Source: a virus (Duplodnaviria; Caudoviricetes). From it: a stretch of 64,000 bases of DNA. The first letter of the stretch is position 1. Each line of letters opens with the position of its first letter. The translations under genes and the position numbers were made by a program. The notes below the pieces were generated by a model, which was given only the letters and a program-made list of their open reading frames with translations, did not search any database and was not told where the DNA came from. The stretch lies in IMG/VR virus record IMGVR_UViG_3300025652_000041, positions 27,904-91,903 of that record, one strand, 5' to 3'. Shown here piece after piece: positions 1-64,000 of the stretch.

Positions 1-438
1 TTCTCTCCTGCTAGAATGCACCATATTAAACCTGAACTAGAAGAAGTATTATCCCCCGCATTAGAAAAGATGGATGTTCTTCGTACCAAAATAACACATC
101 ATCTAAGTTTCATGAAAAGTATGGAATTGATATGTGATAGTCTGGGTATCAAATTAATACAGGGTTCTTTCCACAAAAGGTGTTGGTCGAATATTTTATT
201 GTCAACACATCCAAGATTCAAAAAAACCGATTCTCCTTGGACTGAATGGATAGAGTATACCCACAAATCACTTAGTAGTTTGAAAGATACCAGTAGACTT
301 GGACTTGGTAGGTATATCGACTTTTATACTTTTGCCGAGAATGACTTCAAAATACTAGAGTACGGTCATCCCAACGAACCCGCTCATGAAGCGTGGTCAC
401 AATACCTATATGATATATTTGTAAAAGAGTTCTCATGA
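1..438 (+). CDS. 5'-truncated protein, probable SGNH/GDSL-like hydrolase C-terminus
   Basis: Frame is open from base 1; ends in GHPNEPAHEAWSQYL, resembling the SGNH block V HP motif and the end of the 33620 ORF. Confidence 0.45.
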   Translation, partial: FSPARMHHIKPELEEVLSPALEKMDVLRTKITHHLSFMKSMELICDSLGIKLIQGSFHKRCWSNILLSTHPRFKKTDSPWTEWIEYTHKSLSSLKDTSRLGLGRYIDFYTFAENDFKILEYGHPNEPAHEAWSQYLYDIFVKEFS

Positions 439-1115
439 AAAATATTATACTACAACACTGGTCGGGTGAGTTGAATTCACTGACTCTACTATCATCTATG
501 AGTATCTCTAAGTATGCTGAGATGGTAAACGCGGACTATGAACTTGTAAGAGGTGACCAATTCACTTCTATGGATGTGAGACCCGAACTACAGAAACTTG
601 TTATGTTGGACAAACGATGGGATGACTATGACAATGTTGTTATGGTTGATGCCGATATGTTTGTTCGTAAGGGTTGTAATGAAAACATATTTGAGTGTGA
701 AGGCATAGGTAGACATACTCAAATCCAAACCAATCTGCGTTCGGGTATTGCAAGAACACTCGGTTTCGTATGGGGTAATGAAGGTGCACCTTACTGGGGT
801 GGATCTATATACAAACTGACCAAGGAACAACGTAAGAAGTTCCGTAGTGTATTGACTGACGATATCGTGTTACGGTATAAACAGAACTGGGTTGATGAAG
901 GTGTCATGCACACTCTCGCACTTAAACTGGGAATGTCCCATACACAGAAGGGTAACTATCTGGACGGTCAGATGTGGAATTATTCTTCGTTTGAACCTGA
1001 TGTGGAACGTGCAAACTTTATACATATAAGAACAAAGATAAAACCTAGTGGCCCCAAAGACACTAAGATGAATAACTACCAAAGACTGGTAGACAGAGGG
1101 TTGATAGCAACCTAA
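435..1115 (+). CDS. Glycosyltransferase, GT-A fold (GT8/GT34-like)
   Basis: YDNVVMVDADMFV DxD motif; similar to the ORFs at 40000 and 46688. Confidence 0.65.
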   Translation: MKNIILQHWSGELNSLTLLSSMSISKYAEMVNADYELVRGDQFTSMDVRPELQKLVMLDKRWDDYDNVVMVDADMFVRKGCNENIFECEGIGRHTQIQTNLRSGIARTLGFVWGNEGAPYWGGSIYKLTKEQRKKFRSVLTDDIVLRYKQNWVDEGVMHTLALKLGMSHTQKGNYLDGQMWNYSSFEPDVERANFIHIRTKIKPSGPKDTKMNNYQRLVDRGLIAT

Positions 1116-1118
1116 AGA

Positions 1119-1166
1119 ATCCCACCTACCTTGGGATCGTGACCTGAACATGTCCCTAAACTGTTC
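1119..1166 (+). other. Candidate structured RNA: hairpin plus H-type pseudoknot
   Basis: ATCCCA-CCTACCT-TGGGAT hairpin (1119-1137), then GAC/GTC and GAACA/TGTTC crossing stems (1141-1166), intergenic. Confidence 0.35.
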
Positions 1167-1186
1167 TCTTTCAAAGATATTAATTG

Positions 1187-1194
1187 TATAAATA
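1187..1194 (+). promoter_or_regulatory. T4-type late promoter
   Basis: Exact TATAAATA, intergenic, about 35 nt upstream of the 1229 ATG. Confidence 0.75.
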
Positions 1195-1228
1195 GAATCG
1201 TACATAATAACTATTTTTGGATTTATTC

Positions 1229-1804
1229 ATGAAACTACTTTATACCCTACTTATTGGTGTGATTTTAACTTCTTCGGCATATGCTCAAGAAAGTGTTATC
1301 GAAGACATTATAAAGACAGACTCTACAACTAATAGTACTGTTACCACAAAATCTGATTCGACAACTACTTTGAAGTCGCCTCCCCCTTCTGCTATTTCCC
1401 CCACGATTAATACGTCAAACTCTGACCTATGTACATTCGGTGTTGCGGGTGCAGTACAAACACAAATTCTTGGTATCTCTGCGGGTACACAGTTCACTGA
1501 TTATAATTGTGAGAAACTAAAGAATGCTAAGACTTTATACGATATGGGTATGAAAGTTGCAGCAGTATCAGTGATGTGTCAAGATAGACGCATATTTGAT
1601 GCAATGATGAACGCAGGAACACCATGTCCGTATGACGGTATGATCGGCGAAGAAGCTAAACTTGCATGGGAAGCAGAACTTGCCGCAGGTGGTTCACCCG
1701 AAGTGAAAAGTGATAAAGATAAAGAAAAGGAGATGACCACAAATGAGAAGACTCTTGCCGCTAGTGGTGGTATTGGCGCTCTGCTCCTCTTACTCTTACT
1801 CTGA
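1229..1804 (+). CDS. Exported Cys-containing protein with C-terminal hydrophobic anchor
   Basis: Signal peptide MKLLYTLLIGVILTSSAYA; 4 Cys; C-terminal GGIGALLLLLLL. Confidence 0.7.
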   Translation: MKLLYTLLIGVILTSSAYAQESVIEDIIKTDSTTNSTVTTKSDSTTTLKSPPPSAISPTINTSNSDLCTFGVAGAVQTQILGISAGTQFTDYNCEKLKNAKTLYDMGMKVAAVSVMCQDRRIFDAMMNAGTPCPYDGMIGEEAKLAWEAELAAGGSPEVKSDKDKEKEMTTNEKTLAASGGIGALLLLLLL

Positions 1805-2603
1805 GGTCATATCCGGTACAACTAGGAACGCAACCGACTTTGGTTATAATTGGGTGATGCGAAATATCTTGCCACAACAGGCAGGACTTGAAGTATCCAG
1901 TGTGTTGTACAGATATACTGCTATAAAGAATACCGAAGATGATATGGTCGTCTATGTCCAGAACGAAGATGCTGGCGGTGACGGTTACATCTTTCGAGAA
2001 GTGGATGATTGGTCTGGACGAAGATCGAACACTATTAATAAGATAGTTCCGGTAGACAATATACTGATAGACCGTTGGGGAGATGGTTCTATCGAATGGA
2101 CTGGAGAAGGTACTGTAGAAGACGCACGGGTGGTTTACAACTATAGGTACGACCCATGTTTCGATCCACAGACTAGTCCTGACTGTCCTGGCTATGTTGT
2201 ACCAATACCCGATATTCCTGAACCGGACTTGACTGCAATATACGAACAAGAACAAAGATTTATCAAGGAGGAAGCTGAGAAAAAGGCAGAACTTGATGAA
2301 GAGGAACAAAAGGAAAAGGATAGAAGGAGGGTTTCGATACAAAAGAATAGGGAACGTTTAGAAATCGCAATGGGTGCAGTTAACTCAGTGTTAATGAGTG
2401 CTGATGCACAACTAAAGCATGATCAGTTACTTGCGCTTGGTTTAATACCACCAGCATATATGAGAGATATATCTGGGGGAACATATGACGAAACAATTAC
2501 ATTAAAAGATGGTAAGTTACCAACTAATCCTAAAGGAAAAAGAGTTGGACTTGCTCAACAATTATTACATACAAAAATGATAAATAGTCAGTATAACAAC
2601 TAA
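1743..2603 (+). CDS. Exported protein (beta-rich N-domain, DPC..DCPGY motif, acidic coiled coil)
   Basis: Signal peptide MRRLLPLVVVLALCSSYSYS; AAGGAG SD upstream; overlaps the previous gene by 62 nt. Confidence 0.7.
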   Translation: MRRLLPLVVVLALCSSYSYSEVISGTTRNATDFGYNWVMRNILPQQAGLEVSSVLYRYTAIKNTEDDMVVYVQNEDAGGDGYIFREVDDWSGRRSNTINKIVPVDNILIDRWGDGSIEWTGEGTVEDARVVYNYRYDPCFDPQTSPDCPGYVVPIPDIPEPDLTAIYEQEQRFIKEEAEKKAELDEEEQKEKDRRRVSIQKNRERLEIAMGAVNSVLMSADAQLKHDQLLALGLIPPAYMRDISGGTYDETITLKDGKLPTNPKGKRVGLAQQLLHTKMINSQYNN

Positions 2604-2619
2604 TCTATAGGGGATAGTT

Positions 2620-3120
2620 ATGTTTAAACAAATTTTATTTGCCACGGTCGCATTAACTTCGACTGGCGTTATGGCATTTACAGAAGTGCCAATTACTGGT
2701 AACGTGGAGTCTAAGTGTGTTATCACTACCGACACGCCCGGAGTCTTTGGTAACCCTGTTAGCAATATTCTTAGTACTAAGTCGATAGATGGTGGGGTAG
2801 AACCTATCGTTCGATTCGATATCATTGAAGCTGGATCTTACAAGGCGGTTCTTTCGTATCCTATCGAGTTTACCACTTCACCGTATTTGAACGATGTTGT
2901 GAATTGGACAGGATTGGTTGATATTGCTGAAGTATCAGATACGTTGATGAATGACTTCGACAACACCAAAGTACTGTACAACAATGTTACAGAATATGAT
3001 TTGACTGTTGCTGGTAGTATATGGTTCAGATCAGAATCTCAAGCAGACTATGGTTATGGGAAATCATTTCCTGGCGGTGTCTACCGTGCCGCAGTCAGTG
3101 CTGAGTGTATAGCGCAATAA
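2620..3120 (+). CDS. Exported fimbrial/pilin-like subunit
   Basis: Signal peptide; N-terminal ITGNVESKCVI and C-terminal PGGVYRAAVSAEC resemble chaperone-usher pilin termini; about 147 aa mature. Confidence 0.55.
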   Translation: MFKQILFATVALTSTGVMAFTEVPITGNVESKCVITTDTPGVFGNPVSNILSTKSIDGGVEPIVRFDIIEAGSYKAVLSYPIEFTTSPYLNDVVNWTGLVDIAEVSDTLMNDFDNTKVLYNNVTEYDLTVAGSIWFRSESQADYGYGKSFPGGVYRAAVSAECIAQ

Positions 3121-3124
3121 TATC

Positions 3125-3499
3125 ATGCGTTATATTATGATGTTATTAGTCCTTATCGGTGGGTATGCGAATGCCCACCAATGGACACCCACGTACCCAA
3201 AACTGAAGTTATCTCATGTCTCTGGTATTATGAAAGTTGATATGGAACTCTTCAACAGCAGGCAGGATGTTGGTTGGTATGAAATATCCGTGTTCGATAA
3301 AGATTGGAATCCTGTAAAGTTTGCGGTAGGTGGTGAACGAATACTAAATGTTCCCTATCTAAAGAAACAAAAAGTGGAAGTGTATGTTAGATTTGGTGAT
3401 ACTAAACTCGTCAAATACATATGCAGTAAATCTAAGATAATAGCGGAAGATGAAAGAGTAACGGTGGTGTCATCGAGGATATGTTCGAAACTTAAATAG
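3125..3499 (+). CDS. Exported PapD-N-like fimbrial chaperone candidate
   Basis: Signal peptide ending ANA; beta-strand pattern ELFN..WYEISVFD..F..ILNV..VEVYV; adjacent to the pilin-like gene. Confidence 0.45.
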   Translation: MRYIMMLLVLIGGYANAHQWTPTYPKLKLSHVSGIMKVDMELFNSRQDVGWYEISVFDKDWNPVKFAVGGERILNVPYLKKQKVEVYVRFGDTKLVKYICSKSKIIAEDERVTVVSSRICSKLK

Positions 3500-3945
3500 T
3501 GAGTGATGTAGTGAGATATTTTATAGTGATTTTAACAATATTATGTGTGGGACAGGTTCATGGAGATTCTAGTGCTTTGAATCTATCATTACCACAATCC
3601 CCATCTAATTATGCTTCAGATCAAATTAGGGCTGGTGATATAGATTGTCGGAATGCAATTGGTTCTGCTACTAACGTAGAGTTCGGTGTTGTCGGTATAA
3701 TCAATCAAGATGATCCATTCAATACGATGGGCATTGACAGTAACCTATACAATAATGGTAGTGGTAAAATGAAAGATGTTGGTGTATATGCCAAGATCAC
3801 CATACCTATAGGTGCACCAAAAGAAAGAATCAACTGTAATACATTATACCAATTAGAACTTACTAAGAAAAGATTAGAAGTCCAGAAGTTACAAGCAGAG
3901 TTGGCGAATCTAAGAAAACTGAAATTCGAGGGTGATGAGAAATAA
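3499..3945 (+). CDS. Exported protein with Cys-bracketed amphipathic beta-hairpin and C-terminal coiled coil
   Basis: Signal peptide; strands NVEFGVVGII and VGVYAKITIPI between two Cys. Confidence 0.6.
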   Translation: MSDVVRYFIVILTILCVGQVHGDSSALNLSLPQSPSNYASDQIRAGDIDCRNAIGSATNVEFGVVGIINQDDPFNTMGIDSNLYNNGSGKMKDVGVYAKITIPIGAPKERINCNTLYQLELTKKRLEVQKLQAELANLRKLKFEGDEK

Positions 3946-4457
3946 TGTCAGAAGAAGAAGACAAAACAGAAATCGAATTTGGAGGAATGACCTTCAAAGG
4001 TGGTAGGATGTTCGCATTGATCACCGCTCTCTCTACACTTGGTGGTGCAGCCTGGGGTGGTTTTGAATTCTACAATGACTATCGTAATATGAAAGAGATT
4101 GTGGAGAACATTGACGTAGACGCTATCTCAGCACGTAACGATATTATCGAGACCAAACTAGACGAAGCAATAGAATATACCCGTGACATTAAGTCTGGTC
4201 TACGTGACGACATCATCTCTATCGAGAAACAAGCAGACCGTGTAGAGGACAATCTAAGAATTACCGAAACTGAAGTACGTGACATGATCGATAAAGCAAA
4301 TGATCGATTCGAAGACAAACGCAACCAACTACAAGAAAACTACGATACCCAACTCAACCGTCTACGTGACAAGAACGACCGAGAGTTAAAAGAACTCGAA
4401 GAACGTCTCACAGACCTAGTTCAAAAGGCATTGGATAACCCCCTGTCCGATAACTAA
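3945..4457 (+). CDS. Single-pass membrane coiled-coil protein
   Basis: TM segment FALITALSTLGGAAWGGF followed by long heptad repeats. Confidence 0.7.
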   Translation: MSEEEDKTEIEFGGMTFKGGRMFALITALSTLGGAAWGGFEFYNDYRNMKEIVENIDVDAISARNDIIETKLDEAIEYTRDIKSGLRDDIISIEKQADRVEDNLRITETEVRDMIDKANDRFEDKRNQLQENYDTQLNRLRDKNDRELKELEERLTDLVQKALDNPLSDN

Positions 4458-4507
4458 GTACACACCAATTCGCATATAAAGAGAATTTGTGTATACTTAA
4501 TCCCCCC

Positions 4508-4536
4508 TTGACATCCTCCCCTTACTGTGGTATACT
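4508..4536 (+). promoter_or_regulatory. sigma70-type promoter
   Basis: TTGACA-17 nt-TATACT. Confidence 0.6.
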
Positions 4537-4631
4537 AAGCCTTATCCAGTCGGGGAGGGTGATTATACCTTTCCGTTATATCAAACCCCATAAAAGTGTT
4601 AAAAAAGTCTAAAAGAATCAGCTGATAAGTG

Positions 4632-4660
4632 TTGACTTCTTGTTATGATTATGAGATAAT
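4632..4660 (+). promoter_or_regulatory. Early promoter cassette, copy 1
   Basis: TTGACT-TCTTGTTATGATTATGA-GATAAT followed by ATTGAGTTGAGAGG SD. Confidence 0.8.
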
Positions 4661-4691
4661 GGTTACCTAATTGAGTTGAGAGGTGTTTGTT

Positions 4692-4862
4692 ATGACTTTA
4701 TCTTTTGAATGTGTTACCCAAAACTTTCCATCAACAATTGGTATGGCGGTAGGTTCTACCGTTATCGTGCGGGACGTTCCCGCTTCATCTAACCCTAACG
4801 GGGTTGCCACTATTGAGGTCAAACGCCTCACTAATGAGTACTGCGATGTACAGGAGTTATAA
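4692..4862 (+). CDS. Small early protein (56 aa)
   Basis: ATG behind the cassette SD; translated manually, not in the ORF track. Confidence 0.6.
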   Translation: MTLSFECVTQNFPSTIGMAVGSTVIVRDVPASSNPNGVATIEVKRLTNEYCDVQEL

Positions 4863-4901
4863 AGACTTCGGTTCTTATACCAAAATGTTCTAAAGAAGGT
4901 G

Positions 4902-4930
4902 TTGACTTCTTGTTATGATTATGAGATAAT
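4902..4930 (+). promoter_or_regulatory. Early promoter cassette, copy 2
   Basis: Same 29-mer as copy 1. Confidence 0.8.
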
Positions 4931-4958
4931 ACCTTTGTTGATTGAGTTGAGAGATATT

Positions 4959-5096
4959 ATGAATAGAGAAGAACAGATTACTTACCACTGGAATGACTTG
5001 ATGGTTCATTGTGAAACTAAAGAACGTTTCAATGAAGAAGAGTTCGAAAGAATCTACAATGAGATTATTGCAAAAATTAATGAGATGGAGAATTAA
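4959..5096 (+). CDS. Small early protein, paralog of 36496-36642
   Basis: WNDL...NE...Y..II..INE pattern shared between the two. Confidence 0.6.
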   Translation: MNREEQITYHWNDLMVHCETKERFNEEEFERIYNEIIAKINEMEN

Positions 5097-5097
5097 A

Positions 5098-5400
5098 ATG
5101 ACCGCATTCGTTAAAGAAAACTTCAGCTGGGACGGTATGTACCTTATGTATCAAGGTGAGTTCGAAGGTTCACGCACTATGGAACAGATAGCACCGAACT
5201 GTCACCCATCTTGGTATGGTAAACCAGAACGTAGGTTCATTGCGCGATTCAAGTATGGTTCGAAACCATTTAAGTCTTGGATTAACTTCCTATGTAAGAA
5301 AGTCTCGATCGAAGAGTATATCGAGATGAGTCAAAAAACTAGTCCGATGGAGACGATGGAATACTTCGGTTTCAAACCACGTAAGAAGAGGACTGTATAA
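5098..5400 (+). CDS. Hypothetical early protein
   Basis: GGAG SD before ATG 5098. Confidence 0.65.
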   Translation: MTAFVKENFSWDGMYLMYQGEFEGSRTMEQIAPNCHPSWYGKPERRFIARFKYGSKPFKSWINFLCKKVSIEEYIEMSQKTSPMETMEYFGFKPRKKRTV

Positions 5401-5615
5401 TGTACGGTAAAGTTGGCGAGACTATTCAATGGGAAACTCATAATGCCATAATTACAGGTGAGATAGTGTTTGTTCATGAGAATCTAGTCGATAACGATAT
5501 TGATTACTATAGTATTGCGACTGGCCCTGAACCTATGGACAGACACTTTCTTGATAGTAAAATGATGAAAACCCTTAATGTTAAAAATTTATCTAACGGA
5601 GAACAATATGTCTAA
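5400..5615 (+). CDS. Hypothetical small protein (SH3-like)
   Basis: Coupled stop/start; KVGETI..GEIV pattern. Confidence 0.55.
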   Translation: MYGKVGETIQWETHNAIITGEIVFVHENLVDNDIDYYSIATGPEPMDRHFLDSKMMKTLNVKNLSNGEQYV

Positions 5616-5832
5616 AATAATGATTGAAATGGAAGAGGAACAGGTTGACGCGATAATGATCGGTGAATTGAAATGGCACCTCGAAACCTTCGGGAAAGAT
5701 CTGGAACGCAGAGAAAAGGGTGAGGGTTTGTCTATATTTGATAATGACCCTAAGGCTGATGTTGTTTACCTGAATGAATATATCGAGGCCTTCGGTTTAG
5801 TGTTGGATTACTATGGTGGTAATCTAAAATGA
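5608..5832 (+). CDS. Hypothetical protein, paralog of 10482-10634
   Basis: Shared EY..AF.LVLD(Y/W)YGG C-terminus. Confidence 0.6.
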   Translation: MSKIMIEMEEEQVDAIMIGELKWHLETFGKDLERREKGEGLSIFDNDPKADVVYLNEYIEAFGLVLDYYGGNLK

Positions 5833-6038
5833 GTAAGTCACTCGTATTGGGGATAATTGAGGAAGAGTTAACTCGACTTCATAAGGAAGCAAAAGAAAGT
5901 ACAGAAACTTCTATTCTCATAATGACTGCCCACTCTATTGGACTGATGCAGAGAGTGAAACAACGTATCGAAGAGGAAGTATAGAATGACACATGGTGAA
6001 TGGCATTTGTTGCAAGTGTTGATTAATTGGAGGAGTGA

Positions 6039-6491
6039 GTGATGAAAATCCACATTGATCGATTCACCAGCAACAACCCAGAACTCACATTTGATGATGT
6101 GGTACAGAACATTCGTATGGGTGTTACTGATAAAGGAACCGTGAATGTTCATTTCGAGACCCGTGACAAATACATAGAGGTGGAAGCCAACGGTACAGTT
6201 GGTGGCCCAGACTATAAGGGCCAGACGATTCATCTTTCTCCTCATCTATGGATTATTGGGGATGGTGGCCTAGGACGACAGTTGGACGGGACGGATGATG
6301 AGTTTTACGATCATCCAAACTTTTGGAGCGCAACACTAATAGTTGACACGGAGGACAATAAATATTATACCAGTAGTGTGATTGCATTGAAGCACGAATA
6401 TTTTGTGAGTTATGTCCTCGACAGTGAAGTGATGAACCATGATTGCCTTGGTGAAGTTGAAATTATTGAATGGGTGGAGGAGAGTGAGTGA
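6039..6491 (+). CDS. Hypothetical protein
   Basis: GGAGG SD, 150 aa ORF. Confidence 0.6.
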   Translation: MMKIHIDRFTSNNPELTFDDVVQNIRMGVTDKGTVNVHFETRDKYIEVEANGTVGGPDYKGQTIHLSPHLWIIGDGGLGRQLDGTDDEFYDHPNFWSATLIVDTEDNKYYTSSVIALKHEYFVSYVLDSEVMNHDCLGEVEIIEWVEESE

Positions 6492-6548
6492 TGAGAAAAA
6501 GAGGTTATAAAGACCTCTTTTTTATAACAAAATAATCTAAGAAAACAG

Positions 6549-6577
6549 TTTACTTTTGCTCAATTCTATTATATAAT
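6549..6577 (+). promoter_or_regulatory. Early promoter cassette, divergent copy
   Basis: TTTACT-17-TATAAT with the upstream ATAACAAAAT..TCTAA element and downstream ATTGAGATGAGG. Confidence 0.6.
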
Positions 6578-6609
6578 TATTACATAAATTGAGATGAGGA
6601 GTAGAGATT

Positions 6610-6966
6610 ATGACTGAATCAAAATATGAAACCAAAACCACCGTGTTTGATCGTGAACATGCCGAGTATACCATGGTGAGTTTTGTTGATAAAGAAACTG
6701 GTGAGATCAGTCATTACGAACTCAACATCAAAGAAAAAGGCTCAACGGGTTTACTAAGCACTACTTGGAGGATGGTGGTTGACCATGGCAGTGACATTGT
6801 GGATATTATTCTCAACACTGAGAAGAAACTACAACTGATCAAACTGTTAGATGAGTTCACTCAAGAAATGGAAGGGCACAGTTACTACAGTAGCAATCCT
6901 GGCATCAGCACCGACGATTATGAAGATGTTGCTGATCGCATTCTGGAAAAATTCTTTTTGAAGTAG
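6610..6966 (+). CDS. Hypothetical early protein
   Basis: ORF behind promoter cassette. Confidence 0.6.
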   Translation: MTESKYETKTTVFDREHAEYTMVSFVDKETGEISHYELNIKEKGSTGLLSTTWRMVVDHGSDIVDIILNTEKKLQLIKLLDEFTQEMEGHSYYSSNPGISTDDYEDVADRILEKFFLK

Positions 6967-7146
6967 GAGTAGAGAAAAATGAGAGAGTTAATTATTAGCA
7001 ATATTGTCAATTCTTCCAAATGGATATTATGTATTAATAACGGCCTGGAAGATGAGCTGCCTAGATTAGAGATTCAGTCAGATCAAATGTTGCTTGAACT
7101 TTACAATTTTTATGTTGTTGGATTATGAAAAACGCAAGGACAGTGA

Positions 7147-7329
7147 GTGATGAATCATCTTGAATACAAACGAACTTTGACTGCTGAACAAGCGATTGAC
7201 GAAGAGTTAGTCAATTGCCACCTTGGCACACTAGAGTCGTTTGAATCACCTTGGGAAGCATTACACGCTCTTATGGTATGGCACCATAACGTTGGCGAAT
7301 ATTTTGCAGAGAAGGAGAACGATCAATGA
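7147..7329 (+). CDS. Hypothetical protein
   Basis: Short ORF in tiled array. Confidence 0.5.
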   Translation: MMNHLEYKRTLTAEQAIDEELVNCHLGTLESFESPWEALHALMVWHHNVGEYFAEKENDQ

Positions 7330-7562
7330 GTGAACGACTATTAACCTCTCTCTGGAGAGAAGAACTGACTGACTGGGGTGACCATAAGACTCCGAACCAT
7401 ACCTACATTACCCGAGGTTCTCAGTTGATAGGGTATGTCAAACGTGGTACGACCGAGGTAATCGAGTTCAGTACACCCCTGAAGACTTGGGCAGTGACTC
7501 GCAGGAAGTTCCGCAAGTTATCCAAAAAAGAGATAAGAACCTACCTTGATATAACAAAATGA
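7326..7562 (+). CDS. Hypothetical protein
   Basis: AAGGAG SD; PNHTY..LIGY..F..TRRKF. Confidence 0.6.
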   Translation: MSERLLTSLWREELTDWGDHKTPNHTYITRGSQLIGYVKRGTTEVIEFSTPLKTWAVTRRKFRKLSKKEIRTYLDITK

Positions 7563-7585
7563 TCTAAAAATAAGTGAAATAAGTC

Positions 7586-7614
7586 TTGCATACTTGTTAT
7601 GATTATGAGATAAT
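7586..7614 (+). promoter_or_regulatory. Early promoter cassette copy
   Basis: TTGCAT-17-GATAAT, with ATTGAGTTGAGAGGTGTTTGTTATG identical to copy 1. Confidence 0.8.
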
Positions 7615-7644
7615 AGTACCCTATTGAGTTGAGAGGTGTTTGTT

Positions 7645-7884
7645 ATGTTTCCAGTTAAGTTGAATGATTTTCGTGATTATGTCCATATGTTCTACGGTAA
7701 GGACGGCATCTACGACCTTGGTTGTAGTATCCCTGATATCCAGTCTGCGATTATGGAATATATGACTACTCTAGCAATGCACGCCCACCAAGAGAATTAT
7801 ATAACTTGGGGTGACGGTGACAGTCTTGACCGTGAACGTGTTCGTGCGATTTTAGAGTCTAATGGTTTCGAGGAGATTAAATAA
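7645..7884 (+). CDS. Hypothetical early protein
   Basis: FYGKDGIYDLG...GDSLDRERVR; behind the cassette SD. Confidence 0.65.
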   Translation: MFPVKLNDFRDYVHMFYGKDGIYDLGCSIPDIQSAIMEYMTTLAMHAHQENYITWGDGDSLDRERVRAILESNGFEEIK

Positions 7885-8297
7885 TGTATGTTTTTATCGA
7901 AGGTCGTCATAAGAATAAAGCGGTTGTTGAAAAATATGTCGATAACCTATGTCGTGCATTGCAGATCAATCGTCTTCAACGCTTATTGACCATTCGATTC
8001 AAAGGAACACTAGACGGTGGTGCACAAGGTCTGTGTCACGGTGAACATGACTATGCTGAAGTTGAGATCGGTACCAACGGTCAGACCTTCATGCGTCAGA
8101 TGCAGGCACTTGCTCACGAGATGGTTCATGCGAAACAATTCTTGCGTGGAGAATTATCCTCGACCGGTGTTTGGAAGTGGAAAGGTCGTAAGGCAGAGAA
8201 TTACGAATACCTTAACCAACCTTGGGAAAAGGAAGCCTACAAGTGGGAACGTGATCTGTTCTTGGACTTCTTCCCATTCGATATGGAAGTGAAATGA
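7884..8297 (+). CDS. Putative zinc metallopeptidase (HExxH)
   Basis: LAHEMVHAKQ and PWEKEAY motifs. Confidence 0.7.
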   Translation: MYVFIEGRHKNKAVVEKYVDNLCRALQINRLQRLLTIRFKGTLDGGAQGLCHGEHDYAEVEIGTNGQTFMRQMQALAHEMVHAKQFLRGELSSTGVWKWKGRKAENYEYLNQPWEKEAYKWERDLFLDFFPFDMEVK

Positions 8298-8491
8298 TAC
8301 GTTTTGTTTTTCTTTCAATCAGTTTCTTGATACTAGTTCACACAGTAAGTTTACGGCTTGAATTTGGTGATGCGGGATTTTGGTCTTTGGCGACTATTCC
8401 CGCATTGGGATATATTCTCCTATTTTTATCTGACATATGGAAATATATACATAGTTATGAAACAACAAAAAGGAGACGTGACACAAAATGA
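8294..8491 (+). CDS. Small two-TM membrane protein
   Basis: Two hydrophobic segments; coupled to neighbours. Confidence 0.45.
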   Translation: MIRFVFLSISFLILVHTVSLRLEFGDAGFWSLATIPALGYILLFLSDIWKYIHSYETTKRRRDTK

Positions 8492-8853
8492 AAGCACTAC
8501 TATTGATCGGTGCCCTTGCGGTAACCGGATGTTCAACCATATCTAACACTAGTTTTTATGATGATAATGAAAGTAAGGCAGTAGTTGATGTCTGGGTATC
8601 AGTTCAGAATTTAGATTGTTCATCTGAACTAGCGCCACTACAGGTCGATGACATTGTACAATCCAAACAATGGTTAAAGACTTATTCAACTGGGAAGGGA
8701 TCTAAAGATGTCCTTGAGATGGTCAGTATCTTCGAGAAGAGTCTCGATGGACTATCTGGAAGAGTATTTGGAGAGACCTACTGCAACTTAAAAAGGAAGA
8801 CATTAATAAACCAGTCCGAGAAAATGACTAAAGCAATGATGAGGAGATTTTAA
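8488..8853 (+). CDS. Putative lipoprotein
   Basis: MKALLLIGALAVTG-C lipobox. Confidence 0.7.
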   Translation: MKALLLIGALAVTGCSTISNTSFYDDNESKAVVDVWVSVQNLDCSSELAPLQVDDIVQSKQWLKTYSTGKGSKDVLEMVSIFEKSLDGLSGRVFGETYCNLKRKTLINQSEKMTKAMMRRF

Positions 8854-9032
8854 TGGAAAGTTATAATCAAAGAATTAAAGACATCCAATTGTTAGACGAA
8901 CTGTCTACCGATGAGAAACGTGAACTATTAGAAGATCTCAGATTAGAGATTGAGATGGATGATGCTGTAAGTGATATGGAAACCAAAGCTACCCTATTGA
9001 AGACAGTTAATCTGTTGATGAAAGTTATTTAA
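8853..9032 (+). CDS. Small acidic helical protein (59 aa)
   Basis: GAGGAG SD; translated manually. Confidence 0.55.
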   Translation: MESYNQRIKDIQLLDELSTDEKRELLEDLRLEIEMDDAVSDMETKATLLKTVNLLMKVI

Positions 9033-9051
9033 CTTTTTTTGAAAAAAAGTA

Positions 9052-9080
9052 TTGCCAACTTGTTCTGAATATGAGATAAT
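9052..9080 (+). promoter_or_regulatory. Early promoter cassette copy
   Basis: TTGCCA-17-GATAAT with TATGAGATAAT core. Confidence 0.75.
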
Positions 9081-9125
9081 GTCCTTGTTGAATTGAGTTA
9101 ACATTTTAAATAGAGAGTATATATT

Positions 9126-10091
9126 ATGAGTATGAATGACATTTTACAAATCGAGACTACTGCTTCTGTTGGTTCTTCGCCATGGGGTATCGGTGAGATT
9201 GTTTCTGGTGACCTGACTCCACGTCAAATGATGGAGAAGGCAGGTTGTAACTGGTCGGTAGAAAAGGTTCCTACCTATGCCGACTATAAAGGTGACAAGA
9301 TCCCTACTGGTATGGAAGCTCTTGTTCGTTCTTCGGACAATAAAGTTCTCACCCAAGTTGGTGGTAACTGGGAACCTTGTCAGAACGAGACTGCGTTTGA
9401 GTTCTTCAACGAATACTGCCTCGAAGGTGGTATGCAGATGGACACTGCCGGTTCTCTGAAAGGCGGCAAGATGGTCTGGGCACTTGCCAAGGTCAATGAG
9501 TCCTTCGATGTGTTGAAGGGTGATCGAGTTGATTCCTATCTTCTTTTCTCCAACCCACACGAGTACGGTAAGTCAATCGACATCCGTTTCACTCCGATCC
9601 GTGTATCGTGCATGAACACTCTTGCGTATGCTCTGAAGGGTCGTGCGATCAATGGTGCGAAGATGAATCACCGCCGTGCGTTTGATGCGAATCACGTTAA
9701 GACTACTCTTGGTCTTGCTCATGAGAAGTTCGAACAGTACAAAGAACTGTCTCAATTCCTTGCGGGTAAGCAGTTCAAGATGGAGAACTTGATTCAGTAC
9801 TACAATGAAGTATTCCCTCGTACTTACCAAGGTAAGAACCCACCACAGGTCAAAACGTATGCTGACTTAACCACTAATGGTCAGAAGGCATTCGATGTGT
9901 TGGAGACTCAGCCCGGTGCAGAGTTTGGTGTGGGTTCTTGGTGGCAAGCACTGAACAGTGTAACCTACTTGACTGACCACCAGATGGGTCGTGAAGCAGA
10001 TTCACGTATGACATCTGCATGGTTCGGTTCTAACCAAAACCGTAAACAACTTGCGGTATCAAAAGCAATTGAATTTGCGGAGGCTCTATAA
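9126..10091 (+). CDS. DUF932/DUF945-family protein
   Basis: QNETAFEFF, TAGSLKGGKMVWALA, TPIRVSCMNTL and WQALNSVT motifs. Confidence 0.8.
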   Translation: MSMNDILQIETTASVGSSPWGIGEIVSGDLTPRQMMEKAGCNWSVEKVPTYADYKGDKIPTGMEALVRSSDNKVLTQVGGNWEPCQNETAFEFFNEYCLEGGMQMDTAGSLKGGKMVWALAKVNESFDVLKGDRVDSYLLFSNPHEYGKSIDIRFTPIRVSCMNTLAYALKGRAINGAKMNHRRAFDANHVKTTLGLAHEKFEQYKELSQFLAGKQFKMENLIQYYNEVFPRTYQGKNPPQVKTYADLTTNGQKAFDVLETQPGAEFGVGSWWQALNSVTYLTDHQMGREADSRMTSAWFGSNQNRKQLAVSKAIEFAEAL

Positions 10092-10492
10092 TGTGTGGAA
10101 GTTACTCGGGAGAACATGAAATGAAACTTATTCGTAATGCGCTACAAACGCCTGATGGCACAATCATCGAGTCAATGCATCGTCATGACTACGTGACTTA
10201 TACAGATGCCAATGGTAAAGAATACATGGTCGATGGTGGTCTTGCTTATGTAAGACGGTCTATTCACGATGATCAGATTGACCTGAGTGAGTATGATGAT
10301 GCGCCTCATGAACGACAACGTGAGGTACTTACGTGGGGAACATACGGTATCAATGGCGACCAACCATTGCAGTATAAGACTATCGCAGAAATGGAAACAG
10401 GACACCTCGAAGCAGTTATTGAGATGGGTGGGGTATGTCCTATCAGACGTGCTTGTATGCAAAAAGAATTGGAGTTACGAAATGAAAATTGA
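10091..10492 (+). CDS. Hypothetical conserved phage protein
   Basis: IESMHRHDYV..MVDGGLAY motif. Confidence 0.65.
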   Translation: MCGSYSGEHEMKLIRNALQTPDGTIIESMHRHDYVTYTDANGKEYMVDGGLAYVRRSIHDDQIDLSEYDDAPHERQREVLTWGTYGINGDQPLQYKTIAEMETGHLEAVIEMGGVCPIRRACMQKELELRNEN

Positions 10493-10634
10493 AGTAGAGT
10501 TAGACCACGAAAAAACTGATGAGATTGTTATTGCGGATTTGCAACAACATATTGACAACTTAGAAGAAGACGGTGCGGACAATGAAGAATATCTTTCGGC
10601 GTTTCGTTTAGTGTTGGATTGGTACGGAGGATAA
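10482..10634 (+). CDS. Hypothetical protein, paralog of 5608-5832
   Basis: GGAG SD; shared C-terminus. Confidence 0.55.
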   Translation: MKIEVELDHEKTDEIVIADLQQHIDNLEEDGADNEEYLSAFRLVLDWYGG

Positions 10635-10907
10635 GTGATGAAACGTAAAGATCCTATATTTGATTTGGAACAACAGATAATGGAAGCTTGGGGTGTTGTT
10701 GACGATGTTGATATGATCACCACACATTTCGTAGATAGTCCGGATTGGGCTGGGCATCACTTCAGTCCCGAAGCGACTGATGCGATGATGAATAAATATT
10801 TCGCAGTCAAAGAACTGTATGCGTTAAAGTTTGAAAGATTGTTTCATACGTTTGAGGCAGTGTGTAAAGAATATCATAAACGTGGAAAGATCGATGCCGA
10901 CTTATAG
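10635..10907 (+). CDS. Hypothetical protein
   Basis: FDLEQQIMEAWGVVDD...YALKFERLF; GGAGG SD. Confidence 0.6.
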   Translation: MMKRKDPIFDLEQQIMEAWGVVDDVDMITTHFVDSPDWAGHHFSPEATDAMMNKYFAVKELYALKFERLFHTFEAVCKEYHKRGKIDADL

Positions 10908-11088
10908 TTACAAGTGTTCGAAGTGTGATGTCGTCACAGATGTCCGTATGAGTATGAGTGAAACTGAACGAGAGATGGAACTTCCGTGCACGGCCTGTGA
11001 CGAAGATACTCAACAAATTAAAGTGATTACTCAGAGTGGTGGATTCCAACTCAAGGGTAATGGATGGTTTAATAAAGGTGGATATTAA
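10894..11088 (+). CDS. FmdB-family zinc ribbon protein
   Basis: MPTYSYKCSKC...CTAC...GFQLKGNGWF. Confidence 0.8.
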   Translation: MPTYSYKCSKCDVVTDVRMSMSETEREMELPCTACDEDTQQIKVITQSGGFQLKGNGWFNKGGY

Positions 11089-11090
11089 TT

Positions 11091-11369
11091 ATGACAATGC
11101 CAAATGAAAGACGTAATGCTGTTAACCGTACTCGTATATTCTTACTTGACTTAATGGATCCTAAGAAGACACCACGTGTACCAAAATCCATAAGAAAAGA
11201 AGCGGCAAGTTGTTTGAGACATTATCCAGGCGAATACTATATGCTATTAGCTTCGGAACAGGCACCAAGAGTATTTGGTGAATGGAATAGTGGATGGCCA
11301 GACCTAGACCTAGAGAGTGACCCCGTTATGGCGGTAATAGACAAAGTTTTTGAAGAACACGGTAAGTAA
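11091..11369 (+). CDS. Hypothetical conserved phage protein
   Basis: MTMPNER..PRVPKSIR..LRHYP motif. Confidence 0.65.
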   Translation: MTMPNERRNAVNRTRIFLLDLMDPKKTPRVPKSIRKEAASCLRHYPGEYYMLLASEQAPRVFGEWNSGWPDLDLESDPVMAVIDKVFEEHGK

Positions 11370-11373
11370 AACG

Positions 11374-11694
11374 ATGAGTGATTATATACCACACAATTGG
11401 GTTGTTTTAAAAATAACTTATAGTGAAGAAACATTATATAAGGTACTCGGTGGATGGTCAGGTGGGTATCTTGATGGTGACGCTTGGCGTATGAACAGTG
11501 GTATCAACTTAGCATTTGAACACAAAGAATATATAGACTTCTATGGTCATTCGGGTAGTTGTTATCACTGTCATAGAGGAAGTTACCGCTTGACAATGGC
11601 CACCTCTGGAGTGTATAATCAAATTAAAGAACACTTTGGTGATAGAGTAGAGTTGATGCCTGAAGACACAAATTGGATGGAGATTGAGTGGTGA
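11374..11694 (+). CDS. Hypothetical conserved phage protein
   Basis: YKVLGGWSGGYLDGDAWRMNSGI motif. Confidence 0.65.
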   Translation: MSDYIPHNWVVLKITYSEETLYKVLGGWSGGYLDGDAWRMNSGINLAFEHKEYIDFYGHSGSCYHCHRGSYRLTMATSGVYNQIKEHFGDRVELMPEDTNWMEIEW

Positions 11695-12017
11695 AGATTT
11701 TTACAGTGATTGCGAATCGTTGGGGTGATGCTGAAAAACATACCTATTTTGTTGGCGTGTATGATGATGTTGTTCGTGCGTATCGTGCGGCAATCGCTGA
11801 AGAGTACTGGCGTGGTGGTAAGTATGAATGTGTCGTACACGAAAGCGAACTCAATGCCAAGAACTTCAGTGACATTCACGGCGAAAGTATAGAAGAATGG
11901 TGTGAGAAACGGTATTTCCCCGAAGGTCATTATGAGTTAGACATTATGACTCGTGTCAATCAACATTATGATTTGTATAACATTACAGCGGATGAGAATC
12001 CATTGGTGAAGAAATGA
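11688..12017 (+). CDS. Hypothetical protein
   Basis: Tiled ORF. Confidence 0.55.
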   Translation: MVKIFTVIANRWGDAEKHTYFVGVYDDVVRAYRAAIAEEYWRGGKYECVVHESELNAKNFSDIHGESIEEWCEKRYFPEGHYELDIMTRVNQHYDLYNITADENPLVKK

Positions 12018-12232
12018 GTATTCAAGTAAATAAAAGACGAGTAGTATCTAGTGAACTGAAACCGTATTGCCATCACAGTGGTGTTAACGATTACATGGAA
12101 GTCACTCAGTGGACAAATGAAGAAGGGTTTGTCATTGTCATTGAGCGCGATCAAAGACCTGAAACGTTCAGTCTTACATATGGTGAGTTTGAGTTGTTAC
12201 AAGTGTTGATGAATTACAAGGCGAGTGAGTAA
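12014..12232 (+). CDS. Hypothetical protein
   Basis: MEVTQWTNEEGF motif; coupled. Confidence 0.55.
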   Translation: MSIQVNKRRVVSSELKPYCHHSGVNDYMEVTQWTNEEGFVIVIERDQRPETFSLTYGEFELLQVLMNYKASE

Positions 12233-12561
12233 TGAATTTAACAGATAAAGAAATACTAGACTTTGTAAGAGAGAATCTAACACTAGGTAAAGATGAGAAC
12301 GGTCACTACATACTAAAAAAAGTCAGCTGCAATGTTGTAGGAGATGTTTTTGGCGATGTTTTTGGCGATGTCTACGGCGATGTCTACGGCAATGTTGTAG
12401 GCGATGTTGAAGGTGATGTTGAAGGTGATGTTGAAGGTGATGTTGTAGGCACTGTTGAAGGCACTGTTAAAGGCACTGTTTTAGGCAATGTTAAAGGCAC
12501 TGTTTTGGGCAATGTTAAAGGCAAGGTTAAAGGCAAGGTTTATGGTGGGGGACGTAAATAA
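12232..12561 (+). CDS. Tetrapeptide-repeat (G-D/N/T/K-V-x) beta-solenoid-like protein
   Basis: About 17 tandem GxVx units. Confidence 0.65.
   Translation: MNLTDKEILDFVRENLTLGKDENGHYILKKVSCNVVGDVFGDVFGDVYGDVYGNVVGDVEGDVEGDVEGDVVGTVEGTVKGTVLGNVKGTVLGNVKGKVKGKVYGGGRK
12331..12546 (+). repeat. Degenerate 12-bp tandem repeat
   Basis: GGYGATGTYNNN / GGCAMTGTTNNN units visible. Confidence 0.8.
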
Positions 12562-12727
12562 TGTTTAAATCTTTACATGTTGAATCATTTGGTGTACCGG
12601 AACATGATAAGTTCATTGATGAATTCAAAAAGGAACTACATCTTCGGATCAATGACGATATCGAACAATCACTTCATGACGAGTTGGTCAAACTTGGCTG
12701 GACTCCTCCTAAGAAAGAGAATGAGTA

Positions 12728-12952
12728 GTGAGATATAGGATAGTTGAGAAAAAGAATTGTTATAACGAATCCATCTTCTATGTTCAAGAGAAGGGTTTGT
12801 TGTGGGGGTGGAACTATGTTATGGATCTCCATGACATGATACTCACTTTTCGAACCAAAGAGTTTGCTTTGAAATCTATCAAAGAATGGTATGGTTACAA
12901 ATACAATAAGATCGTCAACATCACAGAGGTGTCGAATGAAAGACCGGATTAA
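12728..12952 (+). CDS. Hypothetical protein
   Basis: YRIVE..FYVQEKGLLWGW pattern. Confidence 0.55.
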   Translation: MRYRIVEKKNCYNESIFYVQEKGLLWGWNYVMDLHDMILTFRTKEFALKSIKEWYGYKYNKIVNITEVSNERPD

Positions 12953-13121
12953 AGAACTTGCTGTAGAGTCAAGAGATAGTTCGGGATATGAAAACTGGGA
13001 AAGGTTCGCCGAGTTGATTATTCAGGAATGTGTAGAGGTGGCATCAAGAGCAGATGATGCTAAATATGAGTATGCCGCATGGTATTTGATTGAAAAACAT
13101 TTCGAAATTAGGAGTGAATAA
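12936..13121 (+). CDS. Hypothetical protein, tandem paralog A
   Basis: MKDRIKELA..FAELIIQEC..IEKHF. Confidence 0.65.
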   Translation: MKDRIKELAVESRDSSGYENWERFAELIIQECVEVASRADDAKYEYAAWYLIEKHFEIRSE

Positions 13122-13123
13122 CT

Positions 13124-13315
13124 ATGAAAGACCGGATTAAAGAACTTGCTATAGAGTCAAGAGGTAGTTCGGGATACGGCAAACCTTTCCCATGGCGAAG
13201 CTTCGCTGAGTTGATTATTCAAGAATGTGCAGAGGTGGCATCAGGAGCAGATGATGTTAACGAGGATTATTCCGGATGGTATTTGATTGAGAAACATTTC
13301 GAAGTGGAAGAGTAA
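13124..13315 (+). CDS. Hypothetical protein, tandem paralog B
   Basis: Near-duplicate of the previous gene at DNA level. Confidence 0.65.
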   Translation: MKDRIKELAIESRGSSGYGKPFPWRSFAELIIQECAEVASGADDVNEDYSGWYLIEKHFEVEE

Positions 13316-13690
13316 ATGATAACGTATAGCACAAACTGGATGGGCCCTGTATCTACTCGTTGGTACGAAGAACGAGATATACCTTTCGAGTTGAGAATGA
13401 CTTCTGGCAAATTCATCCAGCCACCGCGTGAATACAAACACTATCTTGAATCTTATTCGTGCGGTCGTATCGACATTCGTGGTTTAGACGAAGAAGAAAA
13501 CTACAATGGGTGGGGCGAGTATAGTGTTGCTCCTATGCGTACCGAAGACTGGAATGCGTTCAGTGATTGGTTGGATGAGTTGGAAACTTACGAGATGACT
13601 ACATACGAAGAACTGATCGATCAATTCGAGCATTACAACGGGAAATCGATAAGATGGGCAACTGGATTATTAAAAGGCGAAGATGAGTAA
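13316..13690 (+). CDS. Hypothetical protein
   Basis: 124 aa tiled ORF. Confidence 0.6.
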   Translation: MITYSTNWMGPVSTRWYEERDIPFELRMTSGKFIQPPREYKHYLESYSCGRIDIRGLDEEENYNGWGEYSVAPMRTEDWNAFSDWLDELETYEMTTYEELIDQFEHYNGKSIRWATGLLKGEDE

Positions 13691-14825
13691 GATACTATGT
13701 ATAGACTTTGGTCTGTGTAACTTCCATAATGTAATATCTTTAGTTGAAGATGGTCATGAGGTTGTTATTGTCTCGGGGTTCTTTGATCTACCTGTAGAAT
13801 ATTACAGGAGTTTGGGGGTGGAAGTTCTATCCATCAATAAAGATAGCGTTCTTGATAAATGGGTGGAGTCGAATAAACCTGATATTGTAATATCAACTAA
13901 TCCGAGTCTTTCTTGCGAAAGATTCTCTGAGAATGCAGAATTTCTTGGTTTGACTAAAAGAGTCAATAAATTAGAAATTTATAAAATGAAGACTCGAAAT
14001 AATGTCAGGGGTCTTGGTATAAAGGTACCTAAGATATTAACTGGAAAGGATATAATAGCACCTTGTGTCGTCAAACCTAACATTTGTGGAATTGTGAATG
14101 ACACTGCCAGAATATGTCTTACTCAGAAACAACTGGATCGAATTGGATATGAAGATTGTTATGTCGAAGAATACATTGAAGGTGCTGTAGAGACCAATGT
14201 TGCATATATGATTGCAAAGGGTAAATGGTCTATCTTACATACCCAAGAGATACTCGGAGAAGATGTCGCCAAGGTAGCAGGAAACTTTACTCATTGGACA
14301 CGAACTTCAAGTTTCAAACATCTCTCTCCAGAGAACAATGAGATAGTCTTAAAGTGGGCAAAAAGATATCTCGACTGGGCTTCAAAGGAATGTACGGAAT
14401 CTTCGTATGTGGGTCAACTTACCGGACTGTTAAAGGATGGTGTTTGGTACTTCTGTGAGAATAATGTGCGACCAGAACAAACTAATAGTCTACCGATTTT
14501 CATATCGGGAAATGACTTCCTCGAAGCGATGCGAGGCAAACCGGAAATATTAGGAGACGCCTTTCCTAATGACGCACAGAAGATGATTGTTATGCCTGTA
14601 GAGGAGTATTCTCCATATCCATTCCATCTACATGAAAAACATAATGTATCAATTCCTTGTGGTCTTGATCTGGTCGATGGTGTATATCGAATATCTGATA
14701 CTTTCAAGCATAGGTCACGTGATAGAAGAATTGGTATAGTTATATGCGACCGTATTATACCTCAAGAGTTTGTGGATGATATTGTTTCGGATGGCAATTT
14801 CACAATCACTACTCGACTGGTCTAA
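13683..14825 (+). CDS. ATP-grasp ligase (PurD-like), paralog A
   Basis: LE..K...R, PCVVKP, YVEEYIEG, FCENNVRP motifs. Confidence 0.7.
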   Translation: MSKILCIDFGLCNFHNVISLVEDGHEVVIVSGFFDLPVEYYRSLGVEVLSINKDSVLDKWVESNKPDIVISTNPSLSCERFSENAEFLGLTKRVNKLEIYKMKTRNNVRGLGIKVPKILTGKDIIAPCVVKPNICGIVNDTARICLTQKQLDRIGYEDCYVEEYIEGAVETNVAYMIAKGKWSILHTQEILGEDVAKVAGNFTHWTRTSSFKHLSPENNEIVLKWAKRYLDWASKECTESSYVGQLTGLLKDGVWYFCENNVRPEQTNSLPIFISGNDFLEAMRGKPEILGDAFPNDAQKMIVMPVEEYSPYPFHLHEKHNVSIPCGLDLVDGVYRISDTFKHRSRDRRIGIVICDRIIPQEFVDDIVSDGNFTITTRLV

Positions 14826-15964
14826 TGAAGATACTGTGTATCGACTATGGGTTGTGTAACTTTCACAATCTCATTTCTCTTGTCGAAGATGGTCATAAAG
14901 TTTATGTCCTAACATCCGAAAAATACGAACTGTGCCCCACGACTTTATATAAAGAGTTGGGTATTCATATATTGGACATTGACCGGAAAAGTGTTTTAGA
15001 TAATTTCATAGAATCCGAGTCTATAGATTTGATGATATCGACAGATCCTACTATCGACATGATCAATTCATATCAACACAAATTAAAGTATATCGGACTG
15101 ACTCCACGATCCTCTAGGTTAGAAACCCATAAATGGATGACCAGATGTGAAGTTAAGAAGTTAGGAATAAAAGTCCCTGAGATACTTCCTCGACCTATTG
15201 CTCCCTGTGTCATAAAACCAATAGTCACCAAAAAGGGATTTGACCGAGTCAACATATGTCTGACCGAAGAAGATTTTGGAATCTTCGATGATAATACATT
15301 CTATGTTGAAGAGTATCTTACTGATACTATAGAGACTAATGTCGATTATATAATGTCTCACGGTAAATGGTCTATACTACATACCCAACAAAAGATCGGA
15401 GAAGACCTCGGAAAGATGTCGAATCGATTAATACACTGGACTTGTACTTCCAGTTTCGGGAAACTATCCAAAGATGATAATGATCTGGTATTGGATAACG
15501 CAAAGAAGTATCTGGACTGGGCATCCATACAATGTAATAGATCCTCGTACATTGGACAACTGACCGGTTTCATTAAAGATGGGGAGTGGTACTTCTGTGA
15601 GAATAATGTCAGACCTTCACAGACCAATAGTGTACCCTATTTCGTATCGGGAGATGAATGGTTGATGGCCATGTATGGTCACCCTGAGATAATAGGTGAA
15701 TCCTTTCCGGTAGATGTTAATAAGATGATCGTGATGCCAATGGAACCAGACTCACCATACCCGTTCGATCTACACCTAAAACATAATGTTGCGATACCCT
15801 GCGGACTCGATATAATCGATGATGAGTATCGTGTATCTTTGATGATGAGAGGAAAATCTACTGACAATAGGATTGGGTTGTTGATATGTGATGATAATAT
15901 CCCCCAAGGATTTGTCGATGATTTCCGCACCGATGGTAATTTTTCCATTACTACATTCATATAA
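14825..15964 (+). CDS. ATP-grasp ligase (PurD-like), paralog B
   Basis: Colinear paralog: PCVIKP, YVEEYL, FCENNVRP. Confidence 0.7.
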   Translation: MKILCIDYGLCNFHNLISLVEDGHKVYVLTSEKYELCPTTLYKELGIHILDIDRKSVLDNFIESESIDLMISTDPTIDMINSYQHKLKYIGLTPRSSRLETHKWMTRCEVKKLGIKVPEILPRPIAPCVIKPIVTKKGFDRVNICLTEEDFGIFDDNTFYVEEYLTDTIETNVDYIMSHGKWSILHTQQKIGEDLGKMSNRLIHWTCTSSFGKLSKDDNDLVLDNAKKYLDWASIQCNRSSYIGQLTGFIKDGEWYFCENNVRPSQTNSVPYFVSGDEWLMAMYGHPEIIGESFPVDVNKMIVMPMEPDSPYPFDLHLKHNVAIPCGLDIIDDEYRVSLMMRGKSTDNRIGLLICDDNIPQGFVDDFRTDGNFSITTFI

Positions 15965-16002
15965 TGAATGGTGACTATTCGTGAAATGGATGACGATAGT
16001 TG

Positions 16003-16031
16003 TTGACTTCTTGTTTTGGTTATGAGATAAT
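16003..16031 (+). promoter_or_regulatory. Early promoter cassette copy
   Basis: TTGACT-17-GATAAT plus ATTGAGTTGAGAGG. Confidence 0.8.
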
Positions 16032-16063
16032 GGCTGTACAAATTGAGTTGAGAGGGTTTTATT

Positions 16064-16186
16064 ATGCAGATTACATACAAAGGTTATTGCGCTCTGGGTG
16101 GCGCATCTAATCCAAGACTTTACTCACGAGCTGTGTATTTGGGTAAACACTATATGCACACCGCTTATTATATGATGGGACGTTAA
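16064..16186 (+). CDS. Small early protein (40 aa)
   Basis: ATG behind the cassette SD; translated manually. Confidence 0.5.
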   Translation: MQITYKGYCALGGASNPRLYSRAVYLGKHYMHTAYYMMGR

Positions 16187-16189
16187 ACC

Positions 16190-16810
16190 ATGAGAATTGC
16201 TGACTCTACTCTTTATGAGATGTATCTTGAAAAACATAAGAGAGCACAGAACAAAGGTGCACGTGTTCCTTACCACACGTTCTCTTACAAAACTAGAGAT
16301 TCTGAACGTCAAAAGACTTACAATGCAGAACACTTGTTTCAAAGACAAATCGAGAATCCCACGTTCGAGACTCTAGAAGAAGTTCAGGAATTCTCACGTA
16401 AAATCTACAAGTCTAAGACTTGGATCACGTTATGGAACAAGTCAGTTGAAGAAGACGTGGGTCGTATCTTCAATTCACAACCAGAAGTAGTACAGATGAA
16501 CTCCCGTACTAAGAAATTATCGGGTTTCACTGATGGTTCTAGTGTAACCCTATGTCCTATCACGGGTTTCAACAAGTACGTTCTACTGCACGAACTTGCT
16601 CACACTCTGGGTCATATGCACCACGGCCGTTCGTTCCGTCAATGTCTCCTGAGTCTGGTCGGTACCTTTATGGGTGCTGATGAGAAGAAGATTCTGAAGA
16701 ACGAATTTAAAAGAAAAGGTCTTGCATTTGGAGACGCTAAAAAACCAATGACTTTCGAGAATTGGGTATCACGTAAACAACGTATGGAAAATATGAGGAA
16801 AAAACTATAA
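16190..16810 (+). CDS. SprT-like/HExxH metalloprotease-domain protein
   Basis: VLLHELAH..HHGRSF. Confidence 0.7.
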   Translation: MRIADSTLYEMYLEKHKRAQNKGARVPYHTFSYKTRDSERQKTYNAEHLFQRQIENPTFETLEEVQEFSRKIYKSKTWITLWNKSVEEDVGRIFNSQPEVVQMNSRTKKLSGFTDGSSVTLCPITGFNKYVLLHELAHTLGHMHHGRSFRQCLLSLVGTFMGADEKKILKNEFKRKGLAFGDAKKPMTFENWVSRKQRMENMRKKL

Positions 16811-16998
16811 TGTCAATTGATTATATAAAAAACGGTATACCGTTTATTGTTGTAATATTAATAAGTTTCTTAATAGGTTCGATGTTTGGTTCTACTTCCG
16901 TACAGAGTTCTTGGCGACTCGATGCAGCTGCAACCGAATGTGCACAGTTTAATCCGTCCAATGGACACTTTGAATGGTTGACAAATGAAGAAAAATAA
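16810..16998 (+). CDS. Small membrane protein
   Basis: N-terminal TM segment. Confidence 0.5.
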   Translation: MSIDYIKNGIPFIVVILISFLIGSMFGSTSVQSSWRLDAAATECAQFNPSNGHFEWLTNEEK

Positions 16999-17245
16999 TG
17001 TAAAATGGTATAACCAAAACAGTATAGACTGGTACGTAAAATGGTGTGCTACCATAATCATTCTAGTCTCTGTTGTTTTTCGTAATGCTGGCTTTGAATA
17101 CCGCATGTTTGATTTGTCTTTCGGTGTAATGGGCACGATACTATGGTTATGGGTAAGTGTGTTATGGAAAGATAGAGCACTCATAATATTGAACGCGGTT
17201 ATGTTTATGTTACTTGCATCCGCACTACTAAAGGAAATTAATTAA
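16985..17245 (+). CDS. Three-TM membrane protein
   Basis: WYVKW..WLWVSVLWKDRALIILN. Confidence 0.65.
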   Translation: MKKNNVKWYNQNSIDWYVKWCATIIILVSVVFRNAGFEYRMFDLSFGVMGTILWLWVSVLWKDRALIILNAVMFMLLASALLKEIN

Positions 17246-17961
17246 TGTTTGAACATGTACCGGTCGAATTGACTGAAATGAATGCCGTGACCACTGATAC
17301 TGGTCGCAAATACAAAACCCCCGAAGGTGTCAACCTTCCCTCTATCACTACAGTCCTTTCGATTCTGTCACGTGACAGTATTGCCAAGTGGCGTAAACGT
17401 GTAGGTGAGGCAGAGGCGAATCGTGTCTCTTATCGTGCGTCTACTCGTGGTACCTCGGTTCACGAAATCTGTGAGAAGTATGTCAACAATGACCCTGATT
17501 GGGACAAGTACATGGCAATCGACCCCGACAATGGGGAAACGAAGTTGACCAAGCGTACTCCTGACCTCATCCAATCGTTTCTTGATTTGAAACCAATACT
17601 GGACGAACGTCTGACTAAGGTCTTCGCACAAGAAGCCCCACTCTACTCCAACCATCTTGGTGTTGCGGGTCGTGTGGATTGCGTGGGTATCTTTGATGGT
17701 AAACCGTCAATCATCGATTACAAAACTTCGATGAAACCCAAACGTCTCGATTGGATTAAGAACTACTTCATGCAAGAGGCTGCATATGCCATCATGTGGG
17801 AAGAACGTACTGGTCAACCTATCACTCAGTTGGTTACTATAATCTCAGTAGACCAACATGAACCTCAAGTGTTTATTGAACATCGTGACAACTGGGTTCG
17901 TCCATTAATCGACACTATTGCACAATATAATGAGGAAAATTCTACTTCCCTTTTTGTATAA
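17245..17961 (+). CDS. PD-(D/E)xK exonuclease (Cas4/RecB-like, T4-like phage type)
   Basis: PSITTVL, RGTSVH, AGRVDC, IIDYKTS, YFMQEAAY. Confidence 0.85.
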   Translation: MFEHVPVELTEMNAVTTDTGRKYKTPEGVNLPSITTVLSILSRDSIAKWRKRVGEAEANRVSYRASTRGTSVHEICEKYVNNDPDWDKYMAIDPDNGETKLTKRTPDLIQSFLDLKPILDERLTKVFAQEAPLYSNHLGVAGRVDCVGIFDGKPSIIDYKTSMKPKRLDWIKNYFMQEAAYAIMWEERTGQPITQLVTIISVDQHEPQVFIEHRDNWVRPLIDTIAQYNEENSTSLFV

Positions 17962-17964
17962 ATA
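17957..17964 (+). promoter_or_regulatory. T4-type late promoter
   Basis: TATAAATA upstream of the internal-protein block. Confidence 0.75.
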
Positions 17965-18004
17965 GTGTTATAATTTGTTTGTATTCACTTTTTAGGAAAT
18001 AGGT

Positions 18005-19303
18005 ATGATAGGGTTCGGAACCTTTTTATCTGAGGCATCATTAACTTTCGGAGAAATTACTCGTGAGGATAGACCTGACCGAATAGATATTTTTCTGCGC
18101 AAGTACAAAGGTAATGAACCATTCGAATTGGTTGGTGGTGACCAAGTAGTCTTTAAGTACAATGCAGAGATTGAGAAAGCTGTTAAATCAGGAAACTCTA
18201 AACTCGCACAGTCAATTGGACTCGAAACCCTAGATGGAACTAAACTCGCATTCGGTAAGTTATCTAAGACTGCCGAGTTCGGGGGTGGTCGTGGTTCGGG
18301 TGGTGGTGCAGCCAACACTCGTGCAACTGAATCTGCACAATGTGTTTATCTACAAGCAATCTGGGATAACCGGACAACTAAGTTCAGTGCGGACGATATA
18401 CGTAACGCATATCCCAAAACGCACACAGATGCGTCTCTAGATGAAGTACTTCTGGGTGATGAAGGATGGATCTCCTCTTCTATCGATATCGCAAGACTTC
18501 TTCACAAAGCTCTAGGTAAAAAACAATACAGTTTCCATCGAGGATCTGGTTGGGTTGAGATAGTAGAGAAGAAGTTCAAAGAACTGAATCGCGTCCAGAA
18601 AGCATTCGGTAATATCAACAAATGGTCTCCTGCGGACATCTACATGGTCGCAAAGGGTGCAGAGAACAAGTATGATATAGAAGGTGCAGAGTCACTAGAA
18701 TACCTGAACAACGAGTTGATGAAGGCATACACTGCACGTGATATCATCGGTGTGTCTTTGAAGAAATTGACCGGTAAAGGTAGACTTGCCCAAGTTAACT
18801 ATAAGAAACCATTCAAAGGTGCAAAGTTCACCAAGTCATCTTATGGTAAGAGGGATTTCTTCAAGTCCAAAGATGGTTACTTGTTCGGTGACGGTGGTAT
18901 TGAGATGCAGTTCCGAACCTTCCCTACCTTTCAGTGTGAGATTATCGGTAAGGCTGCTAAACACGGTAAGGTGTCTCATGGTGGTATTGATGCGGCTCTC
19001 TATGCCACAAATCGGGATAAGACCGATAATCGTAAAGAACTTGAATCATTTATAAAGAAAGATCGGGATTCATTCCTAGATAAGTTCTATGGGTTCTATG
19101 ATGGTGCAGTAAATAGTCCGGTAGACAAAGAAACCTTTAAAAAGAATCTGGAAGGTGTGACAACCGAATGGTTAGTCTCCAAGTACTATGTAACTTCTAT
19201 TTTCGTAATGATAAAAGGTAGAGAACAACAATTCATGGATTATTTATTCCGTATAGCAAAATCACAAAGTCCGCTATCTGCGGTACACCTAAAGGTACAA
19301 TAA
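18005..19303 (+). CDS. Putative restriction-endonuclease-fold protein with capsid-targeting N-terminus
   Basis: MIGFGTFLSE start; TES..WSPADIY..IGVSLKK pattern. Confidence 0.55.
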   Translation: MIGFGTFLSEASLTFGEITREDRPDRIDIFLRKYKGNEPFELVGGDQVVFKYNAEIEKAVKSGNSKLAQSIGLETLDGTKLAFGKLSKTAEFGGGRGSGGGAANTRATESAQCVYLQAIWDNRTTKFSADDIRNAYPKTHTDASLDEVLLGDEGWISSSIDIARLLHKALGKKQYSFHRGSGWVEIVEKKFKELNRVQKAFGNINKWSPADIYMVAKGAENKYDIEGAESLEYLNNELMKAYTARDIIGVSLKKLTGKGRLAQVNYKKPFKGAKFTKSSYGKRDFFKSKDGYLFGDGGIEMQFRTFPTFQCEIIGKAAKHGKVSHGGIDAALYATNRDKTDNRKELESFIKKDRDSFLDKFYGFYDGAVNSPVDKETFKKNLEGVTTEWLVSKYYVTSIFVMIKGREQQFMDYLFRIAKSQSPLSAVHLKVQ

Positions 19304-19304
19304 A

Positions 19305-20024
19305 ATGGCAATATCACGATATATGGAGGGAGACAACAGCATCAATATTGCTCGTGGTCTTGTTCTCGATACAACATACGAACATAAATTTGGTGCGGTA
19401 CTTTCAATGTCAGTCTCTGAGACCGGAACTGTTTGGGATGTCGATGATACCCTATACCCTTGGTCTGCATGGGATACTGCCGGAGTTTTGACTATCCCCG
19501 CAGTGAATGCTTCGGACAATGGTGGAACGGTAACTGTGACTGGTTTAGATGCGAACTACGATGTGATAAGTGAAGATTTCGTAGTATCCAGTTCGGGAAC
19601 AACCACCGGCACCAAAACATTCAAACGTGCGTATCGTGCATTCTTTACTGATGGTACATCTAACATTGGTAATATAACTATTCAACGTGGTGGTACGACT
19701 ATCGCATTGATCAGAGCAGGTCAGGCACAAACACTCATGGCGGTATTTACTGTCCCTGAAGGACACACTGCATATATGTCTAAAGTCAGTATGAGTATCG
19801 AGGCCGGTGGTGATGCGAGTGGTAACGTGTATTCTAGAATTCCTAGCCAAACATCATTTCGTATTAAACATACCTTCGAGATCGGAGATGGTGGTCATTA
19901 CCTATATGACTTCACGGTTCCATTGAAATTCGATGCAAGGACAGATATTGATTTTAGATGTAGTATGCGAACTAACAATTCACGTGCCTCTGCTGCATTT
20001 GATATGATTCTTATCAAGGAATAG
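19305..20024 (+). CDS. Beta-rich putative virion structural protein
   Basis: G/T/S-rich beta pattern in late operon. Confidence 0.5.
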   Translation: MAISRYMEGDNSINIARGLVLDTTYEHKFGAVLSMSVSETGTVWDVDDTLYPWSAWDTAGVLTIPAVNASDNGGTVTVTGLDANYDVISEDFVVSSSGTTTGTKTFKRAYRAFFTDGTSNIGNITIQRGGTTIALIRAGQAQTLMAVFTVPEGHTAYMSKVSMSIEAGGDASGNVYSRIPSQTSFRIKHTFEIGDGGHYLYDFTVPLKFDARTDIDFRCSMRTNNSRASAAFDMILIKE

Positions 20025-20026
20025 TA

Positions 20027-21244
20027 ATGAAATTTGTAGATTTTATAACCGAATCCAAGAACACCCATATGACGCATATCGAAGATAAAGTCATCTATGG
20101 TGGTGTTAATGGTACACGTCAAGCAATATTTGCATTACGTGAATTGCGTGATATGCTTGCGGGTAAAGGTACTGCGGGACTGTCCACTAAGTGGGATGGT
20201 GCACCTGCTATCTTCTGCGGTCAAGATCCTACGGATGGTAAGTTCTTTGTGGCGAAGAAAGGTATCTTCAATAAGAACCCCAAGGTATACAAAACCGATG
20301 CAGATGTTGAAGCAGATACTTCTGGTGACCTCGCAGAGAAACTCAAAGATGCATTGAAGTATCTACCTGAACTTGGTATCAAAGGAGTCATCCAAGGGGA
20401 CTTCCTATTTGGTCGAGGTGATCTGGGTAAGAAGAAAATTGATGGTGTGCAGTATACTACATTCCATCCCAATACTATCGTATATGCAATACCATTTGAA
20501 CAGTCGAAGGAAGTACGCGATGCAAAAATCGGTATAGTGTGGCACACTACATATAAGGGTAAAACATTTGAATCGATGACAGCATCCTTCGGTGTAGATG
20601 TTTCTAAACTAAAAAAATCTAAAAACGTATGGTCACAAGATGCAATGTTGCGATCTGTAGATGCGACAATGACCCAACAAGAAACGGAGCAAGTAAATGA
20701 ATATCTTTCAAAAGCTGGTAAACTTTTTAACCAGATCAGTGGAACAACCCTCAGAACCCTTGAAGGAAACCCCGTCCTCGCCGGAACAATCGAAACCTTC
20801 AACAACACCTACGTCCGAAAAGGTCAAACGCCCGGCGACTCGAAAAAGCACGCCCAAGCCCTCATCAAGTACATCCAAGACAAGTACCAAAAAGAAATCG
20901 ACAAACGCAAAACCGAGAAAGGCAAGAGCGCCCAAGTCGAAAAGCGAGACGAAATCTTAAAGTTTTTCTCTCCGAAGAATCTAGAATCTCTAGAAAAGAT
21001 GTTCGATTTGCAGAAAATGATTGTACTTGCGAAACTAAAACTTATAAATAAACTTAATAGTTTAAAGAAAATTGACACATTCGTTCAAACCAAAACGGGT
21101 TACAAAGTGACTGGTGAAGAAGGTTATGTAGCAATTGACAAACTTGGTGGTGACGCAGTGAAACTTGTTGATCGTATGGAATTTTCATACAACAACTTTT
21201 CACCCGATATATTAAAGGGCTGGGACAAACCTAGTCGTAATTAA
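20027..21244 (+). CDS. Ligase-like covalent nucleotidyltransferase-fold protein with capsid-targeting N-terminus
   Basis: MKFVDFITE; motif I TKWDG, IQGDF, EGYV, VKLV. Confidence 0.65.
   Translation: MKFVDFITESKNTHMTHIEDKVIYGGVNGTRQAIFALRELRDMLAGKGTAGLSTKWDGAPAIFCGQDPTDGKFFVAKKGIFNKNPKVYKTDADVEADTSGDLAEKLKDALKYLPELGIKGVIQGDFLFGRGDLGKKKIDGVQYTTFHPNTIVYAIPFEQSKEVRDAKIGIVWHTTYKGKTFESMTASFGVDVSKLKKSKNVWSQDAMLRSVDATMTQQETEQVNEYLSKAGKLFNQISGTTLRTLEGNPVLAGTIETFNNTYVRKGQTPGDSKKHAQALIKYIQDKYQKEIDKRKTEKGKSAQVEKRDEILKFFSPKNLESLEKMFDLQKMIVLAKLKLINKLNSLKKIDTFVQTKTGYKVTGEEGYVAIDKLGGDAVKLVDRMEFSYNNFSPDILKGWDKPSRN
20697..20960 (+). CDS. Probable overprinted small basic protein (+1 frame)
   Basis: GGAG SD; local third-position C bias in the host gene; amphipathic N-terminus and K/S/T/P-rich tail. 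Confidence 0.55.
   Translation: MNIFQKLVNFLTRSVEQPSEPLKETPSSPEQSKPSTTPTSEKVKRPATRKSTPKPSSSTSKTSTKKKSTNAKPRKARAPKSKSETKS
21043..21050 (+). promoter_or_regulatory. T4-type late promoter (intragenic)
   Basis: TATAAATA about 220 nt upstream of 21269. Confidence 0.5.
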
Positions 21245-21268
21245 TGGGATAAACCAGAGGAAAACAAA

Positions 21269-21736
21269 GTGGCAAAGAAACCGCTTAGATTCAAAGATTT
21301 TACATCTGTAGATTACACTCAGTCGGGTGATGATCAACTTGCGCACAATGCTAAGAAACGCAAGAAAGATATACCTACCGGAAATACCGGAGAAGAAGTA
21401 GAGAACGAAGCACTAGACATGACCCAACGTCTTGCACGTGGTCGCATGTTTAAAAAGAACAAGGCCAAGATTGCAATGGGTCGCAAACGTGCTCAACGTA
21501 AGATTGCCTCTATGGACACTCTGAAGAAACGTGCACGAAAGGCTGCACGTAATATCCTACTCAAGAAACTTACCAAAGATACACCCAAAGGTGAACTCTC
21601 ATTGTCACGTAGACAGGACATAGAGAAGAGACTCGAAAAGAAGAAACCAGTTATCGATAAGTTATCTCGTAAACTACTACCCCAAGTACGTAAAAAAGAA
21701 ATGGAACGTAAGAAAGGTGGTAAAAGTGCCGATTAA
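21269..21736 (+). CDS. Highly basic putative head internal/core protein
   Basis: LRFKDF start; acidic EEVENE site, then K/R-rich helix. Confidence 0.6.
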   Translation: MAKKPLRFKDFTSVDYTQSGDDQLAHNAKKRKKDIPTGNTGEEVENEALDMTQRLARGRMFKKNKAKIAMGRKRAQRKIASMDTLKKRARKAARNILLKKLTKDTPKGELSLSRRQDIEKRLEKKKPVIDKLSRKLLPQVRKKEMERKKGGKSAD

Positions 21737-23483
21737 GAATTTCACCCAATACCTGATCGAAGAAGATCGTGAAGTTTATTTTACCTTTGGTAGAATGAAT
21801 CCTCCTACTATTGGTCACGGTAAAGTGATGGATGTACTTGCCAAGAAGTCTGGTAAATCAGACTATAAAGTATATGTCTCACAATCACAGAATCCCAAGA
21901 AAGATCCCCTATCCTACACAGATAAAGTGAAACATGTACGTAAGATGTTTCCTAAACATGCACGTCAAGTAATGTTAGATAAGGATGTCAAGTCCGTATT
22001 TGATATTGCAGTAAAACTATACGATCAAGGTTATACTAAGATCAACATGGTTGTTGGTGCAGACCGTATACGTGAGTTCGATGTATTGTTGAATAAGTAC
22101 AACGGTACAAAGGCACGTCATGGTTTCTACAATTTCAAGAAAATCAACATTGTCTCTGCGGGTGAACGTGATCCTGATGCGACTGGTGTTGAAGGTATGT
22201 CTGCGTCTAAACAACGTGAGAATGCAGCAAAGAATGACTTCGTTACATTTGCACAAGGTGTACCGAAAGGAATGTCCGATAAAGATACACGGAAGTTGTT
22301 CAATGATGTTCGGAAGGGAATGGGTCTCAAGGAAGAGTTTGAATTCAAGAATCACATTGAACTGGAAACTGTTTCTGAAACAAGAGAACAGTATGTTCAA
22401 GGTGAATTGTTTAAAGTAGGTGACACTGTTGTTATCAAAGAAAGCGATGAAATAGGAACTGTATCTGTATTGGGTGCTAACTATGTTATCGTGGAAACAG
22501 ATAACGGTAAGTTGCGCAAATGGTTAGATGCTGTAGAACTACTAGAGAAACAAGACTCAGATATCAAAGATCGTAAAGGTACACAACCTGCACGTTATCA
22601 CTCGGGACTGAAGAAGTCCACCAAAGTTGCACGTGATGCACACTTCAAGAAACACGGTAAGAAAGCAGACGATGATGACTCTGCATACAAACCCGCTCCA
22701 GGCGATGCAACAGCAAAGACCAAACCTTCTAAGTACACCAAACAGTTCAAAGACATGTATGAAGAAGTATCTCAGAAAGAACTCAATGACCTTGAAAAGT
22801 TTGCTGACCGACTACTGAACAAGTTTGATGTGGATATCGAATTTACTCGTCACTTCAAAGACCGTATGAATGACAAACGAAACAAACCTGCTATTAGTGT
22901 TGACGAGTTAGAACGTCTGTTCAAGAAGATGGCTGATAACAAGGGTAAGAAGATTAAGAAACACGGTAACAGTGAAGCGATCCTCAAGGATATGCAGTCT
23001 GACCTGAACCTACCTGTAGTTATCAACTGGAAGAACGGCGAGTTCGAAGTTGTTAACAAAACAATTATGCGTAAGAAAGCATTCAAGTCACCTGATCCCG
23101 AACTGAAGTATGAGTCTGTCGAAGAAGACATGGCTCCTCGTTGGATGAAGGATATGATCGGGTCTAAACTCAGTCCTAAAAAATACCAACATGCACTGGA
23201 TGTTCTTAGTAAGATCATTGACCGTAAGAAGAAAGAAACCGGCGGTAACCTTAGACACGGTGTTGTTTATTATGCTGGCCAGGTTGCAAAACAGTATGAC
23301 GGTGTTGACGCTAGGAATCTCGCTAAAGCATATGAGAAGAGTGTTAAAGAAGCGACTGATCCTGTAGATGCTGCCTCTCAGAAGATTGAACGTGAGAAAG
23401 AGACTGATAAGAAGAAACACGACCGTATTCTAGACCGTGCAAGACTCGCTCGCGCAAGACAAAAGAATAGGCAAACTAAATGA
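21726..23483 (+). CDS. Cytidylyltransferase-like (HxGH) nucleotidyltransferase fused to several small modules; putative internal head polyprotein
   Basis: FGRMNPPTIGH and GMSASK motifs; NFTQYLIEE start; Glu-rich linkers between modules. Confidence 0.75.
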   Translation: MPIKNFTQYLIEEDREVYFTFGRMNPPTIGHGKVMDVLAKKSGKSDYKVYVSQSQNPKKDPLSYTDKVKHVRKMFPKHARQVMLDKDVKSVFDIAVKLYDQGYTKINMVVGADRIREFDVLLNKYNGTKARHGFYNFKKINIVSAGERDPDATGVEGMSASKQRENAAKNDFVTFAQGVPKGMSDKDTRKLFNDVRKGMGLKEEFEFKNHIELETVSETREQYVQGELFKVGDTVVIKESDEIGTVSVLGANYVIVETDNGKLRKWLDAVELLEKQDSDIKDRKGTQPARYHSGLKKSTKVARDAHFKKHGKKADDDDSAYKPAPGDATAKTKPSKYTKQFKDMYEEVSQKELNDLEKFADRLLNKFDVDIEFTRHFKDRMNDKRNKPAISVDELERLFKKMADNKGKKIKKHGNSEAILKDMQSDLNLPVVINWKNGEFEVVNKTIMRKKAFKSPDPELKYESVEEDMAPRWMKDMIGSKLSPKKYQHALDVLSKIIDRKKKETGGNLRHGVVYYAGQVAKQYDGVDARNLAKAYEKSVKEATDPVDAASQKIEREKETDKKKHDRILDRARLARARQKNRQTK

Positions 23484-23752
23484 TTAATTTTAAAAAATAC
23501 CTTGCCGAAGGGCGGTATTCAGTGTATGATACACTTGACGTTAAAGAAGGATCGGATGGCATTGCAGCTAAGTCAAAGAAGTCTGGTATCTCGGTAGATA
23601 CACTGAAGAAAGTATATAACCGTGGTGTTGCTGCATGGAAGACGGGTCACCGTCCTGGCACTACCCCGCAACAATGGGGACACGCAAGAGTCAATGCGTT
23701 CATCGTCAAAAAGAAGAAAGGCAATTTAAACCACGATAAGGATCTTGCATAA
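23480..23752 (+). CDS. Putative internal head protein
   Basis: MINFKKYLAE; VYNRGVAAWKTGHRPG..WGHARV. Confidence 0.7.
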   Translation: MINFKKYLAEGRYSVYDTLDVKEGSDGIAAKSKKSGISVDTLKKVYNRGVAAWKTGHRPGTTPQQWGHARVNAFIVKKKKGNLNHDKDLA

Positions 23753-23753
23753 T

Positions 23754-24071
23754 ATGAAAACATTTCAACAAATCAGAGAGAAACGCGAAGTAGTCACTTT
23801 AGGTGGAACATCTAAAACAAGTGGTGAATACTATATGGGTGATGAGGGTATCAAGAAATTGGTTGACCTATCTAAAAAGAATCCCAATATCGAGTACACT
23901 GTTAAGTCAGATAACTACGGTGACTTCAAAGCACACTGGTTGAAGAACGGTAAGTTCGCAAAACAAACTGTTGCCAATATTAACTTCGATATGGATAAAC
24001 ATAAAGTACGTGGTGTACCGAAAGGTAAGACTGTCAAGGACACTATATTTGTGGTGAGGTACACTAAGTGA
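23754..24071 (+). CDS. Putative internal head protein
   Basis: MKTFQQIRE start. Confidence 0.65.
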   Translation: MKTFQQIREKREVVTLGGTSKTSGEYYMGDEGIKKLVDLSKKNPNIEYTVKSDNYGDFKAHWLKNGKFAKQTVANINFDMDKHKVRGVPKGKTVKDTIFVVRYTK

Positions 24072-24970
24072 AGTCGTTTAAAGAATTGAGAGAGAAGACT
24101 CTCACTGCCGCAGAGAAAAAGAAACGGGAAGAGATTGCAAAGGCAATTGAGAAAGATGAACCTGATATGCCAATGGACAAGAAGATGGCAATCGCAACTG
24201 CGCAAGCAAAGAAAGTTGCGGAAGGTGCTGAGAAGTACACCGTCAAGAAAGGTAACATGACCCGTAAGGTCGATGGTGCGACTGCCGACAAGATGAAACG
24301 ACAAGGTTGGAAGTTGATTGCGACCGAAGGACTTGAAGAAGGGAAGATGAAAGACTTCCACGATATGGTAAAGAAAGGTATGACTGCTGCACAGATTGCT
24401 AAGAAGATTGGCATGAAAGAGAAAGATGTTGCCGACTTCATGAAAGGTATGAAAGAGTCGGTTGAACTTGAAGAGAAGATGAAAGATAAACCATACGAAA
24501 AACAAATCGGTATGGGTGATTCTCGTAGCGAAAAAGAAATTCGTGATCAGATTAGTGGTTTGAGCGATGGCACATTAAAGAAATGGGCAAGTAAACCAGC
24601 AGGACGTTTTGGTTCTAAGATTGCTAAATTACAAGATAAAGTGGTCGCTGCCGAGATGAAAAAGCGTGGTCTTAAAGAATCTGTCGAAGAAGCACGTAAA
24701 GACTCGTCTGCCGATTTATACTTCAACACATACTCTGCCGCAGTACAACACGCAAAAGCACAAGCAGAGAAGAAAGGTTTTGAGGTAGTAGAAGACGATT
24801 GGTTCAACCAAGTAACTACGGGTAAAGGTAAACCTGGCCGTGGTAAGACTACACGTCATACACTGAAGTTGACTAAGAATGACAAACCAGTACGTAAAAG
24901 TCTTTCCATTCAGGTATACAACCGTGACACTGATAAGAACCCATACGAACTTAACTTTTACGTGAGTTGA
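24068..24970 (+). CDS. Putative internal head polyprotein
   Basis: MKSFKELRE; internal VAE, GLEE, ESVELEE, ESVEE linkers. Confidence 0.7.
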   Translation: MKSFKELREKTLTAAEKKKREEIAKAIEKDEPDMPMDKKMAIATAQAKKVAEGAEKYTVKKGNMTRKVDGATADKMKRQGWKLIATEGLEEGKMKDFHDMVKKGMTAAQIAKKIGMKEKDVADFMKGMKESVELEEKMKDKPYEKQIGMGDSRSEKEIRDQISGLSDGTLKKWASKPAGRFGSKIAKLQDKVVAAEMKKRGLKESVEEARKDSSADLYFNTYSAAVQHAKAQAEKKGFEVVEDDWFNQVTTGKGKPGRGKTTRHTLKLTKNDKPVRKSLSIQVYNRDTDKNPYELNFYVS

Positions 24971-24971
24971 T

Positions 24972-25322
24972 ATGAAGAAGTTTAATCATTACAACGAAAT
25001 AGATGAACACTGCGAATGCACTGACCTGTTCGAAGACTTGGTAATAACCGAGTCCGAGTACCAAGGTAAGACGGTCAAACTTAATGACCCCATTCGTACA
25101 TCCGAGAACCCTAACAAGAAGTTCAAAGTATATGTAAAGAACGAGTCTGGTAAGGTTGTTGTGGTGAGGTTCGGTGATCCCAATATGTCAATTAAAAGGG
25201 ACGATCCAAAACGAAGAAAGAGTTTTAGAGCACGACACAATTGTGCAAACCCTGGCCCAAAATGGAAAGCAAGATATTGGTCTTGTTATCAGTGGCGCGG
25301 GGGATCTAAAGTTGACAATTAG
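24972..25322 (+). CDS. Putative internal head protein
   Basis: MKKFNHYNE; VRFGDPNM..RRKSFRARHNC..ARYWSC. Confidence 0.7.
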   Translation: MKKFNHYNEIDEHCECTDLFEDLVITESEYQGKTVKLNDPIRTSENPNKKFKVYVKNESGKVVVVRFGDPNMSIKRDDPKRRKSFRARHNCANPGPKWKARYWSCYQWRGGSKVDN

Positions 25323-25330
25323 TATAAATA
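25323..25330 (+). promoter_or_regulatory. T4-type late promoter
   Basis: TATAAATA, intergenic. Confidence 0.75.
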
Positions 25331-25353
25331 CACCAATAGATCAAATGGAATCC

Positions 25354-25641
25354 ATGATGCCCAATAACGACACATCTAATCACCGATTAGATAGAATTGA
25401 ACTTAAAATCGATAAACTTGCCGAAGCTATGATTAGTCTCGCACGTACCGAGGAAAAGATCCTTTCTATGGAAAGAGAAAATCAAAATCACTTTGAACGT
25501 ATGAATCGATTTTCTCAGAAATTGGATTCTATTGAAACTAAAGTAAACGAAAATGCTCACACCGTGAGTATCATCAACAGACTATCATTTGTCGGTGTCG
25601 CTGCAATAATTGGCGCCATCGTTAAAATGATGTGGTTCTAA
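25354..25641 (+). CDS. Coiled-coil protein with C-terminal TM (XhlA/holin-like architecture)
   Basis: RLDRIELKIDKL heptads and C-terminal hydrophobic helix; start uncertain. Confidence 0.6.
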   Translation: MMPNNDTSNHRLDRIELKIDKLAEAMISLARTEEKILSMERENQNHFERMNRFSQKLDSIETKVNENAHTVSIINRLSFVGVAAIIGAIVKMMWF

Positions 25642-25655
25642 AACGGAGACTAAAA

Positions 25656-26381
25656 ATGTCAAATGAACTAAAGGGTACAATGGAGGCATATTTGTCAATG
25701 GTCTCCGAAGCAAAAAAGAAACTTGATCCAGTAAGCGATGCAGAGAACGATAAGAAGTTCAAAGATCGTAAGGACAAGGACATCGATAACGATGGAGATG
25801 TTGATTCTTCGGACGAGTTCCTGCACAAGAAACGTGCCGCAACTGATGACGCGATTGACGGTGGTAAGAAACCTGCCAAGGGCGTGAAGGAAGAGAAGGA
25901 CGAAGAGGAAGAACCTAAGAAGAAAATGCCACCCAAGAAAGATGGTGATGCAGACGAAGGTGAGACCGAAGCAGAAAAAGAAGACGATGATGCCGAAGAA
26001 GTAGAATCGGACGGTGAAGGTGACGCAAAGACACCAATTAAGAAGAAGAAGGCGACTGATACCAACCCTAAGACTTCTGATGCTACCGCAGAGATCTCTA
26101 AGATCGAATCTGTCAACCGAGTAAACACCCGTGAAGCATTCATCGAAATGTGGTCTAAGGTTGAAGAAGCTGTCAATCAGAAGAAAGGTGCAACTCCACC
26201 CGAAGAGATTGATTCAAAAGAATCACCCAAGGGTAAAGAGTTCAAGGCAAAACACAAAGTGGATAAGATTTCCCACGATGAGTTGGAAAAGATCGAAGAA
26301 CCTAAAGAACGTACTGTGAAGAAAGAAATGAAAGAGTACGAAGTCATCCGTCAAATCCTTTCTGGTAAAGCACCGGAATAA
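25656..26381 (+). CDS. Charged low-complexity putative prohead core/internal protein
   Basis: GGAG SD; AYLSMVSE; DIDNDGDVDSSD EF-hand-like loop. Confidence 0.65.
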   Translation: MSNELKGTMEAYLSMVSEAKKKLDPVSDAENDKKFKDRKDKDIDNDGDVDSSDEFLHKKRAATDDAIDGGKKPAKGVKEEKDEEEEPKKKMPPKKDGDADEGETEAEKEDDDAEEVESDGEGDAKTPIKKKKATDTNPKTSDATAEISKIESVNRVNTREAFIEMWSKVEEAVNQKKGATPPEEIDSKESPKGKEFKAKHKVDKISHDELEKIEEPKERTVKKEMKEYEVIRQILSGKAPE

Positions 26382-26393
26382 CGGAGAGTAATT

Positions 26394-26702
26394 ATGCAAT
26401 GTCCTAAATGGTGTAAGAATGCAGTCCCAACCTTTCGTGGTTGGGCTGACCCCAAGACAGGTGAGTTGTTTGTATCAAAACGTTTCACCCAAGATCAGAT
26501 TGACGAATACAATAGTGTTTCGTTGGTAACCGAAGAAGTTGTTGTTGAAGAACCACAATTACTTCAGGAAGCGCCCGCGAACAACAAGTCTCTCGAAGAC
26601 ATGACTAAGACTGAACTGCAAGCAATCGCAGAACAATCCGGTGTCGAAGTAAGTAAACGAGCTACTAAGAAGACCTTACTAGAACGATTGATGCTTAAAT
26701 AA
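26394..26702 (+). CDS. Protein with C-terminal Rho-N/HeH-like domain
   Basis: LEDMTKTELQAIAEQSGV..TKKTLLERL. Confidence 0.6.
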   Translation: MQCPKWCKNAVPTFRGWADPKTGELFVSKRFTQDQIDEYNSVSLVTEEVVVEEPQLLQEAPANNKSLEDMTKTELQAIAEQSGVEVSKRATKKTLLERLMLK

Positions 26703-26717
26703 TATATAAGGTATATC

Positions 26718-27653
26718 ATGAAATTCTATTTGCTAACCTCTAATTCTTTAGAGAGTCTCATACGCAATAGTGAAATTATACATTCTGAAGATCTGGTAGT
26801 TGTCATCAATACTCGCGATGACAACTACCGTGACTACGCAGAAGAATATTGTATAGAAAACGATCTCGAATATTATATAACCCCTTCTGATGGCACTCCT
26901 GCCACCGGCAAGAATTCTGTGATCAAGTTATTTCTGGAAAGTGACAATGATTATATGGTTCAGATAGACGGTGATGATTTTATTACTCCTCTTGGATATA
27001 GATTGTATAAGTCAGTATCACAACACCCAACTCCTCCCGATATGATAGTTCACTATCGACAACCAAGAATAACTACTGGATTAGATCCGGACTACATTCT
27101 AAAATTGTGTGAAGATTTAACTAAGTTAACCGAAGAAGATATTAAACTGACCGAGTTGACATATCCCTGTGACAAATCGAATCCTCAATATGCAACCCAA
27201 GTTTATGAAACTCTCCTATGGCATTTTATGACAAGGGGACATATGGATGCGCCGACATCACACAAATGGTCTGTTGATAGAGTTGAGTTCAACCATCTCA
27301 TGAACAAATTTTCTGAGGTTAAAGAATATATGACTAGAATGGTTTTCTATTCTAGAAATATCGCTAAAGAAATTCATTTCGATAAAGAACTGATAATTGG
27401 AGAAGACACTCTACAGTTTTTGAAGGTGAAGAAAATGGCTCTTGACGGAAAATATAATGTGGTTCGTAGAAAAGAAAATCGTTACCCCACATATGTGACA
27501 ACTGAAAATGACCAATCGGTAACAAAGATCAGAAAAAATAGTTGGGAATGGATGAGACCACTTATCGATAAGATAAATATTCTCAAAGAAAGAAATGAAT
27601 TACCCCAACCTCATATGTCTTTACCAGAGTTTATAGATGATACTTACGCATAA
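26718..27653 (+). CDS. Glycosyltransferase GT-A (GT2-like)
   Basis: YMVQIDGDDF DxD motif; IGED. Confidence 0.6.
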   Translation: MKFYLLTSNSLESLIRNSEIIHSEDLVVVINTRDDNYRDYAEEYCIENDLEYYITPSDGTPATGKNSVIKLFLESDNDYMVQIDGDDFITPLGYRLYKSVSQHPTPPDMIVHYRQPRITTGLDPDYILKLCEDLTKLTEEDIKLTELTYPCDKSNPQYATQVYETLLWHFMTRGHMDAPTSHKWSVDRVEFNHLMNKFSEVKEYMTRMVFYSRNIAKEIHFDKELIIGEDTLQFLKVKKMALDGKYNVVRRKENRYPTYVTTENDQSVTKIRKNSWEWMRPLIDKINILKERNELPQPHMSLPEFIDDTYA

Positions 27654-27996
27654 AACATTTACAATATACGCAGCGAAGAACTATTACAATCCCACTTGTA
27701 TCGATAGTGAAGAGTTCTTTAATGACATTAAAAGATTCAAGTATATAAAACGACTGTTGAATAAGTACACACTTTCTGGTGAGTTGTCGGAGAGACTGGT
27801 ACTGAATCATTTGATAGTTATATTTAACTGTTGGGGATTCGAATCTGGTATTGAGATGCTTGCACTCAAGATTGATCCTCCACACTGGAATGCACTTAAA
27901 CCATTCCTAATATTCTTGAAAGCAATAGACATCAACCAAGACCTGACAGGTATCAGTCTTGATCCGGTGATTGTTGAAAAACTGAGAATGATATGA
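27637..27996 (+). CDS. Conserved T4-like phage protein
   Basis: YAAKNYYNP..EFFNDIKRFKYIKRL..ERLVLNHLI. Confidence 0.7.
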   Translation: MILTHKTFTIYAAKNYYNPTCIDSEEFFNDIKRFKYIKRLLNKYTLSGELSERLVLNHLIVIFNCWGFESGIEMLALKIDPPHWNALKPFLIFLKAIDINQDLTGISLDPVIVEKLRMI

Positions 27997-28439
27997 TATC
28001 CCCCACAGAATCTCGATGCGGAGATTGTACCGTTTGTTGTGAGATCATGGGATATACCGGTGAGTGGAGTTTTGCAGATAAGTACAAAGAAGCTAATAAG
28101 TATGGTGTAGTGTATGGTGAGTGGAGTTCATGCAATAAACTCTGTGAAACTGGATGTTCGATCCAAGAAGACAAACCACGTATTTGTGATGAGTTCTTCT
28201 GCCACTTCATAAAACATGATCTGGAGGATGAATATAGACCCGATAAATTCGGGTTTGTCGCACGTACCAAAAAAGGTGTCGTTGATATATTATCTACGGA
28301 TAAAACATTACCACCAGAAATACAATACGATAACAACAAAAAAATGTTAGATAACCTAATAGATGACGTGTCTTTATTTGAAGGAACACTCTACGAGGTA
28401 CATCTATTTACATCACAGGGGTCGATGAAACTAAGATGA
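27993..28439 (+). CDS. YkgJ-like CxxCxxCC metal-cluster protein
   Basis: CGDCTVCC...C...CSIQEDKPRICDEFFC. Confidence 0.7.
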   Translation: MISPTESRCGDCTVCCEIMGYTGEWSFADKYKEANKYGVVYGEWSSCNKLCETGCSIQEDKPRICDEFFCHFIKHDLEDEYRPDKFGFVARTKKGVVDILSTDKTLPPEIQYDNNKKMLDNLIDDVSLFEGTLYEVHLFTSQGSMKLR

Positions 28440-29830
28440 AATTTTTTATATGTGAAGATAATAACAAATTTTTTCAACCACCATTTTCCGTAAAGAGTTA
28501 TGGCAAGTGGCATTTCTTCCATGACGATAAAGTGAAACTCTATGAGGGTAATGGTTATATTGTTCTCTATTGTGGGTACTTGATAGAAGGTGATATCGAA
28601 GGAGCTTGTGAACGATGGAGTTTCGATGATGAGAATGGTAATTTCTTTGCAATCAAATTAACCGAGTCGGAATTTGATATATCTGTCGATTACTTCCAGA
28701 ATCATAAAATATTCACTGCATCAAAGTATGGTCAAGAGATTAGTAACTATCTTCCTTATATGACAATCAAAGAAGGTGATGTCTGTAGAAGTGGTCTAGA
28801 ATATGACCAACATGCTCGAGAGTTTTCCGAAAAACAGAATACGACATTCTACGATCATATCAATTCCTACATTCCTCCTTATGATTATGTGGGTGACTGT
28901 AGACGTGCATTAGAAGAAGAACAATGGACTGACCCCGAAGCACTTGCTGAATATATCCATGAATGTATGGAACAACACTCGAATCTAATTAAGTCTCGTT
29001 ATGAAAACCGGTTCATCTCTTTAAGTGAGGGAATGGATTCTGCACTCCAATCCCAATATTTTCGTGATGATCCACAGTACATGTATAGTATAGATTTGTG
29101 TTATGCGGGAGAGGATGGTAAAAAATATAAGGATATAACCGCTAAGAACTTTTCTGATGTCACTAATGAAGTGATGACAGTGGATGGTTTTGGTTGGGCG
29201 ACCCGAAAATTTCTGAAAGACAGTTCTACCAGATGGGCCACCATTCTACCAACAATGAAACAGATTTTTGAATCTGGAGATCCTGATATTGTACTGTATG
29301 GTGTAAACGGTGACGAGATGTTTCTCCGTGATTTGATACCACATATGCACCTGTTGATGGTAAGTATGAAAGGAGAGGACAATCTTAAAGAATCCCTCCA
29401 AAAGAATCTGGATAAAAAGAAAGATCATTATGGTGCCAGTTATACTCTAGGAGATCATAAAACTCCCCAAACATACATCGATGCATGGATGGAAAAATGG
29501 ATTACCGAAGATATAGATTGGGATGCGGCCGAATATAACATGTTGAAACTCTTAACTCCTAAGTTATACACTCGTGCAATAAGTGCCAATAATGATGTGA
29601 TTGCCGCATCACTATATAATGATAGAAGAATATACCACGAAGTTTTCAAGACATCGATGTCATTTCTTTTGGGGAATTCTATGGATTCACCTATCCAAAG
29701 AAAGATATTAGAGAAGTTCAACTACACATTTATCACACCCCATAAAGATGTCTTGTATTGTGATTATCAAGGTATTTTCAACAATATAAAAATGGCGACA
29801 CGTAGAAGAGATTTTGAACAGTTGATCTAG
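28436..29830 (+). CDS. Asparagine-synthetase-like ATP pyrophosphatase
   Basis: SLSEGMDS PP-loop variant and GVNGDEMF. Confidence 0.65.
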   Translation: MKFFICEDNNKFFQPPFSVKSYGKWHFFHDDKVKLYEGNGYIVLYCGYLIEGDIEGACERWSFDDENGNFFAIKLTESEFDISVDYFQNHKIFTASKYGQEISNYLPYMTIKEGDVCRSGLEYDQHAREFSEKQNTTFYDHINSYIPPYDYVGDCRRALEEEQWTDPEALAEYIHECMEQHSNLIKSRYENRFISLSEGMDSALQSQYFRDDPQYMYSIDLCYAGEDGKKYKDITAKNFSDVTNEVMTVDGFGWATRKFLKDSSTRWATILPTMKQIFESGDPDIVLYGVNGDEMFLRDLIPHMHLLMVSMKGEDNLKESLQKNLDKKKDHYGASYTLGDHKTPQTYIDAWMEKWITEDIDWDAAEYNMLKLLTPKLYTRAISANNDVIAASLYNDRRIYHEVFKTSMSFLLGNSMDSPIQRKILEKFNYTFITPHKDVLYCDYQGIFNNIKMATRRRDFEQLI

Positions 29831-29845
29831 TTAAATAATTTTAGG

Positions 29846-29853
29846 TATAAATA
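29846..29853 (+). promoter_or_regulatory. T4-type late promoter
   Basis: TATAAATA 5 nt before the 29859 ATG, so possibly a leaderless transcript. Confidence 0.7.
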
Positions 29854-29858
29854 GAAAC

Positions 29859-30452
29859 ATGGGAATATTAAAATCAGCAGCAGACCTCGTATACACGATA
29901 CGTTTCTTGAAACTGTTAGTCACACCGTTTGACAAAACAGATGCATTCAAGGCAGGTATCATAGACGAAGATGGTCAAAAGAACAAAGACTTCAACCTGA
30001 ACTCTATGGATGATCGGGAAGCTTACCGTTCGTATTACACTCCGTTCCACAGACTTGTTTTCAATTTAAAACGTCTGATGGCAAAGGTGCCTGGCGGACA
30101 GTCGGTTGTTGCACGTTATGGTGCGGCACTCGCACTCATCAAAGAACATGGTGAACTCTCTGACAAGAACTTAAACAAGATTCATACTGAGACTGGTATT
30201 GATGTTCTGGACTGTCTCGCCGAAGAAACTAAGTGGTTTATGTTAGAAGGCAATGAACTATCGCCTGGCATATACAAAATGAAGAATGAATCAATCACCA
30301 CTAAGTGTGAAGAAATTGTGAAGAAAGGTGATCAAATTAGAATCTCAAAGACTCATCCAATCGATGAAGTACTCGGTCTACAGATTTACGAAGCAACACA
30401 TTTGAAGTCCAACCAGAATCTATATATTACTACTGCTGAGATAACCAAATGA
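29859..30452 (+). CDS. Conserved T4-like phage late protein
   Basis: YTIRFLKLLVTPF..AFKAGIIDEDG..FHRLVFNLKRL. Confidence 0.7.
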   Translation: MGILKSAADLVYTIRFLKLLVTPFDKTDAFKAGIIDEDGQKNKDFNLNSMDDREAYRSYYTPFHRLVFNLKRLMAKVPGGQSVVARYGAALALIKEHGELSDKNLNKIHTETGIDVLDCLAEETKWFMLEGNELSPGIYKMKNESITTKCEEIVKKGDQIRISKTHPIDEVLGLQIYEATHLKSNQNLYITTAEITK

Positions 30453-31078
30453 CTTTACAAGATAAGTTCGATGAACACTTCCCCAACTTGAAGGTGAGGG
30501 AAGGTCATATGTTATTGACGGATATTACCGTAGAAGCGTTCACCTCTATCTTTGATACTATTGCACCCAAAAAAATACTAGAGATAGGATTTAATGCGGG
30601 ACATTCCGCATTTTGTTTTCTGGAAGTACTCCCCGAAACAGTAGTACATTCTCTTGACTTGGGTAGACACAACTATACTCGACCATGCGCTCAGAAATTA
30701 AAATCCATATTCGGAGAAAGGTTTAAGTTTGGTATAAAAGATTCACACCATCTAATTCCGGATAATATCATAGGTGAAAATTATGATATGGTATATATTG
30801 ATGGGGATCATAGTATAGAAGGTATAATGAACGACTATGGCTTATGCAATAAGTCCGAGATTGAGTGGATCTTAATAGATGATGTTAACCTCTTTCGACA
30901 CATTGAAGCATTAGTAGATCATGTCCATACAAGTTCCCATCATCCGTATCGGATAGCGGCAACATTACAATTTGATAATAACCAACTGATCAAGAATCCC
31001 CAAGCGAAAATAAATGATAGGATGACAACAGCTATGTTACTACAAAGAACAGGAACTACCGATGAAAACGTTCAATAA
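30449..31078 (+). CDS. Class I SAM-dependent methyltransferase (Methyltransf_24-like)
   Basis: ILEIGFNAGHS and YIDGDH motifs. Confidence 0.8.
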   Translation: MTLQDKFDEHFPNLKVREGHMLLTDITVEAFTSIFDTIAPKKILEIGFNAGHSAFCFLEVLPETVVHSLDLGRHNYTRPCAQKLKSIFGERFKFGIKDSHHLIPDNIIGENYDMVYIDGDHSIEGIMNDYGLCNKSEIEWILIDDVNLFRHIEALVDHVHTSSHHPYRIAATLQFDNNQLIKNPQAKINDRMTTAMLLQRTGTTDENVQ

Positions 31079-31232
31079 ATTTAGCGAAGACACAACCACA
31101 TCTTCTGTAGTTGGTACCGGAGACGATTCCGATACTGTCATCGTCCGTAAGAAGTACGACAAGAAACGTAAACGTAAAGATCAAATTGCTATCCTCAAGC
31201 GATTGATGGGAAAGATCAACAAAACTTCTTGA
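31062..31232 (+). CDS. Small basic putative internal head protein (56 aa)
   Basis: MKTFNKFSE start; translated manually. Confidence 0.6.
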   Translation: MKTFNKFSEDTTTSSVVGTGDDSDTVIVRKKYDKKRKRKDQIAILKRLMGKINKTS

Positions 31233-31257
31233 CACCCCACCCCCACTCTGTTATAAT
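31229..31257 (+). promoter_or_regulatory. Consensus sigma70 promoter for the nrd operon
   Basis: TTGACA-17-TATAAT with extended TG. Confidence 0.8.
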
Positions 31258-31283
31258 TACCCCTATACATTAAGGAATATATC

Positions 31284-31649
31284 ATGAAAACGTTTGAACG
31301 TAAAGGGGTCAGTGTCTCTGTCTTTCAGGGAGACGAAGATCTGTCTGACCTACATATCCTACAAGACAATTTGGGACTGGCTGGTCTCGAAAAAAATAAG
31401 ATAATCTACGTATCTTTAGAAGGTACCGATGATAAATACCTTCACCCCGACAGATTTATAGTCAAAAATTACACCGCGTCTTTAATAAACCACTTCATGT
31501 GGGAGGGTTTACTGACGCAGAAAGAACAGGATGAACGATTATATCAGATGATAGATACCTTTATAGATACAGGTAAACAATATATCATTGAGGATTACGA
31601 GTTTGTTGAAGATGAACCATTTTACGATTACAGCGGCGGCAGAGAATAA
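31284..31649 (+). CDS. Hypothetical protein
   Basis: AAGGA SD; 121 aa. Confidence 0.6.
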   Translation: MKTFERKGVSVSVFQGDEDLSDLHILQDNLGLAGLEKNKIIYVSLEGTDDKYLHPDRFIVKNYTASLINHFMWEGLLTQKEQDERLYQMIDTFIDTGKQYIIEDYEFVEDEPFYDYSGGRE

Positions 31650-33632
31650 ATGAGAATAGATAAGAAGAAAGACGCTTTATTAGAAGATTATGCGATTGGT
31701 ATGTTGAAGGACTTTTACTTACAAGATGGTGAGAAGAGTCCACAAGAAGGTTTTTTACGTGCAGCGAAGGCTTGGTCAATCTACAAAGAAGAAATGGACG
31801 AAGACCTTGCAGAAAGACTTTATGGTTATGTTAGTAACAAGTGGTTTATGTATGCGTCTCCCGTTTTATCTAACGCACCTGTTGTTGGTAAGAAATCAAA
31901 GGCAATGCCTATCTCTTGTTTCCTTACCTATGTACCTGATACCCTAGAAGGATTGATCGAACACACCGCAGAACTGCGTTGGTTGTCGGTCATGGGGGGT
32001 GGTGTAGGGGGTCATTGGTCGGATGTCCGTACCGTGTCTGACGTTGCGCCTGGCCCTATGCCATTCATACATACCGTAGATGCTGACATGATTGCGTACC
32101 GTCAAGGTAAAACACGCAAAGGATCTTATGCTGCATATATGGATGTTTCGCACCCTGATATCATCGAGTTCCTGAACATGCGTATCCCTACGGGTGATGT
32201 ACAGCGTAAAGCATTGAACCTTCATAATGCAATTAATATCACCGATGAGTTCATGGAAGCAGTTAAGTCGAACAGTCAGTTCGATCTACGTGATCCAAAA
32301 GATAATGGGGTTAAAGAATCGATCAATGCACGTAAGTTATGGGAACGTATCTTAGAGACTCGATTCCGTACAGGTGAACCGTACTTGAACTTTATCGATA
32401 CTGCAAACCGTGATCTACCGCAACCACTGAAAGACTTGGGTCTCAAGATCAATGGTTCGAACTTATGTAATGAGATCCACCTTCCTACAAACGCAGATCG
32501 TACTGCGGTATGTTGTTTGTCGTCTTTGAATCTTGAATACTTTGATGACTGGAAAGATACTAACATTGTGGGTGATATCGTGCGAATGCTCGATAACGTC
32601 CTAGAATACTTTGTAGAGAATGCACCAGACTCGATCAGTCGTGCGAGATACAGTGCACAACGTGAACGATCTATTGGTTTGGGTGCGATGGGTTTCCATT
32701 CACTTCTCCAGAAACATGGAGTTGCATGGGAGTCTGATAAAGCACGTGAAATGAATGATGTTGTATTCTCACACATTAATATACAGGCAGTCGCAGAAAC
32801 ACAGAAACTGGCCCTAGAACGTGGCGAGTATCCTGATGGGTTTGGTTCGGGTAGACGTAACAGTCACTTGATTGCGATTGCACCTAATGCATCATCTGGT
32901 GTTATTTTGAGTACAAGTCCTTCTATCGAACCATTGAAGGCATGTGCATATACACATCGTACTCGTGCGGGTAGTTTCTTGGTTAAGAACAAATACCTTG
33001 ATCGACTACTTACCGAGAAGGGTCAGAACAACGAATCGAACTGGACTTCTATTATCACTAATAAAGGTTCGGTACAACATCTTCCGTTTTTGACCGAAGG
33101 TGAGAAGTCTATATTTAAGACCGCACAAGAGTTAGATCAGAACTGGGTAGTACAACACGCAGCTGATAGACAGAAGTATATCTGTCAGGGTCAGTCGGTG
33201 AACGTATTCTTCCCTGCTGGTGCACCTAAATCATACGTGAATAAGGTACATCTCAAGGCGTGGAAGGAAGGTCTTAAAGGTCTATACTATCTACGCACCG
33301 AGGCAAAGTCTCGTGCAGAGAATGTATCGGAGAAGGTAGAACGTGTTGCATTACAAGAAGATAGTCGCAGTATAGTATACGGTATTCCCAACTGTCCGTT
33401 CTGTGAACTTGCAAAGGAAGAATTGACCTTACGCGGTATTAATTATGACTATATCGATTTGAAAGAAATTGGTAAGTCTGCGGCTGAAGTGACTGGTCGT
33501 AGTGTTAAGACTGTTCCACAGATCTATATCCAAGGCAACTATGTCGGTGGTTACGAAGAACTGATGTTGTTCTTGGGTAATGCGGACTCACCAGCACAAG
33601 AAGATAATGAGTGTAGAGCTTGCGAAGGTTAG
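31650..33632 (+). CDS. nrdA: Ribonucleotide reductase class Ia alpha subunit with C-terminal glutaredoxin domain
   Basis: ISCF, SNLCNEI, IAPNASS, LYYLR; CPFC..TVPQI glutaredoxin; terminal CRAC. Confidence 0.95.
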   Translation: MRIDKKKDALLEDYAIGMLKDFYLQDGEKSPQEGFLRAAKAWSIYKEEMDEDLAERLYGYVSNKWFMYASPVLSNAPVVGKKSKAMPISCFLTYVPDTLEGLIEHTAELRWLSVMGGGVGGHWSDVRTVSDVAPGPMPFIHTVDADMIAYRQGKTRKGSYAAYMDVSHPDIIEFLNMRIPTGDVQRKALNLHNAINITDEFMEAVKSNSQFDLRDPKDNGVKESINARKLWERILETRFRTGEPYLNFIDTANRDLPQPLKDLGLKINGSNLCNEIHLPTNADRTAVCCLSSLNLEYFDDWKDTNIVGDIVRMLDNVLEYFVENAPDSISRARYSAQRERSIGLGAMGFHSLLQKHGVAWESDKAREMNDVVFSHINIQAVAETQKLALERGEYPDGFGSGRRNSHLIAIAPNASSGVILSTSPSIEPLKACAYTHRTRAGSFLVKNKYLDRLLTEKGQNNESNWTSIITNKGSVQHLPFLTEGEKSIFKTAQELDQNWVVQHAADRQKYICQGQSVNVFFPAGAPKSYVNKVHLKAWKEGLKGLYYLRTEAKSRAENVSEKVERVALQEDSRSIVYGIPNCPFCELAKEELTLRGINYDYIDLKEIGKSAAEVTGRSVKTVPQIYIQGNYVGGYEELMLFLGNADSPAQEDNECRACEG

Positions 33633-34408
33633 TAGTATTTGGAGATAGTTTTGTAGAAGGTTACAATGCCATGCCTGAAGTGAAAGTGACACGTTTCAAT
33701 ATGTGTCACTTTTTAGAAAGGGAACTTGGTGTAGAAGTTGTCAACTGCGGAAGGAGAGGGGCTGGCAACGCATCTATCGCAAACAAAATATTCAGATATA
33801 TACAGTCCAACGATATGACCAACACATCGATCTTGGTGGTTTGGTCTGGGGTAGATAGGTCTATGGAATTGAATCATGAGTATATAACTACTGATGACAA
33901 GTTCATGGACTTTGATTATCTCGACTATATAGTTGGTGGAACAAGACAGTTCGAGAAAGAAAGACTTGAACTTGAAGAGTATCGAAATATGTCTACACTA
34001 CGATTGCAGTCAGAAATCTCATACCATTCGGTAAGAATGATTTGCCAAGACTATGATGTACCTGTTATAATGACCAATAGTTTCGATAATACTCTGATCG
34101 AAAGGAAACGAATGTATCAGAAAAGAGTCCGAGACATTAATTTTATTCACGGTAAAATAAAAGACTGTTGGATAGAACCAGAACACTCCTCTAATACTTT
34201 ACTTGATATAATTATAGGTGAGTGGTTAGAAGAAATAGATGACAAACCAATGTGGATACCCCAAAGGGTAGAAAGAGCAAAACATATAATTAGGTCAGAC
34301 CCTAGTAAATATCCTAATATTACACTTTGTATTCACCCGTCTGATTCGGGTAATGAACTTATAGCAAAAACATTAACACCATATATACTACCAATATTAC
34401 AGGAATAA
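33620..34408 (+). CDS. SGNH/GDSL hydrolase-like protein
   Basis: VVFGDSF, GAGN and IHPS blocks. Confidence 0.7.
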   Translation: MRRLVVFGDSFVEGYNAMPEVKVTRFNMCHFLERELGVEVVNCGRRGAGNASIANKIFRYIQSNDMTNTSILVVWSGVDRSMELNHEYITTDDKFMDFDYLDYIVGGTRQFEKERLELEEYRNMSTLRLQSEISYHSVRMICQDYDVPVIMTNSFDNTLIERKRMYQKRVRDINFIHGKIKDCWIEPEHSSNTLLDIIIGEWLEEIDDKPMWIPQRVERAKHIIRSDPSKYPNITLCIHPSDSGNELIAKTLTPYILPILQE

Positions 34409-34410
34409 AA

Positions 34411-35406
34411 ATGGCACTACTAGATTTTTCGAAGACGTACAAACCCTTCCAATACCCATGGGCTGTAGAACTGACAAAGAAACACGAAGAGATTCACTGG
34501 GTTGAGGACGAGGCAGAACTGTCCGAAGATATTCAAGACTGGAGAACCAAACTCACCGAACAAGAGAAAGAGTTCATCACTCAGGTACTACGATTGTTCA
34601 CTCAGTCGGATGTGCAGGTAGGCGAGAACTATCACGAACTGTTGATCCCTAAGTTTAAGAACAATGAGATCCGTAACATGTTGTCATCCTTTGCAAACCG
34701 CGAAGGTGTACACCAACGTGCGTATGCATTGTTGAATGATACTCTGGGTCTGCCAGACGAAGAACACTCTGCCTTTATGGAATACAAAGAGATGGCAGAC
34801 AAGATTGACTTCATGAAAGAGGGTAACATCAACTCTCACACAGGTCTTGCACTTGTACTTGCACAGTCTGTATTCAATGAAGGTATGAGTCTGTTTGCAT
34901 CATTCGTAATGTTGTTGAACTTCCAACGTTTCGGTAAGATGAAAGGTATGGGTACAATCGTTGAGTGGTCTATTCGTGATGAGACTATGCACGTACAAGG
35001 TAATGCGAAGTTGTTCCGTGAGTTCTGTGAAGAACATCCACGTGTAGTAAACGATGAACTGAAGTCTAAAGTATACGAGATGGCAAAGAATGCTGTTAAG
35101 TTGGAAGATAGATTCATCAAACTTGCATATAAGTCCGGTACCATCGAAGGATTGACTGAAGCAGATGTTAAAGCATATATCCGTCATATCGCAGACAGAC
35201 GTTTGTTGCAACTTGGTATGAAGCCTAACTTCAAGGTCAAGGATAATCCACTCCCTTGGTTAGACTGGGTACTGAACGGTGCATCACATGACAACTTCTT
35301 TGAGAAACGTGTTACCGAATACTCTGTAAATGGTATGGATGGTGATTGGGATTGGGAAGAAGAACCACAGGTCTGTGGTCTAGACGGCGAGGGGTGCGCT
35401 GCATGA
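34411..35406 (+). CDS. nrdB: Ribonucleotide reductase beta subunit
   Basis: REGVHQRAY, EGMSLF, IRDETMH, NFFEKRVTEY. Confidence 0.95.
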   Translation: MALLDFSKTYKPFQYPWAVELTKKHEEIHWVEDEAELSEDIQDWRTKLTEQEKEFITQVLRLFTQSDVQVGENYHELLIPKFKNNEIRNMLSSFANREGVHQRAYALLNDTLGLPDEEHSAFMEYKEMADKIDFMKEGNINSHTGLALVLAQSVFNEGMSLFASFVMLLNFQRFGKMKGMGTIVEWSIRDETMHVQGNAKLFREFCEEHPRVVNDELKSKVYEMAKNAVKLEDRFIKLAYKSGTIEGLTEADVKAYIRHIADRRLLQLGMKPNFKVKDNPLPWLDWVLNGASHDNFFEKRVTEYSVNGMDGDWDWEEEPQVCGLDGEGCAA

Positions 35407-35549
35407 AATTAAGATATGAAAACATCTGTCCTATATGTGACATAGAAAGTACTATCATAGTACACTACGTTGACGATAGACCACAACACTGTCCTATGTG
35501 TGGTGAAGATGCGGAATTAGAACAGATTGAAGGAGTTGAAGAAGATTGA
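35403..35549 (+). CDS. Small zinc-ribbon protein
   Basis: CPIC...CPMCG. Confidence 0.65.
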   Translation: MKLRYENICPICDIESTIIVHYVDDRPQHCPMCGEDAELEQIEGVEED

Positions 35550-35887
35550 TTTCTACCTTCCTAAAATCCAAATTGCATATGGGAACCGTCACTGACTGTG
35601 AGTTATGGTATGACGGTTCTGTTGCTATTGATGAAGATTTGGTTGTTGCCGCAGGGATGCGGGAGTATGAACAAATTGATATCTATAACGCAACTAACGG
35701 AAAACGTTGGACTACTTACATAATACTTGCACCCAAGGGTTCGGGCACTATTTCCGTGAATGGGCCCGGTGCGCGTAATGCAATGGTGGGTGATCGTGTA
35801 GTTCTTTGTACATATGTATCTGTTGATGCGCACATGTTTACCCCCAATCAGATATATCTGAATACAGACAATACCATCATAAGTTAA
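35546..35887 (+). CDS. panD: Aspartate 1-decarboxylase (pyruvoyl-dependent)
   Basis: KSKLH, YDG/S self-cleavage site at residues 24-25, TTYII, NGPGA. Confidence 0.88.
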   Translation: MISTFLKSKLHMGTVTDCELWYDGSVAIDEDLVVAAGMREYEQIDIYNATNGKRWTTYIILAPKGSGTISVNGPGARNAMVGDRVVLCTYVSVDAHMFTPNQIYLNTDNTIIS

Positions 35888-35937
35888 GTGTCTTATATAT
35901 AAGTCATTAGACCCCTTAATGGCAGTTATATAAGACA

Positions 35938-36396
35938 ATGTGGTACATCAAGAATACAGAATACAATCCTACCGAAGACGAACTCAGCGAATACGTTGGG
36001 TTCGTTTATCTTATTACAGAACGTGATACCGGAAAGAAATATGTCGGTAAGAAGTTCTTCTGGTCTACTCGCAGACTACCACCATTAAAAGGTCAGAAAC
36101 GGAAACGCAAGGTTACCAAACAATCTGACTGGATGGACTACTATGGGTCATCCGAAGAACTCAAATTACTGGTAGAAAAGAAAGGTGGTGAAGCATACTA
36201 CCGAGAGATACTACACCTCTGCAAAACCAAAGGTGAGTGTTCCTACCTCGAAGCTAAAGAACAATTCGACCGTGACGTTCTGTTACGGGACGACTACTAC
36301 AATGCGTTTATTGGATGTAAGATTCACGCAAAGCACCTCCCCAAGACACTAGTCCAATCCGGACATCAAATAGAACCTTGGCACAATCGACCATAG
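35938..36396 (+). CDS. GIY-YIG-family nuclease
   Basis: GFVYLIT..KKYVGKK..YYGSS..YYN. Confidence 0.75.
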   Translation: MWYIKNTEYNPTEDELSEYVGFVYLITERDTGKKYVGKKFFWSTRRLPPLKGQKRKRKVTKQSDWMDYYGSSEELKLLVEKKGGEAYYREILHLCKTKGECSYLEAKEQFDRDVLLRDDYYNAFIGCKIHAKHLPKTLVQSGHQIEPWHNRP

Positions 36397-36433
36397 TTAT
36401 ACCCACTATTCATGAAATAAATGATAATAGTTG

Positions 36434-36462
36434 TTGACTTCTTGTTATGATTATGAGATAAT
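36434..36462 (+). promoter_or_regulatory. Early promoter cassette copy
   Basis: 29-mer identical to the copies at 4632 and 4902. Confidence 0.8.
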
Positions 36463-36495
36463 ACTTGTACAGATTGAGTTGAGAGAGATTATATT

Positions 36496-36642
36496 ATGAA
36501 TGACGAACTTGCCGAACTATCCATCCTTTGGAATGACCTCGCTATGTTGCTTGACGCCCAAGAGTGTTACAACGAGAGGTACTATAATTCAGAGTACAAG
36601 AGAATCATTGGTCGCATAAATGAAATTGGAGGTGTGAAATAA
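36496..36642 (+). CDS. Small early protein, paralog of 4959-5096
   Basis: Manual translation MNDELAELSILWNDL... Confidence 0.6.
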   Translation: MNDELAELSILWNDLAMLLDAQECYNERYYNSEYKRIIGRINEIGGVK

Positions 36643-36857
36643 TGAATGTAGATACACTAGAGAAAGTTGTTTATATGTTGATTGCAGCTGCAATTGCGGT
36701 TCTCACGCTTGTTTATGTGGGTGACAATATTCTGGATCAACCAGACGTGCACTTCAGTAATTCTACTGGCGAATGCGTCAAGGTTATAAACTATGGAGAT
36801 GATGAATACTCCTGTGATAATATACCAAAACGTTATAACCATGTATGGGTCTTATAA
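36642..36857 (+). CDS. Small membrane-anchored protein
   Basis: N-terminal TM; PDVHFSNSTGECVKV. Confidence 0.6.
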   Translation: MNVDTLEKVVYMLIAAAIAVLTLVYVGDNILDQPDVHFSNSTGECVKVINYGDDEYSCDNIPKRYNHVWVL

Positions 36858-36888
36858 CAAATTGTTCTAAAAATAAATGAAATAGTTG

Positions 36889-36917
36889 TTGCATTATTGT
36901 TTTAGTTATGAGATAAT
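36889..36917 (+). promoter_or_regulatory. Early promoter cassette copy
   Basis: TTGCAT-17-GATAAT with upstream ATAACAAATTGTTCTAAAAA. Confidence 0.75.
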
Positions 36918-36972
36918 GTCTTTGTTGGTTGGGGAGTGTCCCCGTTGTTTTTACTTTGAAAGAGACTATATT

Positions 36973-37530
36973 ATGAAAAATGAAATGATTGCTTTGTTCG
37001 CGAAACACGACCTTGTTCTTACTATTGACGAAGAACGTTTAGTTGCCAAGTGCGACCGTCCTGCTCCCCGTGCCCGTCTTGGGTTCAAGAATGAGTACCA
37101 CGTTCGTTACCGTACTATTGAACGTATGTACGAAGCGCAACAAGAGTTCATTGATAATCGTCTTGCCACTATCGAATACCGTGCCAAAGCGAAAGAAGAA
37201 CGCAAAGTCAAGGCAGTAGAACTTGCCGCCAACGTCAAGGTCGGTGACTTGTTCGTTGACTCTTGGGGTTACGAACAGACTCAAGTTGATTGTTACCAAG
37301 TCGTTGCGAAACCTACAGCGAAAACTGTCATTGTCCGTGAGGTTGCCACCGCAACTGTTGAAGGTAGTGAAGGAATGATGTGTCAAAATGTTCGTGCGGT
37401 TCCCAACTCTTTCGTTGGTGAAGAGATGAAGAAACGAATCGACAACTACGGTGGCTTCAAGACTTCTTCTCATTCTTTTGCTCGTCCTACTACTGCGGAA
37501 GCTACTCACTACAACAGCTGGTACTACTAA
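36973..37530 (+). CDS. Hypothetical early protein
   Basis: VGDLFVDSWGYEQT..YQVV motif; strong codon bias. Confidence 0.7.
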   Translation: MKNEMIALFAKHDLVLTIDEERLVAKCDRPAPRARLGFKNEYHVRYRTIERMYEAQQEFIDNRLATIEYRAKAKEERKVKAVELAANVKVGDLFVDSWGYEQTQVDCYQVVAKPTAKTVIVREVATATVEGSEGMMCQNVRAVPNSFVGEEMKKRIDNYGGFKTSSHSFARPTTAEATHYNSWYY

Positions 37531-37738
37531 GGAGATTTTAAAATGAGTGATTACGTTTACTACTTAGAAGAGGATGGCGAGTTTCTTGCCGAAATGATCT
37601 TCGACAGTGAACAGGATGCAATCGATTATGCCGAAGAAAAAGCAATGAAGAACTACAAGATTATTGAGTGGGACTGTGATTAAACCAACGTTAAATTGGT
37701 AATGATTCCTGTGAGGGTTTAACCACGTTCGCTCTTTT

Positions 37739-37763
37739 CCCCCGAGAAATCGGGGGTTTTTTT
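37739..37763 (+). terminator. Rho-independent terminator
   Basis: CCCCCGA-GAAA-TCGGGGG followed by T7. Confidence 0.9.
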
Positions 37764-37825
37764 ACATATAGATACTAAGTGAAAACACAAAAAACCCTAT
37801 ATAGTTATAGTAAAGGTGAAATATA

Positions 37826-38260
37826 ATGGCCAACAATAGAACCCCCGACATTTTCGAAATCTTCGAAGAGTTTGGGAAACAAACAACTAAAACCAAAAGA
37901 AAGGATGTTCTGTTGAAATATCAGAATGTTGCTGCTTTAACAGATGTCCTCCGAGGCACTTTTGATGATACTCTTCAGTTCATCTTGCCCGCGGGCACTC
38001 CTCCGTATACCCCAAATAGACCTGAGTCAACCCCTTCTAGTCTCCTACGACTACATAAAGAATTCGGTTATTATGTTAAAGGTGGGCCAGGCAAAGATAT
38101 GCAGGCGTTTAGACGCGAACTCAAATTCATGCGACTCTTGGAATCAATACATCCAAAAGATGCAGAGATAGTTTTGTCGATGGTGGCAAAAAAGTCACCA
38201 GTGAAATACTTAACCAAAAAACTAGTACAGGAGACCTTTCCAAAACTGATCCAGAAATAA
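37826..38260 (+). CDS. Conserved T4-like phage protein
   Basis: LPAGTPPY..RELKFMRLLESIHPKDAE. Confidence 0.7.
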   Translation: MANNRTPDIFEIFEEFGKQTTKTKRKDVLLKYQNVAALTDVLRGTFDDTLQFILPAGTPPYTPNRPESTPSSLLRLHKEFGYYVKGGPGKDMQAFRRELKFMRLLESIHPKDAEIVLSMVAKKSPVKYLTKKLVQETFPKLIQK

Positions 38261-38290
38261 CCATCCCTTTAACTAACAAACGAGGTGTTG

Positions 38291-38452
38291 ATGTCAGAAA
38301 AACAATTGGAACGCTTGAAGCGAGACCGTCAGGAATTGGATTATTATATCCAACGAATGAAGAAGAAAGGAAGAGATAACTTGGTTTATAAACTAGCAAA
38401 GAAACAAGAGTATCTCAATCAAACTATTGTTGAACAACTAACGACTCAATAA
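38291..38452 (+). CDS. Small basic helical protein (53 aa)
   Basis: GAGGTG SD; translated manually. Confidence 0.55.
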   Translation: MSEKQLERLKRDRQELDYYIQRMKKKGRDNLVYKLAKKQEYLNQTIVEQLTTQ

Positions 38453-38518
38453 GGAAGGTGATCCGTATCTCTTCACCCCCCCACTCGGGGGGTGTCGTAT
38501 GGAAAACAATAATAAATT

Positions 38519-38755
38519 ATGCCAATATATGAATTTAAAGATAATGAGACCGGCGAAGTAATCGAAGTCATGATGAAAATATCAGAGTACGATGACTACC
38601 GAAAAGATAACCCCCATCTAAATAGATGTTTCACTAAAGCGCCCGGTTTAACATCGGGAGTCAAATCCGCATTGACAATGGCTGGTAGCGATTGGCAAGA
38701 ACACCTAGGCAACATTAAGAAAGGTGCGGGTAAAGATAACAACATCAAAACATAG
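38519..38755 (+). CDS. FmdB-like small protein lacking the Cys ligands
   Basis: MPIYEFKDNETGE start. Confidence 0.6.
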   Translation: MPIYEFKDNETGEVIEVMMKISEYDDYRKDNPHLNRCFTKAPGLTSGVKSALTMAGSDWQEHLGNIKKGAGKDNNIKT

Positions 38756-38763
38756 AGAACTTA

Positions 38764-39447
38764 ATGCAAAAACCACAAACGTTAAAGATCGATCATCTTT
38801 TGACAGTCGATCCAATGACTACTGGCCAAGAACAAGTGTTCTCTGCCTACAAGTCTGGTTCGCACTTGGTACTGAATGGATCTGCGGGGACGGGTAAAAC
38901 TTTCAGTGCACTGTATCTTGGACTAGAGACTGTACTTGATAAAGGTAACCAGTTTTCATCTGTAGTTATCTGTAGGTCTATCGTACCTACCCGAGAGATT
39001 GGATTCTTGCCAGGAACTCTAGAAGAGAAGATGGATGCATATACCGCACCCTACAAATCAATATGCGCGGAACTATTCGATGATCCGGAAGCATACCGAA
39101 AACTTTCGGAGAACAAGACGGTTGATTTTATCTCAACGTCACATATTCGTGGAACTACAATCAACGATGCAGTTATCATAGTGGATGAGATGCAGAACTT
39201 GACATTCCATGAATTAGATAGTATCATTACTAGAGTTGGTCAGAATTGTCGGATCATATTCTGTGGTGATTATTATCAATCAGACTTCGTAAAAGAAGGT
39301 GATAGGAAAGGTATCGTGAAGTTTATCGAGATACTTGAGTTGATGAAGAACTTCACTGTAGTAGAATTTACATGGGCAGATATAGTACGTTCGGACTTCG
39401 TGCGAGACTATATAATGACTAAAGAACTAATAGAGGAAAAGAAATGA
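38764..39447 (+). CDS. phoH: PhoH-family ATPase
   Basis: GSAGTGKT, IGFLPG, IRGTT, DEMQN, CGD..QSD, DIVRS. Confidence 0.92.
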   Translation: MQKPQTLKIDHLLTVDPMTTGQEQVFSAYKSGSHLVLNGSAGTGKTFSALYLGLETVLDKGNQFSSVVICRSIVPTREIGFLPGTLEEKMDAYTAPYKSICAELFDDPEAYRKLSENKTVDFISTSHIRGTTINDAVIIVDEMQNLTFHELDSIITRVGQNCRIIFCGDYYQSDFVKEGDRKGIVKFIEILELMKNFTVVEFTWADIVRSDFVRDYIMTKELIEEKK

Positions 39448-39890
39448 ACAGACAAGAAGTATTCGAAACATTAAAAGTGGACGAAGGAGTCGAGTATGAA
39501 ATCTATAACGACCATCTTGGGTACGCAACATTTGGTGTCGGGCATCTCGTACTTGAAACTGACCCCGAACACGGACAACCGGTCGGAACCCCAATCAGTG
39601 AAGACAGAGTTGCCGAGTGTTTTGACAACGACCTCAATACAGCAATCAGCGAGTGTCATGCTTTATACGGACAGGGCGACTTTGATTCGTTACCAGACGG
39701 AGTACAAGGTGTACTTGTCAATATGATGTTCAACATGGGACGTACTCGTTTGAGTAAGTTCAAGAACTTCAATGGTGCAATTGCAGAAGGTGATTGGAAA
39801 CGTGCAGGTGTAGAGGGACGTGATAGTCTCTGGCATCGACAGGTTACAAACCGTGCAGAAAGACTAATGGTAACCTTAGAGAACGTATAA
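39444..39890 (+). CDS. Endolysin, T4-lysozyme (GH24) family
   Basis: DEG..YNDHLGYATFGVGH; NMMFNMG; W..Q..NRA. Confidence 0.88.
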   Translation: MNRQEVFETLKVDEGVEYEIYNDHLGYATFGVGHLVLETDPEHGQPVGTPISEDRVAECFDNDLNTAISECHALYGQGDFDSLPDGVQGVLVNMMFNMGRTRLSKFKNFNGAIAEGDWKRAGVEGRDSLWHRQVTNRAERLMVTLENV

Positions 39891-39999
39891 GTAATTAGTA
39901 TGGCCAAGTACAGTCGTCACGATAGTAGAAACAAGAAACGTAATAAACATAAACAGATGACCTTGAATGGGAACTCTGATACACGAAAAGTGAGAGATA

Positions 40000-40824
40000 A
40001 TGAGAAACGCGATTTTTCAATACATGATCGTCAACGACAAGGTTGATGAACGTGGTGATATCGAAGGTAGAAAGAGAAGTCAAGTGTATCGAGAGTGTGC
40101 GGATATATCTCGCAATTCATTCTTACAGTACGCAGATCACGTAGATGCGGATTATCACTATTCCGATGAAGCGGTGTATTGTAAGGACGATCATTCAACC
40201 GGAATATTGTTTGAATGTTTACGCGTAATCTATGACCCGATGTTCGACCAGTACGACAAGGTACTCTTTGCTGATACTGATATTGTAGTAAACACCGATG
40301 AAAACATCTTCGACATATGTGAAGACGGAGATGTTTTCGGTGTACTTGAGAGTGATATCGTCACCGCTGATGGTGGTGGATATAACTCTTGGGATTATAA
40401 ACAAAGTACCTATCTCGACTTTGTAAACAAGTTCCAGATGCACGGCATTCCGGTCGTGCCTTCTATGCCACCTAGCAGACCATCCAAAATAACCATACTG
40501 AATACCGGTGTGGTTGTATGGACACGCGAGGCACGTCTACGTGCACGTGAGTTGTTTATGCCTTGGAAAGAATGGTTCTACGCTAAACCCGAATTCCATA
40601 TGTCTGTAATGAATGATCAACCATACATCTCTGGTCAGTTGATGCAACATGAATTTGATCTGGTCACCATAGACCAGACATGGAATGATTCCCCCCACTA
40701 CGCCACAGAAGAAGAGTTCTTTGAGAAGGCGAAGTTCTGTCACTATACTGGCGGAGGATGGAAGATCCTCATGCTAGACCACTATCACTCAAACAAATTC
40801 CGACTATCACCAAAACAAATGTAA
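40000..40824 (+). CDS. Glycosyltransferase GT-A (GT8-like)
   Basis: YDKVLFADTD, NTGVV, DQ, WN, HY motifs. Confidence 0.75.
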   Translation: MRNAIFQYMIVNDKVDERGDIEGRKRSQVYRECADISRNSFLQYADHVDADYHYSDEAVYCKDDHSTGILFECLRVIYDPMFDQYDKVLFADTDIVVNTDENIFDICEDGDVFGVLESDIVTADGGGYNSWDYKQSTYLDFVNKFQMHGIPVVPSMPPSRPSKITILNTGVVVWTREARLRARELFMPWKEWFYAKPEFHMSVMNDQPYISGQLMQHEFDLVTIDQTWNDSPHYATEEEFFEKAKFCHYTGGGWKILMLDHYHSNKFRLSPKQM

Positions 40825-40831
40825 ATAAGTG

Positions 40832-40860
40832 TTGACATCTTGTTTTAACTATGAGATAAT
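40832..40860 (+). promoter_or_regulatory. Early promoter cassette copy
   Basis: TTGACA-17-GATAAT, then GTACCTAATTGAG. Confidence 0.8.
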
Positions 40861-40892
40861 GGGTACCTAATTGAGAGAGAGAGGTGTTTATT

Positions 40893-41081
40893 ATGAATTA
40901 TGTAGAAACTGGTGCCATTGTTACAAAGATGATCGAACTTATTCGTAAGGATAACGATAATCCAAATTATGCAATCGGTTACCTAGAAGCTATGATGAGA
41001 ACTCTATCTATGAAATATCCCAAAGTTCTCGAAGAATTTATCGAAACTATTGACTATTTAGAAAATAAGGAAGTAAAGTGA
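40893..41081 (+). CDS. Small early protein
   Basis: YAIGYLEAM motif; behind cassette. Confidence 0.6.
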   Translation: MNYVETGAIVTKMIELIRKDNDNPNYAIGYLEAMMRTLSMKYPKVLEEFIETIDYLENKEVK

Positions 41082-41659
41082 ATAAAGAAAATGTAATATT
41101 AACAGACATCGATGGTGTAGTTCTTAACTGGTTCTACGCATTCGATATCTGGATGAACGAACACGGTCACAAGTTAGCTGACCCAACAAACCTAGTCTAT
41201 GATGTCAGTGAAGCCTATGGTGTTGACAAGGAGACTGGTAAGATGTTAGTCCGTGTGTTTAACGAGAGTGCCCATGTCGGGTTCCTTCCACCACTACGTG
41301 ACGCAATGCATTACATGAAGAAGTTGCACGAAGAACATGGTTATGTGTTCCATGCGATTACTAGTCTGAGTGACAATCCTAATGCGCAGAAGTTGCGTAT
41401 CCTAAACCTTCAGAAGTTGTTCGGTGAGACTTTGTTTGAGAAGTTCATTATCCTTGGTTGTGGTGATGACAAAGACGAAGCCTTAGAACCTTACCGTGAC
41501 ACCGAATGCCTGTGGGTAGAAGATAAGACTGAGAATGCCGAACTAGGTGTTGAACTTGGTCTGGAGAGTGTGTTGATGGAACATGGTTTCAACATGAACC
41601 ACCCAACTATCCCTTGCATGAAGAACTGGAAAGAGATCTACGAAAAACTGGTTGGTTAA
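41078..41659 (+). CDS. HAD-family phosphatase (T4 30.2-like / 5'-nucleotidase)
   Basis: ILTDIDGVVLNW and WVEDK motifs. Confidence 0.8.
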   Translation: MNKENVILTDIDGVVLNWFYAFDIWMNEHGHKLADPTNLVYDVSEAYGVDKETGKMLVRVFNESAHVGFLPPLRDAMHYMKKLHEEHGYVFHAITSLSDNPNAQKLRILNLQKLFGETLFEKFIILGCGDDKDEALEPYRDTECLWVEDKTENAELGVELGLESVLMEHGFNMNHPTIPCMKNWKEIYEKLVG

Positions 41660-41700
41660 AATGTGACTAAATATCCTCATACAATCTATGAGGTATATTT

Positions 41701-43197
41701 ATGCGTTACGTTGGTTTCAGTGAGTATTATCACGATGCAGCACTATCAATTATAAACAAGGACGGTACTGTGGAGTTCGCTTCACAGGCCGAACGTTTTT
41801 CTAAGAAGAAGAACGACCCTATCATTCCCGAAAGTCTCTGGGAATATGTTAACGACAACGATCATGTATCATTCTATGAAGACTATGCACTTCGAGAAAA
41901 ATACCGAGATACTTATCGAGGTTTAAAAGGCAAAACACTCCAAAGAGATGTTTCTTCACACGAAGAAATACCAATCGGTGAAAGTCTTGTCTATGACAAC
42001 TTCCACGAACATCACATATCACATTGCGCAACCGCATTCTACACCCGCCCTTGGAAAGACAAAGAAGATACTGTTATGGTGTCTATCGATGGTGCAGGCG
42101 AATATCAAACTGCGGTCATCTACGACCACAACTTCAACCTAATCAAAGAATGGCATTACCCCAAGTCTATAGGACTAGTCTACACTAGTGCAACAAAAAC
42201 GTTGGGTTTACGTCCACTTGAGGACGAGTATGTTGTTATGGGATTGTCATCATATGGTACCGCACCTCCAGAGATGGTACAATGGTTGATTGATTGGTGG
42301 GAAGATACTCCTGATGTTGCGACCGGAGTAGGTAAAGAGGTTTTACTAGATCATCCGGATAGTCCGGAGTATGTAGGATTTAAGAGGATGCGAAATAAAC
42401 TAATCGACTTCGCTAAACAGTACGGAGATAAAGATTTCGCAGCCGGTATTCAGAGGTTTTCAGAGTATGGTATTATGCAGATCATGCATATTGCAAAACA
42501 ACACGGAAACAAGTTAGTGTACTCTGGTGGTTGTGCACAGAATGTTGTTACCAATTCAATGATACACGAACTATTTGATGGTCAAATGCATATTGCAGTT
42601 GCACCTACAGATGCAGGATCTAGTCTTGGTACTGCCGCAATGACATGGGCAAAGGAAACAGGAAAGGATCGATTGATTTGGTCGCCCTATTCTGGTTACA
42701 ACATAGATAGAGAGGTAAACGTACAGGAAGTAGTCGATCACCTCTTAGAACACCGTGTGTGCGGTCTGGCGAACGGTAAAGCGGAGTTTGGCCCACGTGC
42801 ACTAGGTAACAGGTCTTTGATCGCAGATGTGAGGTATGACGTAAAGGATACGGTGAATGGTATCAAACGTAGACAGAAGTACCGACCATTCGCACCCGCA
42901 ATCCTAGAGGAACACGCACACGAGTACTTCGAAGGGCCTATGAATGAGTACATGCAATACACCTCTATAGCAAAACATCCTTATACGTCAGTCACTCATG
43001 TAGATGGTACTGCTCGTGTTCAGATAGTAAAGAAAGATTGTCCGTCTATATTCCGTAAGATTATCGAAGAATATTACGCAAGGACGGGCGTTCCGATGTT
43101 ACTAAATACCTCATTGAACATCCGCGGCCGTCCGATGGTCAACGATGAACATGACGCAGAATTGTGGGAACAAAAGTACGGAGTGAAGGTTTTTTAA
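41701..43197 (+). CDS. O-carbamoyltransferase (NodU/CmcH family)
   Basis: YHDAA, ERFSKKK, HHISH, DGAGE, SGGCAQN, EFGPRALGNRS, RPFAP, LLNTSLN. Confidence 0.92.
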   Translation: MRYVGFSEYYHDAALSIINKDGTVEFASQAERFSKKKNDPIIPESLWEYVNDNDHVSFYEDYALREKYRDTYRGLKGKTLQRDVSSHEEIPIGESLVYDNFHEHHISHCATAFYTRPWKDKEDTVMVSIDGAGEYQTAVIYDHNFNLIKEWHYPKSIGLVYTSATKTLGLRPLEDEYVVMGLSSYGTAPPEMVQWLIDWWEDTPDVATGVGKEVLLDHPDSPEYVGFKRMRNKLIDFAKQYGDKDFAAGIQRFSEYGIMQIMHIAKQHGNKLVYSGGCAQNVVTNSMIHELFDGQMHIAVAPTDAGSSLGTAAMTWAKETGKDRLIWSPYSGYNIDREVNVQEVVDHLLEHRVCGLANGKAEFGPRALGNRSLIADVRYDVKDTVNGIKRRQKYRPFAPAILEEHAHEYFEGPMNEYMQYTSIAKHPYTSVTHVDGTARVQIVKKDCPSIFRKIIEEYYARTGVPMLLNTSLNIRGRPMVNDEHDAELWEQKYGVKVF

Positions 43198-43697
43198 TGC
43201 AGTACATACGCAAATATAAAATTGATGATTGGGAAAGTGTTCAGGACAAGATATTACTTGCTATCGAAATGATAAAAGATAACAACGTATGTGAATATGC
43301 TAACATGTCTCATTCTGATTACAAGGTTGATGCAAAACCTTTGTATTGGGAAGTATTCGAGAATGCTGTTCGGCCAAGTCTAGAGGAATATATGTCTAGT
43401 TGGAAGTGTACCGACATACGCATAGGTAATATGTGGTTTGCAGAATATAGTGAACATGGTGCAGACTTCAACTGGCACACCCATGAAGGTGCGAATATGT
43501 CCGGTGTCCTTCAAGTAGTATTAGAAGATCCGGAAAACGGAACACAATTATTAGGAACACCAATAGATTTGGAAGAAGGGGATCTTGTAGTATTCCCTTC
43601 GATGTTACCCCACAGAAGTCCTATGATAACCGACAGTAAGAAACTTGTTATCGGTTTTAATTGGGACATACATGGTAGTGAATTACACGAACATTAA
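43197..43697 (+). CDS. Putative 2OG-Fe(II) oxygenase
   Basis: WHTH..SGV..EGDLVVFPSMLPH. Confidence 0.75.
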   Translation: MQYIRKYKIDDWESVQDKILLAIEMIKDNNVCEYANMSHSDYKVDAKPLYWEVFENAVRPSLEEYMSSWKCTDIRIGNMWFAEYSEHGADFNWHTHEGANMSGVLQVVLEDPENGTQLLGTPIDLEEGDLVVFPSMLPHRSPMITDSKKLVIGFNWDIHGSELHEH

Positions 43698-43711
43698 ACT
43701 AGGAGAATAAA

Positions 43712-44065
43712 ATGTCAGAAGAAAAAAAGAAGGTACAACTTACCGCAGACAGTGATGGGTTTTTAGCGGGAGCTGATGCGGACGGTGATGGTCACATTAC
43801 CGAACAAGAACTACAGATGCACTTAGAGTTCAAACGAAAGGAACTCGAAGACGCAGATGCTATGCGAGATGCGCAAAGAAACATGGCCTGGTTTGCACTT
43901 GGCGGAATGTTACTTTATCCCTTCGCTGTAGTACTGGCATCTTTGATAGGATTAGACCAAGCAGCAAATACGTTAGGTTCTATGGCACCGACATACTTTG
44001 TATCTGTTGCCGCAATTGTCGCAGCGTTCTATGCGAAGGAAGCTGTCGGTAACAAGAATAAGTAA
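43712..44065 (+). CDS. Two-TM membrane protein with EF-hand-like loop (holin candidate)
   Basis: DADGDGHITEQE plus two hydrophobic helices. Confidence 0.6.
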   Translation: MSEEKKKVQLTADSDGFLAGADADGDGHITEQELQMHLEFKRKELEDADAMRDAQRNMAWFALGGMLLYPFAVVLASLIGLDQAANTLGSMAPTYFVSVAAIVAAFYAKEAVGNKNK

Positions 44066-44955
44066 TGGAACTTATTACTTGGCGAGGTACGCCAGGAGTT
44101 GGTGATTTCATGTGGGCACTTAATTGTGCCCATAACTTTTCTTACAAAGAAAACAAGAAAGTTACTTTAGAGTTTCATTGGGAACATGAAGAAGACCATC
44201 TACACCACTTCGAAGATCCAGAAACAATCATAGAGAGACTAGAGTACATCCATAACTTCTATCATAGAAAGGATGATGTGACGGTCATACACGTGTATAA
44301 TGAACGGACACGTTACAGTGATTGGAGATATAACGATGATGTTACCAGAGAGGACGATGGTAGTCTCAGAGTCATGGCCATAAGCCGACCCAAAAAGAAT
44401 AGGTTTTGGTTTGAGAGTGGAAAGTATTCGGATGAGGTAGGCGGAGATATTCCCAACAGTGATTGGATATTCCGGAAGGATGCATTCCGAAAAATTGACA
44501 ATAATAAGATTGTTATATGGAGACCGCTGTTTAATGCAGAAACTCCAAAAACATGGAAAAGACAGTTGACAAATGACAAATGGGATGTTATAATAAATCA
44601 GTTGGTTGCGGCGGGATTACATATAACAGAATTGACCTATAGAACTCCTGTTTCCGAAGCACTCTATCATATCTCTACATGTCGTCAAGTCATATGTTAT
44701 GATGGTATGTGGCATTACATTGCTCGTAACTTATATAGACCTACGATAGTTATAAGTAATGAGGGTATAACGCGTTATCATACGCCTCATTGTGTACGAA
44801 CTACACACGATGAAAATGAAGAAATGAATATATTTTGGTGGGTGAATAATATCCCTGAGATGTTAGGTAACACCAAGAGAAAAGCAATAGAACATGAAAC
44901 TAAAGCGAGAGGATTTTTCAGTGAAAGAAATAAACATAGACAGAGCAGTAATTGA
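44065..44955 (+). CDS. Putative GT-B glycosyltransferase (GT9-like)
   Basis: GVGDF N-terminus; ICYDGMWHYIA resembles the GT9 C-terminal motif. Confidence 0.5.
   Translation: MELITWRGTPGVGDFMWALNCAHNFSYKENKKVTLEFHWEHEEDHLHHFEDPETIIERLEYIHNFYHRKDDVTVIHVYNERTRYSDWRYNDDVTREDDGSLRVMAISRPKKNRFWFESGKYSDEVGGDIPNSDWIFRKDAFRKIDNNKIVIWRPLFNAETPKTWKRQLTNDKWDVIINQLVAAGLHITELTYRTPVSEALYHISTCRQVICYDGMWHYIARNLYRPTIVISNEGITRYHTPHCVRTTHDENEEMNIFWWVNNIPEMLGNTKRKAIEHETKARGFFSERNKHRQSSN
44566..44594 (+). promoter_or_regulatory. Intragenic consensus sigma70 promoter
   Basis: TTGACA-17-TATAAT with extended TG. Confidence 0.6.
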
Positions 44956-45901
44956 AGTACAGGGCGGCTGTAATTTTGATTGCACAATGTGTCCTCAAGA
45001 TAAACGTACCGGAGGTAGACACAAAGGTTTCTTAACCAAGATGTCACTGATCGAGTTCGAAGATAATGTTCAAGACTGTGCACGACATGGACTGAACGTT
45101 GTCAACCTAGATGGTTCGGGTGAAGCAACCATGAATCGTAACCTACCAGAATATATAAAAATCGTTAAGAGGTATGATGCAAAAGCAGTCATCTTCTCTA
45201 ATGGTTTTCGTATGCATGGTCAATTCATGAAGGACTGTGTGGACGCAGGATTGGACTTCTTCCGATTCTCTTTCGTTGGTTCTACACCAGAGAAGTATCA
45301 AGAGTGGATGAATAACACTCGGGGTAGCACTTATGAGTTGATAAAGAAACATGTAAAAGAAATGATGGATTATGTAAAGGAGTCTGGGTCGGATTGTGTT
45401 GTGGAGACATACCACCTGATTACAGACAATGATAATATTGAACAAGAACTAGAACAGTACAAGGCCTTAGTAGAAGAACTTGGTTGTAAGACCGAGATCT
45501 GGAAAATGCACAACTGGTCTGGTGCATATGATATAGGTGAAACAAATGCTAGAACTGGTAATGTCAAAACTTGTGGTCGTCCTTTTTCTCCTGACGTTGT
45601 TATCCGTGCTGGTGGGGTGGATGGTCATCGGGGTGCAGTTCATCCGTGCTGTCAAGTACTTGGTCGGGATGAAGAAGCAGTTCTCGGACATACATCCGTC
45701 AATACGATAGAAGAAATTATTCGAGGTGAAGAGTACTCTGCATTACGCGAGTCTCATAGAACTGGAGAATACACGGATTATTGTAGAGATTGTGATTTTC
45801 TACTTGACACTCCGGAGACATTGGTGTATACTAATAACTCAAGATCAGAAATGAAAATGATTGGAACTTCTTTCGATCTTAATGATTATAGGAACGTTTA
45901 G
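44921..45901 (+). CDS. Radical SAM protein with SPASM/twitch domain
   Basis: CNFDCTMC; C-terminal CGRPF..PCC..CRDC; start at GTG 44921 or ATG 44894. Confidence 0.88.
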   Translation: MKEINIDRAVIEVQGGCNFDCTMCPQDKRTGGRHKGFLTKMSLIEFEDNVQDCARHGLNVVNLDGSGEATMNRNLPEYIKIVKRYDAKAVIFSNGFRMHGQFMKDCVDAGLDFFRFSFVGSTPEKYQEWMNNTRGSTYELIKKHVKEMMDYVKESGSDCVVETYHLITDNDNIEQELEQYKALVEELGCKTEIWKMHNWSGAYDIGETNARTGNVKTCGRPFSPDVVIRAGGVDGHRGAVHPCCQVLGRDEEAVLGHTSVNTIEEIIRGEEYSALRESHRTGEYTDYCRDCDFLLDTPETLVYTNNSRSEMKMIGTSFDLNDYRNV

Positions 45902-46499
45902 TTTGAATGACTCTAAACCACCAGTGTGGATGATCGTGATGAGTGGGAATCCCATTTCCGATTACTATAGAAAACTTGCATTACCTTCTTGGTTGAAAGC
46001 TGGGTTCGATGTTAATTTTTTCGAAGGTGTTACACCCGAGACTTACAAAGATCATTTTGATTTGCTCTTTGGGAACAAACATAGTAAAAGCACTCCGGAT
46101 GGTGTAATGTTCACTGTCTCTGAAAAGTGTGTGTGGTACGGTCATTACTATCTTTGGAAAAAATGTATTGATACTGACACTCCTATGATAGTGTGTGAAC
46201 ATGATATTGAATTGGTTATGGATATTCAACCTTCAATATACACTACACCTATGGCGTGTTTGGCTCACGATCCTCCGGACATACGCAAAGAGAAACGTAC
46301 ATCTCTTGCGGGTGGTGCATATTATATAACACCAGATGTTGCAAAGGTGTTAATAAGAATAAACGAGGATCGTATTAGAATCAACTCTGATGGTTGGGTC
46401 TGGGAAGTGTGTAAGGCGCATGGATACTTTCATTATGACAAGTGTTCACATATAAAAGATTATTCTGTCGGATTTACGACCAAACATAACAAGAGTTAA
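45861..46499 (+). CDS. Glycosyltransferase family 25-like
   Basis: H..LWKKC..IVCEHD..AYYITP; start uncertain. Confidence 0.7.
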   Translation: MELLSILMIIGTFSLNDSKPPVWMIVMSGNPISDYYRKLALPSWLKAGFDVNFFEGVTPETYKDHFDLLFGNKHSKSTPDGVMFTVSEKCVWYGHYYLWKKCIDTDTPMIVCEHDIELVMDIQPSIYTTPMACLAHDPPDIRKEKRTSLAGGAYYITPDVAKVLIRINEDRIRINSDGWVWEVCKAHGYFHYDKCSHIKDYSVGFTTKHNKS

Positions 46500-46502
46500 A
46501 CA

Positions 46503-46691
46503 ATGTATAACATAACATTCAAACACTATCGTACTGGCGTTGAACTCACCTTGACTGGGTACCCAATGGATGACTATAATAAACGCAAAGATTCTGAGAT
46601 GTTCATATTCTATGATACTCTCAATGAACGAATCGAAGCCATTATAAGGTCATCCATTGTGTCCATGTTGGCATATGAGGATGAGTTGTGA
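46503..46691 (+). CDS. Hypothetical protein
   Basis: Tiled ORF. Confidence 0.5.
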   Translation: MYNITFKHYRTGVELTLTGYPMDDYNKRKDSEMFIFYDTLNERIEAIIRSSIVSMLAYEDEL

Positions 46692-47482
46692 AAAGACTGA
46701 TATATCAGGTTTGTCTGGGAAAACAGATAGATTCTAAGTTGTATGCGAAATGTATCGAAAGTGTTTCTAATTATTGCCAAAAGCATGATATTGTACATTA
46801 TACGCAACAAATTCCCAAGTTAAAAATTAAACCCGATCCGTTCACAAGTAACCGTAGTACCGAGAGTTGGCAGAAACACGGTGGGTTCTTACCTATCTAT
46901 GAGAAAGAGAATGCGTTTGATCTGTTAGACGAATACGATCAGATTGCAATCATCGATGCGGACATTTATATCCGTGAAGACGCTGAGAATATCTTTGACC
47001 ATATGTTAGACGAATATGCGTTTGGTTGTGTGTTTGAACGTGAGATGCCTATCACCGCTAAGTATGCAGAGAAAATCAGAAACTACTCTCGTATGCAGTA
47101 CGAACAATTACAGAACTATAATCGTACACAATTTAACCCTAATCATCTGGGTTATGAGTTTGCCAACATGGGTATGATTGTGTTAAACTGTAAGAACTTC
47201 AAACCGTACTTGCAAGGACAGACCGCAAAAGAGTTTCTGACTCGGATGGAGTTCAAAGACTTTGTTGATGGTATAGGCCCTTGGAAGTGGTCAACAGACC
47301 AAACTTTGTTGAATTATTTTCTGAAGAAGTATGATGTACCAACTCAATCCTTACACTGGAAGTGGAATGGACTATATGGTGCAAACACTAAGATCGAAGA
47401 GTGTTCCTTCATACATTTCTTCTTGAAAGACTTGTTACCAAATCAAGGAGAGAACGTAGAGGAGTTAATGAAGAAGATATGA
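46688..47482 (+). CDS. Glycosyltransferase GT-A (GT8-like)
   Basis: IAIIDADIYI, NMGM, DQTLLN, WN, HF. Confidence 0.75.
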   Translation: MKRLIYQVCLGKQIDSKLYAKCIESVSNYCQKHDIVHYTQQIPKLKIKPDPFTSNRSTESWQKHGGFLPIYEKENAFDLLDEYDQIAIIDADIYIREDAENIFDHMLDEYAFGCVFEREMPITAKYAEKIRNYSRMQYEQLQNYNRTQFNPNHLGYEFANMGMIVLNCKNFKPYLQGQTAKEFLTRMEFKDFVDGIGPWKWSTDQTLLNYFLKKYDVPTQSLHWKWNGLYGANTKIEECSFIHFFLKDLLPNQGENVEELMKKI

Positions 47483-48048
47483 AGTTGTATGATTATGAAA
47501 ATTACAAAGAGTATCGAGAACTACAGATAGAAGCGAACAAACAAAAGTTACATGCTGTCTGGTGTAGTGAAAGTACTGTTGAAAAGGTGTGCGAGATGTA
47601 CCCCAACAGTAAGAATATATTGTGTCACGGTGCACGTAATGGTAGAGAAGTTGAATGGTTTATTAAGTATTTCCCTGATGCGACTGTGACAGGAACCGAC
47701 ATATCTCCGACAGCGAATGAATTTTCTAATATGTTTGAGTGGGATTTTCATGACAGAAAGGAAGAGTGGGTTGGTAAGTTTGATCTATTGTACTCTAACT
47801 CATTCGATCATTCTTACTATCCAGAAAAGTGTTTGAAGACATGGACAGATCAACTGACCGAGGAAGGTATTCTTTGTGTGGAGTTGATGGTTGGGGACAA
47901 CAATGTTTCATCTCGCATGGATCCCCTACAGATAAGTAAAGGTGAGTTTCTGGGGATTATAGATGACTTAGGATTCGAAGAGGTTGTTGCCTTCAACGTG
48001 ACAGCTAAACATGGTTACAGTAGAGTAGTGGTGTGTAAAAGAAAATGA
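47479..48048 (+). CDS. Putative class I methyltransferase
   Basis: ILCHGARNG, GTDIS, FDLLYSNSFDH. Confidence 0.7.
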   Translation: MKLYDYENYKEYRELQIEANKQKLHAVWCSESTVEKVCEMYPNSKNILCHGARNGREVEWFIKYFPDATVTGTDISPTANEFSNMFEWDFHDRKEEWVGKFDLLYSNSFDHSYYPEKCLKTWTDQLTEEGILCVELMVGDNNVSSRMDPLQISKGEFLGIIDDLGFEEVVAFNVTAKHGYSRVVVCKRK

Positions 48049-48758
48049 CTAAAGCATATGTGATAAGAATTGATGGACAAGAGAAGTTAGTTGAGAGGTT
48101 GTCCGAGAGTATCGTCAAGACCGAAAGTGATATCGATCTGAACATCTTCGAGGGAACTGTACCGAAGACCATACAGTCTCACCTAGAACGAGAGTTCACG
48201 TCTTTCGATACTTCTAACTATAGATGGAACTGGCCCAAAGATCCTTCGGAAAACCACATGGATTTGCGGACTGGTATAATGAAGACTGCGTATCTCGCAT
48301 CGAATCAAGAGAAAAAAGAGGCATGTTCGATCAGTCATATGCGTCTATGGGATCTATGTCTGACTATCAACGAACCTATAATTATATTTGAATCGGATGC
48401 CCTCATGACTCGAAAGTTTGATGTCAGTGACGTGGAAGGATATAAACTGGTTGGGTTGAATGATCCTAGAGGTGCGACAAGACGAGCAGGATTGTTTCAC
48501 CAGATCGTTGCTTCTACACCAGATGTCCAACCCGCACCACGTATTAATGATCTAGGTGAGATGTCTCCCCAAGGTATTGCAGGTAACAGTGCATACTATA
48601 TAGAACCAGATGGCGCATCTATGTTACTTGAGAAGGTCAAGGAATATGGAATGTGGCCCAACGATGCGTATATGTGTCGTGAATTATTTCCTTGGATACG
48701 AGTGGTGTATCCATATTATACTAAGGTGCAGGGAACTGCATCTACAACAACAAGGTGA
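48045..48758 (+). CDS. Glycosyltransferase family 25-like
   Basis: ACSISH..LW..IIIFESDA..AYYI. Confidence 0.75.
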   Translation: MTKAYVIRIDGQEKLVERLSESIVKTESDIDLNIFEGTVPKTIQSHLEREFTSFDTSNYRWNWPKDPSENHMDLRTGIMKTAYLASNQEKKEACSISHMRLWDLCLTINEPIIIFESDALMTRKFDVSDVEGYKLVGLNDPRGATRRAGLFHQIVASTPDVQPAPRINDLGEMSPQGIAGNSAYYIEPDGASMLLEKVKEYGMWPNDAYMCRELFPWIRVVYPYYTKVQGTASTTTR

Positions 48759-48763
48759 TTTGA

Positions 48764-49033
48764 ATGAAAGTTTTACACGATAATGTTTTATTGACAGAAG
48801 ATGATGCAAAAGAAACAACTACTGCCGGTGGACTGATTCTTTCCGCAGATATTACGACAGGTAATAAACCTGCTCGTGTTGTTGCGATGGGACTAGAAGT
48901 TGCAAATAAGAAAGAGATTGCAGCAGGTGATAAGGTATATTGTAATTGGTCAGAAGCAATGCCAGTAGAGATTGATGGTAAGAAGATGGCGATTATTAAG
49001 TACGAATTTATCCGGTTGAAAGTGGACGGATAA
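48764..49033 (+). CDS. groES: Co-chaperonin GroES-like (functional analogue of T4 gp31)
   Basis: LHDNVL..ETTTAGGLIL..VVAMG..GDKV. Confidence 0.85.
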   Translation: MKVLHDNVLLTEDDAKETTTAGGLILSADITTGNKPARVVAMGLEVANKKEIAAGDKVYCNWSEAMPVEIDGKKMAIIKYEFIRLKVDG

Positions 49034-49687
49034 ATGAAGTCTCTCGTTATTACGATTGGAGACAATCACCTATCCCAACAAGCTGCGGATAGGTGTATTG
49101 CAAGTGCCAAACGATACGGTATCAAAGTTGAGAAGTGGTATGCAGTAACACCTAGACATCCAGACTTCGAGTCTATGGTCAAGGATGCGGGTCTTCAAGT
49201 TCATATGTTTCAGGGCGGTTATTCCAAGACCGAGAATGCACTTGCGTGTTTCCTTTCACATATGTCACTATGGAAGTATTCAGTCGAGACCAAACAAGAT
49301 GTGATGATATTAGAACACGATGCAATATTCACTGGTCGTGTTCCGGTATTGTTTGGATTCCATAAGTGTGTCACAATTGGACAACCTAGTTACGGTAAGT
49401 TTAAGACACCGATGACACTAGGTACGTCTCCGTTAGTACAGGCAGATTATTTTAAGGGTGCACACTCTTATATTGTCAGACCTTCTGGTGCAGAAGAGTT
49501 TCTAGAAAAGGTCTCTGACTATTCTCGACCCACAGACATCTATCTTAATATAATGAACTTCCCTTGGTTAGAAGAGTATTACCCATGGCCTGTAGTGGTC
49601 GATGATTCTTTCAGTACTATTCAGAATCAACAGGGTTGTTTAGCAAAACACAACTATGGAAAAGGGATACACTTGGTAGAAGCATGA
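49034..49687 (+). CDS. Glycosyltransferase family 25-like
   Basis: ACFLSH..LW..ILEHDA..GAHSYIV. Confidence 0.75.
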   Translation: MKSLVITIGDNHLSQQAADRCIASAKRYGIKVEKWYAVTPRHPDFESMVKDAGLQVHMFQGGYSKTENALACFLSHMSLWKYSVETKQDVMILEHDAIFTGRVPVLFGFHKCVTIGQPSYGKFKTPMTLGTSPLVQADYFKGAHSYIVRPSGAEEFLEKVSDYSRPTDIYLNIMNFPWLEEYYPWPVVVDDSFSTIQNQQGCLAKHNYGKGIHLVEA

Positions 49688-50406
49688 TTAACTTAATTAC
49701 TGTATGTACAGATCAATATCCTATGGAGTATGCCCGCAAGTTGATCACTCGATTCAAAGAGTTGAGTGGTTACAAAGTGGAGGCATGGTGCATCACCGAC
49801 CGACCAGATGAGATTTCGGATATCGCAAATACCATCGAACCAGCTTTTGGTGCAGGTAAAGGTTGGTGGAATAAGATGAAAGCATACGATTCATTCTATG
49901 ATGGATATGCTGTCTATCTTGATATCGACACTGTTTTAATCAAGAACTTTGATGATGAGATACGAGAGGCAATCCTTGCACTAGAGAGTGAAGTTGTTAA
50001 GGTCGCATGTGTATCCGATGCCATTGGTTGGAAAAATAACAAGTTTAGTTCTTCGATGATGGTTCTGAAGAGTGGTAAGATGCAAGAAGTGTATGACATC
50101 TTCTCACTAGAAAGTTTGAGATCGTTTGAATATGAATATGATGGGGGTGACCAAGTATGGACGGGTCGTCTACTCGAAGAGTGGAAACCAGGCGGTTACT
50201 CTGAGATCTACTATATGGACGAAGAGTTCAATCAAAACCTCAAACTCAATCTGAAATTCCATCTAGGAAGTAAGGTATTGGGTAATTGGATATTCCCTAA
50301 ATATATCCCAAGTGGGTGCAAGATTGTAGATTGTGGTGGTAAACCAAAACCACACGAACTAGAATACTTACCGTATATAAAAGAGGCGTGGCACGATGTT
50401 CAGTAA
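49684..50406 (+). CDS. Glycosyltransferase GT-A-like
   Basis: GWWNK, YLDIDTV, SSMM, GDQ, GKPKPH. Confidence 0.7.
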   Translation: MINLITVCTDQYPMEYARKLITRFKELSGYKVEAWCITDRPDEISDIANTIEPAFGAGKGWWNKMKAYDSFYDGYAVYLDIDTVLIKNFDDEIREAILALESEVVKVACVSDAIGWKNNKFSSSMMVLKSGKMQEVYDIFSLESLRSFEYEYDGGDQVWTGRLLEEWKPGGYSEIYYMDEEFNQNLKLNLKFHLGSKVLGNWIFPKYIPSGCKIVDCGGKPKPHELEYLPYIKEAWHDVQ

Positions 50407-50791
50407 AATATTATTAGGAGTGGTACTTTGTATGGGTATCACGTTTGCAGGATTCTATCAGTTCATACACAAACCTTTGTTGGGTCAAGTTGTACAACAA
50501 CAGGTACTTCTTGCGGCACAAGAGTTACGTGAACAAGAACAAGTAAAGACGATAGAAGCGTTACAGAATAACCTACAGAAGACTTCCGAAGCATTGAATG
50601 CGATGTCCTCTCGTAATGCAGAGATTGAGGCAGAGTCTAAACGATACCTTGCAATCTTTGCACGACATAACCTATCACGACTTGCAGCTGCAAAACCGAC
50701 TCTGATAGAAACAAGAATCAACCGAGGAACTAAAGATGTATTCGACAGTATCGAAAACGACACTGCTGTTATTGATAACACTGATAAGTAG
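50396..50791 (+). CDS. i-spanin (Rz-like)
   Basis: N-terminal TM plus coiled coil; overlaps a downstream lipoprotein gene. Confidence 0.75.
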   Translation: MFSKILLGVVLCMGITFAGFYQFIHKPLLGQVVQQQVLLAAQELREQEQVKTIEALQNNLQKTSEALNAMSSRNAEIEAESKRYLAIFARHNLSRLAAAKPTLIETRINRGTKDVFDSIENDTAVIDNTDK

Positions 50792-51152
50792 TGGTTGTAC
50801 AACACTAGGTAACTGGGGTAAAGTACCAGAACCTATACCAGTAGAGATTAAGACGGTAGAGATAAAGGTTCCTATTATCCATCCCCCAATGCCTAGACAG
50901 ATTGACCTCAAAGATCCTCGGTGGTATGTGGTCAGTGACAAGAACATTGACACTTTTCTAGAAGATATTACGAAACGACACGAAGGTCAGTTGGTCTTTA
51001 TTGCAATGTCGGTAGGTGATTATGAGTTGATGTCGTATAACATGCAGGAACTAAAACGATATATAAATCAACTAAAAGAAGTTGTGATATACTATCGCAC
51101 TATGAATACAGATGAACCAGAGGTTGTAGAGAATGAGAAAACAGATAATTGA
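50736..51152 (+). CDS. o-spanin (Rz1-like lipoprotein)
   Basis: Lipobox ISSG-C; Pro-rich linker; YINQ..VIYY. Confidence 0.75.
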   Translation: MYSTVSKTTLLLLITLISSGCTTLGNWGKVPEPIPVEIKTVEIKVPIIHPPMPRQIDLKDPRWYVVSDKNIDTFLEDITKRHEGQLVFIAMSVGDYELMSYNMQELKRYINQLKEVVIYYRTMNTDEPEVVENEKTDN

Positions 51153-51330
51153 GTCGTTGACATCCCATGCGGTGGGTAAGATTAACAAACATAAAATGAA
51201 CGTGGAAGTTTACTTGGCCAATCCTACCGGTATTGGTGAACATCCTGATGTGATGGGAGCGATAGAACACGAGTTGAAGATCATTGCGGACTACCATGAA
51301 CAGTTAGAGATTTTGGAGAGGTACTTTTAA
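51133..51330 (+). CDS. Conserved hypothetical protein
   Basis: NVEVYLANPTGIGEHPD motif. Confidence 0.7.
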   Translation: MRKQIIESLTSHAVGKINKHKMNVEVYLANPTGIGEHPDVMGAIEHELKIIADYHEQLEILERYF

Positions 51331-51758
51331 TGTATGAATATTCTTGCAAAATTGTTAGAGTTGTTGATGGGGATACTGTGGATATTGATATCGATCTCGG
51401 TTTCGGTATTATTTATGCTAATCAGCGTATTCGTCTGTACGGTATTGATACTCCCGAATCTCGTACTCGTGATGCTGTCGAGAAGAAGTTTGGTAAACTC
51501 GCCGCCAGATTCCTTGCGGAATCACTGGGAGAAACATGTGTCCTCCGTACAAGACTCGACAGTAAAGGAAAGTACGGCCGAATCCTCGGAGAGTTCCTCG
51601 TCTATGACGCAAAAACCGACCGACAAATGACTGTTAATGAGATTATGATTCGAGACCATCTTGCGGTTGCGTACCACGGACAATCCAAGGATGATATCGA
51701 AGATGAACATTTGCGTAATCGTAAAATATTAATTGAACAATATGGATTCGAAGCATGA
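51330..51758 (+). CDS. Thermonuclease (SNase-like)
   Basis: RVVDGDT, RIRLYGIDTPE, KYGRILG. Confidence 0.88.
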   Translation: MYEYSCKIVRVVDGDTVDIDIDLGFGIIYANQRIRLYGIDTPESRTRDAVEKKFGKLAARFLAESLGETCVLRTRLDSKGKYGRILGEFLVYDAKTDRQMTVNEIMIRDHLAVAYHGQSKDDIEDEHLRNRKILIEQYGFEA

Positions 51759-52384
51759 GATGGAATGTCTTAGGTAATGGCGATAATGCCTTTCAGTATG
51801 AGAGAGGTACGCCGGGTAAACTTCTTATTTGTAATATGCCCCCATTCGAGATTCCTAACAATGAAGTCTTTGCTACATGTATGGTTGACTATAAGATGAT
51901 GGTTGCACTTGCTAATAAACATATCAAGTTGGATATGTACGATTGGATACTGGGTACCCGTCCACGTCACTGGATGGAAATGCAACCACAATTCTATCTG
52001 AAGTATGCGCAGAAGATCAAGGCAATGCACACACATATCCCGTCTTATGCGAAACTACAAGGACAGAACGAAGCACAGGCTGCGACAAATTACTCGTGTG
52101 GTCATATGGCAGTAGACTACGCATGTCGTGTACAGAAGGCGACTGAAGTCCACATCTACGGATTCGACTCGATGTTCGATACAAGTCTCCGTAGTTATAC
52201 CGACTTGTTATTAGAATCAGATCGAAGTTCTCAGAACACACATCGTCTCGCAAATAACTGGAGACCTATTTGGACAAAGATGTTCGAAGAGTTTGACAAT
52301 ACACAGTTTTTCCTGTATCATAGTCATAGTAAACTGAAATTCCCTGTAGGGGATAATGTCAAAATAGTTGTGGAGAAAAAATAA
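51755..52384 (+). CDS. Rossmann-like sugar-transferase candidate (sialyltransferase/Maf-like)
   Basis: VLGNG, ICN, SCGHMA, HIYGFD motifs. Confidence 0.5.
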   Translation: MRWNVLGNGDNAFQYERGTPGKLLICNMPPFEIPNNEVFATCMVDYKMMVALANKHIKLDMYDWILGTRPRHWMEMQPQFYLKYAQKIKAMHTHIPSYAKLQGQNEAQAATNYSCGHMAVDYACRVQKATEVHIYGFDSMFDTSLRSYTDLLLESDRSSQNTHRLANNWRPIWTKMFEEFDNTQFFLYHSHSKLKFPVGDNVKIVVEKK

Positions 52385-52528
52385 TGCCTAGTATAGATGA
52401 TGTGATAGAAATCAGTAAAAAGTTCGGTGAGTTTATAAAGTACACTTGTGTTGATTTTAAAGCTGTTTGGGAGTTCCGACCCAACGTACTTATTTGGTGT
52501 GGTATTGCATTCTTGATTGCCTGTTTTG

Positions 52529-52536
52529 TATAAATA
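52529..52536 (+). promoter_or_regulatory. T4-type late promoter
   Basis: TATAAATA upstream of 52571. Confidence 0.75.
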
Positions 52537-52570
52537 CACTTATAAAATAACATTCGGGAACATAATTTAA

Positions 52571-53443
52571 ATGCAATCTTTTAACACATTCTTAAAAGAA
52601 GAGACCTTCCTCTCAGAAGAATCGGAAGCGTTACTTGAAAAACTCATTACCTTTGGTGGTAAAGCATACCCTAAGTTTGGTAACATTGTTATCATGGCCG
52701 GTGGTGCGGGTTCTGGTAAAGGATTCATTCTGAGTAATCTGGTAGGTATCGAAGGAAAGACTTTCGATGTGGATGAGTTGAAGAAACTTGCAGCTAAGAC
52801 ACCTGCGATCCAGAAACGAGTCAAGGACGAACTCGGTGTGGACATTTTTAAATTGTCACAGAACCTAAAAGACCCCAAGAACGTAGAGAAACTTCATGAA
52901 ATCATTGGTATCTATCTAAAGACTGATAAGTCCAAAGAGAGGTTATTCTATCGTTCTGTATTGACCGCACCTGTTGATCGTAAACCAAACATTATCTTCG
53001 ACATGACCTTCAAGGAATTGTCTAAGTTGGAGAAGGTTGCGAATGATGCGTCTAAGTTAGGTTACGATAAAAAGAACATCCATATCGTATGGGTTGTGAA
53101 TGATATCGAAGTTGCGAAGGCACAGAATGCGAAACGTGCACGTGTTGTACCTACCGAGATTCTTGTCAATACTCACCGTGGTGCAGCTAACACTATGGGT
53201 GATATCATCAACATGGGTAACAAACTCAAGAAGTATATGGATGGGGATATCGTATTCGCATTCAACAAAGTTGGTGTAGATGCGAATCTGGAGAAGTCTG
53301 GTAAGGGTGGTTCATACGTCAAAGACGCAAACTACTTCTATGTCAAGAGAGCAGGTAAACCACCTACTCCCGTTGACCAATTAGATAAAGATATTCGTTC
53401 TAAGATTGCAGGTTATGTACCTAAGAACGTAGACTGGAACTAA
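52571..53443 (+). CDS. P-loop kinase (zeta-toxin/PNK-like) with capsid-targeting N-terminus
   Basis: MQSFNTFLKEE; MAGGAGSGKG Walker A; IIFDMT; AQNAKRAR lid. Confidence 0.7.
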   Translation: MQSFNTFLKEETFLSEESEALLEKLITFGGKAYPKFGNIVIMAGGAGSGKGFILSNLVGIEGKTFDVDELKKLAAKTPAIQKRVKDELGVDIFKLSQNLKDPKNVEKLHEIIGIYLKTDKSKERLFYRSVLTAPVDRKPNIIFDMTFKELSKLEKVANDASKLGYDKKNIHIVWVVNDIEVAKAQNAKRARVVPTEILVNTHRGAANTMGDIINMGNKLKKYMDGDIVFAFNKVGVDANLEKSGKGGSYVKDANYFYVKRAGKPPTPVDQLDKDIRSKIAGYVPKNVDWN

Positions 53444-54315
53444 CCTTTGTGACACCGGATCATGTCATTGAGTATCGAATATTCAATGGCACGATCCTCT
53501 TCTGACATTTCTCTGAACTTACTGTCCCAAATAGAACGGTTCACAAACACCTGATTCAACCATTCACTATTCTCTTCTATCGCGCCTTCGATATACTTTG
53601 CTTTGTCTGGGTCTTGATAATTGATATCTATTATATCAAAAGATTCATCACAGTACGGTGCGAATACTGATTTCACATGATGATAAGTGAAAGCAGTATC
53701 TTCGGTCTCTTTGGGAACACCTGCAAGTATAACACAATCATATGATGTATCTGGTGGTGGTGATAGTCCAATAGTTTCTTGGCCACCTTTGTATTGTTTA
53801 TCTGCCGGTATCAAATCGATTTCATATCTTTTATATAAAGAGTGCATCAATTTTCTATGTCTGAGTTCGGTTGGTACTACAGTATGCATTTCTATGTTAT
53901 ATTTGTATTCCATCTTAACAATGGGAATAAACTGTGTCCACACGTTGGGATCTACCATAGTATCTTCGAGAGACTTCACTGAAGGAGTCTTATGTATCTG
54001 GCGATCACTACCACGTTGGAATGTCCAACTAGTCTGTGCCGAATTGTAATGACCGACAAACAGTATCTTACGGTAACCCTTTAGTGCGATATAGTTTAAT
54101 ATCATAGGGACATAGTTAAACACGTCATTGACAGTATTTGCATCCGCGTCATGCCATCTCAGGTTCAAATCGTTTTTTCTAACTTCGCCCCCTATCAGAA
54201 AGTTGAGTCTACCCCACACATCCTTTTTCATGTCACGGTGAATATATCTACTCATAGATGTACTGTTCACTCTAGGTGAATTGATAACGAGCTCGTTTGC
54301 TGTCCTATAATACAT
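53440..54315 (-). CDS. Hypothetical protein
   Basis: 291 aa ORF convergent with the kinase gene. Confidence 0.65.
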   Translation of the reverse strand: MYYRTANELVINSPRVNSTSMSRYIHRDMKKDVWGRLNFLIGGEVRKNDLNLRWHDADANTVNDVFNYVPMILNYIALKGYRKILFVGHYNSAQTSWTFQRGSDRQIHKTPSVKSLEDTMVDPNVWTQFIPIVKMEYKYNIEMHTVVPTELRHRKLMHSLYKRYEIDLIPADKQYKGGQETIGLSPPPDTSYDCVILAGVPKETEDTAFTYHHVKSVFAPYCDESFDIIDINYQDPDKAKYIEGAIEENSEWLNQVFVNRSIWDSKFREMSEEDRAIEYSILNDMIRCHKG

Positions 54316-54318
54316 GGG

Positions 54319-54582
54319 TTACCCTTTATAAATGTTTTGTATATGGTCTTCGAATTGTTCTATTTTCTCAAGACGATTAGGCCACAGAATATAATCTTTC
54401 TGGGGATTCTGTTTCAAGTTGTTTAGTAGAGGTTGTACCGCATTGAACAGATTGTCTAAACGTTTTTCGAGTTCGCTAACAGTTGTAGAATTCTCATTGG
54501 CGGCTGTCTGCGCCTCTTGAACCGCATCCAGTTCATCCTCGTCAACTATAGTGAAACCGAAATCAAAAATGTCGTCACTCAT
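54319..54582 (-). CDS. Conserved T4-like hypothetical protein
   Basis: FDFGFT..PLLNNLKQNP.KDYILWPNR. Confidence 0.7.
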   Translation of the reverse strand: MSDDIFDFGFTIVDEDELDAVQEAQTAANENSTTVSELEKRLDNLFNAVQPLLNNLKQNPQKDYILWPNRLEKIEQFEDHIQNIYKG

Positions 54583-54610
54583 ATTTATACCTTTATTTTT
54601 CATTTTCTTT

Positions 54611-54618
54611 TATTTATA
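54611..54618 (-). promoter_or_regulatory. T4-type late promoter (minus strand)
   Basis: TATTTATA on the + strand. Confidence 0.65.
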
Positions 54619-54620
54619 TG

Positions 54621-54649
54621 TTGCCTTACCTACAGAAATACTATATAAT
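54621..54649 (+). promoter_or_regulatory. sigma70-type promoter, back-to-back with the late promoter
   Basis: TTGCCT-17-TATAAT. Confidence 0.55.
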
Positions 54650-54675
54650 TATCTAAGATAACTGAGGAAAGTATT

Positions 54676-54864
54676 ATGTCTGCAATGGGTACATTAGTAT
54701 TAGAAATTCAAGAGTTTGTAGATCCACTCGTCTATATGGGTGCAACAAACGAAACTATCATGGAACAGTTCGAAGCTCTCTTTAAGAACCATCCACACTA
54801 CAACTACATGAAAGAAACAATTCAGAGTCAGATCGGTGTTAGACAATTCTTGAGAGAGGGTTAG
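54676..54864 (+). CDS. Hypothetical protein
   Basis: GAGGA SD. Confidence 0.55.
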   Translation: MSAMGTLVLEIQEFVDPLVYMGATNETIMEQFEALFKNHPHYNYMKETIQSQIGVRQFLREG

Positions 54865-54869
54865 GAGGT

Positions 54870-55049
54870 ATGAGTAAGTGGTGGAGAATATGGGCGAAGA
54901 GTCTAGGTGAAAAGGTCGGAGAAACTGATACCCAAGCTAATACTGTTGCTGGCATTAGGACTGTGTGGTGGTGTACTCATATGGCGACTTGTATCGTTAT
55001 CATCCTCAATGCTATAGCGAATCACGGGTGGGGTCTCATTGGACTTTGA
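54870..55049 (+). CDS. Small membrane protein (59 aa)
   Basis: AGGAGG SD; WRIWAKSLGEK..A.IRT; translated manually. Confidence 0.6.
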   Translation: MSKWWRIWAKSLGEKVGETDTQANTVAGIRTVWWCTHMATCIVIILNAIANHGWGLIGL

Positions 55050-55118
55050 CGTTGAAACTATTATCGTTCCATATTCGAAAAGGTTATAAGCATATAACAA
55101 AATGTTCTGAAAAAGGGG

Positions 55119-55147
55119 TTGTGCGATACATAGAATGGTGGTATAAT
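55119..55147 (+). promoter_or_regulatory. Early promoter cassette, divergent copy
   Basis: TTGTGC-17-TATAAT flanked by ATAACAAAATGTTCT and AGTACCCTATTGAGATGAGAGAG. Confidence 0.65.
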
Positions 55148-55179
55148 AGTACCCTATTGAGATGAGAGAGAAAACGATT

Positions 55180-55362
55180 ATGATTAAAGTTGGTGAGAAA
55201 GTCTACTGTAACTGGGGTGCGATGCATCCGACCGAAGAACGTACTGTCTTAAAGATTGACGGTGATCGTATGTGGTGTGACGAAGGTTTCACTATGTTAC
55301 TTGCCGACTTACGTGACATGAACGAGAACTACAGAAGTCCTATCGGGGTTTATCGGTTATGA
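55180..55362 (+). CDS. Small early protein
   Basis: KVGEKVYCNWGAM..SPIGVY. Confidence 0.6.
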   Translation: MIKVGEKVYCNWGAMHPTEERTVLKIDGDRMWCDEGFTMLLADLRDMNENYRSPIGVYRL

Positions 55363-55446
55363 GAGAAGTGAGTAGATTTTTATTTCAGTTGACAATCATA
55401 GTGATAGTGAGTGTCCTCTCCCTTCAATATCTATAGAGGATATGTT

Positions 55447-55656
55447 ATGAGTAAAACAATTAAAAAGTTTATAGCAAGAGCGGATCATGGCGGTTGTTAC
55501 TTTGAAGTTGAAGCAGAGACATTTGATGAAGCAAGAGAACTACTCAAACATGATGGATTCAGCGGTTACTTGTACGAAGAAACATATCAACTGATTAGCA
55601 CAACACCGCACATAGTTGGAGAAGTAGAGAGATCGTTCGCACAATATAATTATTAG
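55447..55656 (+). CDS. Hypothetical protein
   Basis: AGAGGA SD; FEVEAETFDEARE. Confidence 0.5.
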   Translation: MSKTIKKFIARADHGGCYFEVEAETFDEARELLKHDGFSGYLYEETYQLISTTPHIVGEVERSFAQYNY

Positions 55657-55701
55657 GTATATGCTTAGAACAAAATGATCTAAAAATAAGTGAAATAGTT
55701 G

Positions 55702-55730
55702 TTGCATTATTGTTTTGGTTATGAGATAAT
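55702..55730 (+). promoter_or_regulatory. Early promoter cassette copy
   Basis: TTGCAT-17-GATAAT with flanks matching the 7586 and 36889 copies. Confidence 0.8.
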
Positions 55731-55759
55731 AGTACCCTATTGAGATGAGAGAGAAAGTT

Positions 55760-55903
55760 ATGATTAAATATGTATTGAGAAACGTTGTTAATGACCAGTT
55801 AATAAACTGTAAGATGTTCGACACTATGGTCGATGCCCTTAACTACAGACATACTTATCTTGAACGTGATGTTGCTTGGGTCGATCAGGTGGAGGTGAAG
55901 TAA
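55760..55903 (+). CDS. Small early protein (47 aa)
   Basis: Behind the cassette SD; translated manually. Confidence 0.5.
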   Translation: MIKYVLRNVVNDQLINCKMFDTMVDALNYRHTYLERDVAWVDQVEVK

Positions 55904-56070
55904 TGGTGCTCTTAAAAGTTTTCTTAACTATTGTACTGATTATTATCTTTTGTGTTATCGCTATAGGTGGTTCTCTGGCTGCGATGTATGAAAGAGACGA
56001 AATTCGAAAAGGTATGCGTGAAGGTAAAAACGACTACTATGGTAATAAAATTGAAGAGGAAGATGAATAA
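55903..56070 (+). CDS. Small membrane protein
   Basis: GGAGGTG SD; N-terminal TM; DYYGN. Confidence 0.55.
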   Translation: MVLLKVFLTIVLIIIFCVIAIGGSLAAMYERDEIRKGMREGKNDYYGNKIEEEDE

Positions 56071-56429
56071 TGTTTAATAATTATACTTGTAATGTTGTGT
56101 ACGGTTCTACTGGTGAACGTTCTATGTTCATGGGAATGGACTTAACTTGTGACTTCAAAGTCTCTCATGCACTTGGTGAACGCCCTGTCGTTGACAAAGA
56201 GATCCAACTCGGTCGTGAAAAATATAAAGTTGGTGAACTTTTGAATTCCGCAATTGGTTTGAAGTATGACTTGATCCTCCGCATGATGATGCGTGACGGA
56301 ACTATCGATTACGACACGGTTGTTCGTGTTGGTTATGTTGGTCGTCTCCGTGAAGTCTACGTTGTGAAAGACGAAGAAGCATACCGCATCTTTGGTAAGA
56401 CTTACTATGGGTTGTATAACAATGATTAG
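56070..56429 (+). CDS. Hypothetical protein
   Basis: Coupled start; 119 aa. Confidence 0.6.
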   Translation: MFNNYTCNVVYGSTGERSMFMGMDLTCDFKVSHALGERPVVDKEIQLGREKYKVGELLNSAIGLKYDLILRMMMRDGTIDYDTVVRVGYVGRLREVYVVKDEEAYRIFGKTYYGLYNND

Positions 56430-56689
56430 TGGTGAGTTTCTTTTTTCTGATATTATTTCTCTTGCCATATTCTGTTTACTTATGGTAGTATGGTGGGAGA
56501 TAAAGGGGATGGGGGATGACGAATAAAAAGAAACATGGATTGGGTAAGACCTCCAATCCTGTCGCTAAGTTCGCTAAACGTTTCAACAAGTCTGCGGTTA
56601 TGGTTGACCGAAAGAAAGAAGAGAGACGTACTGGCGGACGTTGGAACCTTGATGATGGTTTTTATGATTCCGATGGAGGAAAAGAATAG

Positions 56690-57235
56690 ATGAATGTATT
56701 TCGATTAGATGATGATCCCGTGAAAGCTGCGCAGTTGATGTGTGACAAACATGTAGTCAAGATGGTTATCGAGTATGGTCAACTACTGTCTACCGCACAC
56801 CGAGTCATAGACGGTACCATGTACCTCGGTAAGACTAAGAATGGTCGTAACATCAAACGATGGAGACTCGATGGTACAGCGCAAGAGGAGGTCTTATACA
56901 AGGCATCTCACGTGAATCATCCATCAAACATCTGGTGTCGTGAGAATGACAAGAACTATCGTTGGTTATACAAACACTTTGTGGCCTGCGCAAAAGAATA
57001 TCAACATCGTTATGGACGTGTACACGCGACCTTCGATAAACTCAATGGGTTTGTGTGGTTCGCACCTCGCAAAATCAAACAGACCGCTCACGAGTCCGTG
57101 ATGCCACAGTGTATGCCTGACGAATGTAAGCGGGATAGTGTGGTTGAAGGATACCGTACCTACTACGTACAGGAGAAAAAGTACTTTGCCAAATGGACAA
57201 AACGCGAGACACCAACTTGGTTTGTATCTCCTTAG
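56690..57235 (+). CDS. Pyrimidine-dimer DNA glycosylase/DenV-related protein
   Basis: MNVF.LD.DP..AA..CDKHVVKM..E..QLLSTAH; H.NHPS.IW; EY..RYG..H. Confidence 0.75.
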   Translation: MNVFRLDDDPVKAAQLMCDKHVVKMVIEYGQLLSTAHRVIDGTMYLGKTKNGRNIKRWRLDGTAQEEVLYKASHVNHPSNIWCRENDKNYRWLYKHFVACAKEYQHRYGRVHATFDKLNGFVWFAPRKIKQTAHESVMPQCMPDECKRDSVVEGYRTYYVQEKKYFAKWTKRETPTWFVSP

Positions 57236-57346
57236 AGTGATGTTAATATTTTGGTTGGCGTTTAGTGTAGACAATGAGGATGACCTATATGGAGTGATGT
57301 CGAGTATTCGTAGATTGAATGAATGTAAAAAAGTGGTAAATTTAAC

Positions 57347-57375
57347 TTGACAGTGATAAGGAAATGATATATAAT
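57347..57375 (+). promoter_or_regulatory. Consensus sigma70 promoter
   Basis: TTGACA-17-TATAAT. Confidence 0.65.
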
Positions 57376-57501
57376 GTCTAAACAAATGAGATATCTTAAA
57401 CTCAGATCTGCGCAACAAAGATTAGAGAGTCAAAGAAGATCACGAAGAATGCTAATTATGCATGAACAAGAAATTAATAAAATTGAAGGAGAAGACCCGT
57501 T

Positions 57502-57822
57502 ATGTCCTACACAGAAAAGCAGTTCAAAGAAGACGTTGAAGTAACTAAACGTATTCTGAAAGACACTTATGTCAATAACATCATTTACGTCCAAGAACGT
57601 ATTAAAGATGGTGCTGATGAAAGTGAGTTAAAAAACATCGAAGATCTTATCATTGCAAACGAACGATTAATCGTTTACTTTGATGAAGGTGATGATTGGG
57701 TAAAACAACTACATGAAGAGGCCTCAGGGTCAGGAGATGATAATGGAACAAGCAGTGAACGAACTAACACCGGAGATGATGAAGAAGCAGTCGCTCGAAT
57801 TGAAGAAGCAAGGAATAGTTGA
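57502..57822 (+). CDS. Hypothetical acidic protein
   Basis: AAGGAG SD. Confidence 0.6.
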   Translation: MSYTEKQFKEDVEVTKRILKDTYVNNIIYVQERIKDGADESELKNIEDLIIANERLIVYFDEGDDWVKQLHEEASGSGDDNGTSSERTNTGDDEEAVARIEEARNS

Positions 57823-58051
57823 TGCTTTGAAACAGGGTCTTGTCCACCTACAATTCAAGAAGGTGAACGGTGATCTTCGTAATATGATTGGTACTTTAAG
57901 TCCCGAACATATTCCAGAAGACAAAGTACCCGAAGAAGGTAAAGAGCGTAAGAGTAACGAAGAACTTGTTGTTCTGTTCGATGCCGAAGTCAATGACTGG
58001 AGATCTTTCCGTACCGAAAACCTTGTAGAATATCGGTGTGACGCATGGTAG
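57713..58051 (+). CDS. SH3-barrel/WYL-like protein (DUF2693-like)
   Basis: FKKVNGDLRNMIGTL..FD....WRSFR; start uncertain. Confidence 0.75.
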   Translation: MKRPQGQEMIMEQAVNELTPEMMKKQSLELKKQGIVDALKQGLVHLQFKKVNGDLRNMIGTLSPEHIPEDKVPEEGKERKSNEELVVLFDAEVNDWRSFRTENLVEYRCDAW

Positions 58052-58608
58052 TAAAACGCAAACGTAAACCAATGTCCGAAGAGCAACGTGCAGCTGCGAG
58101 TGAAAGACTCGCAAAAGCACGGGAAGCTCGAGGTCACGATGGTTCCAAATCTGTCCATCCTTTATTGTTGGATATGGATGAGGATAGTCCGATACATTGG
58201 AGAAAGGTTCGCGAGTGGGTCAAAGAGATAGGTGTGGAACTTCGATCCAAGAAGGCACAACGACTGTCGAAGGATTCTAAGGAAAGACATGAGTATCAGA
58301 CACTAGAGGTATATCTCGGAAACCTGAAAAGGTATCTTGACTCTAGTATCTGGTTAGATGCACGTTATGGAAGACATCGAGAAGGTAAGATGGGTACTGT
58401 CGTTCATGCTATTGCATACTTTCCTAGTGGTCGTCCCAAGAGAGTTGTGGGATGGTTTTATAAAGATATCGGTGAATACACCGAGGAGATGAAAGAGAAT
58501 GACGATAGAATTTACGGTACCGAATCTGAGTACCGAAGAGACGAACACAAGCGAAAACTTCATGAACAAGAAGAGGTTCTCGAAGATGGTGGAGAGGACG
58601 GTACGTAG
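58045..58608 (+). CDS. Conserved T4-like hypothetical protein
   Basis: RKPMSEEQRAAASERLAKAR start. Confidence 0.7.
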   Translation: MVVKRKRKPMSEEQRAAASERLAKAREARGHDGSKSVHPLLLDMDEDSPIHWRKVREWVKEIGVELRSKKAQRLSKDSKERHEYQTLEVYLGNLKRYLDSSIWLDARYGRHREGKMGTVVHAIAYFPSGRPKRVVGWFYKDIGEYTEEMKENDDRIYGTESEYRRDEHKRKLHEQEEVLEDGGEDGT

Positions 58609-58771
58609 TTCCGGACTTAACTATATGGACTCGATTGTTCATATGTGCGAGAAGAATAACATGGAAGTTGAAGATGTTAAGAAGTACTTGACGCCTTCAA
58701 TTATAGATTGTCTTGAAACCGAGGCGATGAATTTGAACTTCCTAGAGAAAACTAATTCTCTGGATGTTTAA
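58499..58771 (+). CDS. gp33: Late transcription co-activator
   Basis: FSKMVE..YMDSIVHMCEKNNME..I...LETEAMNLNFL; directly upstream of gp32. Confidence 0.85.
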   Translation: MTIEFTVPNLSTEETNTSENFMNKKRFSKMVERTVRSSGLNYMDSIVHMCEKNNMEVEDVKKYLTPSIIDCLETEAMNLNFLEKTNSLDV

Positions 58772-58778
58772 ATAACAC

Positions 58779-58807
58779 TTGACTTATGTGTATAAATAGG
58801 TTAGAAT
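58779..58807 (+). promoter_or_regulatory. Nested early (TTGACT-17-TAGAAT) and late (TATAAATA 58791-58798) promoters for gp32
   Basis: Both motifs read directly. Confidence 0.7.
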
Positions 58808-58896
58808 ACTATGGTACAATCAAGAAACAATTGAAAATACGCTGTGTAAAAAAACTGTAAATAAACTGAAAACGCTGAACATACTGGAGAAAACAT

Positions 58897-59817
58897 ATGT
58901 CTTTTGCAAACCTAAAAAGTCGTTCTACCGACATTTCTAAATTAGTATCTGCCGCTCAAGAAGCATCTGGTACTAACACCAAAACCAATAAGTACGATGA
59001 CGAACGTAAGTGGAAACCAACCGTTGATGATAACGGCAATGGTTACGCAGTAGTCCGTTTCCTTCCTGCAATGGAAGGTCAAGATATGCCTTGGGTACGA
59101 TATTGGGATCACGGATTCAAAGGCCCTCAAGGTCAATGGTACATCGAGAAATCGTTGACTACCATCGGTCAGAAGGATCCTGTATCCGAACTGAATTCAC
59201 GTCTGTGGAACTCGGGTATCGAAGATGACAAAGAAACTGCACGTAAACAGAAGCGCCGTCTTCACTACGTGTCCAATATCCTTGTGGTAAACGATCCTGC
59301 AAACCCATCGAACAATGGTAAAGTATTTTACTATGAGTTTGGTAAGAAGATCTTTGACAAAATCATGGATCTGATGCAACCACAATTCCCTGGCGAAACT
59401 CCTATCAACCCATTTGATTTTTGGAATGGTGCTGACTTCGAACTGAAGATTCGTAATGTTGCGGGTTACCGTAACTATGATAAGTCGGAGTTCAAGTCCA
59501 CTTCTGCATTGTATGAGTCGGACGAGACTAAACTCGAAGCCACTTATAATCAACAGTATGACTTGGGTGAGTTCGTAGATCCTGCTAACTTTAAAACCTA
59601 TCAGGAATTAGAGTCACGTCTGGAATTGGTATTGGGTACTGCGGTAGGTGCTAACACCACTATCCGTAATGAAGCATTAACTCAGACTGCGGAATCGAAC
59701 GTTGGACGTTCTGCACCACAACCTGAGATCGTTTCTGCTCCTGCACCAAAGGTAGGTGCTGTCGCGGAGGAAGATGACACACTATCTTACTTTGCGCAGA
59801 TGGCACAGGAAGACTAA
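58897..59817 (+). CDS. gp32: Single-stranded DNA-binding protein
   Basis: D.R.WKP..GNGYAVVRFLP, WYIE.SLTT, FGKKIFDKI, NYDKSEF; acidic tail. Confidence 0.95.
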   Translation: MSFANLKSRSTDISKLVSAAQEASGTNTKTNKYDDERKWKPTVDDNGNGYAVVRFLPAMEGQDMPWVRYWDHGFKGPQGQWYIEKSLTTIGQKDPVSELNSRLWNSGIEDDKETARKQKRRLHYVSNILVVNDPANPSNNGKVFYYEFGKKIFDKIMDLMQPQFPGETPINPFDFWNGADFELKIRNVAGYRNYDKSEFKSTSALYESDETKLEATYNQQYDLGEFVDPANFKTYQELESRLELVLGTAVGANTTIRNEALTQTAESNVGRSAPQPEIVSAPAPKVGAVAEEDDTLSYFAQMAQED

Positions 59818-59822
59818 AGATT

Positions 59823-59847
59823 AGGGGGACGAAAGTCCCCCTTTTTT
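59823..59847 (+). terminator. Rho-independent terminator between convergent genes
   Basis: AGGGGGAC-GAAA-GTCCCCCT followed by a T run. Confidence 0.9.
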
Positions 59848-61942
59848 ATGATAAAGCATAAGTCCTATCGTTCTGATCAACTGTCGGTTGATTCTGTGAC
59901 ATAATCGCAGCAGTACTTGAGTTGTTATTATTAGTAACTGAATTAGAACTCGGTGCATTTACTAATACTGCATTAGCACCTTGTTCTGATTTTAACTTAG
60001 TGTTCTCACTTTGTGCCTGGGTAAGACCATTGTCTCTAGGTGATCTCATTGATCTCGAAGAAGATCTTTCGACATTAATTTCTGGTGATAACTTGGTGAC
60101 CTCAACCTTTGGTTCTGGTTTAGATACACTTTCAAGTTTATCAATTTGTGCTTGAGTCTTGTCTATATTCAATGCAGCAGATGCGGTACCTGTTTTCTCA
60201 AAACGTGCTTCTGCTCTTTCGAGTTTCCTTTCTAAATAAGCAAGACGTTCCGCATCTCTGGATTGCACCACAACTTCTACTTCTTCTTTGACTTGTGGTT
60301 TATCGACAACTTGCAAGACTTCTTCTTCCTTATCGGCAACGGTAGGTGTATCAGGTAGAACAGGCACTTCTGAATATGGTTGAGTACTTGGAGTAGTTTG
60401 TTGTTTGGTTGTTCCACCATCGTCACCATCAAATCCGAAGAAATTTCCTACGGATTCTAATGCACCAGATGCCATATTCTTGATATCATCCATACTAGGA
60501 ATCAACCCCATGACAAACTCCTTGATATCAGTAATCATTTGATTGATAGGTTCCATCAAGTAACCAATCGGATCTTCGCTCTCCATGAAACCATTCCAGA
60601 ACTCTTTGATACCTTCGATCATGGAAGTGACTTTGTCTGGTATAGCACGTATCATCGACTCCATATTCATCATAACTTCACTGAACATCTCTGAGAACGA
60701 GAAACTGTCCAAGAAAGTAGAGAAGTTTTCGAAACCCAACATACCTGATATCCAAGAGATACCGTCTTTTAGGAGATCTACTAAACTCAATACTGCACCA
60801 TTGATCGCACCGGTCATGAATGCGTATACGCCACCGATGATATCACCTGACTTGAATTTACTCAGAGATGCTTTAATACCTTCGTACAAACCAATAGCGA
60901 TTGTGAGTGGCCAACCAAAGAATCTACCTAGTGCACCAAACACTTTGAAGATATTAGGCGCAATTCCTCGCATGTACGCGACGACATCCTTCATTGGTTT
61001 TACTATCTTACTAAAGGAATCTTTGATACCTCCTGCGAATTTACCCACACTAGCAAATGATTGACCTGCTGATCTGAATGCTCCAATAACTGTCTGGAAT
61101 CCAGTTGTGATAGATGTACCGACACTCTTGACGAACTTTACAGAATCGGTAAAGATTTTACCCATACCTCTGAATGTCTTTTCGAACATATTCAGAGAAC
61201 GGAAAGTACCGGTTACAGATTGTGATAGTCCCTTGACACCATTCATACCTGCTTTGAATGCATTAGATATATTACTGAAGGCGTTAGTGATAGGTTTTAC
61301 AAAATTCTTAAAACCATCAACATATAACTTCACCCCTATCTTAATATCAGTGACAAGTGATTTGATGCCAGTACCCAAGTCTTTAAAGACCTTGACCACA
61401 CTAGAAGCAAAGTCGGTAACCGGTTTGAAAACATCCTTCAATTTCTTCACGATATTACCACTTGCAAGTTTAACAAGATCGGAAATTTTTTTTCCTAATG
61501 GAGCGAAGAAGTTTGTAATAGGACGTAATAGAAACTTGACACCCGACAGAATAGTCTTGAAGGTTCCTGATATAACATTCTTTATAAGTTTTGCGGTGTC
61601 TGTAATAGCCTTCATCCATCCTATCGCAAGACCTTTAGCAAAACCAAGAACCATGGTAGGAATACCGATGAGTAAATCTAAGATACCGCCAGTCTTCTTA
61701 TCGAGATCTGGACGTTCGGGCCCGGTTCCTCCACCTGTAGGAGATGTTCTACCAGAATCTCGACGGGCCTCTTCTCTGTCACCAGCCTGACCTCTGAACT
61801 CGCCCAGAAGATCCTTCATAGTTTTCTTTAGGTCATCAACACCTTCACTTGTTGTTGCAGTGTTCTTGATGACCTGATCAGATTGTTTCGCATTCTCTTC
61901 TCTTAGAAGTTGAATCGAGGTTTGTAGTAAAGCATCTGCCAT
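59846..61942 (-). CDS. Tape-measure / baseplate hub protein (gp29-like)
   Basis: Long amphipathic helical repeats; VNAP..NSVTNNN C-terminus; follows gp26/gp51. Confidence 0.7.
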   Translation of the reverse strand: MADALLQTSIQLLREENAKQSDQVIKNTATTSEGVDDLKKTMKDLLGEFRGQAGDREEARRDSGRTSPTGGGTGPERPDLDKKTGGILDLLIGIPTMVLGFAKGLAIGWMKAITDTAKLIKNVISGTFKTILSGVKFLLRPITNFFAPLGKKISDLVKLASGNIVKKLKDVFKPVTDFASSVVKVFKDLGTGIKSLVTDIKIGVKLYVDGFKNFVKPITNAFSNISNAFKAGMNGVKGLSQSVTGTFRSLNMFEKTFRGMGKIFTDSVKFVKSVGTSITTGFQTVIGAFRSAGQSFASVGKFAGGIKDSFSKIVKPMKDVVAYMRGIAPNIFKVFGALGRFFGWPLTIAIGLYEGIKASLSKFKSGDIIGGVYAFMTGAINGAVLSLVDLLKDGISWISGMLGFENFSTFLDSFSFSEMFSEVMMNMESMIRAIPDKVTSMIEGIKEFWNGFMESEDPIGYLMEPINQMITDIKEFVMGLIPSMDDIKNMASGALESVGNFFGFDGDDGGTTKQQTTPSTQPYSEVPVLPDTPTVADKEEEVLQVVDKPQVKEEVEVVVQSRDAERLAYLERKLERAEARFEKTGTASAALNIDKTQAQIDKLESVSKPEPKVEVTKLSPEINVERSSSRSMRSPRDNGLTQAQSENTKLKSEQGANAVLVNAPSSNSVTNNNNSSTAAIMSQNQPTVDQNDRTYALS

Positions 61943-61943
61943 T

Positions 61944-62141
61944 TTAGTTTCTCATCTGTTCTTGTTTAATACGATCGTTTTCTTCTTTAACATATTCAAC
62001 TAACATAGCAACGTAGATCTCCCTCTCCCACGGCAACATCATTTCAATTTCAGTCAAACTATAACTATGATGTTGTATCAGTGAAAAATTAGTTTTATAA
62101 TAATTCACTAGACTATCATGAGAAAGGTTTAGGATAAAAAA
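61944..62141 (-). CDS. gp51: Baseplate hub assembly protein (gp51-like), probably made by -1 frameshift from gp26
   Basis: LSHDSLVNYYKTNF..HH.YSL.EIE.MLPWEREIY; no convincing start of its own. Confidence 0.7.
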   Translation of the reverse strand, partial: FFILNLSHDSLVNYYKTNFSLIQHHSYSLTEIEMMLPWEREIYVAMLVEYVKEENDRIKQEQMRN

Positions 62142-62833
62142 TCCTGCATACCTTTCAAAGTCACACTGTTCTGTTCCCCACAACCTTCACACGCAAATGT
62201 CTCGGTGTGTATCATTGCGGGCATTGCTTCAAGAAATTCACCTAACTTCCTGAATTGTCCTTGGGTCATAGACTCGATGAAATCCATTAGTTCTTCCTTC
62301 GATGTGTCACTGGAAGAGACTCTTTCTTCTTCGGTCAAGATTGCATTGATACATGTGGCAACCAAGTTAAAACCTACTGTAAGTTCATCTCCGGTCAAAT
62401 CACTTGACTGGATATCAACATACGATGGATATTTCATTTCAACACTAACACTGTCTGTCAATTCTATGACGTTACTGAGTTCACTAGTAGACACATCAAT
62501 TGAACCAATATCGATAGATCTTTCGTTCTTATGATCACAACTAGAACATTTCAACAACACTGTCGCGGATTCGCCCACAGACTTCGATCGTATCTGAGTA
62601 AACAGATATTCAATATCGAATGTTGTCAATGCATTAACATCGATTTCATTTTGAATACAAGCGTCTAATGTGTTGACAATTGCATTCAGTGCTTCTTTTT
62701 GATCGCCAGTTTCAAATGCGATCATCAATACCTTTTCTTCTTTGACCAAGTAAGGTCTATAAGAAACAACTTCTTTAGTAGAAGGAATCTTACATGAATA
62801 CTGCGGTGATGTATTTAACTTAGGTAATGCCAT
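62129..62833 (-). CDS. gp26: Baseplate hub subunit / assembly chaperone
   Basis: MALPKL..YRPYLVKEEKVL..FDIEYLF.QIRSKSVGE; two CxxC. Confidence 0.88.
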   Translation of the reverse strand: MALPKLNTSPQYSCKIPSTKEVVSYRPYLVKEEKVLMIAFETGDQKEALNAIVNTLDACIQNEIDVNALTTFDIEYLFTQIRSKSVGESATVLLKCSSCDHKNERSIDIGSIDVSTSELSNVIELTDSVSVEMKYPSYVDIQSSDLTGDELTVGFNLVATCINAILTEEERVSSSDTSKEELMDFIESMTQGQFRKLGEFLEAMPAMIHTETFACEGCGEQNSVTLKGMQDFLS

Positions 62834-62862
62834 TATATTCTCCAGTGTTTTTAATAATTTAT

Positions 62863-63591
62863 TTAACCAAATAATTTTGAGAAGATTCCACCGATCGCTC
62901 CACGAGCGATGTTCTCTCCGTCTTTTGTGTAGTCTCCGACTTCACTTTCCCAATCAGTAAATGATAGTTGTACACTCAATTCCAATACACCTTCTTCACC
63001 ATTACCTAATTGTTGATCAGTCAACGATGTTGGATAACACTCCAACAAAGTACATTGATATGTTTTCTTCATTTGAAAAGAAGCACCTGCATCAAGTTCT
63101 CCTTGTGCGAGATCTATAGGCCCTACTTTCGGTAATCTGTTTTTCAGGAAGGATGGGATCTTATCCGTAAACCCTAACTGTTTCTTGATTATAGAAAGTC
63201 TCAGACCTCTTTCCATAGTAGTTATTGTTACAGGATATGTATAATCATCGAAGTACCCTACTGTACGATTCAATTGATTATGCGCTTCGTTCTGCCAGTT
63301 CTCGAAGTACTGACGAACCAGATGATTGTTTGCAACCAAAAACGTCATTGTCATATCTGTGGTAGCATATCCATTTGCGAACTTTCGGTTGGTCGTACCA
63401 ATCGCATGATCTATAGACATTATCTGTCTACCCGGCAACGTTGCAACAGTACAAAATAGATTCAACTCTCGTGCGTCCATTTTGAAACTTTCTATTTGGG
63501 GTAGGGTGACCATGAACTGATTACCCTTGGCAAGTCCACCTGAACCACCTATTTGACCCTTTAGGTCTTCGATTGAAAATCCTGAACTCAT
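62863..63591 (-). CDS. Tail tube initiator / tube-fold protein (gp54-like)
   Basis: C..ATLPGR..FENWQ..YFDDY..ECYP..LSVQLSF; located between gp2 and gp26. Confidence 0.7.
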   Translation of the reverse strand: MSSGFSIEDLKGQIGGSGGLAKGNQFMVTLPQIESFKMDARELNLFCTVATLPGRQIMSIDHAIGTTNRKFANGYATTDMTMTFLVANNHLVRQYFENWQNEAHNQLNRTVGYFDDYTYPVTITTMERGLRLSIIKKQLGFTDKIPSFLKNRLPKVGPIDLAQGELDAGASFQMKKTYQCTLLECYPTSLTDQQLGNGEEGVLELSVQLSFTDWESEVGDYTKDGENIARGAIGGIFSKLFG

Positions 63592-64000
63592 CGTATCATC
63601 TGCCTACTATCGTAATGAACCTTATAACTGTTTCGTTTGCGGAACTGTGCGGTTGGCAGAAAGATTGCAATCTCCCATTCTGGTGCAGGTACTTCCGCAA
63701 AACGACTGGTAACCTGAGAATTCAAATAATGTTTAACACATGGTTTGAAGTATCTCAGATTCGAAGATTTCTTTAACATTCTATATGTCAAAGAAAACTT
63801 ATCATCTTCACTCAACTTACTACCTTGGATATCCATGATGTTCGCAAAGAACTGCATCCTCAACTTGGGTGGCAGATAGTGTAGATTCAATCCTAAGAAT
63901 CCACCCTTCGCAGGCCCAAGAACAATCACCAATGGAAATGCATCATAGTATGGTAGTTTGTCTTTATGTTTAGGATCATAGGTAAACATGAACATACCAC
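63588..64000 (-). CDS. gp2: DNA end protector protein (5'-truncated)
   Basis: YDPKHKDKLPYYDAFPL, GLNLHYLPP, KHYL, LPTAQF. Confidence 0.92.
   Translation of the reverse strand, partial: GMFMFTYDPKHKDKLPYYDAFPLVIVLGPAKGGFLGLNLHYLPPKLRMQFFANIMDIQGSKLSEDDKFSLTYRMLKKSSNLRYFKPCVKHYLNSQVTSRFAEVPAPEWEIAIFLPTAQFRKRNSYKVHYDSRQMIR

Follow-up and report, generated by a model that had tools for sequence, protein, structure and literature searches.

In the donor-strand complementation of chaperone-usher systems (PapD-PapK/G, FimC-FimH/A, SafB-SafA, Caf1M-Caf1 and CsuC-CsuA/B), the last strand of the chaperone lies parallel to the last strand of its client, and its first strand lies by the client's first strand. 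The N2/N3 domains of the MSCRAMMs (SdrD, SdrG, ClfB and FnBPA), which are Gram-positive wall proteins, bind their partners through strand addition at a sheet edge. Two types of spanin are known in phages, the two-component Rz/Rz1 of lambda and the unimolecular gp11 of T1, and phages also have periplasmic or membrane exclusion proteins, such as Imm and Sp of T4 and Llp of T5. Pelagibacter phages carry an exported curli fibre system with CsgG and CsgF (PMC7029224, PMC9599517), a cluster lacking from their hosts, the role of which is debated as aggregation, superinfection or lysis timing (PMC7029224, PMC9599517, PMC9004378).

The six-gene cassette described here (g1-g6) originates from an uncultured aquatic T4-like phage and lies in a window of 64,000 nucleotides, the whole stretch of DNA analysed. 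It resembles the chaperone-usher systems in that g4 is modelled with the fold of the chaperone N-domain, its strands are predicted to be placed on the sandwich of g3, and both proteins appear to be exported, with disulfide-type Cys pairs. It differs from them in that it has no usher, g4 consists of one domain rather than the two of the chaperones (PapD_N plus PapD_C), the client g3 groups with Ig-like folds of a generic kind rather than with pilins, nothing in those systems corresponds to the four other conserved genes, and the phages encoding it are of the lytic type. With phage curli (CsgG, CsgF and CsgA/B-like proteins), the cassette has in common that it is a multi-gene exported set in marine T4-like or podo-type phages, with a role discussed in the same terms (PMC7029224, PMC9599517, PMC9004378), but the gene set differs, and curli has a known outer-membrane channel, whereas the cassette has none. 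Identity with the published Pelagibacter-phage cluster was rejected, as that cluster has other genes and the cassette contains no CsgG or CsgF.

Organisation and conservation of the cassette

A sequence-only reading of this DNA had reported a run of six ORFs behind a TATAAATA motif, and this run was present as described, with the six ORFs packed on the + strand between 1229 and 4457 (Table 1). Neighbouring genes overlap by 62 bases (g1/g2) or by a single base (g4/g5 and g5/g6), or are separated by 16 (g2/g3) or 4 bases (g3/g4).

Table 1. Positions of the cassette genes and of the flanking promoter-like elements in the window
Feature	Position	Strand	Description
TATAAATA	1187..1194	+	T4-type late-promoter-like motif, 34 bases before the g1 ATG
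g1	1229..1804	+	ATG start; TTG at 1217 also open
g2	1743..2603	+	signal peptide, conserved N-terminal domain of ~150 residues, acidic variable linker, conserved C-terminal end
g3	2620..3120	+	signal peptide, invariant N-terminal segment, beta sandwich, C-terminal strand with C163
g4	3125..3499	+	signal peptide, single PapD-like beta-sandwich domain (predicted) beginning at invariant His18
g5	3499..3945	+	GTG start; in-frame GTG at 3511 agrees better with the starts of relatives
g6	3945..4457	+	short N-terminal part, anchor at about residues 22-40, coiled coil of ~120 residues
Downstream boundary	4508..4536	+	sigma-70-like promoter: TTGACA, 17 bases, TATACT, 11/12 matches
32-base promoter-like repeat, two copies	4629-4660 and 4899-4930		after the 4508..4536 promoter

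The synteny check proposed with that reading bore out the conservation of the six genes as a unit. With g3 as the seed, 44 loci were identified, 36 of them with the full set in order; with g4, 67 of 80 loci had it. When both seeds were pooled, there were 117 distinct viral contigs, of which 97 carried g1-g6 in one and the same order (identity 37-100%); in the remaining 20, the cassette was interrupted by the end of the contig, and no locus with sufficient room lacked any of the genes. This co-occurrence is far beyond chance. Relatives of g4 are encoded by at least 558 IMG/VR stretches, the core domain of g1 was found in 13 cultured or deposited phage records, and a metagenome search with g1 gave at least 8000 clusters (90% identity; all E ≤ 0.001). 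In cultured Pelagibacter and Roseobacter phages, g1 and g6 are present without g3-g5. A bacterial source of g1 was considered and rejected: the 24 contigs concerned all belonged to metagenome bins of scattered taxa, including archaea, and were read as mis-binned phage DNA, so the search gave no cellular origin.

None of the six proteins reached a curated threshold in searches of Pfam, NCBIfam and PDB sequences, and profile alignments of g1, g2, g3, g4 and g5 matched nothing among PDB sequences below an E value of 0.1. Only three PHROGs were matched, 20531 (g1, E 2.1e-15), 37374 (g5, E 8.2e-5) and 25455, all of unknown function. The cassette is very common in the phages of water, with none of its proteins named in the family libraries (Pfam, PHROGs, NCBIfam). 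We found no publication on it in open-access papers and preprints, and it seems to be undescribed so far.

The g4 fold and the predicted g4:g3 complex

The g4 protein has 124 residues in a single domain (~107 mature residues), with an invariant Cys pair (C100/C120) and His18 directly following the predicted cleavage site in all 23 aligned sequences. It had been proposed to be a one-domain PapD-type chaperone, and the structural model (AF2, pLDDT 88.2) agrees with this proposal. Foldseek retrieved almost only chaperone-usher chaperones, with E values from 8.7e-5 (DraB) to about 2e-3 and some 30 further rows. Likewise, VIA-align, run against 48,161 chains, placed SafB (Z 10.4, rmsd 3.4, 104 aligned residues) and FimC (10.3) at the top, followed by YadV (9.7), CfaA (9.7) and PapD (9.3), with MSP domains tied at 9.1-9.6. 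As modelled, g4 carries the fold of the subunit-binding N-domain of a pilus chaperone. In sequence, g4 had no Pfam match to PapD_N or PapD_C at E ≤ 1, and among 13 distant relatives a single one gave a PapD_N match, which was below threshold (E 0.0096; 16.3 bits, the cut-off being 23). The 150 family members listed among 168 profile matches were all of 181 residues or fewer, and a BFVD search with the model returned only uncharacterised phage proteins.

The sequence of g3 has six invariant residues at its N-terminal end (G27, V29, S31, K32, C33 and V34) and a Cys pair (C33/C163); in the monomer model, residues 1-30, covering part of this conserved segment, have pLDDT values below 50. This product had been read as pilin-like, a view that the model does not favour, as it ranks with generic Ig-like sandwiches. 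MSCRAMM/DEv-IgG and carbohydrate-binding sandwiches were the top VIA-align rows (best Z 7.7), and no chaperone-usher pilin was present among the 50 best rows. The pilin rows of Foldseek were weak, with E values of 6e-3 or worse (PapG pilin domain, 6.4e-3; PapA, 1.0e-2; FimG, 1.4e-2). The MSCRAMM N2/N3 domains were the best structural rows for g3, but their Z values of 6.5-7.7 (104-123 aligned residues) lie below 8, in the range of common beta-sandwich arrangements, and g3 has no sequence relation to these wall proteins. A tblastn search of the phages collection with g3 gave no match.

The pairing of the 2620 and 3125 products suggested in the sequence-only reading was recovered as a predicted edge-strand binding. 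The model of the g4:g3 complex had an ipSAE of 0.75 (median of three runs), as against 0.00 for the best of three controls, although this score may reflect the model's memory of solved chaperone-subunit complexes; the ipSAE mark is attained by 116 of 157 solved pairs and 2 of 215 mismatched pairs. Both partners had pLDDT values of at least 88, and at least 95% of the contacts agreed between runs. Residues 116-121 of g4 contact residues 160-165 of g3 with a constant offset, so the two strands are parallel in the model; residues 117 and 119 of g4 lie on residues 35 and 33 of g3, respectively, and His18 lies on residue 34. In this prediction, the first and last strands of g4 are clamped on their counterparts in g3, as in donor-strand complementation. 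With this pair, chaperone-type strand complementation would be seen for the first time in a virus, and without an usher. The model leaves one feature unexplained: the invariant g3 residues C33 and C163 sit on two strands held apart by the g4 strand.

The other cassette proteins and their export signals

Export-type N-termini had been noted on five products, and they recur throughout the homologues. With crude in-house pattern rules (hydropathy plus small residues) rather than a trained predictor, which were also used for the tail and lipobox calls below, signal-peptide-like N-termini were recognised in 23 of 24 distinct homologues of g1, 24 of 27 of g2, 25 of 30 of g3, and all those of g4 (28/28) and g5 (25/25). 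Two membrane features are new with respect to the sequence-only reading: a hydrophobic C-terminal tail on g1, present in 24 of 24 homologues, and the weak hydrophobicity of the g6 anchor (mean Kyte-Doolittle value of 1.36 over 19 residues). Lipobox-like patterns were found in some homologues (g1 0/24, g2 4/27, g3 7/30, g4 5/28, g5 1/25, g6 0/27) but were never conserved, and nothing in the cassette therefore obviously reaches the outer membrane.

The g1 protein consists of a signal peptide, a Thr/Ser-rich stretch, a PPP linker, a domain with four invariant Cys residues (residues 55-147; C68/C94/C117/C133), a charged linker and the hydrophobic tail, the coding region of which overlaps the start of g2. 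A GlyGly-CTERM-type sorting signal was rejected for this tail, as NCBIfam gave no match and the basic cluster is absent. The g5 protein has a signal peptide, a beta-rich segment bracketed by an invariant Cys pair (C50 to C113) and a charged C-terminal helix; it had no PDB sequence match, and the ESM Atlas returned only viral hypothetical clusters for it. The products of g1 and g5 had been proposed to form an outer-membrane pore. No test result points to a barrel, and the C-terminus of g1 is anchored by its tail. Furthermore, g1 and g5 are not detectably related, and were rejected as paralogues (hhalign 19%, with only the signal peptides aligned).

In g2, the N-terminal domain contains two Cys residues, C148, which is invariant, and C139, which is nearly so, and the conserved C-terminal end reads LAQQxLHxxMVxSQY. 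There was no family or PDB sequence match for g2, and the ESM Atlas gave a single, unusable row at 0.75; gp53 of HTVC115P was only weakly supported as a homologue (39.7% over 31 columns). The g6 anchor is rich in Gly, Ala, Ser and Thr, and the C-terminal residues N165-P166-L167 are invariant. Family scans of g6 gave weak matches of the coiled-coil type (EzrA, apolipoprotein and others), and homologues were identified in Pelagibacter phage HTVC115P (E 1e-25) and as gp51 of Roseobacter phage CRP-810 (hhalign 93%), whereas a 132-residue TM-coiled-coil protein of Mosig was not supported (hhalign 2.3%).

Gene neighbourhoods and candidate roles

In smaller phages, the cassette is flanked by tail-fibre genes and by holin-like and endolysin genes, and in loci L033, L038, L040, L044 and L045 the tail-fibre genes are followed by the cassette, then by two-TM holin-like proteins and lastly by the endolysin. 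Of 12 annotated loci, 7 have an endolysin or lysozyme PHROG no more than 3.6 kb from the cassette. Among the 80 g4-seeded loci, only 7 have a lysozyme-like match within 5 kb, and in the window the lysozyme gene (39444-39887) is 35 kb away. In phage CRP-810, the g1 homologue comes immediately after two genes arranged like a spanin pair, one for a TM-coiled-coil protein and the other, an unannotated ORF, for a lipoprotein that is 42% identical to residues 91-126 of g1. Several features of the cassette are spanin-like: the adjoining holin-like and endolysin genes, the build of g6, which is that of an i-spanin in architecture only (N-terminal anchor, periplasmic coiled coil and conserved C-terminal end), the combination of signal sequence and C-terminal membrane anchor in g1, as in a unimolecular spanin, and the occurrence of a g1 sub-domain in the CRP-810 lipoprotein, at the position of an o-spanin. 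Unlike spanins, the cassette comprises six genes rather than one or two, has no conserved lipobox and, in the window, is distant from the lysozyme gene. No spanin, holin or lysis family in PHROG, Pfam or NCBIfam matched g1-g6, and no spanin or holin PHROG was found among 16 small membrane proteins adjoining cassettes.

The reading we tentatively prefer is that the cassette encodes a previously undescribed periplasmic complex, anchored in the inner membrane and acting around lysis; its site of action is probably within the envelope rather than on the cell surface as a pilus. The cassette would be a single conserved, phage-only module, the products of which leave the cytoplasm. Proteins g1 to g5 would be exported through Sec-type signal peptides, g1 being kept at the inner membrane by its hydrophobic tail, and g6 would be held by its weak N-terminal anchor, with its long coiled coil reaching into the periplasm. 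There, g4 would cap the g3 sandwich at its first and last strands, as a chaperone N-domain does with its subunit, and no usher or other outer-membrane channel would be involved. The proteins may then form an inner-membrane-anchored complex within the envelope, which would act at the end of infection, in the breaching of the outer membrane or cell wall or in lysis timing, rather than as a surface fimbria. The association with lysis is suggested by the endolysin and lysozyme PHROGs in 7 of 12 loci and the spanin-like pair of CRP-810. It is weakened by the 35 kb between cassette and lysozyme gene in the window, by the few g4-seeded loci (7 of 80) with a lysozyme-like match nearby, by the lack of a lysis-family match and of a conserved lipobox, and by the fact that unrelated accessory genes, too, are classically found next to tail-fibre and lysis genes. 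A role in lysis would bear on the exit through the outer membrane of phages of small-celled marine and freshwater bacteria, in which spanins are mostly unrecognised.

A more specific version of this lysis-associated complex, in which phages have adopted the donor-strand principle without the usher, is considerably less probable. Here g4 would hold g3 open until a late release, whereupon g3 would join g3, or g5 or g2, through its N-terminal segment, and a strut or lattice running from the g1 and g6 anchors to the outer membrane would tear or fuse the envelope. If true, this would add a third type of outer-membrane-breaching device to the spanins and disruptin peptides, and some phages among the most abundant in water would be using it.

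Superinfection exclusion or receptor masking, in which the exported proteins, located in the periplasm or on envelope proteins of the infected cell, would block the DNA entry or adsorption of other phages or keep progeny off debris, seems unlikely, though it survives better than the remaining alternatives. Every cassette product is envelope-directed, tail-fibre genes adjoin the cassette in 6 of 12 annotated loci and the window phage has LPS glycosyltransferase genes, all of which are consistent with such a function. However, the exclusion systems known so far consist of one or two genes, mostly early, whereas the window has a late-type motif, and the fixed order of six genes in phages of distant types speaks for a machine. 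Pfam, PHROGs and NCBIfam gave no sequence link to exclusion families.

We regard as improbable the usher-less surface fibre favoured in the sequence-only reading, in which g4 would pass on g3, and g3 would polymerise by donor-strand exchange through its N-terminal segment and exit via a g1/g5 pore or a host channel, to aggregate cells or block superinfection. The PapD-like fold of the g4 model and the prediction that g4 complements g3 with a parallel strand fit this proposal, as does the most conserved part of g3, a short, low-confidence N-terminal segment such as would be expected of a donor strand. The exported curli CsgG/CsgF of Pelagibacter phages provide a precedent (PMC7029224, PMC9599517), beside which a cassette-made surface structure would be the second phage-made fibre system. 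However, neither the usher (PF00577, E ≤ 0.01, with a positive E. coli control) nor CsgG (PF03783) was found in any of five cassette-bearing virus records (54-89% complete). The Usher family had no match among the g1-g6 proteins, and CsgG and CsgF had none there or, at E ≤ 1e-5, among the 101 other ORFs of the window. The grouping of g3 with Ig-like sandwiches rather than pilins, the membrane-anchored C-terminus of g1, the lack of support for a barrel and of any relationship between g1 and g5, and the position of the cassette in smaller phages, between tail-fibre and holin-like/endolysin genes, also argue against a fibre on infected cells.

Periplasmic metal or nutrient handling, in which the mature N-terminal His of g4 would provide the amino-terminal copper site of a cupredoxin-like sandwich, in the manner of the CopC, YcnI and PmoB families, is very improbable. 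The constant position of His18 next to the predicted cleavage site (23/23) and the presence of an AmoB cupredoxin domain (Z 7.8) and a Cu(I) metallochaperone (Z 7.5) among the lower fold rows of g4 point in this direction, but these rows lie 2-3 Z units below those of the chaperones, g4 has no second invariant His, His18 falls within the predicted g3 interface, and Pfam and NCBIfam gave no CopC or YcnI match. Finally, it is scarcely credible that the six are unrelated small phage genes brought together by chance. The absence of a known function for all six (Pfam, PHROGs, NCBIfam) and the cultured phages with g1 and g6 but without g3-g5 might speak for this, but it is contradicted by the 97 of 117 distinct contigs that share the gene order, with tight or overlapping junctions, the others being limited by contig ends.

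The DNA of this stretch was found in ten RNA-library runs from ten studies, and contigs from four runs covered the cassette, with carried-over DNA being possible. In three runs, the contigs stopped near 4460-4500 and the next ones began at the 32-base repeats; such repeats can by themselves break an assembly, so no transcript ends were deduced. When 26 distinct upstream regions from relatives were compared, only 8 retained the TATAAATA motif, and in some relatives a sigma-70-like consensus takes its place. For the lysis-associated complex, the T4-type late motif at 1187 and the RNA-library contigs over the cassette in four runs count in favour, and the sigma-70-like, rather than late, promoters of some relatives count against. 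The motif was weakly enriched in the window, with nine copies versus 4.2 expected, a number reached in 5 of 100 shuffles.

Conservation and expression of the six-gene cassette

The sequence-only reading had treated the six genes of the cassette (g1 to g6) as one unit, and the comparison of related loci confirmed this. A scan seeded with g3 identified 44 loci, 36 of which carried all six genes in order, the other eight being truncated by the end of the contig. When a g4 alignment served as the seed of a second scan, at least 558 stretches were matched, from which 80 loci were kept; the full ordered set was present in 67 of these loci, and 13 were cut short by a contig end. In the combined scans, which had seven contigs in common, the full set was found on 97 of 117 distinct contigs, the remainder being truncated, and gene loss was seen in no cassette locus with room for all six genes. 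The identity of these relatives to the cassette of the window ranged from 37% to 100%.

The six ORFs fill positions 1229-4457 of the plus strand, with junctions of -62, +16, +4, -1 and -1 bases. The overlap between g1 and g2 is itself conserved among relatives (62-74 bases, and 50 in one locus). The start of g5 is ambiguous (window 3499-3513): the first candidate, a GTG at 3499, overlaps the stop codon of g4, and a second in-frame GTG at 3511 gives an N-terminus (MRYF...) that resembles those of the relatives and is the form present in the ESM Atlas. The late motif ahead of g1, TATAAATA, is not universal, as only 8 of the 26 distinct regions found upstream of related cassettes retain it; TTGACA...TATAAT-type sites replace it in three of the loci from other contigs (L022 and L030/L031). 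Sigma-70-like promoters lie directly 3' of g6, and the cassette therefore forms the 3' end of a transcription unit of its own. The promoters at 4632 and 4902 are located inside a 32-base repeat, the four copies of which in the window differ by 0-3 mismatches, with none expected by chance; these elements probably constitute a family of early promoters. RNA-library contigs were found to be broken at the two exact copies of the repeat. The stretch was present in ten RNA-library runs from ten studies (at least half of the sampled words in seven), and contigs from four RNA runs covered the cassette, one of them, for example, spanning 1543-4500 with four differences; such contigs may derive from carried-over DNA, and give no levels or transcript ends.

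Coordinates of the cassette, its control elements and other features (window positions unless L048, the CRP-810 locus, is indicated)
Feature	Position	Strand	Remarks
Gene directly 5' of the cassette	435-1115		226 residues
Late motif TATAAATA	1187-1194		ahead of g1
g1	1229-1804	+	
g2	1743-2603	+	
g3	2620-3120	+	
g4	3125-3499	+	
g5	3499-3945	+	
g6	3945-4457	+	
Sigma-70-like promoters	4508, 4632, 4902		directly 3' of g6
32-base element	4629-4660, 4899-4930, 16000-16031, 36431-36462	+	sigma-70-like promoter (TTGACT, 17 bases, GATAAT)
RNR region	31650-36393		
Lysozyme gene	39444-39887		
Host-surface-type gene block	41701-49684		
Two-TM protein gene	43712-44062		117 residues
CRP-810 lipoprotein ORF, unannotated	L048 4594-4854		86 residues, LLSAC lipobox
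CRP-810 gp51, g6 homologue	L048 6198-6620		

Protein features and the predicted g4:g3 complex

None of the six products reached a Pfam or NCBIfam cut-off, their PHROG matches were all of unassigned function, and PDB sequence searches yielded no match. The proposed export of the products appears to hold: signal-peptide-like N-termini, as judged by a crude rule of our own based on hydropathy and small residues, were recorded in most distinct homologues of g1 (23/24), g2 (24/27) and g3 (25/30) and in all those of g4 (28/28) and g5 (25/25). A hydrophobic tail is located at the very C-terminus of all 24 g1 homologues, and g1 should therefore be retained in the inner membrane. The core of g1 (residues 55-147), with four invariant cysteines, is extremely conserved. 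The g2 product consists of a conserved N-domain of 150 residues, a variable acidic linker and a conserved end, and that of g5 of a beta-rich part bracketed by cysteines and a charged C-terminal helix. The g6 product has no signal peptidase-type end and begins with a weak anchor (mean hydropathy 1.36; rich in Gly, Ala, Ser and Thr), which may share the character of the signal-anchor-release domains of phage lysis proteins; after the anchor comes a coiled coil, and the C-terminus is an invariant N-P-L.

The suggestion that g4 is a PapD-type chaperone was upheld by structure prediction as regards its fold, and g4 is also predicted to bind g3, the product with the pilin-like ends. The g4 model (pLDDT 88.2) is a PapD-like sandwich, with Foldseek matches to DraB, PapD, SafB, Caf1M, CsuC, FaeE and FimC (E 8.7e-5 to about 2e-3). 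An aligner independent of Foldseek placed SafB (Z 10.4), FimC (10.3), and YadV and CfaA (9.7) at the top, with eukaryotic MSP domains, which have the same fold, within one Z unit of these chaperones. The family is isolated by sequence, a search of 1.84 billion proteins having yielded 168 representatives; among 13 distant members, a single one gave a sub-threshold PapD_N match. None of the 150 representatives listed exceeds 181 residues; there is therefore no two-domain form among these matches. The g3 model (pLDDT 78.7, with residues 1-30 low) is also a beta sandwich, but its best structural matches, to MSCRAMM and carbohydrate-binding modules, remained at the level of common arrangements (Z ≤7.7), and pilins appeared among its Foldseek matches as weak rows only.

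Co-folding of g4 with g3 gave an ipSAE docking score of 0.75 (runs 0.70, 0.75 and 0.76), whereas the highest-scoring of three controls reached 0.00, with a g4:g3 partner pLDDT of at least 88 and at least 95% of contacts agreeing between runs. The docking mark was attained by 116 of 157 solved pairs versus 2 of 215 mismatched pairs, and a pass here may reflect the model's memory of solved complexes. In the hallmark arrangement of donor-strand complementation, a parallel chaperone strand lies between the first and last strands of the subunit. Residues 116-121 of g4 are predicted to pair with g3 160-165 at a constant offset, and the strands would thus be parallel; in the model g4 117/119 touch g3 35/33, and g3 34 is contacted by g4 18-19, among them the invariant His18. 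The model has one misfit, in that the invariant C33 and C163 of g3 lie on the two strands that it separates.

Relatives, genomic neighbourhood and possible roles

The g1 core was present in 13 deposited phage records. Six of these are of Pelagibacter phages, namely the myophage Mosig and five podophages; Ralstonia phage RSP15 accounts for two, and Roseobacter phages CRP-207 and CRP-810 are also among them. HTVC115P carries g1 (E 9e-41) and g6 (E 1e-25) without g3-g5, its large gp53 being weakly g2-like, and CRP-810 has g1 together with a g6 homologue, gp51 (hhalign 93%), deposited as "lysozyme" yet devoid of any lysozyme domain. The six-gene set therefore looks like a g1/g6 core with a g3-g4-g5 addition. 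Just 5' of the g1 homologue in CRP-810, a TM-coiled-coil gene is followed by the lipoprotein ORF, in a spanin-pair-like layout, and the lipoprotein is 42% identical to g1 residues 91-126. Homologues of g1 with 45-69% identity were also found on contigs binned as Melainabacteria, Opitutales, Actinomycetota, Bacteroidota and even Methanobacteriota MAGs (L050-L073), most simply explained as phage contigs mis-binned into metagenome genomes.

Flanks were annotated at 12 diverse loci (112 of 138 flank ORFs scanned). An endolysin or lysozyme PHROG lay within 3.6 kb in seven of these loci, and tail-fibre genes just 5' of the cassette in six. Five loci that are not T4-like (L033, L038, L040, L044 and L045) display the order tail genes, cassette, two-TM holin-like proteins, endolysin. 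The link to lysis is nevertheless suggestive rather than firm, because a lysozyme-like match within 5 kb was obtained in only seven of the 80 g4-seeded loci (the two-TM protein in 27), and the lysozyme gene of the window, like its two-TM homologue, is distant from the cassette.

The module as a whole fits no described system, and no published description of the cassette was found in open-access papers and preprints. Our best reading, a tentative one, is that it may encode an undescribed inner-membrane-anchored periplasmic complex that acts late, probably around lysis. A function in exclusion or receptor masking seems unlikely. The main claim of the sequence-only reading, that g1 or g5 may form a pore replacing the usher and that a surface fibre would be built, was left without support, because neither an usher nor CsgG was found in five cassette-bearing records (54-89% complete), no conserved lipobox was found among the homologues of the cassette proteins, and profile comparison indicated no relationship between g1 and g5; we consider a true usher-less fibre improbable. 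Metal handling by g4 is very improbable. A curli (CsgG/CsgF) cluster of debated role is known in myophages of Pelagibacter and OM43 as well as in podophages of the HTVC023P type (PMC7029224, PMC9599517, PMC9004378); the genes of the cassette are different ones.

Source phage and gene content of the window

The IMG/VR record containing the window (91.9 kb) is estimated to be 54% complete. The phage is T4-like, with a gp32-type SSB, a T4 baseplate protein, RNR, PhoH and a tape-measure-like gene; the nearest relatives of its gp32 are "Phage C48C1" (71%), followed by Synechococcus phages (53%). In the RNR region, the large subunit has a glutaredoxin domain at its C-terminus, and a GDSL-like ORF separates the two RNR genes; the gene for aspartate decarboxylase (PanD) precedes that for a segE-type GIY-YIG homing endonuclease. 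The host-surface-type block encodes a Nol-like carbamoyltransferase, a radical SAM/SPASM protein, and GT25 and GT8 glycosyltransferases, and is similar to the genes for LPS modification that have been reported from myophages of Pelagibacter. In the gene directly 5' of the cassette, inspection by eye showed the motif VMVDADMF, which is of the DxD type of glycosyltransferases; this gene is co-linear with the cassette only in the closest relatives (L002-L009) and lies outside the unit. The two-TM protein, encoded 4 kb beyond the phage lysozyme gene, is 54% identical to the L044 protein two genes ahead of the endolysin; this candidate holin has an acidic N-terminal stretch that resembles a calcium-binding loop.
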